Below are positions 1 through 64,000 of a stretch of 64,000 bases of DNA, piece by piece (the first letter of the stretch is position 1; the number at the start of each line of letters is the position of its first letter). The translations under genes and the position numbers were made by a program. The stretch is from Selaginella moellendorffii (lineage: Eukaryota > Plantae > Lycopodiophyta), in the NCBI RefSeq assembly GCF_000143415.4, contig NW_003314366.1, forward strand, positions 524,132 to 588,131. The letters run 5' to 3'. The notes under the pieces were generated by a model that worked only from the letters and a program-made list of their open reading frames with translations, ran no database searches and was not told the origin of the DNA.

Positions 1-330
1 GGTATATAAGATTACAAGGTGAGCATATTTGGATTGAGGAACCACTCCCTAAGCTTTCGGGTAGGTTCATCCTTAAGAATACTTGCTAAGACATGGTAGA
101 AAGTGCAAAACTATCCTCCTAGCTTGGAAGAGAATTACCGAAAGAAATATGTAACACCAAAAGTAAATAGTAAAAGGATATAACCAAACTATATTAATCA
201 AAGGGCATGACCGAGAGTGGTTATGCAAGTTGGGAGTGGAGAATTAAGTGGGTGTTCAAAAGTGTTGCTATTGGCAATCGTGATGCCATAGAAACTTTAA
301 AGTATAGAATCATCCATATTAAACCATATA
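1..330 (+). mobile_element. Degenerate Ty3 internal (pol-like) fragment of the older LTR family B
   Basis: Matches the reverse complement of ~26950-27270 (e.g. acaaggtgagcatatttggattgag vs gacaaagtgagcatatccagattcaag); no intact ORF. Confidence 0.5.
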
Positions 331-339
331 GTAATTAGA

Positions 340-987
340 AAACATGGCGAAAGGCGGGGAGAGTACCCATGAGGCTTGCGTAAGGCCATGGTGTTCCGAA
401 ATGTTGTCCCAAAGTCCCAAACGTTGAAAGGGAAGAGGAGTAGGCGTCTAATGCAGTGACCAAGGATACAGTCACATGGTGAGGAAGTCCCAAAGGATAG
501 TGGGACTTAGCGGTCAAGCCTGCGGGCCTTGATCCAGTGGCAGTGTTGGCAAACATGGCCATGGACTAAAAGGGACTTGGTGGGGACTGGAAAAGAGTTG
601 TCGGGGAAGGCTATTCCCCATGTCTGCGGGCAGCCTAAGGATGCTAAGGAGTAAATCTGGGATGATTGCTCATGGACGGATGGCCCAGTCTTCGAGAGAC
701 GGGATTATGATGTAGGTGGCGTTAGACCACCGGTGTGACCAAGGTGAATGGGCATGGCCTAGCGTAACGGGCTGGTATGTCGGTGGTACCTTGGGGTGTC
801 GGTCATGAGATCGAACACGTGGAGCACTTGGACCAAGTGCAAAGGTTGAGTGGCATGGATGCCATTCTCAGGGCTGGCAAGCCCCAAGTCCTAACTAGGA
901 CTTATGGAGGCTGTGAATGAGACTCCTCCAAGTGGTTGAAGGTGCAGTTAAGTGACTAAAGTAAAATGGAAAAATTAGTCACTTACA
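340..987 (+). mobile_element. 3' part of a family-B LTR
   Basis: Homologous to 32320-32559 plus 40100-40502; ends ...ggaaaaattagtcacttaCA at 987. Confidence 0.75.
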
Positions 988-3900
988 CTTTAGTCAGGTT
1001 GTTCCAGCTTGGGACATCACCATTAGCATCTGGAAGACCATCTAGCATGTCAAAGAGCATGAATTTTGTGCTCTTGAGTGGTCGCCTATGGATCTTCTGA
1101 CAAAAGCGCTCCAACTTTTGCCGGATAGCCATATTCTCGTCATCCTTCTCAAAAGATGCCATTAATGAACTGTAGGAGCCAATGGAATGCCACTGGAGAA
1201 ACAAAGCGAATCTAAGGGGAGAAGACAAAGATAAGATGTGAACTTAAGAAAATTTTATATACCATCATGTGGCATGTGGTAGATGTAAGTTCCTCCAGGT
1301 CCTCTTCTTGGGCATCAAGACAAGTTGGAATGAAGTTACTCCCAACAGTTTTTTCTGCAACCATTTTGAGGAAATAAGAAAAGGAGAGAATTAAGAGAAA
1401 TATACATCGAGAAGTTCCTTGGTTATGGGGACATCTTGAACGATCATCATCACTGTTGACTAATACCTCCAGATGTGGATTTGCACGCTTTCGTCGAGGT
1501 AGAACTTCTTTGACATTCTAGTTCTCTTGCTGGACTTCGTCTCGAGGAATTTCTTGCAAGTCGTTCTCACTGCCATCTTTAGTCTCCTTGCCATTGGCAT
1601 CAACAATGTCGACATTCTCATGGCCATCATCTTCGTCATCTGGCATGTCTTCATTGTTGCCTCTTACAACCTCTCGGTGGGTTGGTGCATAATCTGGCAT
1701 CTCCAATTCCCAAGGACAAGCTCTTTATTGCTGTTGGGGGATGGTCCAAAGCTGAGTTGAGCTCAATTTAACACAAGTCAACTCAAGTCAACATAGTCAA
1801 TAAGAAGTATTACAAAGGAAATCTAAATTGAACAAATGAATGTTCTAGCAAACTTTAAAATATTAAAATACGTAAATATCTGAGTTAAAAGTTTCTATAA
1901 GATTGAAATGTTTAAAAAAAACAAAGTTCATGAGAACCTATCTTTTATAAAACTATATTATTTTATTATGACAACTATTACAGCTGTCATATTTGATTTG
2001 ACTACTTAATATTTTGAATACTTTTACAGTTGTAGATACTATTCCTTCATTCAAAAGATTTTTTAGGGTTCTTGAGAAGATGGGAAGCAAGGAAAATACA
2101 AGATCTATGAGTAAAAGTTGTAGTGCAAAGGAATGTGAGAATGTTAATTTTGTTTCACTACCATAATCTCCATATTACACTCCTGGTCCTTATTACCCAT
2201 CTGGGAATGTGGAGACCACTATCACGATTGGTAAAAATGCTCCTGTTACTTTTGAAACAACAGTCCAGAGCAAGAGAAATGAAGAAATGAACAACACGGT
2301 AGAAAACACCAAGAAATCTACTCCATAAAAGTTTCCATGACATTTGTAATTTACATATTAATTCATATTAAAAACTTTGTTGCCTACCTATATCGCAATC
2401 CTCTCATATGATAAGACCAAGGTATATTTTGCAGTGAATCCTCATTAAAAGTTTTTGGGAATTGTTTGTAAATAATAATAAAAGAAATTAAAATCTTTCG
2501 AAAGACTCAAAAGTAATATCACATTATTAAAGTTTATAATATTTGTATTAAATTACTATTGAAAATTGAGCTCAACTCGTGAGCTCAACTCTTCAACTTG
2601 TGAGCTCAAGTATCGTCCGCGCCCTTGCTGCTGGAAACTTCATTATTGTTGGGTACATGCCTCCATCTCTCACACCATACCTCAAGAGTTGTGTGCATAC
2701 CGGTGTTTCGAGAGGAACGCCTCTATATTGGAGATACCTATAATAGAATATAAACAAATTGAGTATAGTTGAGAAATTGTATGTTACTTGAAAGCCGCTT
2801 GACACATGAAGTAAAGTTGGCCAAGTTGTTTATCAAATGGAGTCGTGTTTGTGGCCTTCTTTGGCAGCCAATCCTCTCCGAGTTTTATAAGCTCAGTGGT
2901 GATGAAGTCCTTGAATGGAAGTTGCTCAGGATCATCCCCTATGAAAGGCACTAAAAACATCTTCCCTTCATATATAGTTTGTGAAATGTAGACGGTCCTC
3001 CTCATCACAGTCTCCATCATACTATCCAAACCTTTTTCTCCTTCCCTGAGTCTGCTATTGAGGTCATTCAGAATGTGTATCTATTCCTCATATGTAAGCT
3101 TTGACTTTGAGATGTTGTAAATAATCTCATCTTGAGTCTTGTCCACTAAGAAATAACTTTTGTGAGTAACCTTCATGTAAACACAAACAATATTTACTTT
3201 CATGACAAGAAATATCTGTTATAATATCAAACCACTCCTTTGGGCGTCAAGGGTCAGCCACACTAAGTAATTTCTTTACCTTTGTCTTCTTTGTGTTGTT
3301 GATTTTCTTGTCAATTGTAGCTAAATGCTCCAAGAGTTCTTGATCATTTTCAGCTCGATGTGACTGTGCATATACATCTTGCTTAACCTTCACCAATGGC
3401 TGAAGACAACACAAATATTCTATAATAAGAAGTATACTTGGAAGAACATACCTTACTCCACATAGCTGTCATAAAAGCCATTGGATTCTTGTACCATCTA
3501 TTGGCATATTGACAACCTCGTTGATGTTGAATAAGTGATGCTAAATCATCACCATAGTGGCTGCAAACTGCATCCTTGTCGAGATTGGCAAGAAACCAGA
3601 TCTGCTCAATATCATGTACTAGGCTTTGTTTTTGCATTGCAAACTATCCCAACTTGCAAAACACAAATTGTTAAAAATGATTGAAGAGGGAGAGGTAATT
3701 ATGCATTAATTTTGTGGCAAGCTATCACAAGCCTTGCCACATCTAGAGATCCTCTCGCGTGTACATGTCCAACCGGAAAATTGATGTGATAGACAGGATT
3801 ATCTCAGAAACATTCATTGATGCACTTCATCCACACACACTAGCGATGATTCCCGTCGATAATGTAGAACATTTTCCCCACAAATTGTTGAGTCTCAAGA

Positions 3901-5429
3901 TGGCTCATAAGCATGTTATCAAATTCACGGGACTTCATTTTCCAAATGTCATCCCAAACCCTCTCGATTTCCAGTGACATCGAGAGGGTATTTGTTGTTC
4001 CTAGTTTGAAGACCGAAACAAGGAACATACCTATGTTTGTCCCAAGGCCATTCTGTTTGTACAAACTATAGATGTCCATGTTGATGAAGTGCGGTGAAGC
4101 AGACCAAACAATGCTTGTCTGACTAAATCGACATAGTGGGATTTCTCGGATTATGTCTCCCGGGCCTTCCACTTGAGAGACTCCAGAGTCGTGTGAATGG
4201 CCTTCTCTTTGGTTCTCAAAACTGTCTCTTGGAAGCGCTTGTCTACAATGTGTTCAGGTAACTCCACTTCTCTTTCAACTTCAGCTACACTTCTAGTAGC
4301 ACCATTATTAGATCTAGCCCCCAGCTCGGGCCCAACACCCCCGTCAGGTGCACTTGGGCATTGCTCCGTAATGGAGCTAGTTTCTGCCATATTTTGCGAA
4401 TATGTTAAGAGTAGTGGCATTTGTGATTGTGGCTGCAATGGTAGTGATGACAATCGCGCTACTGGTGGTGATGATGGTGGTGGTGGTGGTAGTCATAGTG
4501 GCGATGATGGTGGTGATGGTAATGGTGGTGATGAAGGTAGAGGTGGCAATGGTGGTGAAGGTGGTGGTAGTGGTAATGGTGGTGGTGGCAAAAATGGGGG
4601 TGCATGTGGACTAGAGCTATCTGGTTGTGAAGATGGCAGAGTTGTCGCTGTGGAAATCTCTATTTGAAGGTCAACTTGATTGTTGTCTTGGATCTCATCT
4701 TCCTCATGTCTTCTCTTTGATCTAACATCCTTCTCCTTTTGTAGTCGCTTCCGTTTCTGAAAATAAAAAAGACTCATTATAAATTAAAAATGCATAAGAA
4801 GTAGGGACTTTGGGGCGTGGACTCGGTGCAGGCACCAGGTTTGCCGGCAAACTGGCCCACCCCCAAGCGCCAAGTCCAAGTGCCTGGGCCAGGCACTTGG
4901 CGCGGGCCAGCCAAGGCACTTGGGGGTGGGCCGGTTCGCTGGCAAACCGGCCCTCCCCCAATCGCCAAGTCGAAGTGCCCGCCCCCGAGCACCTTGGCCG
5001 GCCCGCCCCCAAGCTCCTTTGCCGCCTCTCACGGAGTGCCTGGCCTGGGCACTTGGCACGGGTGCCAGTTCGCCGGCGTACCGATGCGGAGTGCTCGGCT
5101 AAATGCCCAGCCCGAACACTTGGCAGCGGCGGCACTGGGCATGGCGGCGGCAGCACTAGGCACGGCAACGGTGGTGCTGGGCAGCGGCTGCCCTGGGCAG
5201 TGGCGGTGCTGGGCAGCGGCTGCCCTGGGCAGTGGTGGTGCTGGGCAGCGGTGGCACTAGGCACGGCAGCAGCGGCCCTAGGCAGTGGCGGCACTGGGTG
5301 TGGTGTGGCGTGGGTGCGGCAGCACTGGGCGCGGCGGTGCTGGGCACGGCGTGGGTGCGGCGGCGCTGGGCGTGATGTGGGAGTGGAGGAGAGGGAGTGG
5401 AGGAGTAAAAAACTTACTCCTTGCAGCAT
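988..5429 (-). pseudogene. Multi-exon ParB/Srx-like (DGNHR) domain gene with Pro-rich N-terminus and acidic C-terminus, disrupted
   Basis: ATG 5429 (MLQG), donor GTAAGT at 5417, acceptor TTTCAG at 4757, in phase 0 to KRKRLQ; Pro-rich tract; GKMFYIIDGNHR ending ~3843; further exon-like ORFs 3383-3637, 2784-3029, 2593-2805, 1518-1706, 983-1228; several stops and frameshifts. Confidence 0.6.
4757..5417 (-). repeat. GC-rich degenerate repeat and palindrome array filling predicted intron 1 of the ParB-like gene
   Basis: Many GGCACTTGGC/GGCACTGGGC/GGCAGCGGC units; palindromes GTTTGCCGGCAAAC (~4840) and CCAAGTGCCTGG-G-CCAGGCACTTGG (4876-4900). Confidence 0.75.
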
Positions 5430-5487
5430 TCTGTTCGACGCTGATGGATACCGCAGTCATTCCCAATCTCCCGCTCTACTTTCTGTA

Positions 5488-5525
5488 AAACCCTAATGCT
5501 GGCGGCTGCCCTAACCCTAACCTAA
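5488..5525 (+). promoter_or_regulatory. Telo-box-like motifs just upstream of the ParB-like gene
   Basis: AAACCCTAA at 5488-5496 and CCCTAACCCTAACCTAA at 5509-5525. Confidence 0.35.
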
Positions 5526-6291
5526 CTTTCATCACAGCCGTTCATTGTGGATGCAGTAAATTTTCATTACATTCTGCAAATATTTGCTAGCAATGTACAA
5601 TTTCTATTCCGTCCTAGATTTGATCATGTGACAAAGACCTTTTGAGTTGTAATTTAATAATGAAGGTGTGCTCTAATATGACTATGCCATAATGTGGTAA
5701 TAATGTCACAGACGCATGTGTCGAATTGATCATAGTACAAAATTATAAATGAGAATTATATGTTTCTTGCAAGTAATAGTATCTTGTCAGAAAATATAAG
5801 ATTATTAAATTATAAAGTGTTATTTCTAAAGCAATGTATATAGATAATTTACTATAGGTGATAGATGGTTACAAAGATGGAATATATTTAAATGAGTTCA
5901 GAAGTATGTGATGATTTCTAGCTTTAATGAAGTACTGAAAATATGTACAATATTTAATTTGTTTAGCAACAGTTGGTTGATGGTAGATCCTAGAATAAAA
6001 TCATTCCTATCTTTCATATTATGGCACATGCTTAAGGTGATATTTCTTTCCGTTCTACCAAAAGTTAGTCCATATAATAAATTTGAGCATGTTTTTGAAT
6101 TCAATGTATACAGAATTTTAATATTGTACAACATAGTCCTATATACTTCATACAGAATTAATTATAACAACATTATTCGATGTTAGATCCTAGAATAAAA
6201 TTGCCCTTTCTTTTCACATAATAACATAGCACATGTTTGAGGTGACATTTCTTTATAAAAATTCAGAGTTCCAAAACCTAAAAGAAACAAA

Positions 6292-9200
6292 ATGGAGAGT
6301 TTCCTTTTGCATTACCAAGATCACCCACCACTTTCTTTCTCCCAAAGTCTTATTTCAGAAAGTTTTCTTTGCCGACGTTTCGATCTTTCTCTTGATTCTA
6401 TTTCATTGGAGGCTGTGATTCGCAACAACATTGGTGTAGTTGAACGATTGGAGTTTCTTCTTTCGGATGTAGGTGAAGGTGGACAACATTGAGATTTCCA
6501 AGTCGAATGAGATTTGAGTTTTTGGATCTCCAATCAAAGAGCGAGGCTGCAATCCTAGCAAAGTGAATGTGACGTAAGAGTTGGTCGTCATCATTCTTCC
6601 TCTTCTAGTTCTGGTGGAAATTTTAGTCCAATGCAAGCCAAGAATTTCCAAATTCCAACTTCACCGATATTCAAAGTTGTTTGCAACACTTTTCAGTTTT
6701 CCCGCCTCTCTATCGATGTGCATTCCTTTCAACATAGGCCCATTAGTGAGCTCCCATCTACATATAATGGCAATATCTTCTTTGAACTACCACCTCTTGT
6801 CAGCTCAAAACGAAAGGGGATGGAGACGAAGTAGGACGTCCACAACTAGTGCAAGATCAAGACCACACATTTTCAGCATTTCGAAGGCACAGTGTCTATG
6901 CTTCATTGTGGTGGGTATTTGGATTGTGTGAATAAAGCATGCAATCAAGAGTGCGGTAAGAACTCCATATTTTTTTAAGGATCTACAACCAATCCTCCCA
7001 TCTGTGACATTGGTGTTGGATTCAAGTGTCTATTTTGCAAGAATGCTCCATTGTGTCATGCCATCTGCGGGGCCAAGATGTACTATTTTCTTCTATGGGA
7101 TGGAGAGGCTGGTAGAGCTGTAGTACATATTGGCACGCACACACATCCAATGCAGGAAGGGATACAAAGGAGTTTAGTCAACCGTTTCAAAGATGCAGTG
7201 CAAATAGAGATTGTGAGAAACTCATTTGCAATTCGAAGCATGTTCAAAAGATAGTGCTCAAGGATTTTATCACAAGCACTTTATTTGATCTGGACTGCAA
7301 GAATACTCAACTGGATGAGACTAGCTTGCGGGAGTTACTATGACATGTGCAACCTGCAACTAGCCTCAGAAGGTATGAAAATATTATTACATACTTTTCA
7401 ATAATATCTCTCTTACATTTTGTTTTATTTAGGATAAAGTCTTGGATGTGTGAATCTCGAGAAGGGAAAATCCAATAAAAAATTGACTCAATCCTTGAGC
7501 TAAAACGAACTTATCCCTACGAGTTTATCCATGGGAGTTTATTTCTAGATCAAGTCGTTAGTGAGTAAGAGTGCCCCTTCGTTTTCAAAATGTTTACCAT
7601 GGGCCCTGCCTCTGGTGTGGATCTTGTTTCCCGAATGAATATGTCTGGGTTAAGTGACCTTGCTAATGCATGGGTACATTTGACCATATGGAGTGGGTGG
7701 CGGGTTGAACAACCATGGGAGCTTATGTGTATGATCCGATGTAGTTTTTTTTCTCATTATCTTAAAATGGTTTTAAGCATTGCCTTTTTCACAGGCTACA
7801 TTGTAACTTGACAATTGCAACAGCAGAGTTTAAAGTACAAGACCAGATGGCTCAAGAAATATTTTGGAAGTCCCTCTCCGACATTGTATTGAAGCGGACT
7901 GGTAAGCCTACCAACTTTCGAGGTTTCATGGCAGATGGGGCTGGGGCTAATTGGAATGGTGTCCGGGCAATCTTCAGGAATGGTCAACCCCTAGAAGGTC
8001 GTGAGAGGACTTGTGAGTTCCATTGGGCTCAGAGCCTAAACCAACATTGCCACCTTATCAAGCCAGATTTCCAATTAACATTTAAAGAGTTGTGCAAACA
8101 ATGGCAAGCTACACCTTCTGAAGAAGAGCATGAGGCAAAAGCAAACAAGATCCGAATGTGGTGGCATAAAGATGGCCATACTGACGTAAGTTGTCTACCA
8201 CAACTTGAGTCATGGTTGGGGTGGTGGGAAGTCAGAATGTTTCAATGGGGACATCACTCTTTTCAGGTTGGTTTTCCTTTTTTTCCTCTCTTTTTATTGC
8301 TTTTTAATATCATCTTTTTATAAGGATCAACCACTTAAGGATCTTGCATACACCCCAACTGTGAATCTCTCAGAGAGTAAACATTGGAGTTGGTGTTCCC
8401 CTGAGGCAGGGAAAGAGAAGATGAGTTTATATGAAGCATGTCTATCAAATTTGATACACACTGTAGAGTAGTCTTCAAAAGCCTTGGCATTTGAGGAAGG
8501 AAGATATATGGGAATAGGACCTTCAATTGAGATATTACATGATCAGATGAAGAAGAAAGTGACTCCACCAGCACAAATAGTGGCAACTGCAGTGGAAGAA
8601 GTGGTCTGTGGCACATTTATGGAGCACACTCCATAGGCTTCTATTGGTGATATGAAGACCTTTCGCTCAAAGCATCGCTTTTCCTTTGTTGGTGAAGATG
8701 TTGGCATGGATCTTGGAGCAAAAAGCTCTCATATGCCTGATGTTGAGTATCATTCTGCTCCAAGACATCGCCCCTGAACCAAGCCACTTCAAGTGGCTGA
8801 TGAAGAAAGTGCATCACAGCAGGTTGAAATTGCTTATCGTAACTTGGAGCTGAAGCAATGGGCAATCCGTCGAGTGCTAGCAAAATCAAATGTAAAGTGT
8901 GTGGGGATGCTTTCGAGGGGCAAGTGTTGGGCTTGGATTAATGGTGATAAGTCTGCTTCTATTCCAACCCTATGTTTCCATGGGGAATGAAAGCAAGCAA
9001 GATTTTCAAGATGGTGTTGGTTATATTGCTGCAACACTGATGTCAACCATACAAAGCGGCTTGAAGACACTATAGTGACTAAACTTGATGCAATACCTAA
9101 AGAATGGCTGGTTGCTAATGGGGTTGCGCTCACCTCGGATGAGATTGAAAACCTTGAAAAATTTGGTTTCAATCTTGAAAGAAGAGTTAGAGACATGAGT

Positions 9201-9470
9201 GATAAAACCAGGACTGTTCCTTTAGAGATGCATAGGAGGCTAGCGAGAAAAGGTAAGGCAGTTAAATTTATTGGTACTGTCTCCAAGCAAAAGCAAGGTA
9301 AAATAAATTTGGTTCAAACACTTGAGTGTGAGATTCTCTCCACGAAGTACATCACTGCGCTTGCAAAGGAGTACATAGTCAAAACAGAAAGTGGAGAGTA
9401 CACAATTGCCATTCAAGACTTTCCTTCTTGCACATGTCCAAACTTTACGAAGCGCAAGGAACATGGGAAG
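6292..9470 (+). pseudogene. MULE-type DDE transposase with N-terminal GCM-like Cys/His region and C-terminal SWIM zinc finger, disrupted
   Basis: CLFC..CHAICGA..HIGTHTHP; FRGFMADGAGANWNGVRAIF; RTCEFHW (MULE CxxH); TVNLSESKH; YTIAIQDFPSCTCPNF (SWIM); ~55-60 bp GT-AG introns near 7373-7432, 7741-7794 and 8267-8324; many stops. Confidence 0.75.
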
Positions 9471-9479
9471 GCATCATCA

Positions 9480-11600
9480 TCACAATCCCCTATCTCAATT
9501 ACAATAACTATAAATGGGATTAAAGTTTTTTTTTAGCTATAAGCCCTAGAGCGAATATGCTTAAGAGTTCTTTAAGCAATGTAGCTCTAAAGTAATGTGT
9601 TATAATGAGAAATTGGCCTAGAGTGAGTGTAATTCCAGCATTTAAAATGCCTTTCACTATCTTCTTCTCATCCTTGCCATTTAGCTTTAGTATAGGATTT
9701 TATTTTTGCACTAATGGTAAATTTGTATTAACTTGTACATGTGTGAGACTTTCTGTGTTAGAATCATCATTCTCCAAATCAACTTGTGATTGTAAATTTT
9801 AGAGTTGTTAAGTGATTTCTGAGTTTATATTTTTCTTTTAGCGCTATTGAGAGTAAAGAATGATTTTTACTATATCATCACTCCCTTCATCTTGGCTTTC
9901 AAATTTAACTCTCCTTCGTTGGGCTTTAATCATGACAGACATTATGTAGCTTTTCTATATCTGATCATTCTACCTCAACATGCTTAGCTACAGGTTGTAT
10001 ATCTTTATGGGGTCTATCATTCTTGCTTGATGATTCAGCTTGATTGTATAACCTAGGATAACAAGTAAGAGTCTTAACTTGATCATACTCTTTTGGCCTT
10101 TTATATTCTCTAAACTTATTGTCTTGGTTGATTGTATTCTCTAGGCCAATTATAGTCTCTAGGTCTATTTTCCTCACGATTAAGTGGATAATTTCGAAAA
10201 TACTTCTAGGAGGATAATTTTGATAGTCATTTTACTTTTCAATGCATGGATATTTATATTTAGCTCTTCAATTATCATTGTAATCGTTCCTTCTAAGATA
10301 AATTCTATCATCAAATAGAAAGCTTTACTTATGTGTTGTTTTATCAACTCAGACTACCTGTTGCTCTTTTGGTTGTTTAAATAAGGTTCTACATTCTTTA
10401 GCTATATACCCCTTTTTTCACTAATATGACACTTGATCAGTTGGAATTTGTATTCTTCCTTACTATAGCCTTTAGTTTTGCATTTGGTACACCAAATCTT
10501 TTGTTTGAGATTGGTTTGCAATTTAAAATTTCTTAAACGACTGGTTTCCCTTTCTACAGGAGTCATCTTTTCCTCTTACTTCACCATATCTACCATGTCA
10601 TATTGTTTCATGAGATTTTGGTAGACAATCATGGTTTTTTTTAAGTCATCAAAATCTGTATAAACTCTCTTTATCACATTTTCATGATAAATTTTCTTGA
10701 GGCCCTATATGTATAAGTGTAGGCGCTTATATCTAACATGAAGTCTTTATAATGCTTATAACGCTTGTTGAATCAAGTTGTATATTCCTTGATTGTCTCA
10801 GATTTTCCTTGATGAAGTTTTTGCAACTCATTATAGTTTTCTCCTGGGTTTGTTTCTATAGAGAAAACTTTTAAGGAAAAACTTTTTCTGCTCATCAAAT
10901 GTGCTAAACTTTTGGACATCATTGTCATAGTATTAGTTTTTGGCTTTATTTTTTAGCATATAAAAGAAAAGATTATTTTCCTGCCCATTTGCTTGATTAA
11001 GTTTAATTGCTTCTATGTATTGCTCAATATGTAATTGTGGGTCCTCTCCTTTAATTCTAGAAAAGAATGGATATGTGATGATAATACCTATTGTTGTTCC
11101 TACAATTGTCATCATGCTCATTGTAATTTAACAGGAAATACTATGTTTCACAACTAGTATAGGCAAAACAAGTGTTTGGTTCATAGTGGAACTTGGATCA
11201 CCATTACAAGGTAAGGGTTGTGAATTTAGCTTTTCTTCTTCTTGTGCGGAATCACTCCAGTTGTTTTATGTTCCATTACTTTCAGTTGAAACAAAGGCAT
11301 TTTCTATATACTGATGCTACCAAAGAGGAGTAGTGTATAGATTCACGTACTTTAGATGATAGTTAAAGTTATATTAAAATTTTTGATCTCCTTTTCATTG
11401 AGGTGTACCCAATATACTTTCAACTTGCTCTCTTTTAAGTTTTTTTCTAGCTTGGTTGAGTAATGATTTAGTCTGTTTTGAAAGGAGATCAAAATCACGA
11501 ATATCATGAATAAGTGCTCTATACTTTTGTTTTATATTTTGTGAATACTTTTTTTCAGACTACCTTCTGCTTATCAGATTGTGAGGGAAATATTGTATAT
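9480..11600 (-). mobile_element. Highly degenerate Ty3/Gypsy gag-protease remnant
   Basis: PFFSRIKGEDPQLHIEQY (gag-like, 10933-11121), degenerate zinc knuckles ~10400-10490, protease-like VKGILNAG ~9640; truncates the MULE transposase. Confidence 0.5.
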
Positions 11601-14600
11601 CTATAACCTTGTTTAGTATAAATAATGATAATTTTATACATAGGGATTATGCCCTTTAAAGCTTTATAGGTAAGGTCTATACCTATATATTTCGAGGTTT
11701 ATTGGCATTACTACTATAGTAAGCCTAGTTATTATGCCTCATTTGTGGAATGAGTGGTATAAGGTCTTGGTATGCAATATATTCTTTTTGTAAATTGGCC
11801 TATTATTCACTCTTAGGAACCTAGCTTCCCAATTAATTTTGAAATGGGGATGGCTTTCCTTTAGAGGCCAAATATCTAGGACATTTCTTATATGAAAGTC
11901 CCAAAAATTTCTTGAGTAACAAATGTTGTTTTACATAGCATATCTATCTTGCTCATGTGTGGTCTACCTTAAAAGATTTTTATTCCACAAAATTTTGTTG
12001 CATATCAATCTAAATTTGTAATTGATCCAATGTCTATTAGCTTAGTTATTAGCAAATATATTTCCATCTATGGGTATCCAAGCTTTATTGTGAACTATTA
12101 AAGTTCCTACAATAGCTTTTTTGCCTAAGATTATATAAAATTGTAGTAGTAGGTAAAATTTATAAATCCTTTATATATTATAATAATTAAAATTTGCATC
12201 TAGCTCATATAGGTAGACTATCTCTCTGTCTAGGAAGAATCCTAGTACTATTTTCTTTTTGTATAGGTAACTCCACAGATATAAATCTTGCTTAAATTGT
12301 GTACCTACAAAGTAATCTAAATGTATTATCACATTTTCTTTGACAATAGTAAAGATACCAAGAGTCAGACTTTTGTATATCTTGAGTAGAATATTGTCAA
12401 GTATCTCGCTCGATAATTCGTCAAGTAGTTTAAGAAATTTTGTTAAATCTATCATTCATTGGCTTAGTTAGGCACATAAGATAATTTAACTTTTGTTTTC
12501 TTATACTTTTGCTTAGTCACACAAACTGGGGATCAATCAACTTTTGTCTAGGTCTATAAGCAAAATATATCTTCTAATAGATGTGGTGGATTGTTAGTAA
12601 ACATTCTTATTTTATCTACCTCAATTCCCCCATTCAACTTCTATCAGAAGAATGGAGGGTTGTCAATCCTCAATTTCTCCATATAGGTGCTCAGGAGTCT
12701 TTTCCTTTCTACTCGTACCTAATGTGGTTAAGATTAATTCAATGCAAAGTCTCTGGCACGTGATACCCAATTCTAGAGTAATTTGCCTGCTTCATAATGG
12801 GTCTTACCCTCTAGCTTATAACCAACTTTGCCCTTACAAATGTGGAATTAGAAAGAGTGGGCTATTGCTTTGGAAAATTTTTAATAAACCTCTTTTAAAT
12901 GGATCAACACTAAAGACTAATCTAAACAAGGCATGGAGACCATTCCATGAAATTGCCTTGTGAAATCAACACAATAGTCAAATTGTCTAGCATATGATAG
13001 TATGTTCTAGATTGATTTGTTTGAAATGACGTTAAGTAGTTTTTCAAATATATAAAAGCTATATAATAGCTAATTTTCAAAACTTTGTTTCAGATTTAGA
13101 CAAAAATTGTTTTTAAAGACAAATTTCTCTCTAGCCTCTTCGCTAACAAGCAGTAATGGTCAATATAAATCTCTACTCAAGCTTGTATGACAGATTTTTG
13201 AGTTTTGAAATGTATTTCAAAATTTCTAAGAGTGTCTGAGGCTATTTCACTTTTTCAGACAAAACCCTTTTTTAATATCTCTAAGCTTTTTCTATTTCTT
13301 TAAAGATCAAAGTGATAGTAGTAGTGTTTCCAAGACTGATGTCTATACCTAGCAGCAAGCTCCACAACTTTTTATTCTGCGTTTATGGCATAAATCCTCT
13401 CGACTGCTTCATCTGGTAAAAGTTTGATTAGCACATGGGGTGATTTATGCATTCCAAATGTAGGCAGAAATTGAGCTATAACTTTTACTGAAGTATTTGT
13501 ATAATTTTACCTATGTGGTAAATATTCACTAGGTATGTGAAGAGGTATATACATTTGTGGATTACATCTCATAAAGGTGGTTCACACCTTGTAAAGGGTA
13601 TTTCATGCCTAAAGTGGTGAATATTTCCCCTAGTAATTGAGCGTCGTTTAACTGGTTTGAAAGGTGAATTTTCACCTCTTTGTCTATGCCTCACTTCAGA
13701 CGATATAAGGCGCATTTCACGTGACTGCTCTTGATTCCTCTCTATGGGCTTAGATATGATGTGATTGCTCTCAAAATTTATAGGAGAGTGACACCTTTCA
13801 CATTGAGCAATATTTGTAAGCTCTTTATGTATAAAAAAATAAGCCTTTATTAATTCACTTAAGTGTACTAGGTATAGAGTGGTATTTTCAACTTGTGAGT
13901 CTTGTTCAAGTCTTATAAGCTCTTGCAATTTACGTAGGAGACTTAAACTTGAGACAAGTCTACTCTCAAAGCATGTTGAAGTAGTTGTCTAAGCTAAAGG
14001 ACCTTGGATCAAAGCCTTAAAACAACACAATGTTTTAATTGTGATTCTACCTCTGTCAAAGCCTTGTAAAATTTAAGTGAATAATTCCTCAATTTGTTTT
14101 TCATAAGGCTGGCTTTAGCTCTCTTTAAGCTGGAGTTGAAAACAAGAGTTATAAGTGCCCAATTTTTCTACTTGTATATGCCTAAAAAAATTGTGACACA
14201 CTACTGAAAAATATATCCTTTAAAAATCTAAGTGAGAACTTGCTCAAAAGAAAAGAATTCTAGAGTTGTTGATTATGTTTTTTACATCAAACAAACTCCA
14301 TTCCTTCTTCTTTTAGATTTTTCTCAAGAAATTGCTGATAAAACAATTTAAACTTAAGTTTTTAAACAATGTATGCTGAATTCTAATTTCAAACTCATCC
14401 CATGCTCTGTGGCTTATATGAGGGTTTAAAAACTATCTTTCTTGCATTGTCTGGGCACTAAGCCACTGCAATCACAAAATCATTCTCTTTAGTTTCTTAC
14501 AGTTTGTCACTATTTTGCAAGTAGGGGCGAGAACATGAGTATAGGTAGAAAAAGCCTTACTCATTTTTAGTGATCATAGTGGGATAAGCCATCACTCTTT

Positions 14601-15099
14601 GGTTTGAAAAACAACCAGGAAAAAATTGCTTATGAATTCCAAACGTGCTCAATACTAGGAATCACAAGTAGATCTTTTCAATGATTACAAAGGCTCTGAG
14701 CCCAAACAATATTGGACAAAAGAACTCTTTTAAAAGACGATCCATTAATGTTAAATATAAAGGGAAAGGGCCTATGAACAAGAGTGCACCTCTTTTTCCA
14801 ATTACTTAAGGATTTTGGGATATTTGGAGTTAAGTGTCCTTGGGTTTGAATAGTACTAGACTGGGTGGCCTCCCGATAAGTCCAAATTCAGGAGCTTACA
14901 TTTAGTATCGAAGTGGGTCTCGAGTCCAACTCTATTAGTTGGCTTAAAAGAATCACACCATATGTTGAGACTGACATTTAATAAGTCCAATTTGCCTCCA
15001 ATTGTGCTTGACTCAAGGGGTAGGGTGTCAAGAGAGTTGCGGCTTTTAACTTTCGTTCACGAGGGCATGAACTTGCAGAAAAGTGTGATGGATTGTAAG

Positions 15100-15818
15100 N
15101 NNNNNNNNNNNNNNNNNNNNNNNNNNNNNNNNNNNNNNNNNNNNNNNNNNNNNNNNNNNNNNNNNNNNNNNNNNNNNNNNNNNNNNNNNNNNNNNNNNNN
15201 NNNNNNNNNNNNNNNNNNNNNNNNNNNNNNNNNNNNNNNNNNNNNNNNNNNNNNNNNNNNNNNNNNNNNNNNNNNNNNNNNNNNNNNNNNNNNNNNNNNN
15301 NNNNNNNNNNNNNNNNNNNNNNNNNNNNNNNNNNNNNNNNNNNNNNNNNNNNNNNNNNNNNNNNNNNNNNNNNNNNNNNNNNNNNNNNNNNNNNNNNNNN
15401 NNNNNNNNNNNNNNNNNNNNNNNNNNNNNNNNNNNNNNNNNNNNNNNNNNNNNNNNNNNNNNNNNNNNNNNNNNNNNNNNNNNNNNNNNNNNNNNNNNNN
15501 NNNNNNNNNNNNNNNNNNNNNNNNNNNNNNNNNNNNNNNNNNNNNNNNNNNNNNNNNNNNNNNNNNNNNNNNNNNNNNNNNNNNNNNNNNNNNNNNNNNN
15601 NNNNNNNNNNNNNNNNNNNNNNNNNNNNNNNNNNNNNNNNNNNNNNNNNNNNNNNNNNNNNNNNNNNNNNNNNNNNNNNNNNNNNNNNNNNNNNNNNNNN
15701 NNNNNNNNNNNNNNNNNNNNNNNNNNNNNNNNNNNNNNNNNNNNNNNNNNNNNNNNNNNNNNNNNNNNNNNNNNNNNNNNNNNNNNNNNNNNNNNNNNNN
15801 NNNNNNNNNNNNNNNNNN
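15100..15818. other. Assembly gap (N run)
   Basis: Run of N. Confidence 1.
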
Positions 15819-15819
15819 A

Positions 15820-16520
15820 TCGATAGAGTGTGGCATTTATGTTGCATTTTGTTAATTGAGTTGGCACTTAGTACTTACATAAATCTTTGTAGTAATAACA
15901 TGGGTGTTACTTATGATGTCACTCAATTGATGATCAAGTAATTGTGATACTTATATTATATTCATGTGGTTGTGAGCAATATATTTTACAAAGTTACTTG
16001 GTCAAATGATAATCAACTCTAAAATGGTTGATAATGAAGCTAGTCTAATTGCATGAAGTAGCATTGTAATAACTTTTGACTAGATTCTCAAGAGTGATTC
16101 ATTTTATGCTTAGCTTAAGTTTATACCTTGGTTCCTTAAAAATTGCCTATTGAGTTTTGAGAAGGTTATAAGATCTTGAAGATGATTAAAGAAGAGTATA
16201 AATGCAGTATGGATATTTGAAGATGTGGTCTTTATAATCAAGTTTTGGCTTGTCTTTATTGGATACTAGTTATATGAGCATGATGTTTGATGCTTAAGCA
16301 TATTGTTAGATCATGAAAATTTATGTTAAAATGAACTAATGAGAATTTGTAAGTAGGAGGAAGTTGGTTGAGTCTTGAGAAATTGTATTTTTAAATTGAG
16401 AGTCATTCTTTCTCCAAAATGGAATTTTTCACAAATTTCTTAGACTTTTTCTAATGGTTGATTTATTGATCATTTTGCTTGAAAACCATTTTATTTTTAT
16501 GAGCCATTGCAAACTAGTGA
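15820..16520. repeat. Old dispersed repeat, second copy at ~40700-41610 (probable retroelement remnant)
   Basis: Shared blocks such as ttgagttggcactt..tact and ttgagtcttgagaaattgtattt at both loci. Confidence 0.6.
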
Positions 16521-17969
16521 AGAAGTTAAAGTTGACTTCAATTACTTTAGACCTTAGTAAGTAGTTTGTATGATGCACTCAAAAAGGATATTAACTTTTG
16601 AGGTTAAAGCAATTGAGTTGGATAGAGTCTAGTGTTAGGGTAAAAAAGTGGTTATTATGTTTTTCTAGAAAACTTAAATGCTCTAGGAAATAACTTTAAG
16701 CATCTTTATCACTCATAATGCATTTTTTAGCAAAGGCATTAACATAGTGTATAAAGTCCCCACACTACTTTAACTATTGCAACTCTATGTGAAGTCTCAA
16801 AAGATCATTTGGCATGTGTTCCTTATAGATACATGACTGCATTTTAGTTCAACTTCTAATTTATCCTTTTTCAGTGCACACTTGATGCCACTATATTTTG
16901 GAATGATCAGTGAGAAATGATTGCACACATGCAACTTTTGTATGATCATCTACATCTACTTCTAGGTAATAGTTTTCCATAGTGTAGACCCATTCTACTA
17001 AAATCTGATAGTCTTACATACCTCTGAAATTTGGTAGTTTCAGGGGTTTGAACTTTGAAACTCGTGCAATCAAAGGTGATGTAGAACTTTATTATCTTTA
17101 GAATTTGAAGAAGTTTAGTTGTCTTTGCTTCTTTTTTCCTTTTTCTGTTCTCCTTTAGTTTATGAATTTACTTTCACAAATTTTTAATATCAATATCTTG
17201 AGCTATATATTGTAGTGTAGCCTCTGGCCCAATCTTTTCCTCTTTTAACTAAGCCTCAACCTCTTTTGCAACATCTCTAACAAAACTTTCTTCCTTTTTT
17301 TTTGCTTATCTAGAAGTTTCAGTGTCATTAGCACAATTCCATTCTCCCATCCCACTAGCTACATGCATATCATCTATCAGTAAACAAATATGTATACAAC
17401 AAGTTTAAGAAATGGTGCAATTTAATTAATCCTATACAGGTCATTTTAAATCTATTATAAAAGTCTTTGCATATGCAATTAAAGTCAGTTAAAATTTGGA
17501 TAAGAATCCCTAGGACAATTCCTCTAATACAAAATATAGCACACTTGAATTTGGAGCTGAACTTTAAGCTCGTTACTCTAAAAAACAAGGGTTCAATACA
17601 CACTAAAAATCCCCTACAAACATCAACTTTCCATATCAAAAACGATGTCAAATGGTATCTAGCACAATTTTGATATACTAATTGCCTAATGTGAGAAGAT
17701 GGGTACCCCACCAACTAAAGTATCATGGGCTTAGGCCCAAGCCAAATGTAGAACAACAAGCAACATAACCTAATAATGTCTCAATTCGTCAATCATACTT
17801 TTAACCACTATCCCTATTGTATATTTAAAATTTAAAACCCTTTATAGCCCATGTTATTTAATAATTAACTTGCATTAGAGCTATTATTTTACTAAAAACT
17901 CATAATAATAATAATTTTATTTCTCTCACTCACTTAAGAAAACAAAAACATAAATAATTAAATTGAATA

Positions 17970-18821
17970 TTAATTTAAACATTTAGGATGATTATTAGTA
18001 TTTGTAGTCCACCAAACTTTATTTGGTATTGCTGCTTCATAGATTACTAAATTACAATCATTTTGAATAGTGAGAAATGTAAAAAATAAACAATTTTGTT
18101 TTGAGAAACAATTTGTATTTGTAGACCAAATAACTTTCTTAGATTTGGTATATATCACAAGATTACCATCATTTTGAAGTTTAAGATAACACATATAAAG
18201 GCTTTCCAAAAATGGTTTTGAACTCCATAATAACTGCTTTCCAGAATATAATCCAATAACACAATTTGATTGTAAAATAAGAATATTTTTACCATTTGGA
18301 GATGTTAGAAATTCACCAGAAAATAAAATATTATTTAAAAATCCAGCACTTAAAGTTGATGTGGCAATATGACAATATTTGTTGTATGGGATTTGAGTTT
18401 GTAAGACATTACTATAAAGAGTTAATATATCTGTATTGTTTCACCAGTAAAATACATTATATGTAAGTTCATAATGTTTACTTGTTATTCTAGCATAATT
18501 AGAACGTCTATGTTGAATTTCACTTTTATATTTATTCAATAGATATAATAAACCATTTTTTAATGCAAGACCATTAATTCTAGTGTTTGTATCTCGACCT
18601 ATAGAACAATAAGGAGGATTACCATCCATGCGATGAACACTTACAAGTGCTGATTCTCTTCCAAAATCTATAGCTATAGCATCATTATAATTTTGGAAAT
18701 AACTACGAGATGTATTTATATTTTTAGTTAAAGAATCAAAACCATATTCAAAAAATTTATTCATTTCTCTTTTAGATAAAGTGTTATTGTTACCCCATGC
18801 TCTCTCAGCATCTGCATTGAG
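17970..18821 (-). pseudogene. Chimeric gene: unknown N-terminal domain plus C-terminal bulb-type (GNA/B-type) mannose-binding lectin; one in-frame TGA; 5' end lost in gap
   Basis: QNDGNLVIY and QNDCNLVIY (QxDxNxVxY) preceded by NILFSGEFLTSPNG; ORFs 18441-18764 and 17970-18209 are in one frame separated only by TGA at 18441-18443. Confidence 0.8.
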
Positions 18822-18921
18822 NNNNNNNNNNNNNNNNNNNNNNNNNNNNNNNNNNNNNNNNNNNNNNNNNNNNNNNNNNNNNNNNNNNNNNNNNNNNNNN
18901 NNNNNNNNNNNNNNNNNNNNN
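18822..18921. other. Assembly gap (100 N)
   Basis: Run of N. Confidence 1.
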
Positions 18922-21131
18922 GAACTAAAATTTTACTATAAATAAAATTTTAAAAGATGTAATTTCATTTTTAAATATAACAAATAAGTTACACATACTT
19001 TTGACCTTTATAGATATATTTGATAATATACCTTAATAAATAAAAAGTTAAATTATATACTATTAAATAGTAATACTGAAATATAAAAAGTGTTAAGAAA
19101 GTTACTTTTGTTTTAGTGTAATAAATAATACTAAAAACTTTAGAAAAAATATACTCTTTATTAACTTTTTATTCTAAGTGTAATATAACTATTTATATTT
19201 AAATTTTTAATTTGTTTTTAGTTTTATTATCCTACACATATATTATACATTACTGCCAACTAGTGACTTAAGAGAAATCATTAATTCAATATTCCTAGAT
19301 TAGAATTTTAATATGGCTAATTTTAATCTAGGGCTATGGGTGGGGTTTCATATGTCCCCCCCAAAATTTATCCTAGTGCCTGACATCCGTAGAACAAATT
19401 AAAAACTAATAAAATAATTTCATTTTTAAAATGGTAATTATTATTTATAAAAGTAGCTGAGTTGGCAAAAAAAACATTAATGATCTGGAATTTTAAAGGG
19501 GGTTTTAAGTATGGGGATAGGTGCAGGACATATGTAATGCAGACTCCTAGGATCGCTCAAAAGGACCCCAAGTTTCTAGTGCATCCCTGCCTTGATCCTG
19601 GATTCCCTTCTCATTGCCAAGGTCTTTGGAGACCTATGATGATAGTCTAGTGATCCAGCCCAGCTTCCATAAATACAAAGCTAGTGTCACTTCAATCCCC
19701 CATGTTGTGCATACCAAAGGATCAAAGTGTTCTAGAACACCATACTATGGTGAAAATGCTATTTTTCTATGTTTGTTCTTACTATGTTATAATGATCTTT
19801 GCAGGATAATAGAGGCAAACTAGCAATCTCTTGGTTATAACTTTTGATATGACCTAGCCATTTGCAATGAGAATTCATGTCATTGAAGTTGAGAGCAATG
19901 CTGTGGTGATCAAAATCATGGATGTGTAGCTTTGGAGGAATTCTTTGACCTGCTAAAGTATAAATTACAATAGCTTTTTCAGTTTGGAAGCTTCAATCTA
20001 ATCATATTTCAGTATTAGTAGCCAGATAATAAAAAGAATAGAAAAGTTCAACTCATGATCATTGGTAATATGGTGATTTCTTTATGCTCTTCTCACTTGT
20101 TCTCAACAACACCTAGATCAACTACATTGCCACTTTGCAAAGAATTCTGATGCGTCATTTCTATCTTCAAATCTGTAAAAGGATTATACTCAAGCAAAGG
20201 TGCATTGTTGCTAGATTGGATTGCTCATTTGAAGTGTCTTTAAACTGGCTAGACTTGCATTATAAGCTTGAGAATAGATGAGTAAAGTTCAAGGAGCCCT
20301 AATTCGGTTTGGAGATGCAATATGCAATTCATTTAAGTCAAGTGACTGCTAATTAGACAAATTGCTGGAAATCCCTTATGAAGTTTTCTCCAGTATAACA
20401 CTCTAGAACTTACAAGCAATCCAAGATGTTTGTCTCATGTATGGGAGCAATAAATCAAGCCCAATGATGCCAGTGTAATTGATGTCATCTTCTCAGAGTT
20501 TTGCTAATTATAGCAGTAAACAAAAACCACATGGTTGAGCCTTTGAGAAATATTCCACTATAAGAATATTCAAGGGTGGAGGGATATTCTAGGGTATATT
20601 TCCCTCACTTGTTAGGGTTTATTGAGTTTAAATATGTTATCACTCCAAACATCTAGCAAGTTCCATTGAGAAGGATTGTTTCTAGCCAATCCTTCTCAAT
20701 AATTTCTTACTTCTTCAGGCTTGGAGTGATTTTTGGAGGAATTTATATAAATCCTTGCTTTTTAGCAATGTAGCATGTGGTAAAGAAGTCTCTAGGATAT
20801 CAAGCTGTATTATAAAGGATTCCAAATATACATTGGTTGGAAGCATGGTTGACTATATGAAACATTAGTTTCATCTTTTAAGCTATATTGGTCCTTATTT
20901 TGCATCTAACTCCATACTTTGTTGGTTGATGGAGCACTTTTATCCTCACATTAGGCTACCAATATGCTTAAATTTCATTTGGCTCTATTTTATATAGTTT
21001 CTATTCCCAGATATTCTAGATATATTCACTATATCTCTCTTACTTTTAGCATTGGAAATGCATAGGCTTTGAAATCCCAGCTATAGACAAATATTTTGTT
21101 ACAAAGTGTCTTAAGAGGCCTTTGAGAGGGT

Positions 21132-21231
21132 NNNNNNNNNNNNNNNNNNNNNNNNNNNNNNNNNNNNNNNNNNNNNNNNNNNNNNNNNNNNNNNNNNNNN
21201 NNNNNNNNNNNNNNNNNNNNNNNNNNNNNNN
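21132..21231. other. Assembly gap (100 N)
   Basis: Run of N. Confidence 1.
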
Positions 21232-23176
21232 GTTTTTTTTGGAAATATCAATCATATCCCAATTGTATAAACACTTGATTGTGATCCTGGAACACCTCTG
21301 TAAGCTTAAGACTTGGAGCTTATTAAATTCTTGTGTACATTAGCTCTACTCAAAGCCAACCAAGGGTAATGATGACTAAACTGTTCTAAAACCTTGTCAG
21401 CATGTGAAAGGTAAATTCTATGGTAAGGGCTACTTTTTTAGATCCTTTGAGTTTCATATAAGTTGAGAATTTTAAGGTTGCAACAAACTTTATAGATTGC
21501 TCTTGCAAAGCCCCCAAAACATGAGTGATCTTAGCTGTCAGCCAAAATCTATGATCATCATCAAGAGTTGTGACTCTAACCCTATGCAGTGGCATGACAT
21601 GCCATGTGGACTTCTCATGAAGAGAAGTGCATAGATCTCCAACACTCTCTCACTCAATCTGATAAAAAAGCATACTGGAAATCACCTCCTCATCCCATCC
21701 AAGCTTGGGTCAAGTGACACCTCACAACGGCCTCTCTCTGATCACACCAAACAAGCTGTGATCTACACCTAAAGAATAGGAAAGAATATACCTAAAAAGA
21801 TAACCATGCTGCCCTAAAATACTAGCACCTAGATTCTAGAACACCATTCTAGACAATATGATTAATCATGTTTTACATTTACTCAAACTTACGATCATAA
21901 TTAGGATGGAATTCAAATTGGAGAGATGGCATTTAGTATAGTTAAATCTACACTGAACTTGGATGGAACAATATCCAAAAACTTCTTTCCAATGTAAATA
22001 ATATAAATGTGAAAGCACATAATCTTGGAGCTAGAGAATAAAAGTGGGAAGGCAAGTTTAGGCTTAACCTCACCCCACCCTTTCTACATCTAATAATGTT
22101 TCTTGGAGTGTGACTTGAGTTGTGCATTTTTTCTGTGTGGTTTGGACTGGATTGTGCTTGTGTCCAAGATTCTCTTGTTTCAATAGGAATTGTGTTTCTT
22201 AATAGTGTAGTGTCCAAGTACTTTGGATTGAGTGTGTTTGGAGATCCCATGTTGGCATGCTACAAGGCTAAGTCATGTCTGCATGAAAACAATCTCTAAT
22301 TTTTGTTTTAATCTCAAGATCCTCAACTATCATGAATATGATTGTGTGTATCAAAAGTTATTTGTCAATGAGTTCTTTCGGATATTCTTTCCTGATTGCT
22401 ATGACAGTAGTAAGTCAATATTGCTAGACCATTTATCAGTCTCCACCCAAACTAGTTGAGAAATCGGTCATCATATGTGCACTTAGATCGAAAGGGCACT
22501 AAGGGAGGAAATCCTAAATTAACATTTATCCAAGCATATTTAACATGGTGATAAGAAATTTATATTGTTAGCTTTCACTTGCTAGTGTTGGGAATCTCTG
22601 TGATATTGAGTTTAGTCCCTTAATACTTGCTATATAGTAGCTTACTGTGTTCACCAAGACACTCTCATTATCATACCCCATATATTGGTTTCGATTGAGG
22701 GAGGTCTGAGGGGTTCCAAATGTATAATAGCGATATTGGACATGGTTGACCAACTTGAGGTATAATTTAGCTCCCATTCATATGCCTGTCCTTGTTTTAC
22801 ATCTAACTTGGGTTTAATCCCAAATGCCATACTATACTATCTAGTTAAGTATTCATATCCTTGCATGCTGAAATTATACCAAATTTCATTTGGCTCTATT
22901 TTTCTTGTTGATTCTGACATTGGGATGCTAGATACTTTAAGATTGTTTCATTATCACTCTATACTCCTATCCCTTTGCTCTTTGGGTTGTATGCTTAGGA
23001 GTTGCTTTATGCTCCTATCCCTTCACTCCTTGGGTTATACAATTAAGAGTCTTATTATACTTTACTTCTTTCACTCCTTAGTTACATACTTGAGAGTTTG
23101 GCTTCGTCCTTTCATTTAGTGGCCCAAAGCCTTGAACCTAAAACTTAGGTTCTACTCCACTACCCTTGGAAACTTG

Positions 23177-24934
23177 TGTAAGTGACTAAATTTTCCATTC
23201 TACTTTAGTCACTTAACTATACCTTCAACCACTTAGAGGTGTCTCACTCACAATCTCCATAAGTTTTATTCCTGACTTAGGGGCATACTAACCCCGTGAA
23301 TGACATCTATGCCACTCAGACTTTACACTTAGCCCAAGTGCTCTATGTGTACAATCCCATTATGAACACCTAAAAGTACCACTGACATATCAACCTGTTA
23401 TGCTAAAGCCATGTCCATTCACCTTTGTCTCATTGGTAGTCCAAGACCACCTATAACACAGACCCATCTCCCAAAAATTGGGTCATTCATTCATGGGTGG
23501 TCATCCTCTAACCACACCTTAACACCCTTAAGATGCCCAGAGACATGGGGAACACCCTTCCCCATTATCCTTCCATTGGTCTCCACCAAGTCTCACTCTG
23601 TCCATAGTAGTGCTCATCAATACCGCTATTAAGTCAGGGCCTGAAAGCTCGACTATTAAGTCCCATTGACCTCTAGGACTTCTGGGACCATGCCCTTGAT
23701 TACTATGCAATAGAATTGCTCCTCTTCATTCCATAGTTTGGGACTTTGGGATAACATTTCAAAACACCATGGCCCTACACGAGCCTCATAGGTACTCTCC
23801 CCATGTTTAGCCTTTTGGTGCCTTAGCCATGTGGCTAAAGCAAGGTTCCATTAAGCCATACCAAGTATCCAAATAGATAGTGCCACCCATATTTGGATTG
23901 GGAGCATCGATCATTTGATTTCCCAAGGGAGCTAGAGCTAGTTTTTGAACACTTCACTAAGTTACCTTGCTTATTCATCTATGTTTACTTTAGCCTTGGA
24001 TTCCTCAGTGGTTATATAATCACCCACTATATGGGTATAGTCTTCCTTGGTCACATTGGCTTTTCCTAGCTAAATTGGCTCCATTGGAGTCCTCCCCTTA
24101 CTATACTTTTGGAGTTCACCAAACCCTCTAGGGCTTTGGAAACGATCCCTTTGGGCTTTCACCCTTGGACTAAGACTTAGTCTCAGTCTCGGTCTCAGTC
24201 TCAATTTCAATCTTGGTCTTAGTCTCGGTCTCAGTCTTAGTCTCGGTCTCGGTCTCAGTCTCAGTCTTGGTCTCGGTCTTGATCTTGGTCTCAGTCGCAA
24301 TCTTGGATCTGGTCTTAGTTCCCATCTCGAACTTGACCCCAGACTCCATCTCAGACTCCTTCTCGGACTCCACTTCAAACTCCTTCTTAGACTCCATCTC
24401 AAACTCCGTCTGGGGTCCATCTTAGACTCCATCCCAAACTCCTTTGTGGACTCCATCTCGAATCCATCTTGAACTCCTTATTGGATTCCATCTCAAGTCT
24501 ATCTTGGACTTCTTCTCGGACTCCATCTCAAGTCCATCTTAGGTCCATCTTAAACTCCATCCCAGACTCCATTTCAAGTTCAACTTAGACTCCATCTCAG
24601 ACTCCATCTCGGGCTCCACCTTAGACTCCATCTTGGACTCCTTCTCGAACTTTATCTCCATCTCAAACTCCTTTTCAACCTCCTTCTCAGACTCGGTCTC
24701 GAAACTTCCACATATAAAGTGTTGGTCTTCTTTTGTTCCATTTCTAAAGGCTTGCTTATTGATCACTTCGTGCTCTTTTATTGAGCACTTCTTTGGGAGT
24801 TCCACTCCCGCTTTTGACTTTTCAAATTAGAACTTTTAGTCTAAATGTGTTATTCTTGTTTAGCTTTTGCTTTGGCCACTACCACATGGCACCCTTTTGG
24901 CTCCATTTTGGGGCTTAGGGATTTATGTCTCATA
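23177..24934 (-). mobile_element. Family-B 3' LTR (~1.76 kb) with hexamer-periodic array
   Basis: Starts tgtaagtgactaaattttcc at 23177; array ~24170-24700; followed at 24935 by actccaccacccatagaa, the same PPT as the young elements. Confidence 0.8.
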
Positions 24935-27500
24935 ACTCCACCACCCATAGAAAAAGTTTGATGTTTTCATCGAATGTTAAACCATTTTATAAAGTAACCC
25001 TATCATAGATTATTATTTTCATTCTTAATATTTATCAATAGTTCAACATTGAAAGCTTACCATGCCTTGCCCATCCTCTAAGGAGCATAGTCTTTCCAAC
25101 TTAGAATCTTATTAAATCACTAATGGTAATTCTCTACCATTGTTTATTTAGTTCTTGCTAAACCCATTAGAGACACCTCCGCTATCTCAATATTACTATT
25201 TATTCTGGAGTACTTTTAGCCTCTACCAATATAACTATCATACTCTGGAACTTTAATTTTGACATCTTAAGTCAATTCCCTAAGTGTGTCCAACATCTTG
25301 CTTTATATCAGTTATGCAAATATCACTTTCCCATCCTAGGAAGTTCTTTATTAAAGGATATTATCATCCTCTCTTTTATTTTATGCTACATTTAGCATTA
25401 AGTTCCACTTATCCATAATTCATGTTAGGGTTATCTATGGCCTTATCATTTGGCTATTTTATCGCTCCATCTCTCTTGAAGCTTTCACTTTCGCTAAATT
25501 GGAGCATTTGGGAAATCCAATTTAATTCCTTTCCTACAATCTGTTAATATCCATCATATATGTGTTCTTCGCTTAATTTATCATTTGGATTTCTTTCAAT
25601 AATTTCCACAGCCCATTCTTGGCCACTAATCTTTTGCTCTTATCCTTGGATTATTGCACCAAGCAATATAAGATCACTACCTTCAATCTTGAGGTATCCT
25701 TTCGGTTCCATAATAAAGGATCTGTTTTGCCAAGTTTAAAAGGCATTCATCCCTAGTAAGTCTCTCTAGCATTTTCTACCATGAGTCCTATTTATGGCCC
25801 CATTTTGTGATCTTCCCATGGGTCCTTCCTTTGAGACTACCTTTTTTTTTACTCATATTACTATTGTATTATTATAGCTCATTTCCCCTAGGTGTCTTTC
25901 CCATTTTGTCACTTTGACTAAGTCACATCATTACCAATAGTTTAAATACACACTTTGAATTAGGAATTTTATCTCTTAATCTCACAAGGACCTTATCCTT
26001 GTTTAGCCATAAGATCACCTATTTTGACACTTTAATAGATTTGTTAATAGGTGTTAGGTTTTCTAGACCATTAAGTTGTTGACTATACCCCCACACTTAG
26101 TGGTGCGCCCAAGTTAGCCCTTCCAACCAAAGGTCCATAGCATTGGGTGTCCCCATCTCATTTACCATATCCTTGGTGCCATTTACACCAAGGTGTTAAA
26201 GTTAGATATGCCAAGTTTTCACACTAAACAATCTAATTATGCATCATAATTTCAAAGCATCCCCCACTTGGCGGTGCACCCAAGCCAGCCTCCTTATTAA
26301 GAGTCCATGACCACTAAAAAATGAGTATCTTTACATTCCAAATCATCATCACACCCTAGTAGGTTGGGACTCGAACACAAGCACTAAAGAGTTAGGATTT
26401 GAACCCAACCTCTATATATGCATCTACGAGCGGCATCACCAAGGACACCTAGTGTGACTCCCCACACTGGTGCACCAAATTATACTTAATATGCGTTACG
26501 GATCACAGCTTAGGAACCTAATTCTTCCAAACTGCCAAATCCTCTCACTTGACAAATTTGTAATCATGCATGGATTCCTCCATACTTGGCCTATAGGTCA
26601 CCTCTTTTGAAGTCAACACTTTCAATTAGGGTTTTTGTTCCCCTCGACTTATCAATCTCGCTTAACAAGTCACCCGATTAATGTAACATGGTTTTTTGCA
26701 TAAGTGTGAAAGTCCTTAAACATTAACTTTCGTTTAAAGCCATCTCTTTGAACTTATGGGAACTACCTCCCCAACTTTAATAGCATCATCTCATGGCAAA
26801 CTTTAAAACAATGCTTTTGCTGTGCCACTATGATTTTATGCAATCCCATGAATCATTTACACTTGTTTTTCTAGGTACCTACATACCCAGAATGGTTTTT
26901 GAAAATATTGAAAGGACTCTATCCTTAATTTGTTAGGGCCTCTCGTTTCGCAAGCTTTTTAATTGCCATATGGTCTAACATAGACAATTTCATACTTTAG
27001 ATTCTTTATGCATCATAATTGCCAATAGCAACACTTTTAAGCACCCACTTAATTCTCCACTCCTATCTTGCATAACCACTCTTGGCTATGCTCTTTGATT
27101 CTTATGGTTTGGTTCTATCCCTTTAAGTTCCCTTCGGTTATTTTTCTCCAGGCTAAAATGATAACTTTGCACTTTTTATCATGCTTTAGTAAGTATTCTT
27201 AAGGATGAGCCTACTTGATAGCCTAGGGAGTGGTTCTTGAATCTGGATATGCTCACTTTGTCATCCCACACACCAAGATTAATATTGCTACTTATAGGCC
27301 TCTTTATACTTATTGTTAACCATGCCAAAATCCTTTTGGTTTTATTCACTTTAAATAGTTAGACTTACTCTATCTCTGGCTTTTGTTAATCTTGGATATA
27401 TGATAGCATCTTCTATCCATTTTTCTCTAAAGAATTAATCCCTTAGGCCTTAGTTAATGACCCTATAATATTAAACACCACTACCTGGGTGTTTTAAAGT
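24935..27500 (-). mobile_element. Degenerate internal region of a family-B Ty3 element (PPT, structured 3' region, RT/RNaseH remnants)
   Basis: PPT at 24935; T-loop-like motifs ~26360-26412 homologous to 38700-38755; FLGM-like RT remnant ~26890. Confidence 0.55.
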
Positions 27501-28559
27501 GCTTATATGTTTCAATTGTCACGAATGTGACTTTGGGTATTGAAAGCTACTTGTTGACTGTCATTTTGGATATTCTTTCTTTACTGCCATAACTGCAGGA
27601 GGTCAGTATTGCTGGACCCTTTATTAGTCCCTTTTGTGCTAGTGGAGTTAACTAGGCATTTCGAGTGTACTTAGACCGGACGAGTATAAGGACAAAATTT
27701 CTATGTGCTATTAGTTAAGCATACTTAGCCTGGTAAGGAGTTCCTATCTTATTGTGTCTTACACTAGCTAGTGATAAGAACCTTTGCATATCGAGACTAA
27801 TCCTTCAATATCACTGGATGATAGCTTACTATGTTTGCCAAACACCCTTATTATCATGCTCTTTGTGTTTGTGTTATGGAAAGTGTGTAGATTTACTCAT
27901 TTGGCATATCTACGGAATGTAGAGATTGTCCTGAACACAATAGTGTTCATCCCGTATCCAAATTTGCAATCTAAGGACATTCCATATTTAGTAAGTTTCA
28001 AACTTGTCCAAAAGACTAACTCCTGGTACTAAAAGAGGCTTGGGGTGAAAGCCCAAAGCATGTGGATAGTGGGTAGATCGGGCATGGCTTGTCTAGACCC
28101 TAAATCTGAGGCATCTTGCGTGCCTATCCTTGTTCTGCATCCAGCTTGGGTCTAAGCCTAAGTTCTATTCCATGCTAACTGGTGGAATACCCATATCCTT
28201 GCATTAGGCCACCGATATGCTGAAATAGCACCAGACTCCATTTGGCTTCATTTTGCGTGTTTGTTCTAGCATTAGGATGCTAGATGCTCTAAGAGTATTC
28301 CAAATCGCTCAAAATTCCTGTCCGTTTACTCTTTGGGCTGTATGCTCGAGAGTTGCTCCATGGTCTAGTTCCCTTACTCTTTGGCTCCATGCTTAGGAGT
28401 TTGGCTCTGTACCTTCATACAATGGCCCAAGGCTTTGAAACTTGGGTTCTACACACGTGGCATGTAACACGTGGCATATGGAGGGTTTAGGTTCTGCTTC
28501 GTATGGTAATTCATCATAGGATAAAGGGTAAAAATTACATATGCTACATCAATAATGGA

Positions 28560-30479
28560 CTTCTTTGACAATAAGCATTTTCCTTTATGACATTGATTTA
28601 TTATATTGCAACATAAGTAATTTATCCCCCAAGGGATATATTTAACCTCCTTTTTATCCTAACAAGAAGACTCGAGAAGTTAGCTTTCACCATTCCAACT
28701 ATTTACTCCCAACCTTTGTTTAGTTGTTTCATAGTCATCAAGCCCTACAACTCATTGTTGGTGCTTCTACATCTCCATCAATATTCAGCCACAGCACTTA
28801 AATCATATGCCTTCAAACTTAGGCTATGCCAATCCCATTTTCATTGGGATTTCTTTGTCAAAAGGTTCTCATGAACCAACCAACTTTGACTTCAAGGCAT
28901 CACACCTTGGCACATTTAGTGTCTCCATACTATTAGCTCTATAAGCCTACCCTTATGACACTTCCCACTAGTGTTTAAGTCTTTGTTAAAACAATAGTAG
29001 TCATTTCTTAAGTCAACTATTAGTTAGCATTACAATACAGTGTTCATACGCAACTTCTCGCCAAAGTTGCTATCTTCCGTAAACACCTTTTCACAACTTT
29101 AGTATGGCACTTTTTGCCATCAATGAGATACCCACTATTCTTATACTTGGATATTATGATCCTCTTAGCCCTTCATAAGGTACAACACATCTCTATCCAA
29201 ATGGGATTCCTCCAAGCCTTTGGGACCATCCCTTGACTTTATTGAGTTATCTATTGTTGATTTAACATCTTATAAGGTTTTATCCTCTTGGCTACTTTTG
29301 AGGTGCTGCCACACTTAAATACAACTCATTCATAAGGACCATTTTTGTAAATGTTACTCCAACACTTGATTATCTTTGGTTTTATATGAGCTACTTTTGC
29401 CCTTTAGAACCATGATGAGAACACTGATTCATCCTTTGAGCACACCCCCCAACACCTTGGGTTGTTTTGGCCTTTATTAAAGGTAGCCCTAACTACCATT
29501 TTAAGGGTATATATCATAACCTTCCTTAATCATATTAGCATTTCCTGGCCAAACTAGCTCCACTAAAGTCTTCCCCCTACTATACTTTTGGAGCTCACTA
29601 AACCCCCCAGGGTCTGGGAGATGATCGCTTTGGGCTTTCACCCTCAGACTCGAACTTGGAATTAAACTTAGACTCAGACTCAGACTTGGATTTGGACTCG
29701 GACTTGGACTCGGACTCAGACTCAGTCTCATACTTGGACTCGGACTTGGACTCGGACTCAGACTCGGACTTGGATTTGGACTTGGAGTCGGACTTAGTCT
29801 CGATCTTTGTCTCGATCTTAGTCTTAGTCTTGGTCTTGATCTCGGACCTGGTCTTAGTTCCTATCTTGAACTTGACCTCATGCTCCATCTTGGATTCCAT
29901 CTCGAAATCCTTCTTGGACTCCATCTCAGACTCCTCCTCAGGTTCTATCTTGGACTCCTTCTCGAACTTCATTTCGGGTCCATTTCGGACTCCATCTTGG
30001 ACTCCATCTCGGGTCCATCTTGGACTCCTTCTTAGACTCCATCTTGGGTCCATCTTGGACTCTATCTCTGGTCCAACTTAGACTCCCTCTTGGACTCTAT
30101 CTCGGACTTCATCTCAGGTCCATTTCAAATTCCATCCCAGACTCCATCTCAGGTCCAACTCAGACTCCATCTCAGGTCCAACTCAGACTCCATCTCGAGC
30201 TCCACCTTAGACTCCATCTTGAATTCCTTCTCGGACTCGGTCCTAACACTTTCACGTGTCATGTGTTGGTCCTTTTTTGTTCTATTTCTAGAGGCTTGTT
30301 TATTGATCACTTCATGTTCTTTCCTCGAGCACTTCTTTAGGAGTTCCACTCCCACTCTCAACTTTTCAAGTCAAATCTTTTAATCCAAATGTGTTATGCT
30401 TGTTTGGCTTTTGCTTCGGCCACTACCATATGGCACCCTCTCGGCTCCACTTTGGGGCTTTAAGGATTTATGTTTCACA
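28560..30479 (-). mobile_element. Family-B fragment: degenerate internal region plus 5' part of an LTR with hexamer array
   Basis: 28560-29520 homologous to 42130-42600 plus 50156-50650; LTR start TGTGAAACA (rc) at 30479; array 29640-30240. Confidence 0.65.
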
Positions 30480-32559
30480 ACTTAGCCAAAGGTTTAGGTT
30501 CCCCTCTATGGTTATCCTATGGTAAATCACCATAGGGTAAAGGGTGAAAACCATATTTACTACATTTGGTATTAAAAAATACATCTCAATAAATACTATT
30601 CAATGAGATTGGGCAACTAACTTTATTGTATATGCAAAGATGAAAATGATGATCCAAATGAGTCATAAGATAGATTAAGATGTAATATTTATACGAGTTT
30701 GCACTTAGGCTCGTGAATGAGATGCATTAACAACCTAAGGTTACATCTTGAGTTGGCAAGATTAATGTTAGCCTATCAGTGGTTACCATGAGTTAAACCA
30801 TATACTATGGGTAAAAGTGCACCTCCCTTGGGTTTGCTATAAGTGGTGAATAGGCTGGTCTATAGCTATTTAGCATGGCAATAATGGATCCTTCCTAGGC
30901 ATGATTATGAGTGGATCAATCAAAACTATAGGAATTAGTCTATTGGTTTAAGTAGTCATTGTTGTACTCTCTTATACACTTTTCTTGGATTGGATAAAAA
31001 GGCAATGCAAATGCAAGCTTGAGGTTTGGTCAAACTTGAGTCCAAAAAAAAGTCAATAGGGATAAAGGATCAAATACATAAATCATTTTCTCTTTTTGGA
31101 GAGATGATTTTCAACAAGGTATGATCTCATTATTCATATTCATATCATACAATCAAGAATCCTGTAATGGTTTTACAAGTGGTAAGTTATAGGATGGATA
31201 ATAGTGAAGTGCTAAACCATTTGTGTGAGACACAAAATCCCTAGGCCCCAAGGAGGAGCCGAAAGGGTGCCACGTGGTAGTGGCTGAGGCAAAAGCCAAA
31301 TGAGCGTAACACATTAGCTCTAACTCAAAAAGTTGAGAGTGGGAGTGGAACTTTTAATGAAGTGTTTGAGGAATGAACATGAAGCGAGCAATAAGTGAGT
31401 CTCTAGAAAAGGGACACAAGAGGACCAACACATGACACATGGAAATGTCTAAGATGGAGTCCGAGATGGACCCGAGATGGAGTTCGAGATGGACCCGAGA
31501 TGGAGTCTGAGATGGACCTGAGATGGAGTCCGAGATGGACTCGAGGCGAAGTTTGAGATGGACCTGAGATGGAGTCCGAGATGGACCCGAGATGGAGTTC
31601 AAGATGGACCTGAGATGGAGTTTGAGATGGACTTGAGATGAAGTCCGAGATGGAGTCCGAGAAGGACCCGAGATGGAGTCCGAGATGAACCTAAGATGGA
31701 CCTGAGATGGATGCAGGATAGAGTCCAAGATGGACCCGAGATGGAGTCCGAGATGGATGCAGGATAGAGTCCAAGATGGACCTGAGATGGAGTCCGAGAT
31801 GGACCTGAGATGGAGTCCAAGATGGACCTGAGATGGAGTCCGAGATGGACCGAGACTGAGATCAAGACCGAGTCCGAGTCCAAATATGAGACCGAGATCG
31901 AGTCCGAGAACGAGTCCAAGTCTAAGTTCAAATACTAATACAGGTTGTTGGGTGAAAGCCCAAAGCAATCATCCCCTGGGGAGGGGGGGTGCTGTAGGGC
32001 GTTCCAAAAGTATAGTAGGGAGAGTGTGTGGGGGTTAGACCCCAGTGGAGCCAATTTGGCCAGGAAGGCTTAGTTTGGCCCAGGAAAGCTGTACCCAAGT
32101 GCTGGGTGATGAGATAACCACTAGGAAGTCCAAGGCTAAAGTAAATACAGACAAGTAGGGTATCTTGGTGAAGTGTTCAAGAGCCGGCTCTAGTTCCCCT
32201 AGGAGATCGTATGGTTGATGCTCCCAATCCAAACATGGGTGGCACTACCTACTTGGATACTTGGCGTGGCTCAATAGAACCTTGCTCTAAGCCCACGGCT
32301 AGAGCACCCAAAGGCGGAAGGTGAGGAGAGTACCCATAAGGCTCGCGTAGGGCCACAATTTTCCAAAATATTCCAAAAAATTTCAAAAATCCTGGACTGT
32401 GGAAAGGAAGAGGAATAGTCCTCTGGTGTGGTGACCAAGGATACGATCACACGGTGAGGAAGTCCCAGAGGACAGTGGGACTTGGTGGTCGGGTCTGTGG
32501 GCTTGGATCCAATAGCAATATTGGCGAACATGGCTATGGATAAAAAGGGACTTGGTGGG

Positions 32560-33710
32560 TGTAAGGAACCAACTCGCCGAGGTGTCGTAGGCTAAGGGAA
32601 CCCCGAAAGCATGACCAAAATGACAAAGAGTTCATCGGATGGGACCAAGTCAAAGATCGAGTCCAAGACCGACTCTAGGACCGAGTTCGAGATAGAGTCC
32701 GGAATCGAGTCCAAGACCGACTCGGGGACCGAGTTCGAGTCCGAGTTCAAGACCGAGTTCGAGACGGAGTCCGAGATCCGAAATCGGGTCCGAGACTGAG
32801 TCCGAAGTCGAGTCCGAGGTCGGGCCCGAGATCGGGTCCGAGATCGAGTCCGCGATCGAGTCCGAGACCGAATCCGAAGTCGGATCCGAAATCGGATCCG
32901 AGATCGAGCCAGAGACTAAGTCCAAATACTAATACGGGTCAAGGGGTGAAAGCCCAAAGCGTGCGTCCCCCAGGGGGGGGGGGGGGCTGCAGGGGGTTCC
33001 AAAAGTATAGTAGGGATAGTGAGGTCCAGGAACCAGTTTTGAAGGGACTCTCCAGTTGGGCTTCCAAACCGACTTGAGGTTGGGACTGGGACTAAGGGGC
33101 CTTGGGTGGGAGTGAGCGTGGACTTGGCTGGTGCCGGAGGGGCCATCCAAGGAAGTGCTCAAGAGCAGCTCCCACTCCCGAAAGGGAAACCGATTGCGGT
33201 GCTCCCGGCTCATGTGGAGTGGTGCCCCACTTGAGTACCATGCGGCTCATTGGTCCTCGCCCTTCCTAGGGGCTTGGGCCTTCCTTCGGGATGGAAGTGG
33301 GGGGCGAGAGGTACCCATACCGGGCCGTTAGGCCACGGTGTTTCGCCCCGGCGTCCCGAAGCAAGTGTTGCACTCAAGACTTGGGATTTAGAGGGTCCCA
33401 TGATCAAGTCTTGTGGTACCAAGGGATGTTAGGAACCTGGAAGTTTGGTGTGCTTGGCTGCTTGTGCTTGCGGGGAGTGTAGCCGAACCTTAAGTCCAGT
33501 CTAACCCGGGGAGGGGGATTGGGAGTGATTTGGGAATCCGTGGAAGGATGGCTAACACTCCGTTGCTCGTGCAGTGAGTAGCTGAAACCAAGTAGGAGCT
33601 GGTACCATAGGCGAGAACCTTGGCAAGGGAACTTAGCAAAAGCCAAGGCAGTGTTGGACGGATAGACGAGGTAAGCTGGCAAATTGGAAAGGAAAAATTT
33701 GTGGCTTATA
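32560..33710 (+). repeat. 5' LTR of copy 1
   Basis: TGTAAGG...GGCTTATA (terminal CA changed to TA); about five transitions and a poly-G length difference versus the 3' LTR, by eye. Confidence 0.95.
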
Positions 33711-33736
33711 ATTTGGTATCGGAGCCTTTTCCTCAG
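33671..33736 (+). other. Candidate 66-bp intron spanning the U5 end and the PBS
   Basis: GAG|GTAAGC donor; CCTTTTCCTCAG acceptor; same donor, acceptor and length in copy 2 (48982-49047). Confidence 0.55.
33714..33726 (+). promoter_or_regulatory. Primer-binding site, tRNA-iMet-like
   Basis: TGGTATCGGAGCC 3 nt after the LTR (plant iMet PBS TGGTATCAGAGC with one A>G, G:U compatible). Confidence 0.85.
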
Positions 33737-36700
33737 TTCTAGCGAAGGATAGAGGCGGATTGCTGGGAGATGGCAAGGGCAGGGCGTAAGCGAACCCAGG
33801 CGGAGACGGAACCTCCGCCAGAGCTGGAGCCTCCGGTCGAACAAGAGGCTATGGATGAGGAATCCTTGCATGAGGAGGACTCCAGTGAGGAAACCTCCAA
33901 ACAGGAGTCCGGTGGCGAGGTTCGGTCGTCCAAGGCTCGATTGAACGTGCTAGAAGGACAGTTGGCACAGACCAATGCCCTGCTGGAAACTCTCGTACGC
34001 AAGCTAAAGCGTGACGAGAGGCGGAAGAAAAAGAAAAAGACTGCGGATGCTGGCAGCGCAGAAGGTGCGGATCTTTCGGCCGGGACTGAGGCAAAACCAG
34101 ACAAGGTCGAACAGACCGAAGTGGAATCAGTCCCTCAGGCAGTTCCCAAGTACAAACCAAAGCCCCCACCGGTCTTCAAGGGAGTGAATGACTATAAGGT
34201 GGTGGAGGATTGGTTTTACGATATGGAGGACTACTTCCGAGCGTTGCGGTTACCAAGCTCGGAGAAGGTCCCATGTGCAAAACCATACTTGGCAGATAAT
34301 GCCAAGTCTTGGTGGAGAACAACGGAGGCCAACGAAGGACCGGTGGTCACTTGGGACATGATGAAGGCGAGGATCCGCGCAACATATGTTCCTCCGAATG
34401 CCACTCTGCATCTGAGGGATGAACTGAGTAGGCTGAAACAGACAGGAACCATCCAGGAATATGTGAATGGGTTCATGGCAAAGAGGATACTTGTCACGGA
34501 CATGGGGGATATGGATGCGTTCCATGCCTTCATATCAGGTTTGCAAACCTGGGCTCGCGGCGAGGTGATGAGGTGGAACCCGACCAACTACAAGGAAGCG
34601 TTGGATGCGGCCATCAAGGTGCATTTCAACGATAACCTGCGAAAGGGGAACACGACGGGGTCGGGATCCACATTTAGCAAAGGGGCCAAACCAAGGGGAA
34701 CGTATAGCAAGGGGAAATTCAAAAGGAGTTTCTCTAAGAATGAGTCCTCGGGGTTCCGGAAAGGCAAATCCGGTGGCCAGCGAGCGAGTACGTGGGGGAG
34801 TCAAGCGAAAAAGGACAAACCCACGGATAAGAAGGTCAAGTCGTATAGCAGCGTGGGAAACAACGTATGCTACAACTGCGGCGAAGCGGGACACTTCTCG
34901 AGGGAATGTCCCTACCCGAAGAAGGCCAGAGCCAATATGGCCATCAAGTCGGGTGAAGTCCAAACTGAGGTATGTGATCCAGTCCCTAACTCAAAGTTAC
35001 TCATTACACAAGCAACTTTGGTAGAGAGTCGTTCGCGACATCTACTAGCCCTCCGAGGGAAGCTCGGAGGTAGCTTTGTTAAAATCCTTATTGACACGGG
35101 TGCTTCGGATAATTTTGTGGCTGCAGACATAGTCCGGCAAGCCGGACTAACGGTGTAGCGGCTAGGCGAACCAAGGACTATAGAGTTTGTTCAGGGTAGC
35201 CAAAGCACCGATGAGGTACTTCGACAAGCGAGAGTCGAAGTGGGGACATGGAAAGTGGACATGGATTTCACCGTCTTGGATATGGCGGGATTTGACGTGA
35301 TCTTCGGAATGGATTGGTTTAATCGGTTCGTGGTAGCCCTGCATGGACAAGGTAGGAACCTTGTGGTATTGGCGAATGCCCAAGGAAGAAGATCTAGGGT
35401 GGAGGCCCAGGATCTAAAGGTAGGGCAAAGCAAGGCCAACGAGTCATGCTTGAACCTGGTGTCCACGAGAGGACAACTCACTAAAGGAACTAAGGCAGCC
35501 TTTTTGTGCTTACTCTCGGTGAAGAGTGATAAAAAGACAAGAACGGAAGAAGTGCCTTTAGTGATCCAGCGAGTGTTGGACCAATTCCAGGATACCATGC
35601 CGGAGGAGCTACCGGCGGGGTTGCCCCCCGCACGACCGATAGAACATAAGATTGAGCTTGTCGAGGGCGCTGAGGCGGTGGTTCGTCCCCCCTATCGTTT
35701 GAACGAAAAAGAACTCAAGGAGCTCAAGTGCCAACTAGAGGAGTTGGTGGGCAAAGGGTATGTTAGGTTGAGCAAGTCGCCGTATGGGGCGCCGGTATTA
35801 TTTGTGAAAAAGAAAGATGGATCTATGCGCATGTGCATAGATTACCGGTTGCTCAACAAGTATACCAAGAAGAACAAGTACCCGTTGCCAAGGATTGAGG
35901 ACCTGTTCGATAGGTTGGGAAAGGCAAAATACTTCTCGAGGATTGACCTAAGGTCAGGATACTACCAGATCAGGGTAGCCGAGGAAGATGTCGAGAAGAC
36001 AACCTGTCGAACGAGGTATGGGAGCTTTGAGTTTTTGGTGATGCCCTTTGGGCTGTGCAATGCGCCGGCAACGTTTTCGGCGTTGATGAACCACATCTTT
36101 GTACCCTATCTGGATCACTTTGTGGTCATCTATATTGACGACATCCTGATCTATAGCGAGACGCTAGAGGAGCATGCCGAACACTTGGCGAAGGTGTTTG
36201 AGAAACTAAGGGAACATAAACTGTATGCTAAAGAGAGCAAATGTGACTTTGCTCAGCAAGAGGTAAAGTTTCTCGGGCATGTGGTGGGCCAGGACGAGCT
36301 CAAGGTGGACCCGGAGAAGGTCCAAGCGATCCAGGAATGGGAGCGACCATCAAATGTACATGAGTTGAGGGCGTTCTTGGGGCTATGCAACTACTATCGA
36401 AAGTTTATCAGACACTATTCGAGAGTAGCCCTGCCCTTAACTGATCGAACGGGAAAAGGGAAGATGGTATGGACAGCGGAAAGCGAGGCGGCATTCGTCC
36501 ACCTCAAAGGGAAGTTGAGGAAGGCTCCGGTGTTGGCATTACCGGACTTTGGTAAGGACTTTGAGGTAGACACGGATGCTTCGGACTTTGCGTTAGGCGC
36601 AGTTTTGAAGCAAGACAACCATCCAGTAGCGTTCTTCTCGAAGAAGCTGGACAAGGCTCAACGGAAGTGGCCTGCCCACGAGAAGGAATTGTTTGCGGTG

Positions 36701-37643
36701 GTCAAGGCGCTCAAGGAGTGGCGACACTACCTTGGGAGACACTTCAAGGTTTACACGGACAATGTGGCAACGAAACACTTCTTGTCACAACCCGACCTAA
36801 GAGGGAAACAAGGTCGGTGGGCCAATGCCTTGGCCGAGTTTGATTGCGAGATTCTGTACAAGCCTGGGAAGAGCAACATCGTGGCAGATGCGCTAAGTCG
36901 AAAAGTGAGCTTGAGGTTGGCGATCTCCAGCGCAACAGCAACCTTCTGGGACGATGTGCGGACAGCATATGAGAACGATGGTCTAGCACAAGAAGTGTTG
37001 TTGAGGAATCTGGAGGCACGGGAAGCTCACCAGAGAGGTGAGCCGCCAACGGAAGAGAAAACGGGCTATGCGGAACACAATGGACTCATTTATTACAAGC
37101 AAACGAGGGTGTATGTTCCAGAAGGTGGACTAAGGAAGGTAGCCTTAGAAGAGTGTCATGACGGACCTCTTGCGGGACACGGCGGAGTGCCCAAGACGAT
37201 GGGCTTACTCAAGAGGAAGTACCATTGGCCAGATATGGCTAAGGACGTCCAAGACTATGTAAAGATATGTCCAACATGTCAGCAGGTCAAAGCCGTGACT
37301 AAGGCTAGTGGGGGCTTGTTGCAAAGCATCCCAATTCCAGATCGTCCGTGGAAATGTCTCACGATGGACTTCATCACGGGACTACCCCCAAGCGAGGGGT
37401 TCGATGCGATATTCGTGGTGGTGGATCGATTTTCGAAGATGGCACATTTCATACCCACCACAACGGAGGTGGATGCGGAAGGTGTGGCGAAACTGTTCTT
37501 CGAACAAGTGGTTTGAGTGCGGGGAAGGCCAGAGGAGATTATCTCAGATCGAGATAAGATCTTCACTAGTAGGTTCTGGAGGACCCTCCTGGAACAGTAT
37601 CGCACCAAGTTGAAATTCAGCACAGCCTATCACCCACAGACAG

Positions 37644-37690
37644 GTATGGGGTATTAAGTCAAGTTTGGTGGTCCTAACACTTCTTGACAG
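37644..37690 (+). other. 47-bp GT-AG intron in the integrase core
   Basis: Removal restores YHPQT-DGQTERVN; CTAAC branch motif; in-frame TAA if retained. Confidence 0.88.
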
Positions 37691-38108
37691 ACGGACAAAC
37701 GGAAAGGGTGAATAGGCAGCTGGAGGATTATTTGCGATGCTATGTCTCGGGAGACCAGACCGATTGGGTAAGTCATTTGGGACTTGCGGAAATGTGTTAT
37801 AACAACTCACCACATTCGAGTATCGGGGTGAGTCCATGGGAAGTCATCAATGGGCGAGCTATTGAAGGTCCTGTGGAACTCGGCGTGGCCGAGTATCATG
37901 GAGAGTTACCCGCAGTGGAGGCATTCACGGCGGAAAGACTCAACATTTGGAATCTAGTGAGGGATTCCTTGGAACGGGCTCAACAAAGGCAAACCAAGTA
38001 CGCGAACCTAAAGCGCCGGGACGTAGAGTTCCAAGCTGGGGAGAAGGTGTGGCTGAACACCAAGAACCTTAGGCTACCAAGTGGGATCAGCCGAAAGTTG
38101 ACCCAAAG

Positions 38109-38160
38109 GTAAAAATGCATGTAATCCTGTAAATGAATTGATCTTGAGTTCCTTAAGCAG
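38109..38160 (+). other. 52-bp GT-AG intron before the integrase GPY/F motif
   Basis: Removal restores KLTQR-FAGPYEI; AG|GTAAAA...TTAAGCAG|G. Confidence 0.88.
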
Positions 38161-38579
38161 GTTCGCGGGGCCTTACGAGATTGAGGCACGAATCGGTAAA
38201 GTGGCTTACCGACTCCGACTTCCTCGAGAGATGGGGAAGATGCACCCAGTGTTCCATGTGAACTTACTCAAGCCGTACTTTGAGGATCCGCTTCGCAAGG
38301 ACCAAGTAAGACCTTTACCTGAGGTTATCCAAGGGGAAGAGGAATACGAAGTCGAGGCCATCCTCAATGCGCGCAAGAGCAAGCGACAAGGACGCGAGGT
38401 GAGAGAGTTCCATGTGAAGTGGAAAGGATTTCCACACTGCGAAGCAACATGGGAACCGGAGGAGAACCTAGCGAACGCGCGAGATCTAGTGGAGGAATTT
38501 CTGCATGGCAGAACTCTATGTACTTATGCAAAGTTCAATTAAAAATATCAATTTGCAAAGTTGAGCAAGTGGCATATGT

Positions 38580-38930
38580 TGGGACCCGAAGGCGCGCCAA
38601 AGGTGAGCTAATTAGCATGGGTTAGCTAGGTCGACCAGGCGTAGGGAGCTACGCCCGACTCCCTGCGGGGATGTCGAAACCGTAGACGTATTCTATGGAG
38701 GTTGGGTTCGAGTCCCAACCCCCTAGTAAAGCAAGGCTGGGTTCAAGTCCCGACCTCATACTAGGGCGTGGTGAGGGGAGGAGTATAGGGACACCTATAT
38801 TCCGTTGTCATGAGCTCTTGGCCGGGGAGGCTAACTTAGGCACACCGCTAAGTGGGGGGATGCCCCCGGAGACATGGTCAACAAGTCGTAGGATAAAAAA
38901 GAGACGTTCGATGTGGGCATCGAACTTCTT
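38580..38930 (+). other. Hairpin-dense 3' non-coding region with two tRNA T-arm / B-box-like motifs
   Basis: GGTTGGG-TTCGAGT-CCCAACC (38700-38720), GGCTGGG-TTCAAGT-CCCGACC (38735-38755), GGCGTAG/CTACGCC, GGAGTATAGG/CCTATATTCC and GTTCGATG/CATCGAAC stems. Confidence 0.55.
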
Positions 38931-38932
38931 CT

Positions 38933-38946
38933 ATGGGTGGTGGAGT
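38933..38946 (+). promoter_or_regulatory. Polypurine tract
   Basis: ATGGGTGGTGGAGT directly before the 3' LTR. Confidence 0.75.
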
Positions 38947-40094
38947 TGTAAGGAACCAACTCGCCGAGGTGTCGTAGGCTAAGGGAACCCCGAAAGCATG
39001 ACCAAAATGACAAAGAGTTCATCGGATGGGACCAAGTCAAAGATCGAGTCCAAGACCGACTCTAGGACCGAGTTCGAGATAGAGTCCGGAATCGAGTCCA
39101 AGACCGACTCGGGGACCGAGTTCGAGTCCGAGTTCAAGACCGAGTTCGAGACGGAGTCCGAGATCCGAAATCGGGTCCGAGACCGAGTCCGAAGTCGAGT
39201 CCGAGGTCGGGCCCGAGATCGGGTCCGAGATCGAGTCCACGATCGAGTCCGAGACCGAATCCGAAGTCGGATCCGAAATCGGATCCGAGATCGAGCCAGA
39301 GACTAAGTCCAAATACTAATACGGGTCAAGGGGTGAAAGCCCAAAGCGTGCGTCCCCCAGGGGGGGGGGGCTGCAGGGGGTTCCAAAAGTATAGTAGGGA
39401 TAGTGAGGTCCAGGAACCAGTTTTGAAGGGACTCTCCAGTTGGGCTTCCAAACCGACTTGAGGTTGGGACTGGGACTAAGGGGCCTTGGGTGGGAGTGAG
39501 CGTGGACTTGGCTGGTGCCGGAGGGGCCATCCAAGGAAGTGCTCAAGAGCAGCTCCCACTCCCGAAAGGGAAACCGATTGCGGTGCTCCCGGCTCATGTG
39601 GAGTGGTGCCCCACTTGAGTACCATGCGGCTCATTGGTCCTCGCCCTTCCTAGGGGCTTGGGCCTTCCTTCGGGATGGAAGTGGGGGGCGAGAGGTACCC
39701 ATACCGGGCCGTTAGGCCACGGTGTTTCGCCCCGGCGTCCCGAAGCAAGTGTTGCACTCAAGACTTGGGATTTAGAGGGTCCCATGATCAAGTCTTGTGG
39801 TACCAAGGGATGTTAGGAACCTGGAAGCTTGGTGTGCTTGGCTGCTTGTGCTTGCGGGGAGTGTAGCCGAACCTTAAGTCCAGTCTAACCCGGGGAGGGG
39901 GATTGGGAGTGATTTGGGAATCCGTGGAAGGATGGCTAACACTCCGTTGCTCGTGCAGTGAGTAGCTGAAACCAAGTAGGAGCTGGTACCATAGGCGAGA
40001 ACCTTGGCAAGGGAACTTAGCAAAAGCCAAGGCAGTGTTGGACGGATAGACAAGGTAAGCTGGCAAATTGGAAAGGAAAAATTTGTGGCTTACA
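38947..40094 (+). repeat. 3' LTR of copy 1
   Basis: TGTAAGG...GGCTTACA, 1148 bp. Confidence 0.95.
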
Positions 40095-42624
40095 GTGGGG
40101 ACCAAAAAAGGAATATTGGGGAAGGCTACTCCTCATGTTTGTGGTCATCCTAAGGATGCTAAAGAGTGGATCTGGGATGACCACTCATGGGCAAATGGCC
40201 CAATCTTTGAGAGACAGGATTGTGATGTAGGTGGTGTTGGATCATTGATATGACAAAGGTGAATAGACATGGCATTAGTGTAACAGACTGATAAATTGGT
40301 GGTACCTTTGAGTGTCAGTCATGGGATTGGACATGTGGAGCACTTGGACCAAGTACAAATGTTGAGTGGCATGGATGCCATTCTTGGGGCTAGCAAGCCC
40401 CAAGTCCTAAATAGGACTTATAGAGGTTGTGAATGAGACTTTTCTAAGTGGTTAAAGGTGTGGTTAAGTGACTAAAGTAGAATGGAAAATTAATCACTTA
40501 CAATTTGGTCTAGGCTTGATATTAGAAGGATTGGGTTACAATGTTTAATTTTTTTCTAGGGAACTTTGCTATTACTTCTTGAGTAGCTCGGTGTTGGATT
40601 AGTTTCAAATTTGGTCAGAAAAAAAGTGCCATAAGCTTGTCCATATTACAAATAAAGTTGGTGGTGTTAAGTGTCATAAATCTCTACTGGTGAGTATGAT
40701 ATTTATGTTATATTTTGTCGAATTGAGTTGGCACTTGATACTCATTTAAATCTTTATAGTAATGATATAGGTGTTGCTCATGGTATTACTTTATTGATGA
40801 TCAAGTCATTATGATATTTATATCATATCTATGTGATCATGAGTAATGTGTTTATGAAGTTGCTTGGTTAAACAATAATCAACCCCAAAGTGCTTGATGG
40901 TGAAGTTAATTTACCTGTAAGTAGTAGCATTATAGTAACTTTGATTGAGTTTTCAGAAATGATCCATTATGCTAAGTTAGTGATGGTACCTTGGTTCCTT
41001 GAGTGTTTGCTTATTGAGGTTTTAGAAAATGTTGTAGCATTCATTTGTTATAATTTGATGTTTTATTTTTAACATTTGGAGTAGATTTTTGGATGGAAAA
41101 GGTGTGTAGTTGAGACATTAGAATTGTTAACACTTGTGTTAGTGAAAGTGGCATTACTATGTCGAGTGATGAGGAATATTCTTTGGAACTTGGTTTTTTA
41201 TATTATTTTTTTTGTTAATGTTTTGGTACCACATTGGATATTGAAGGTGATTGAAGAATAGAGTTAGTGCAATATGGATATCCAAAGATATGGTCTTCGT
41301 GTTAAAGTTTTTGATATTCATTAGCATACAGATATTGATGTTAGATAATGGATATGTAGGCATGATATTCAATGTTTAGGCATACTAATAAGTCATAATA
41401 ATTTATGTTGAGATGAACCGATGTGAAGTTGTAAATAGAAAGAAGTTAGTTGAGTCTTGAGAAATTGTATTTCTAGACTAAGAGTCATTCTTTCTCTAGG
41501 ATGGAAGATTTTCCATAATTTTTTTAAAGTTTTTCCAATGGCTAATCTATTAATCATTTTGCCCAAAACCCATTTTATTTCATGAGCCTTTACAAACTAA
41601 TGAAGGGGTTGACTTTGGCTAGCTTAATACAAAAGACTAAATTTTCCATTCTACTTTAGTCACTTAACCACACCTCCAGCCATTTACAAAAGTTTTACTC
41701 ACAACCTTTATAAGTCTTATTTTGGACTTAGGGACATACTAACCCTGAGAATGGCATCTATGCCACTCAACCTTTGCACTTGGTCCAAGTGCTCCACATG
41801 TCCGATCCCATGACTGACACCCAAAGGTACTATTGACATATGCTAAGGCTATGCCCATTCACCTATGTCACACCAGTGATCCAACACCACCTACATCATA
41901 GTCCCATTTCTCAAAGACTAGACCATCTATCCATGAGTGATCATCCTAAATCCCCTTAAATAGAAAAACTTCTCTCAATCTTCACAACCTTAAACATTAA
42001 ATAGCACCTCCTATCCATTATTTGTTAAGGACTTAGTCCTTTGGGCTTTATCTAATGCCCTCATGATCCCAAACACCACTCCCTAGTGTTTTAGAGTGTT
42101 TATATGTCCCAACGATAACTTTATTTGATAGTGAGCATTTCCCTTTATAACATTAAATTACTATATCTCAACATAAGCAATTTATCCTCCGAAAGGGTAT
42201 ACCTAACCTCTTTATCCTAATAACAAGTCTTGGGTAATTAACTTCTACCAATCTAATTGATTATTTTGCACCTTTTATTTAATGGCCTCATATTCGTTAA
42301 ATCCTACAACTCATTACTAGTACTTCCACACCTTTATCATTATTTGGGTCACCACACTCTAATCACATGCCTTTCAACTTAGGCTATGCCATTTTCATTT
42401 CTATTAGGATTCCTTTGGTAAAGGGTTCTTATGAACCCACTCACTTGACCTCAAGGCATCACATCTTGGCATATTTGGTATCACCACACTATCGGCTCTA
42501 CAAGCCTACCTTTACAACACTTCCCACTTGTGTTTAGGTCTTTGCCAAGACCAAAGCAGTTATTTCTCATGCTAACTATTAGTTAATACTGCACTATAGT
42601 GTAGGGTATACTATACCCTAAACC

Positions 42625-43772
42625 TGTAAGCCACAAATTTTTCCTTTCCAATTTGCCAGCTTACCTCGCCTATCTGTCCAACACCGCCTTGGCTTTTGCT
42701 AAGTTCCCTTGCCAAGGTTCTCGCCTATGGTACCAGCTCCTACTTGGTCTCAGCTACTCACTGCACGAGCAACGGAGTGTTAGCCATCCTTCCACGGATT
42801 CCCAAATCACTCCCAATCCCCCTCCCCGGGTTAGACTGGACTTAAGGTTCGGCTACACTCCCCGCAAGCACAAGCAGCCAAGCACACCAAGCTTCCAGGT
42901 TCCTAACATCCTTTGGTACCACAAGACTTGATCATGGGACCCTCTAAATCCCAAGTCTTGAGTGCAACACTTGCTTCGGGACGCCGGGGCGAAACACCGT
43001 GGCCTAACGGCCCGGTATGGGTACCTCTCGCCCCCCACTTCCATCCCGAAGGAAGGCCCAAGCCCCCAGGAAGGGCGAGGACCAATGAGCCGCATGGTAC
43101 TCAAGTGGGGCACCACTCCACTTGAGCCGGGAGCACCGCAATCGGTTTCCCTTTCGGGAGTGGGAGCTGCTCTTGAGCACTTCCTTGGATGGCCCCTCCG
43201 GCACCAACCAAGTCCATGTTCACTCCCACCCAAGGCCCCTCGGTCCCAGTCCCAACCTCATGTCAGTTTGGGAGCCCCACTGGAGAGTCCCTTCTAAACT
43301 GGTTCCTGGACCTCACTATCCCTACTATACTTTTGGAACCCCCTGCAGCCCCCCCCCCCTGGGAGACGCACGCTTTGGGCTTTCACCCCTTGACCCGTAT
43401 TAGTATTTGGACTTAGTCTCTGGCTCGATCTCGGACCCGATTTCGGATCCGACTTCGGATTCGGGTTCGGACTCGATCTCGGACTCGATCTCGGACCCGA
43501 TCTCGGACCCGACCTCGGACTCGACCTCGGACTCGGTCTCGGACCCGATTTCGGATCTCGGACTCCGTCTCGAACTCGGTCTCGAACTCGGACTCGAACT
43601 CGGTCCCCGAGTCGGTCTCGGACTCGATTCCGGACTCGATCTCGAACTCGGTCCTAGAGTCGGTCTTGGACTCGATCTTCGACTTGGTCCCATCCGATGA
43701 ACTCTTTGTCATTTTGGTCATTCTTTCGGGGTTCCTTTAGCCTACGACACCTCGGCGAGTTGGTTCCTTACA
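42625..43772 (-). repeat. 3' LTR of copy 2
   Basis: TG...CA termini; near-identical to 49008-50155. Confidence 0.95.
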
Positions 43773-44556
43773 ACTCCACCACCCATAGAAGAAGTTCGAT
43801 GCCCACATCGAACGTCTCGTTTTATCCTACGACTTGTTGACCATGTCTCCGGGGGCATCCCCCCACTTAGCGGTGTGCCTAAGTTAGCCTCCCCGGCCAA
43901 GAGCCCATGACAACGGAATATAGGTGTCCCTATACTCCTCCCCTCACCACGCCCTAGTATGGGGTCGGGACTTGAACCCAGCTTTGCTTTACTAGGGGGT
44001 TGGGACTCAAACCCAACCTTCGTAGAATACGTCTACGGATTCGACATCCCCGCAGGGAGTCGGGCGTAGCTCCCTACGCCTGGTCGACCTAGCTAACCCA
44101 TGCTAATTAGCTTACCTTCGGCGCGCCTTCGGGTCCCAACATATGCCATTGCTCAACTTCTCAAATTGATATTTTTAATTGAACTTTGCATAAGTACATA
44201 GAGTTCTGCCATGCAGAAATTCCTCCACTAGATCTCGCGCGTTCGCTAGGTTCTCCTCCGGTTCCCATGTTGCTTCGCAGTGTGGAAATCCTTTCCACTT
44301 CACATGGAACTCTCTCACCTCGCGTCCGTGTCGCTTGCTCTTGCGCGCATTGAGGATGGCCTCGACTTCGTATTCCTCTTCCCCTTGGATAACCTCAGGT
44401 AAAGGTCTTACTTGGTCCTTGCGAAGCGGATCCTCAAAATACGGCTTGAGTAAGTTCACGTGGAACACGGGATGCATCTTCCCCATCTCTCGAGGAAGTC
44501 GGAGACGGTAAGCCACTTTACCGATTCGAGCCTCAATCTCGTAAGGCCCCGCGAAC

Positions 44557-44608
44557 CTGCTTAAGGAACTCAAGATCAATTCATTTACAGGAATACATGC
44601 ATTTTTAC
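44557..44608 (-). other. 52-bp integrase intron, copy 2
   Basis: Same position and length as 38109-38160; one substitution. Confidence 0.88.
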
Positions 44609-45026
44609 CTTTGGGTCAACTTCCGGCTGATCCCACTTGGTAGCCTGAGGTTCTTGGTGTTCAGCCACACCTTCTCCCCAGCTTGGAACTCCACATCTCG
44701 ACGCTTTTGGTTCGCGTACTTAGTTTGCCTTTGTTGAGCCCGTTCCAAGGAATCCCTCACTAGATTCCAAATGTTGAGTCTTTCCGCCGTGAATGCCTCC
44801 ACTGCGGGTAACTCTCCATGATACTCGGCCACGCCGAGTTCCACAGGACCTTCAATAGCTCGCCCATTGATGACTTCCCATGGACTCACCCCGATGCTCG
44901 AATGTGGTGAGTTGTTATAACACATTTCCGCAAGTCCCAAATGACTTACCCAGTCGGTCTGGTCTCCCGAGACATAGCACCGCAAATAATCCTCCAGCTG
45001 CCTATTCACCCTTTCCGTTTGTCCGT

Positions 45027-45073
45027 CTGTCAAGAAGTGTTAGTGCCATCAATCTTGACTCAATACCCATTAC
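45027..45073 (-). other. 47-bp integrase intron, copy 2
   Basis: Same position and length as 37644-37690; 7 substitutions but GTA, CTAAC and the 3' end are unchanged. Confidence 0.88.
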
Positions 45074-48000
45074 CTGTCTGTGGGTGATAGGCCGTGCTGA
45101 ATTTCAACTTGGTGCGATATTGTTCTAAGAGTGTCCTCCAGAACCTATTGGTGAAGATCTTATCTCGATCTGAGATAATCTCTTCCGGCCTTCCCCGCAC
45201 TCGAACCACTTGTTCGAAGAACAGCTTTGCCACACCTTCCGCATCCACATCCGTTGTGGTGGGTATGAAATGTGCCATCTTTGAAAATCGGTCCACCACC
45301 ACGAATATCGCATCGAACCCCTCGCTTGGGGGTAGTCCCGTGATGAAGTCCATCGTGAGACATTTCCACGGACGATCTGGAATGGGGATGCTTTGCAACA
45401 AGCCCCCACTAGCCTTCGTCACGGCTTTGACCTGCTGACATGTTGGACATGTCTTTACATAGTCTTGGACGTCCTTAGCCATATCTGGCCAGTGATACTT
45501 CCTTTTTGAGTAAGCCCATCGTCTTGGGCACTCCGCCGTGTCCCGCGAGAGGTCCGTCATGACACTCTTCCAAGGCTACTTTCCTTAGTTCCCCTTCTGG
45601 AACATACACCCTCGTTTGCTTGTAATATATGAGTTCGTTGCGTTCCGCATAGCCCGTTTTCTCTTCCGTTGGCAGCTCACCTCTCTGGTGAGCTTCCCGC
45701 GCCTCCAGATTCCTCAGCAACACTTCTTGTGCTAGACCATCACTCTCGTATGCGGTCCGCACATCGTCCCAAAAGGTTGCTGTCGCGCTAGATATCGCCA
45801 ACTTCAAGCTCGCTTTTCGACTTAGCGCATCTGCCACGATGTTGCTCTTCCCAGGCTTGTACAGGATCTCGCAATCAAACTCGGCCAAAGCATTGGCCCA
45901 CCGACCTTGTTTTCCCCTTAGGTCGGGCTGTGACAAGAAGTGTTTCGTTGCCACATTGTCCGTGTAAACCTTGAAGTGTCTCCCAAGGTAGTGTCGCCAC
46001 TCCTTGAGCGCCTTGACCACCGCAAACAATTCCTTCTCGTGGGCAGGCCACTTCCGTTGAGCCTTGTCCAGCTTCTTCGAGAAGAACGCTACTGGATGGT
46101 TGTCTTGCTTCAAAACTGCGCCCAACGCAAAGTCCGAAGCATCCGTGTCTACCTCAAAGTCCTTACCAAAGTCTGGTAATGCCAACACCGGAGCCTTCCT
46201 CAACTTCCCTTTGAGGTGGACGAATGCCACCTCGCATTCCGCCGTCCATACCATCTTCCCTTTTCCTGTTTGGTCCGTTAAGGGCAGGGCTACTCTCGAA
46301 TAGTGTCTGATAAACTTTCGATAGTAGTTGCATAGCCCCAGGAACGCCCTCAACTCATGTACATTCGATGGTCGTTCCCATTCCTGGATCGCTTGGACCT
46401 TCTCCGGGTCCACCTTGAGCCCGTCCTGGCCCACCACATGCCCGAGAAACTTTACCTCTTGTTGAGCAAAGTCACATTTGCTCTCTTTAGCATACAGTTT
46501 GTGTTCCCTTAGTTTCTCAAACACCTTCGCCAAGTGTTCGGCATGCTCCTCTAGCGTCTCGCTATAGATCAGGATGTCGTCAATATAGACGACCACGAAG
46601 CGATCCAGATAGGGTACAAAGATGTGGTTCATCAACGCCAAAAACGTTGCCGGCGCATTGCACAGCCCAAAGGGCATCACCAAAAACTCAAAGCTCCCAT
46701 ACCTCGTTCGACAGGTTGTCTTCTCGACATCTTCCTCAGCTACCCTGATCTGGTAGTATCCTGACCTTAGGTCAATCCTCGAGAAGTATTTTGCTTTTCC
46801 CAACCTATCGAACAGGTCCTCGATCCTTGGCAAAGGGTACTTGTTCTTCTTGGTATACTTGTTGAGCAACCAGTAGTCTATGCACATGCGCATAGATCCA
46901 TCTTTCTTTTTCACAAATAGCACCGGCGCCCCATACGGCGACTTGCTCAACCTAACATACCCTTTGTCCACCAACTCCTCTAGTTGGCTCTTGAGCTCCT
47001 TGAGTTCTTTTTCGTTCAATCGATAGGGTGGACGAACCACCGCCTCAGCACCCTCGACCAGCTCAATCTTATGTTCTATAGGTCGTGCGGGGGGCAACCC
47101 CGCCGGTAGCTCCTCCGGCATCGTATCCTAGAATTGGTCCAGCACCTGCTGGATCACTAAAGGTACTTCTTCCGTTCTTGTCTTTTTGTCACTCTTCACC
47201 GAGAGTAAGCACAAAAAGGCTGCCTTAGTTCCTTTAGTGAGTTGTCCTCTCGTGGACACCAGGTTTAAGCATGACTCTTTGGCCTTGCTTTGCCCTACCT
47301 TTAGATCCTGGGCCTCCACCCTAGATCTTCTTCCTTGGGCATTCGCCAATACCACAAGGTTCCTACCTTGTCCATGCAGGGCTACCACGAACCGATTAAA
47401 CCAATCCATTCCAAAGATCACGTCAAATCCCGCCATGTCCAAGACGGTGAAATCCATGTCCACTTTCCATGTCCCCACTTCGACTCTCGCTTGTCGAAGT
47501 ACCTCATCGGTGCTTTGGCTACCTTGAACAAACTCTATAGTCCTTGGTTCGCCTAGCCGCTGCACCGTTAGTCCGGCTTGCCGGACTATGTCTGCAGCCA
47601 CAAAATTATCCGAAGCACCCGTGTCAATAAGGATTTTAACAAAGCTACCTCCGAGCTTCCCTCGGAGGGCTAGTAGATGTCGCGAACGACTCTCTACCAA
47701 AGTTGCTCGTGTAATGAGTAACTTTGAGTTAGGGACTGGATCACATACCTCAGTTTGGACTTCACCCGACTTGATGGCCATATTGGCTCTGGCCTTTTTC
47801 GGGTAGGGACATTCCCTCGAGAAGTGTCCCGCTTCGCCGCAGTTGTAGCATACGTTGTTGCCCACGCTGCTATACGACTTGACCTTCTTATCCGTGGGTT
47901 TGTCTTTTTTCGCTTGATTTCCCCATGTACTCGCTCGCTGGCCACCGGATTTGCCTTTCCGGAACCCCGAGGACTCATTCTTAGAGAAACTCTTCTTGAA

Positions 48001-49007
48001 TTTCCCCTTGCTATATGTTCCCCTCGGTTTGGCCCCTTTGTGAAACGTGGATCCCGACCCCGTCGTGTTCCCCTTTCGCAGGTTATCGTTGAAATGCACC
48101 TTGATGGCCGCATCCAACGCTTCCTTGTAGTTGGTCGGGTTCCAGCGCATCACCTCACCGCGAGCCCAGGTTTGCAAACCTGATATAAAGGCATGGAACG
48201 CATCCATATCCCCCATGTCCGTGACAAGTATCCTCTTTGCCATGAACCCATTCACATATTCCTGGATGGTTCCAGTTTGCTTCAGCCTACTCAACTCATC
48301 TCTCAGATGCAGAGTGGCATTCGGAGGAACGTATGTCGCACGGATCCTCGCCTTCATCATGTCCCAGGTGGCCACCGGTCCTTCGTTGGCCTCCGTTGTT
48401 CTCCACCAAGACTTGGCATTATCTGCCAAGTATGGTTTTGCACATGGGACCTTCTCCGAGCTCGGTAACCGCAACGCTCGGAAGTAGTCCTCCATATCGT
48501 AAAACCAATCCTCCACAACCTTATAGTCGTTCACTCCCTTGAACACCGGTGGGGGCTTTGGTTTGTACTTGGGAACTGCCTGAGGGACTGATTCCACTTC
48601 GGTCTGTTCGACCTTGTCTGGTTTTGCCTCAGTCCCTGCCGAAGGGTCCGCACCTTCTGCGCTGCCAGCATCCGCAGTCTTTCGCTTTTTCTTTCGCTTC
48701 TCGTCACGCTTTAACTTGCGTACGAGAGTCTCCAGCAGGGCATTGGTCTGTGCCAACTGTCCTTCTAGCACGTTCAATCGAGCCTTGGACGACCGAACCT
48801 CGCCACCGGACTCCTGTTTGGAAGTTTCCTCACTGGAGTCCTCCTCATGCAAGGATTCCTCATCCATAGCCTCTTGTTCAACCGGAGGCTCCAGCTCCGG
48901 CGGAGGTTCCGTCTCCGCCTGGGTTCGCTTACGCCCTGCCCTTGCCATCTCCCAGCAATCCGCCTCTATCCTTCGGTAGAACTGAGATAAAGGCTCCGAT
49001 ACCAAAT

Positions 49008-50155
49008 TGTAAGCCACAAATTTTTCCTTTCCAATTTGCCAGCTTACCTCGCCTATCTGTCCAACACCGCCTTGGCTTTTGCTAAGTTCCCTTGCCAAGG
49101 TTCTCGCCTATGGTACCAGCTCCTACTTGGTCTCAGCTACTCACTGCACGAGCAACGGAGTGTTAGCCACCATCCACGGATTCCCAAATCACTCCCAATC
49201 CCCCTCCCCGGGTTAGACTGGACTTAAGGTTCGGCTACACTCCCCGCAAGCACAAGCAGCCAAGCACACCAAGCTTCCAGGTTCCTAACATCCTTTGGTA
49301 CCACAAGACTTGATCATGGGACCCTCTAAATCCCAAGTCTTGAGTGCAATACTTGCTTCGGGACGCCGGGGCGAAACACCGTGGCCTAACGGCCCGGTAT
49401 GGGTACCTCTCGCCCCCCACTTCCATCCCGAAGGAAGGCCCAAGCCCCCAGGAAGGGCGAGGACCAATGAGCCGCATGGTACTCAAGTGGGGCACCACTC
49501 CACTTGAGCCGGGAGCACCGCAATCGGTTTCCCTTTCGGGAGTGGGAGCTGCTCTTGAGCACTTCCTTGGATGGCCCCTCCGGCACCAACCAAGTCCATG
49601 CTCACTCCCACCCAAGGCCCCTCGGTCCCAGTCCCAACCTCAAGTCAGTTTGGGAGCCCCACTGGAGAGTCCCTTCTAAACTGGTTCCTGGACCTCACTA
49701 TCCCTACTATACTTTTGGAACCCCCTGCAGCCCCCCCCCCCCTGGGAGACGCACGCTTTGGGCTTTCACCCCTTGACCCGTATTAGTATTTGGACTTAGT
49801 CTCTGGCTCGATCTCGGACCCGATTTCGGATCCGACTTCGGATTCGGGTTCGGACTCGATCTCGGACTCGATCTCGGACCCGATCTCGGACCCGACCTCG
49901 GACTCGACCTCGGACTCGGTCTCGGACCCGATTTCGGATCTCGGACTCCGTCTCGAACTCGGTCTCGAACTCGGACTCGAACTCGGTCCCCGAGTCGGTC
50001 TCGGACTCGATTCCGGACTCGATCTCGAACTCGGTCCTAGAGTCGGTCTTGGACTCGATCTTCGACTTGGTCCCATCCGATGAACTCTTTGTCATTTTGG
50101 TCATTTTTTCGGGGTTCCTTTAGCCTACGACACCTCGGCGAGTTGGTTCCTTACA
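49008..50155 (-). repeat. 5' LTR of copy 2
   Basis: Adjacent to PBS (rc ggctccgatacca). Confidence 0.95.
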
Positions 50156-52054
50156 GTTCACACACAACTCTCCACCAAAGTTATTTTCTTTCGGGAACAC
50201 CTTTCCCATGACTTTAATATAACACATTCTGTCATTAATGAGATTCTCACTATTTTCATACTTTGATATTATGATCCTCCCCATCCTTTATGGGGTACAA
50301 TACACCTTAATCCAAATGCTTTTACCAATCCCTTAGGACCATTCTTTAACTCCACTTGAGTCATTCAACTTTTTGGACTTTGCTAATCTGACAACCCGTA
50401 AGGTCTTACTTTCGAGGTGCCAGCTCACTGGAATATAATTTTTTGTATTCATGTCCTACTTATAAGGACCATCTTTGTAAGTGTTACTTCAACATTTGAT
50501 TATTCTTTGTTCTATATGGGCTACTTTTGCCCCTTATGACTATCTATCTATATAATGAGAATACCGACTTATCCTTTAAATACACCCCTAACTCCTTAAG
50601 TTGTTCCAAGATTTATAAAAAGTAACCCTGGCTACCATTTCAAGGACTCATGTCCTCATCTATATTTAACCTCCCACGGTCATTAGTTTTGGTCTCAAAT
50701 TCATAAACACCAGTCTCAACTATTTGAGAATAATCTTGTGACTTCTTTATTGTTTTGGAATCTCTATCTTTCCCGTAATCCCAACTATAATTGTTTACCA
50801 CAACTACATTAGCCAATTTGTTAAGTCAAATGATCATCTGGATCACATCCTCAACTCTCTTAGGAAAACCTTATACTGTTCCCAAGATCCTAAAGTCGTT
50901 CTCTTATTGGCCCTTTTTTATCCACTACATTACTTACAAGGTCATATATGAACTGTAATGGAGAGTTATGTCCTTCTGAGCTGCTACTCCTCCTCAAAGA
51001 TAGGCCCACTCCTAGGACCTTTTGATGCCAACACAAGTAGTGATATACTTGACCACCAATAAAAGTTAGACTAAGGAATAATTTCAATACTTAATTGTAA
51101 GAGACTAAATTTTCCATTCTACTTTAGTCACTTAACCACACCTCCAACTATTTGGAGGAGTCTCACTCACAACCTACATAAGTTCTATTTTGGACTTAGG
51201 AACATGCTAGCCTTAAAAATGGCATCCACCTTTACACTTGGTCCAAGTGCTCCACATGTCCAATCCCATGATTGATACTTAAAGGTACCACCGACATATC
51301 AATCCATTACGTTAAGGCCATACCCATTCACCTTTGTCACACCAGTGATCCAATGGCCCCTACATCACAGTCCCATCTCTCAAAGACTGGGTCATTCGTC
51401 CATAAGTGATCATCCCAAATCCCCTCTTTAGCATTCTTAGAATGCCTGCAAACATGGGGAACAGCCTTCCCCAATATCCCTTTTTCAGTCCCCACCAAGT
51501 CCCTTTCCATCCATGACCGTGTTTGCCAACACTGCCACTAGGTCAAGACCCACAAACCCGACCACTATGTCCTATTGACCTCTAGAACTTCCTCACTATG
51601 TGACCGTATCCTTGGTCTCTACACCAAAGGATTGCTCCTCTTCTTTTCCATAGTTTGAGACTTTGGGACAACATTTTGGAACATTGTGGCTTTACACGAA
51701 TCTCATGGGTATTCTCCCCACCATCCACCTTTGGGTGCCCTAGCCAGGTGGCTAGAGTGAGGTTTTAATGAGCCACGCCAAATATCTAAGTAGATAGTGC
51801 ACATTTAGATTAGGAGCATCAACCATTTGATCTCCCAAGGGAGCTAGAGCCGGCTCTTGAACACTTCACCAAGCTACTCTGTTTATCTGTATGTATTCAA
51901 TCTAGCCTTGGACTTTCTAATGATTATATCATCACCCAACACATGGGTATAACCTTCCTTGGTCACAATAGCCTTTCCTGGCCAAATTGGTTCTATTGAA
52001 GTCCAAACCCCCACACTCTCCCTATTATACTTTTGGAAAAACCCTGCAACCCCC

Positions 52055-52450
52055 TGTAAGCGACTAAATTTTCCATTCTACTTTAGTCACTTAACCACAC
52101 CTCCGACCACTTGGAGGAGTCTCATTCACAACCTCCATAAGTCCAATCCAGGACTTGGGACTTGCTAGCCCCGAGAATGGCATCCATACCACTCAACATT
52201 TGCACTTGGTCCAAGTGCTCCACGTGTCCGATCCCATGACCGACACTCAAAGGTACCACTGACATGGCAGCCCGTTACGCTAAGGCCATGCCCAATCACC
52301 TTTGCCACACTGGTAGTCCATTACCACTTGCATCACAGTCTTGGCTCTCCAAGACTAGGCAAACCATCCGTGAGTGGTCATCTGAGATCCACTCCTTAGC
52401 ATCCTTAGGATGCCCACCGACATGGGGATTAGCCTTCCCCAATATCTCCA
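52055..52450 (-). mobile_element. Family-B LTR 3' fragment nested in another family-B LTR and cut by the DNA transposon
   Basis: tgtaagcgactaaattttcc at 52055; homology stops abruptly at ~52450. Confidence 0.75.
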
Positions 52451-53112
52451 TTAAGCTCTATTTCGTTAAAGTGGGATTTATTCAGTAAAATGGGACTAGG
52501 TACAAATTTTCAAGTATTTGAAAATGACGTGAAATTATATGTTTTTTGTCCAGGGGCTAGACATATCTGGGGCATGGTGACTAGCGCGGTGACTTTGTGT
52601 CCATACTGAGTCCATCTGGTTGTATAATAAATCTCATTGTCAAGGTGAACAAGCCGAATCTGAAGCTAAAGAAGAGCGATGGTATGCACGCACACATTAT
52701 TTGTTTGTTCATTGAGCGTGTGGTGAGCTTTCCAAGATGAACGTCATTCCTATTAGCTAGACATATAACTTAATGGTGAGAACATTTAGATATTATTCAA
52801 TGTTATCTTTTTCTATCGAATCTAATTGTGAAGGTGTAGCAAGAGGCATTGCTAGTCTGGAGAAGTCGTTTAACTCATTTGACCCTTAGTGTATTTTCAT
52901 GAAACTAAATAGCATTCATATTATTAAGGAATTTCTCTAGTACCTTTTTTTTACGACATAGAGGCTTGCATTTCTTTCAAAGGTGATTTAGTAAAAGGCC
53001 TGAGGGCACATGCCATTCTATTTCTCAGACCGGTATTAAGATATACTAGTGCAAAGGGAAAAAGGTATTTGGTGATCAAGTAAATGGCATGAGGGCACAC
53101 GCCATTATAAGC

Positions 53113-53370
53113 CTAAGCGCTAGTGGACACCTCCTTTTTGGTACTCTCAGCGGTACTATCATCCTTCTCCGGGTCAGTTGTTTTGCTTTGGATTGTTGTC
53201 TCTGACGTTACTGGGGCGTTCTCGATAGTTGTTAATGTTGCCGTTTGTTCAGAAAAATGATCACCTGGAGTATAGTACGGGGAGTTTGGAAGACTTATAT
53301 ATTCTACATCTTCACCTATCTCCTTCTCCGTCTCCTTTTCTGCCTCACTTACAGATTTTGTGCTTGCCAT
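53113..53370 (-). CDS. Possible small acidic, Ser/Thr-rich protein (85 aa) inside the DNA transposon
   Basis: ATG 53370 MASTKSVSEAEKETE...; open frame in AT-rich surroundings; no recognisable domain. Confidence 0.3.
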   Translation of the reverse strand: MASTKSVSEAEKETEKEIGEDVEYISLPNSPYYTPGDHFSEQTATLTTIENAPVTSETTIQSKTTDPEKDDSTAESTKKEVSTSA

Positions 53371-54083
53371 GAGAACGCTCTTCACCCTAAAATATGGAGT
53401 TCGTTGTGTTATAAAAGGAAACCAACACACACGCTGCAAGGGAATGATGGTACATAAAGCACGTAAGCCCACAATATGGGTTTATGTGCCATTAATATGG
53501 GCCACACGCCATATTATTAGATTTATGCACGTGTGATTGGTAAATGCATATGTCACATCATCTTTGTTTTACCTCACACACTATATCAGGCTTAATGAAC
53601 CATATCACATGTGCGCACATGCTATATATATGGAGAAGTATTATGCAAGGATAGAAAAATTCAATGCATGATTGTGGAGAGCAATGGCATGAAGCCACAT
53701 GCTAAATAACATTTTAGATAAAGAATTAAAATAAAAACATGCAAACAGTACTAAGTGGACCAAGACTTAGAAGTGCACAATTGAATGAGGTATTTCTAAT
53801 AAATATTTCACTCACCTCATATAGGAATGGCTACCACTCTCAAATGGCGTATCGCCTCATGCCATCACCTCGCAATTTGTTATAACAATCCGATGAATTC
53901 ATATTCGGCTTGTTCACCTTGAACTTTAAGTAAGATTTGCTAGAACAACTAAGAATTTATACTTGTTATTTGTATCATCTCACCTAGGAATGGCGTAAGG
54001 CCACATGCCATCACGCCTCCTCTGATTCAGATTCGGATTGTTCACCTTGAAATAAAATACATTAGAAACTTAGTAAAGGAATA

Positions 54084-57000
54084 TTAATGAATCTCACCTT
54101 GAACCCGGGTTATGAATGCTCTTGCTGCATCTCTTGCATGGTCTGGCAAGGTGATGGTGGCACTCTGCTTCCGCATCCAACCATGCACAACATTATCCAC
54201 CAATATGCTCATGCTGGGATCCCTTGGATTCAACACCCATCTCTTTTCTAGGCAATCCTTCGTATATCCGGAACTTGGCTTGAACCACTCCACAGTTACA
54301 TTGAAGGAGTTAGTTTCTGCGTCCTCCTCTGCATCAGTGATGCAGCGCCCCACCCATATCATTTGTTTTTTATTACTGGGTCTGACAAGCACGACCATTC
54401 CTTTGCAGACCTGTACTGGATTGAATGTTGAATCCGGCTTCTTGTTCCTCGGCCCACAATAATGATCCTCAACATCGTTATCTGTCACTGCATTTCCAGA
54501 GGACATTGTTCCGCTACTATCTGGTGCTCTGGGTTCTGGCCAAAAGGACTCTTCCAATTCTTCATATACAACCGGCCCATTTTGGATAGCAGATATAATC
54601 TTCTCCCAGTATTCGAGCAAAGGCTTGCACCTCTGAAAATAGGATTCTCCACCAAACACCAACCCCCTCTTCCAGAAGGCAATATGCTGTCTAATCCCGG
54701 CCACTATACTTTCCTGGTCTTTGAGTCCATCCGGGTGCATCGGCCGTGGGGAACCCTGAGGAATCATAGGTTCCCCAGTTATGGGATCTCTCTTGAAGAG
54801 TTCAATGCCGTCCACTGGCAGCCACACTGTGTCCCATTCTCTCATCTTGTACCTCATCGCTGGAGCACCGTCACGCATGCTGAAATGAAACTGAAGAGGC
54901 TTGGAGTGGCCAATCAGCATTTCGGATCCGTCCCTGATGTAGCCTCTTACAAACCCCTTAAAGTCTGGAACCTCTGTCAGAAGTGCAGCTTCAACAGTGC
55001 CTTTGATGCAATTTTGGAATTCATCGTAGAGTTGTGGGAGGGTGAGGACATTGGATCGCCGGAGGGACTCTGCCAGGTGACTGAACATGGCATCCACGTC
55101 TTCATGAGTGTGCCCAACCATGAGAAAGCCAAGTGTAACCGTTTCAAATATGCCTTTGGCAACAAGCATCGCCAAGTACGCGAAGACGTACATGGTTTTG
55201 TTCTCACTGCCAGCATTGTCTGTTTGGAGCAGAAGATGGGGTGGAAGGCCACATCGGCCGCAAGAACTTCCTTGAGATTCTGCTTCGTTTGGATGAGGCT
55301 GTGCATTCACCGGGCGACCAGCCTCGTCGGAATGGCATGAGGCCTCACGTGATAACCCTACAATCTGACGGCCAACATATTCACTGGGATGGCATGGGGC
55401 CCCACGCGATACTGCAAGCCTTTGCTCCTCCTCCAGCTAAACCCTGTATAGGGTTCGATCGACAAGGGCTTTATGCAAGGGTTGGCCGTTCAGCTCAGTC
55501 TGCGCACTTTGCAGAGACCTTAAGTGTTTTGCTAGGGACGCAATCATCATGTTTGCACCCCCGCCACCCCATAGAGGTACAAAGAAGTTCCCATAGTTCT
55601 GGGCACCATGCCCATGAGCGATTATGCCAAACAGAGACACAGGCAGCTGCATGGATGAAGAGATTGCCTTGGGGGTAGGATTGAGTCGAGGTAAGCACGT
55701 CTTTTTCTGGTCCATTTTGTCGTGGATGATGCAGAGGTAAGAGTCAGGTCTCTCCATGGAGAGAATCCTGTTATGATAATATGCAGTCCTGCAGCTTCTC
55801 TGCTCGATGTTGTGGTCGAGCCGCCTTCTAACCAACGTCTCTCACTCTTGAGCGCTGCAAGAATTCTTCGACAAAGCCATTTTAATAGCAGTGCACTCGT
55901 CACACTTTGAAAAGCTGGAGTACTTTCCTATACTCACATCCCTGAACCTGTTGCTCCACAATCTACTAAATCTAGATTGGCTCAGCTTCCTGTAGCCATT
56001 ACTCTGGAGTTCCCGATTCACATCTTCCAATATGGCCCCCTTGGTATACATGGAAGGGAGAACTCGTTGGGTGTCTCGTGTTCCATCTTCCAAGAGGCGG
56101 GTTTTATGTGGTTGCTGCTCGCTACATGTCTCGACAAACCTCTTGAAGATTGCCTCTCCATATACAACATGACCCCTGGTTTTGTGCGTACCGTCGTTCC
56201 CATGGACTGCCTGTTGAACCCTTTGTTCCTCGAACTCAGTTTTGATTCTATAGAATGTGGTTCGAGGGACTCCATAAATGATTCTCCATGCCTTCATGCA
56301 GACCAAACCCCTCTGGAAGACCATGCCCCCCACCTGATGTTCTGAAGCATCAACAGATGACCGTAATGCCTCATACACAAAATTGCGAGCTGCCTTCCAG
56401 GACAATGTCTTGTATCTTGCTCTCTCCTCTTCAATAGCATCCCAATCAGCATGTTGACAGCACCTCCTCTTGCAACAAGCAACTGTTGAGACCATTCGAA
56501 CCTCCATCGCCATTTTCTGCCTTTTCGGTTCGTTGCTCAGATCCCTTTGGCTGCGCTTTAGGAAGGTGTACTTTCTTTTCCCATGAAGAGATGTTCTGTC
56601 ATCAGTTGTAGTGGTGTTTGATTGTGAATCCTTCACATTCTCAAACACTAAGTGCCTCAATTTCCACCGCACAATGCTTCCAATAGTCAGACTGTTTTCT
56701 TCTGTGTCAACAACCTCTAAAATCGCAACTCCAATATCATCCCAGCCCAATTCTTGATTAGCAACCGCATCTCTTGGATCGACAACTGTGGCTAAGCCCT
56801 CAGCTACCACCTCCCCCTCGGGGTTGTTTAGAAACACCTTTGCCTGAATCCATGTAGCACGGTTCTTAAGATCCACGGAGGGAACATGCGTCGCACTTGC
56901 GCTGTCCCCAACATCTGCTTTCTTCTGAAGATTTTTCAAGGCAACAACAACATTTACCCCGACGACCATCTCTCCTCGTTCAATAGCGACCACATTCCCA

Positions 57001-57152
57001 TCGAAGACAGTCTCTACTGATACAGCAGCATTGCCTTCCCCAAGCCTTTGACAGTGTATAACAAAGTTCCGATCCATAGACACAAAGGTCCCTTTTGCAA
57101 CTCTCTTCCCACCATTCAAAATGTAAACCTTTTCCCCAACCCTGAAGGCCAT
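54084..57152 (-). pseudogene. DDD-type transposase of the DUF7869/Sola1-like group; one premature TGA, one intron
   Basis: FSKCDEC; IIHDKMDQKK; LQTDNAGSENK; FLMVGHTHEDVDAMFS; ORFs 55842-57152 and 55437-55835 are in one frame across a single TGA; phase-0 intron from 55442 to ~55323 or ~55299 joins 54084-55310. Confidence 0.8.
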
Positions 57153-57518
57153 TCTGAAAGTGCAGAAAAGAAGTTAAGACCATACAAAAAATGATTGGAG
57201 AATGGCCTAAATCATAACATACCAAACAACCTCAATAGCATGAGGCCACATGCCATTATTCAAACATGCTATTGACACCCACGTGAAATTTCGCATTCAC
57301 AAAATTGGCATGAGGCCTCATGCCATCTTGATATACACACAGCTGCAGGCAAGTAAAAACATACATGACAATACGCTAGCCATGAAATTGCAAGGGCCCA
57401 AGATGGCATGTGGCCTCATGCCATTTCTAAATGTGGTCCTAAGCCATTCCATGGTGAACATACCAGGAAGCACAAGTGCCGAATATCAAGAGGAAGCGGT
57501 AGCCACACCAAAGACAGT

Positions 57519-57650
57519 GCCGCTCGCAACACCGCAACTACTCGTAGCGCCGCTCGCAACACCGCAACTGCTCGTAGCGCCGCTCGCACAAACTGCCACT
57601 CGCATAAACTGCCGCTCGCAATGGCGCTCGCAATGCCGCAACCGCTCGTA
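57519..57650. repeat. 30-bp GC-rich tandem repeat upstream of the transposase
   Basis: GCCGCTCGCAACACCGCAACTRCTCGTAGC x2 plus degenerate copies. Confidence 0.8.
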
Positions 57651-59718
57651 GACGCATAAACCACAGCCCACAACGCCGCTTACACAAGCAGCGCTCACTG
57701 CGCTCAGCGGAACCAAGAACACGGCGCACAAAAATGATAGACCTAGGAATGAGTTCGAGAATTCAAAAATAACACACGCTTGAACGTCACATCAAATCCT
57801 CTGACAAACCAGATCTTATGATTCCTCTGACAAATTTCAAACTGAGTAGCTTCTAGACTTTGCTGTCGGAGGTTGAACTTTGTCACATCATGTCCTTGCC
57901 TCGATCTAGCTGTGCCATGTCAGTGATTCGAACTTTGCCATGCCATGTCAGCGATCCGCGCCAAGATTATTCGACGTGTAAAGGAATAATTATGCTGTGT
58001 GTGTACGTCCATTTATGGCAATATAAGGCCACACGCCATTCAAAGAATAATGCTCGACATAAGGCCACACGCCATTCAAAGAATAATGCTAGTCGAGCAT
58101 TTTTTGGTGCATTTCTGGGTTCAAAATTGCATGAGCCCACACGCTATAAAGTTTACCTGTACCAAAAATAGAAACAGCTTTATTTACTTGGGAATTTAAG
58201 TGGTTGAGGCATTTTTAAACTTACAAACACATGCCCTACTTACATTCCTTTGGTTGCTTAAAATTCAAAAATATTATAAACCTTTCTTTTTGCATTTTTA
58301 ATGTTTTCAATTATGGTTTTTGATTTTCGTAGGACCAGCCTAGTAATCTATTTGCATCCCGTCATGTTTATAGCTAGCTTTCGTTTGTCCCCTTCGCTAG
58401 CCTGAGATACATCTGCTCGGCATCTGCCTCTTACAGCATTTGCCCAGAAAGGGCATCTTTCTTCACGCAGCATTTGCCACATGTTTAGGGTTTAGGGTTT
58501 AGCAATTCAGTAGCTTGATAAACATGCAAATACAGAACTTGATGCAAAATCCTTTGATATGTCACAATGCCCCTAGGACCATAAACACATTTCAATAGAG
58601 AGGGTCCTTTCATTTCATAACTCCTTACGTAGATCTTGGTGAAACCAGAGTTAGTGAAGTTAGTTTCTTGTGATCCTGCATCTGATTGTGATGTCCCTTT
58701 GCAGTGTCGATGGAAAGGTCAATGCACACCAAACTGTAAAATCTTGGAGAAAAATAACGGTCGGATCTATGGCAAATGCCCCTGAAACATTGTAAGGCTC
58801 GTGTGGTCTCATGTGGTGTCCGATCGAGATGCTTCTTTGCAGAGTCATCAAGAAAGACATTGTATACCATTCTGTAAAATCTAGTTGCGATCTAACGGTT
58901 GGATCTCCAGAAAACTCAAAAAAATCTCGCACGTGTCAGAATATTCTAGGAATATACTCCTATGTGCCCCTGAAAATGGCATGCGGCCCCACGCCATTCA
59001 AGAGATAACGCCAGATGACGCCGAGAATTTTTTGGTGCATTTTTTGGGTTCAAAATTGCATGAGCCCACACGCTATAAAGTTTATCTTTGCCAAATAGAG
59101 AAAAGTTTATCTGTGTCATGTGAGGTAGTTACAGTCCTTTGTGCTCGGCATCTGCCTCTTGCAGCATTTGCACTGAAAGGGAATTTTTCTCCATTCAGCA
59201 TTTGGCCCTGAAAATGGCATGCGCCCACACGCCATTCAAGGAATAACGCCATAGGACGCCTGGATTTTTGGGTTTAAAATGTTTAGGGTTTTTTGGGTTT
59301 TTTCAAAATATTTTGGGTCCAACGTTTTTTGGGTTTCTTTGGTTCAAAATTGCATGAGCCCACATGCTATAATATTGATTTGAGAGAAAAATAGAAATAG
59401 ATAGAATTTCTTTATTTAGCTGAACATCTGCCATTTTTGGAAATACAAGATGCTTTGGAATATCCAATCATGCATGGTATAAATATAGCGAGGGTATTAA
59501 ATGATATCCCAATCATGATCTTTCTTTTGGATTTCGCGTGCATGTAGTCCGAGGAATGATGACGTTGCGGATTTCTTTTGGATTTTGCATGCTTGCATGC
59601 GCACGGCAATCCAGAAATTAATGGTGGCGCCCAAGTCCGAGGAATGATGACGTGGCGGGATTACCAACCATTGTGACATTTCGCGCGTGTGAGGTTAGGT
59701 TTTGCATTTTGCTTCATA

Positions 59719-59912
59719 CTCGCGCTCGCACACTCGCGCTCGCGCTCGCATCACACTCGTGCTCGCGCTCGCATCACACTCGCGCTCGCATCGCGCTCCC
59801 ACTCGCGATCACGCTCATATTTGCGCCTTCTCTACAGGTTTCTCGTGTGCATCGGCGTCCACTCGCGCTTGCATCACACTCGCGCTCGCATCGCGCTCGT
59901 GTGCATCGGCGT
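59719..59912. repeat. CG-rich tandem repeat upstream of the ParB-like gene
   Basis: Repeated CTCGCGCTCGCATCACA units. Confidence 0.8.
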
Positions 59913-60110
59913 CCACTTTTGTAACTTCGCCGCCAACTCCGCCGCCCACTCCGCCACCCACACGCAGCCCACTTGGCGTCCCGGGAGATTTCAGCGCCAC
60001 TCTCCAACTGTAAGTGGCAGAGTAGCCTTGCTGCTACGATCCGCTGCACACACAGTGCACATTTGCCAGCGAGTCCGGCCTCGATTGTCACGGCCTCCAT
60101 TCGGCTTCAA

Positions 60111-63100
60111 ATGGTAAGTCTTTTAGGCCAAGTAGAAAATGGCATGAGGCCACATGCCATTCATTAGCAACATTGGCATGCACCGATTGGGCTCTCGAGT
60201 GCAGTCCAGTTACAGATGGCGTGTAGCCTCACGCCATCTTAGGATGTAGCCTCAAGACATCTGATGCAGTGGTGAATGGCGTGTGGCCTCACGTTATTTC
60301 CAGCTGCTAGCTTTTCATCTGTCAGCTCTAATTGTTGTGCATTTCTGAACAGGCGAGGAATTGCGTTCTTCTTCCAGCCACTGTCAATGTGGATGCAGAG
60401 AAGGGGGAGGAGCTCACCAGTTGGACTTTCGGGATGGAAGGCGAGGATCTGATGCTGTACAACACAGATGGTGGGAGAAAAGAATGCATGGGGATCCTCA
60501 TCCAAGTGACAGACACTCCATGCAGTTCCATGCAAGAATATGGACTGGCACTTGTGGTAGAGACAGCGTCCGCCTTCAAGATCCACCTTGCACATCCTAG
60601 CGGCTTCCCGGAGGGGGGCAGCGGCTATGAGGTATTCCTAGAGGGAGCTAGGGAGAGGTTGTCCAGGAGGCCCACAATTTCAAAGACGCTGCGGGTTTAT
60701 GAAGATCACATGGAATCCACGGACCTCACCTACGGCGATGTTCAAAAACTATATTCCAACATTGAGCCGTTGAGAGTGCCTCCAGTTTGCGAAGCGAAGG
60801 GGAAGGGGGTCGATCTGGAAACTACCCCGAAGCAGAAAAGGGTGGTCAAGCTCAAGCCGACGTCCGACTCTGCTGCTCCAAAAAAGAAGCTACTCGGTGA
60901 TGCCATTGCCTCGGGTTCGAACACTACACCCACCAAAAAGAAGAGCCGCAAAGAGCAGAAAGAGCAAGAAGAGGCAGCAAAAATCGTCGCAGATAATAGT
61001 ACTTGTTACTATTCCAACAAAGTATATACAATCGACGTGAGCCGTATCGAGATCCAAAGCAAATACAACCACAGGCTAGTATCTGATGAGTGGGTGGAGA
61101 AACTGAAGCAGAAGATGCTGGCAAGTCCAGTAACACCCGACATCGCAGACGTGATCCCCTACTACCGAACAATGAAGGGCGAGACGAGGTTTCCAGACTT
61201 GATCAATAGGAAGGTGTTGGACGATCAGAACGTCCGGTTCTATGCCGTCTCCGGGCAGCATTCTAGCTTGGCGATGCAACAGATAGTTGTGGATATTATG
61301 GTGGGCGAGGAGGTGAAGAAAGTCTTCAAGACAAGAGTTGTCCGCCTGATAAAAGGCAACTCGCCCCTCCGATCTATCATATACATCTCCCACGCGCAGA
61401 ATGTCAAGCAAGAAACGTGCTACAAATTGGGTCTGCACGAGACATTGGCACGAACACGGAAGCTCTGGGTTCAACTGAAGAAGCCACAAAAACCAGGACA
61501 AGGACGTGCACTAGCAACTAGCGCATGGCAGGTAAGCCTCGTTGCATGTGGCATAGCATGTGGCCTCACGCCATTTCCATTGCAGGAATTCTCGAGTCTT
61601 CTCTCAAAAACACTGGGGGTCAATGACACACTCAGCATCCATAACATTCTACTCGCGACAAAAGTTGTTTTTGACAAATGGGTAGATGTGCTGAGGAAGT
61701 ACCATGACGGGGAGTTGCTAAACTCAATGGGTGTGGAGGACGGCCGGAAGCCCAATGATTTGAAGCTCAACGCCTTGCGTTTCTCGCGGTCTCTAGACGA
61801 CGACGACCTTCTGACAGTGGCTAATGCTCTTCTACGTGGTGAGGTAGTCTTCAACAAGACCAAAATGACTCCCGGCCATATTGTGACATACGAGGACTTG
61901 TGCACGACTCTGAGAGCTCGTGCGCTATTGAAGGATTGGATCTTCGAGCAAGTGGCCGTGGAGAGGGTGAGCATCGACACCACGCAAGAGATGATGGAAG
62001 AGCTGGACTTGTCAAATGAAGACATCGACGACTACGTGAAGGGGGCTCCCAAGTTCATCGATCTGCTGCGGGATGCCACAAAAAGTAAAGCTGAGAAGTT
62101 GGATCAGTATCCAAATTTCATTAAGAGGGATGTGGACCGCCGGCTTCAGAAACAGCTCGACCCCGCAGCAGAGGCCTATCGAGAACCTTACCGGGTATAC
62201 GTGAATTCGGATGAGGATCAAAGGTGGAGGAGCATCGTTTCCCGCGGAGATGAGCAGGTCAAGAACATCTTTTGTGTGATGGACTTCACAAACGAGGAGA
62301 TCACTCATGCAGACGAAGTCAGCTCCATCATTGACTTAATGGTGGGACTTGCGGAGGTGGAATCTTCAGTCCACTATATGATCTACGACTTCGAATCCTA
62401 TCACAAGTTCTGGAAGGCCTTGAACGAGGTGAAGGCTTGGTTGAAAGGCAAGGAGATGCAGGAGATCCATGGTATAATGGCTAAGAAGAAGATACCGACG
62501 AATGTCCGCATCTTCACACTCGCCCTTGTTATTGGTCCTGCAGCAGAGTGGGACTGGAGTGACTTCCCAGCTTCGTTCGACAAGGCCGATCGAATTGATC
62601 TGAGGGAGGTCAATTTACCCGTGCCTGAGGAACTGAAGACGGCTATGGAGCTTTCGAATCCAAAGAAAGCTCCAGGTGCAGCATGGGAAATGCTCAGCTG
62701 GGTCTTCAACGCAATAGCGGGTGACTCCAAGGGCAAATGCGTTGTCGAGTACAACTGCGGCGGACTATTCTTTCGAGCCGCACTACTCAAGGGTGTCCCG
62801 TGTGTTGCGGTGACAAACTCTATTGAAGAGGTGACTTCAATGGAGCATATAATTACAGTTGCCAAAGAAAAACAGTATCTTCTCTACGAACCTGGTGAGT
62901 ACGCACTTTAAGTTTAAATGTTATCTCACAAGCTCTGTATGCAGGAGCGTGGCCACCCCCAGATGCTGAAACGGCGTTAACAGCTACTGTTGGGCCGAGC
63001 TCACAACCTGCACAAGGTAAGGTCACGTGAGGCCTCACGCCATTTTGATTATAGATCGTTGTGAATATTCAGACACGAGGACTGAAAAGCGCACTGGTGG

Positions 63101-64000
63101 CGCGTCGAAGAAGGACAAACAGACAAGCAATAGGAAAAAAGGAGGTACAAATTATATTTGCAATGGCGTGTGGTCTCATGCCATTCCTTGCAGGAGACAC
63201 TTCTTCAAAGGCAAAACAGGCAAGCACCAGCCAAGCTCAAACTGACAGTGGTCATAAAAAGCGAAAGCACGTTGGACAGTCGTCGGGATCAGAGGCGTTT
63301 GATTCGAAAAGGAAGAAGGGCAACGAAAAGATGATAGGTAATGCCTCGCGGTTATGGCGTGTGTGCTCATGCCATTCATTGCAGATCAAGGGCTGAGTAA
63401 AAGGAGCCAGTCACCACCTTCTGACTCAGATTCCTATGGCGGACTCCCCTTCCCCAATCTCAATGGAGAGGTACAATGGATGAGGGATGCTTTTCAAGTC
63501 AGGGCCACGTTTTTCTCATCTCGTCGTCTTCGAAGGGTGCAAGAACGTGCAGAAACCATGTTAAGACAGTCGCGTGAGGATACGGTCCTAGGTCAAGCAC
63601 TAAAACAGGCTATGGATGTCTTGTATTTTGAGATGGAGACTCGGCCAGATGATTTTCCCAAGATGGTCCTGGAAAAACAAGCCATCCAGCCTGAGCAGCC
63701 TATGGAAGAAATGCAGGAGGGGGATGAGGAGCCAGAGAAAGATAATGAGCAGGAAGAGCAGAAGGACGAAGAGGAGGACAAAGAAGAGGAGGACGAAGAA
63801 GAGGAGGACGAAGAGGACTTGGATGGTCCTCACAATGGTGACGATCACAATAACGACGATGACGATGATGACGACGATGGCCAGCCTGAGGTGGCCAAAG
63901 AGCAGCGGAGGAAGGTCATACAAGACAAACCATCAGGTAAATAATAGTACATCCATTCCTAACCTTTTACCATTTCTAACATTGTCCATGTAGGTCGCAG
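60111..64000 (+). CDS. Multi-exon, apparently intact gene: ParB/Srx-like domain, degenerate beta-class DNA methyltransferase-like region, basic and acidic tail; continues past the window
   Basis: ATG 60111-60113, introns 60114-60352, 61532-61585, 62895-62944, 63017-63072, 63145-63193, 63338-63384, 63937-63993 all keep frame; NHRLVSDEWVEKLKQKM and FYAVSGQHS; KCVVEYNCGGLFFRAALLKGVPCVAV. Confidence 0.8.

What the first reader, a model, noticed from the sequence alone, without database searches (positions are those of the whole stretch)
33671..33736. Candidate intron that deletes the primer-binding site: a splice switch separating mRNA from genomic RNA
Seen: a strong donor (AG|GTAAGC) 40 nt before the LTR end and a pyrimidine-rich CAG acceptor 10 nt after the PBS define a 66-bp segment, in the size range of other introns here and identical in length in copy 2 (48982-49047); the LTR-terminal CTTAC could be the branch point. 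Established: LTR reverse transcription needs the PBS. Inference: spliced RNA makes full integrase but cannot be primed, while unspliced RNA replicates but encodes no active integrase. This would explain how the integrase introns survive retrotransposition.
Basis: inference. Interest (0 to 1): 0.85.

Follow-up and report, generated by a model that had tools for sequence, protein, structure and literature searches.

The report
Retrotransposon intron removes its priming site
A jumping gene matching a described spikemoss family carries four short introns, and one public assembly that is probably RNA shows one of them cutting out the primer-binding site, which likely lets only unspliced RNA be copied back into DNA and would explain how introns inside its integrase gene survive.

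Summary
The 66-nt segment 33671-33736 is a spliced intron. One public run (X1, RNA by guess) has a contig that skips exactly these 66 nt (GT..AG). Other RNA-like runs retain it, and a DNA-like run shows no skip. The intron removes the last 40 nt of the LTR and the primer-binding site (PBS).

The element matches SM1-Galahad, a Ty3/gypsy chromovirus of Selaginella moellendorffii, published as a truncated ORF plus two small ORFs with no mention of introns. Integrase exons are under purifying selection.

Correction: RNA with all four introns removed encodes only Gag; integrase needs the 157-nt intron kept. The donor pairs with the LTR end in a predicted hairpin that also covers the branch point. 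An older family keeps the hairpin without that GT, so the donor may be a by-product.

Best reading (about 0.55): the PBS intron is a splice gate that keeps spliced RNA out of reverse transcription. Coupling of the splices on single molecules is untested. The scan noted a similar LTR/PBS-spanning intron in another genome, without RNA data.

The parts
32560..40094 (+). Copy 1 of a Ty3/gypsy chromovirus matching SM1-Galahad; 7535 bp, 5-bp target duplication GTGGG; broken by in-frame stops at 35156 and 37514
32560..33710 (+). 5' LTR (1151 bp) with poly-G tract; 5 substitutions against the 3' LTR
33671..33736 (+). Intron I1 (66 nt, GT..AG): last 40 nt of the LTR, 3-nt spacer, PBS, pyrimidine tract; skipped in X1, retained in X3 and X8
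33671..33709 (+). Predicted U5-terminal hairpin: donor GUAAGC pairs with the LTR end, which holds the branch-like motif
   Evidence: prediction; not probed
33714..33725 (+). Primer-binding site, tRNA-Met type
   Evidence: motif recalled; PMC3350952 describes a 13-bp tRNA-Met PBS for this family
33770..34969 (+). gag, 400 codons from the first ATG after the intron, with CCHC knuckle
34970..35126 (+). Intron I2 (157 nt, alternative): coding when retained (holds the protease DTG motif); when spliced the frame stops two codons later, giving Gag only
   Evidence: skipped in X1 and X3, retained in X5
35127..37643 (+). Rest of protease, RT, RNase H, N-terminal and core integrase up to the HPQT motif
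37644..37690 (+). Intron I3 (47 nt) splitting the integrase HPQT/DGQTE motif; in-frame stop when retained; diverges at the synonymous rate
   Evidence: skipped in X1 and in 1 raw read of X17; retained in X3 and X11
37691..38108 (+). Integrase exon with the last catalytic Glu motif; pN/pS 0.03 between copies
38109..38160 (+). Intron I4 (52 nt) just before the GPY motif
   Evidence: skipped in X1; retained in X5 and X11
38161..38542 (+). Last exon: GPY/SH3-like region and chromodomain with aromatic cage residues
38933..38945 (+). Polypurine tract
38947..40094 (+). 3' LTR; carries the same donor and hairpin but no PBS or acceptor behind it
42625..50155 (-). Copy 2, 7531 bp, 96.6% identical; one in-frame stop and one frameshift; no matching target duplication
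48982..49047 (-). I1 in copy 2
47592..47748 (-). I2 in copy 2
45027..45073 (-). I3 in copy 2
44557..44608 (-). I4 in copy 2

Best explanation
The 66-nt segment is an alternatively spliced intron of a four-intron chromovirus, and its removal deletes the primer-binding site and the LTR end, which likely acts as a gate that keeps spliced RNA from being reverse transcribed. Inferred scheme: (1) fully unspliced RNA, probably held that way by a predicted hairpin that hides both donor and branch point, keeps the PBS and serves as genome; (2) RNA that enters splicing loses the PBS and the integrase introns, and if it also loses the 157-nt intron it makes Gag only; (3) a rarer form that keeps the 157-nt intron would make Gag-Pol with full integrase. 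New copies therefore would inherit all four introns. Shown: the four splices, retention in other runs, intron-bearing DNA, selection on the integrase exons. Inferred: the hairpin's role, form (3), and the coupling of the PBS splice to the integrase splices.
For: Exact 66-nt GT..AG skip in a contig of X1, beside exact skips of 157, 47 and 52 nt. Bin depths in X1 equal what the spliced contigs alone give at all four sites, so that run shows no form with the PBS kept and integrase introns removed. Where I1 is retained (X3), I3 is retained too. The DNA-like run X11 laid 368 contigs with 0 of the 4 joints; one contig runs unbroken over I3 and I4. The two copies differ at about 12% of synonymous sites, yet both are young (5 substitutions between LTRs) and both keep all four introns; pN/pS is 0.03-0.09 in every coding block, including both exons behind the integrase introns. 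The published consensus from a family of hundreds of copies stops at the same place (3885 bp) and has the same two small ORFs, so retention is family-wide. In 22 of 23 related integrases the I3 motif is continuous, and in 21 of 23 the I4 motif. Donor-to-LTR-end pairs have predicted probability 0.87-0.99 in a 380-nt context.
Against: The PBS splice was seen in 1 of 4 RNA-like contig runs laid (of 14 listed), in one contig at depth 7.9, and X1's RNA status is a guess. X3 and X8 show only retention, which could also be pre-mRNA, read-through or DNA. Contigs of a multi-copy family are not phased, so coupling is not shown. X3 shows I2 spliced while I1 is retained, so splicing is not simply all-or-none in that run. 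No contig shows the Gag-Pol form (I2 kept, I3 and I4 removed). An older LTR family keeps the hairpin but has T at the homologous donor +1 in 6 of 6 ends, so the donor may be a by-product of a hairpin that must mirror the CTTACA end. Hairpin energies are not unusual against shuffles (z -0.5 to -1.6).
Confidence: 0.55

Rival explanations
1. The intron is real but incidental to intron survival. The donor exists because a U5 hairpin needed for priming or packaging must mirror the LTR end. Integrase introns survive because genomic RNA is a separate pool (another start site as in BARE1, or selective export and packaging of unspliced RNA).
For: The hairpin is kept with compensatory changes in an older family whose +1 is T. 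BARE1 keeps its intron through separate start sites (PMC3735527 passages). The spliced contig of X1 begins at 33559, just behind the last of six upstream ATGs, while the unspliced contig of X3 begins at 33036 near a TATA-like motif; contig ends are only a weak hint.
Against: A working acceptor behind the PBS is not needed by the hairpin, yet it is kept in both copies and used. All six older LTR ends have another AG|GT 6 nt upstream, and one has a pyrimidine-rich TAG behind a PBS remnant. The two mechanisms can also act together.
Confidence: 0.27
2. The U5 donor mainly recruits U1 snRNP to control 3'-end formation in the 5' LTR, or the leader intron mainly boosts export and translation of Gag mRNA; loss of the PBS is a side effect.
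For: In foamy viruses a donor inside R suppresses 5'-LTR polyadenylation and RNA structure masks it at the 3' LTR (PMC3694450 passages). EVD uses U1 binding in a similar way (PMC5580714 passages). The donor is present in both LTRs here.
[quoted passage not shown] This does not explain how obligatory integrase introns persist.
Confidence: 0.12
3. The X1 joints come from a transcribed processed pseudogene or one aberrant, dead copy spliced by chance at cryptic sites, not from the normal life cycle.
For: One run, one contig for I1; X1 contigs are 95-99% alike to copy 1, so they come from another locus or strain; both window copies are broken.
Against: Four exact GT..AG skips. I2 is repeated in a second study (X3) and I3 in a raw read of a third (X17). 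No such joints in X11. I3 and I4 must be removed for any integrase, and the exons are under purifying selection.
Confidence: 0.06

Closest known systems
SM1-Galahad of Selaginella moellendorffii (Novikov et al. 2012, PMC3350952)
   Same: 7.5 kb, LTRs over 1 kb with poly-G, tRNA-Met PBS, main ORF 3885 bp/1295 aa ending before the chromodomain, two downstream ORFs of 316 and 309 bp; here 7535 bp, 3885 nt, 318 and 309 nt.
   Different: The paper reads it as a truncated ORF with extra ORFs; 'intron' and 'splic' have 0 hits in its main text. Here the breaks are spliced introns. No sequence of the published consensus was available for direct comparison.
SM2-Galahad (same paper); probably protein P0138
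   Same: Sister family; P0138 (1578 aa, against 1577 aa published) is the best or tied-best hit for most pol segments among stored proteins.
   Different: One continuous Gag-Pol ORF with no break at I3 or I4. Its LTR/PBS junction could not be fetched, and P0138 = SM2-Galahad is an inference from length and similarity.
EVADE and BARE1 Gag-only splicing (Ty1/copia; PMC5580714, PMC3735527)
   Same: I2 works like them: an alternative intron at the protease gives a frameshift and a stop right behind gag.
   Different: They are copia elements whose Pol comes from unspliced RNA. Here Pol needs two further introns removed, and a leader intron deletes the PBS. Oberlin et al. found no conserved splicing of this kind in Arabidopsis Ty3/gypsy.
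Foamy virus major splice donor inside the LTR R region (PMC3694450, PMC7828637)
   Same: A donor inside the LTR, upstream of the PBS, so that spliced mRNAs including pol mRNA would lack the PBS (follows from the layout); RNA structure masks the donor in one context.
   Different: Foamy introns are long and skip gag; pol has no internal introns. Here a 66-nt intron removes only the U5 end and PBS from an otherwise full-length RNA.
Ogre (Ty3/gypsy, Tat lineage; described in PMC6317226)
   Same: Gypsy element whose full polyprotein needs an intron removed from part of its transcripts.
   Different: One intron between two ORFs; no PBS-deleting intron described in the passages read.
Penelope and Chlamys retroelements (PMC8557442)
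   Same: They retain introns through retrotransposition; a 5'-UTR intron spans the terminal repeat/body boundary.
   Different: Not LTR elements and no tRNA PBS; the authors call the significance of retention unknown.

Membership tests
Ty3/gypsy chromovirus | Two LTRs with TG...CA ends, PPT, 5-bp target duplication | tested here: met
   copy-1 5' LTR ends TA by one substitution; copy 2 lacks a matching duplication
Ty3/gypsy chromovirus | Order gag-PR-RT-RH-INT with C-terminal chromodomain | tested here: met
   Pfam
SM1-Galahad | 7.5 kb, LTR over 1 kb with 11-25 nt poly-G | tested here: met
   7535 and 7531 bp; LTR 1148-1151 bp; poly-G 11-14
SM1-Galahad | 3885-bp ORF without chromodomain, then 316- and 309-bp ORFs | tested here: met
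   3885 nt to the stop inside I3; ORFs of 318 and 309 nt
SM1-Galahad | Over 80% DNA identity to the published consensus | not testable with these tools
   No sequence in the paper text or in the text of its PDF supplement
SM1-Galahad | [quoted passage not shown] | tested here: inconclusive
   11 of 12 match to a recalled plant motif; no tRNA gene in the window and no genome held
U2-type spliceosomal intron (I1) | GT..AG ends, branch-like motif, U-rich, host-like size | tested here: met
U2-type spliceosomal intron (I1) | Absent from RNA at exact boundaries, present in DNA | tested here: met
   1 contig of X1 (RNA by guess); no joint in DNA-like X11; raw-read confirmation is lacking
EVADE/BARE1-type Gag-only splicing (I2; works like, not a member: those are copia) | Alternative intron at the protease, stop just behind gag, both forms present | tested here: met
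EVADE/BARE1-type Gag-only splicing (I2; works like, not a member: those are copia) | Early termination or polysome loading of the Gag-only RNA | not testable with these tools
   needs 3' RACE and polysome data
Foamy-type LTR splice donor | Donor inside the LTR upstream of the PBS | tested here: met
   33671 against PBS at 33714
Foamy-type LTR splice donor | Donor in R, upstream of the poly(A) signal | not testable with these tools
   R/U5 boundary unmapped; no common hexamer found
Foamy-type LTR splice donor | Splice skips gag to give a separate Pol mRNA | tested here: not met
   acceptor lies 33 nt before the gag ATG

The most novel reading that the evidence does not exclude
An LTR retrotransposon that has turned splicing into a lock on its own replication. 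A U5 hairpin decides whether a transcript is spliced; spliced RNA loses the primer site and the integration end and can only be translated, while unspliced RNA can only be copied. That lock has let ordinary introns colonise the integrase gene and be inherited through reverse transcription, and similar LTR/PBS-spanning introns noted in other genomes would be the same device.
Probability: 0.4. Interest if true: 0.88.

Novelty: new variant of a known kind. Interest (0 to 1): 0.76.

Why it matters
Introns placed in LTR retrotransposons are normally lost in one cycle, which is the basis of retrotransposition reporters, and a 2025 review says plant LTR elements generally lack introns apart from Ogre and EVADE (PMC12786077 passages). 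This family keeps two introns inside integrase that must be removed to make the enzyme, so it needs a way to separate mRNA from genomic RNA. A 66-nt intron that deletes the PBS is a compact and directly testable answer. It also re-reads a published family: the 'missing' chromodomain of SM1-Galahad is a last exon, and the family's apparent lack of intact copies may partly be an annotation effect. ORF-based screens would class any such family as dead.

Tried and rejected
No whole genome was held, so no genome-wide copy survey was possible. No listed holder is on record as RNA. Raw RNA runs X17-X19 (about 12% of each read) had zero depth over the PBS region, which says nothing either way; their LTR reads come from a fragment inside another transcript. 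Viral contigs gave no relatives in 3 scans. The one metagenome scan gave a single distant locus, L001 (38%), with no direct repeats and no PBS. Gag homologs were only 28-31% identical, and no protein above 50% identity to the middle integrase exon was listed, so no independent spliced gene model was found. The Atlas could not read the sequence. The first pair count used a structure shifted by one column and was redone. Conservation of the donor in the older family B was inconclusive. A gag remnant at 16675-17061 was too decayed to score. Considered and rejected: Tcn1 clade (those lack a tRNA PBS, PMC6317226); an assembly artefact (two independent copies agree); frameshift mutations instead of introns in integrase (exact GT..AG skips and selection on the exons). 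Ten literature searches found no report of introns in Galahad elements or of a PBS-deleting micro-intron in an LTR retrotransposon. The library lacks most subscription journals and repeat databases, bioRxiv supplements are closed, and figures in the PMC3350952 supplement PDF could not be seen.

Full report
OBSERVATION. The segment 33671-33736 is 66 nt long, begins AG|GTAAGC 40 nt before the end of a 5' LTR (32560-33710), holds the PBS-like 12-mer at 33714-33725 and ends in CTTTTCCTCAG. A second copy on the minus strand has the same 66 nt at 48982-49047. AGGTAAG occurs once in one LTR plus the internal region. It arises in 82 of 5000 shuffles of the last 100 LTR bases, and an acceptor of this shape in 219 of 5000 shuffles of the 44-nt leader. 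The segment is 32% U against 14% in its flanks. The copy-1 5' LTR ends CTTATA, so its branch-like motif is CTTAT.

THE ELEMENT. Two copies, 32560-40094 (+) and 42625-50155 (-), are 96.6% identical, and each has LTRs that differ by 5 substitutions. Pfam gives gag, zinc knuckle, protease, RT, RNase H, integrase and chromodomain in Ty3/gypsy order. Section 2.1 of PMC3350952 (read whole) describes SM1-Galahad of Selaginella moellendorffii: 7.5 kb, LTRs over 1 kb with poly-G, a tRNA-Met PBS, an ORF of 3885 bp without chromodomain, then ORFs of 316 and 309 bp. The window gives 7535 bp, poly-G of 11-14 nt, 3885 nt from the gag ATG to the stop inside the first integrase intron, and ORFs of 318 and 309 nt. 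I take this as the same family; a direct sequence comparison was not possible. The paper has no hit for 'intron' or 'splic' in its main text. Its sister SM2-Galahad has one 1577-aa ORF; the stored protein P0138 (1578 aa) is the closest relative in most pol segments and is continuous where this family is broken.

RNA EVIDENCE. The run search listed 23 runs: 14 RNA by guess, 6 of unknown kind and 3 raw RNA runs. I laid 8 of them on 33000-38900. X1 gave four contigs with four exact GT..AG skips: 66, 157, 47 and 52 nt, at 33671-33736 (I1), 34970-35126 (I2), 37644-37690 (I3) and 38109-38160 (I4). Bin depths in X1 equal what the spliced contigs alone give at every site. One raw read of X17 crosses the I3 joint; X17-X19 have no depth over the PBS. 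In the second lay, X3, from another study, has an unspliced contig 33036-33841 over I1, a contig that skips I2, extra depth inside I2 (4.37 against 1.0 expected from the spliced contig) and a contig retaining I3. X5 retains I2 and I4. X8 (organism B) retains the PBS. X11, of unknown kind but DNA-like in its excess of G>A and C>T changes, laid 368 contigs with none of the four joints. So I1 is spliced in 1 of 4 RNA-like contig runs, I2 in 2 of 4, I3 in 1 of 4 plus one raw read, and I4 in 1 of 4. Contigs show presence only and cannot phase the splices.

WHAT EACH SPLICE DOES. I1 removes the PBS and the last 40 nt of the LTR and leaves the gag ATG (33770) untouched. I2 follows codon 400 and holds the protease DTG motif; behind its acceptor the gag frame reads one codon and a stop, so its removal gives Gag only. 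I3 splits the HPQT/DGQTE motif, which is continuous in 22 of 23 relatives examined, and brings an in-frame stop before the last catalytic Glu (role of that Glu recalled); I4 sits before the GPY motif, continuous in 21 of 23. Integrase therefore needs I2 kept and I3 and I4 removed. No contig showed that form.

SELECTION. Between the copies pS is about 0.12 and pN/pS is 0.05 in gag, 0.09 in PR to integrase core, 0.03 between I3 and I4 and 0.05 behind I4. I3 differs at 7 of 47 sites, the synonymous rate, with its splice signals kept. I4 (1 of 52), I1 (3 of 66) and the synonymous sites of I2 (0 of 42) are more conserved than that rate (P 0.009, 0.03 and 0.004). Two young, well-separated sublineages thus kept a working spliced integrase and all four introns, and the published consensus shows the same breaks. 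Something must keep spliced RNA out of reverse transcription.

HAIRPIN. Folding puts the donor GUAAGC in a stem with the LTR end GCUUAC, which is also the branch-like motif; pair probabilities are 0.87-0.99 in a 380-nt context. Energies are not unusual against shuffles (z -0.5 to -1.6). Six LTR ends of an older family in the window align without gaps over this stretch (one single-base gap) and fold in the same register: 89% of cells paired against at most 45% for slid controls, and two pairs changed on both sides. That is in effect one contrast between two families. All six have T at the homologous +1, but an AG|GT 6 nt upstream, and one has a pyrimidine-rich TAG behind a PBS remnant. The hairpin offers a way to retain the intron, and it equally offers a reason why the donor could have arisen as a by-product.

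MECHANISM. Most likely (0.55) the PBS intron is a gate: spliced RNA cannot be primed and also lacks the U5 end, unspliced RNA can be copied but makes no full integrase, and new copies inherit every intron. Rivals: separate RNA pools by start site or packaging, with an incidental leader intron (0.27; BARE1 precedent, and the X1 and X3 contigs start at 33559 and 33036, a weak hint of two starts); U1-mediated control of 3' ends or expression (0.12; foamy virus and EVD precedent); a dead-copy or pseudogene artefact (0.06). The first two can act together with the gate.

COMPARISON. I2 works like the Gag-only splice of EVADE and BARE1 (PMC5580714 and PMC3735527, passages) but in a gypsy element. A donor inside the LTR upstream of the PBS is known from foamy viruses (PMC3694450 and PMC7828637, passages). 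Ogre needs a splice for its full polyprotein (PMC6317226, section 9 whole and passages). Penelope and Chlamys retain a repeat-spanning leader intron (PMC8557442, passages). A 2025 review names only Ogre and EVADE as plant exceptions (PMC12786077, passages). Passages of PMC2864245, PMC10309623, PMC2832683, PMC12477816, PMC9142903, PMC13148404 and bioRxiv 2024.04.02.587720 added nothing decisive. Ten searches found no description of these introns; the library is incomplete. The scan's own notes list untested LTR-end introns in other genomes; I did not check them and do not count them as support.

VERDICT. Observation confirmed; interpretation partly supported and corrected. A known family with an undescribed four-intron structure, including an RNA-supported intron that deletes the primer site. 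New variant of a known kind; interest 0.76.

Noticed in passing
window 34970-35126: I2 shows 0 differences at 42 synonymous sites between the copies (pooled pS 0.12), suggesting an RNA-level constraint on top of protease coding.
   Followed up: partly
window 38109-38160: I4 is far more conserved (1 of 52) than I3 (7 of 47); it may hold a further signal. Unexplained.
   Followed up: partly
window 42620-42624 and 50156-50160: Copy 2 has near-identical LTRs but no matching 5-bp target duplication (TGAAC against GGTTT), although its flanks match a contiguous repeat at 28561-29506.
   Followed up: partly
window 33004-33036: A TATA-like AAAAGTATAGTA motif, also seen in older family-B LTRs, lies about 30 nt before the point where contigs of X1 (33033) and X3 (33036) begin; weak hint of a start site. 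Six upstream ATGs lie between it and the donor; the spliced X1 contig begins just behind the last one.
   Followed up: partly
window 33179-33535 (laid reads): A fragment of this LTR with foreign sequence on both sides is expressed in X5 and X17-X19, so a piece of the LTR sits inside another transcript elsewhere in the genome.
   Followed up: no
window 37822-38133 (laid contigs): X5 has a deep (72x) 1779-nt contig in which a piece of integrase continues into unrelated sequence.
   Followed up: no
window 987, 23177, 40502, 41631, 51096, 52055 (LTR ends): An older, decayed LTR family with hexamer-repeat arrays shares only the TATA region, the polypurine tract and the last 40 nt with the young family; copy 1 is inserted into one of its LTRs.
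   Followed up: partly
window 54084-57173 (-): Long ORFs with a DUF7869 hit (E 7e-39), probably a DNA transposon gene; an 859-codon ORF at 60332-62911 (+) has no Pfam hit.
   Followed up: no
window 6800-9450 (+): Decayed gene with several roughly 55-60 nt intron-like segments that looks like a Mutator/SWIM-type transposase (impression from reading; no Pfam hit on two ORFs).
   Followed up: no
window 16675-17061 (-): Remnant of a third gag, 34% identical to the family's Gag.
   Followed up: partly
window 15101-15819, 18823-18922, about 21131-21231: Three assembly gaps (runs of N); none touches the two element copies.
   Followed up: no
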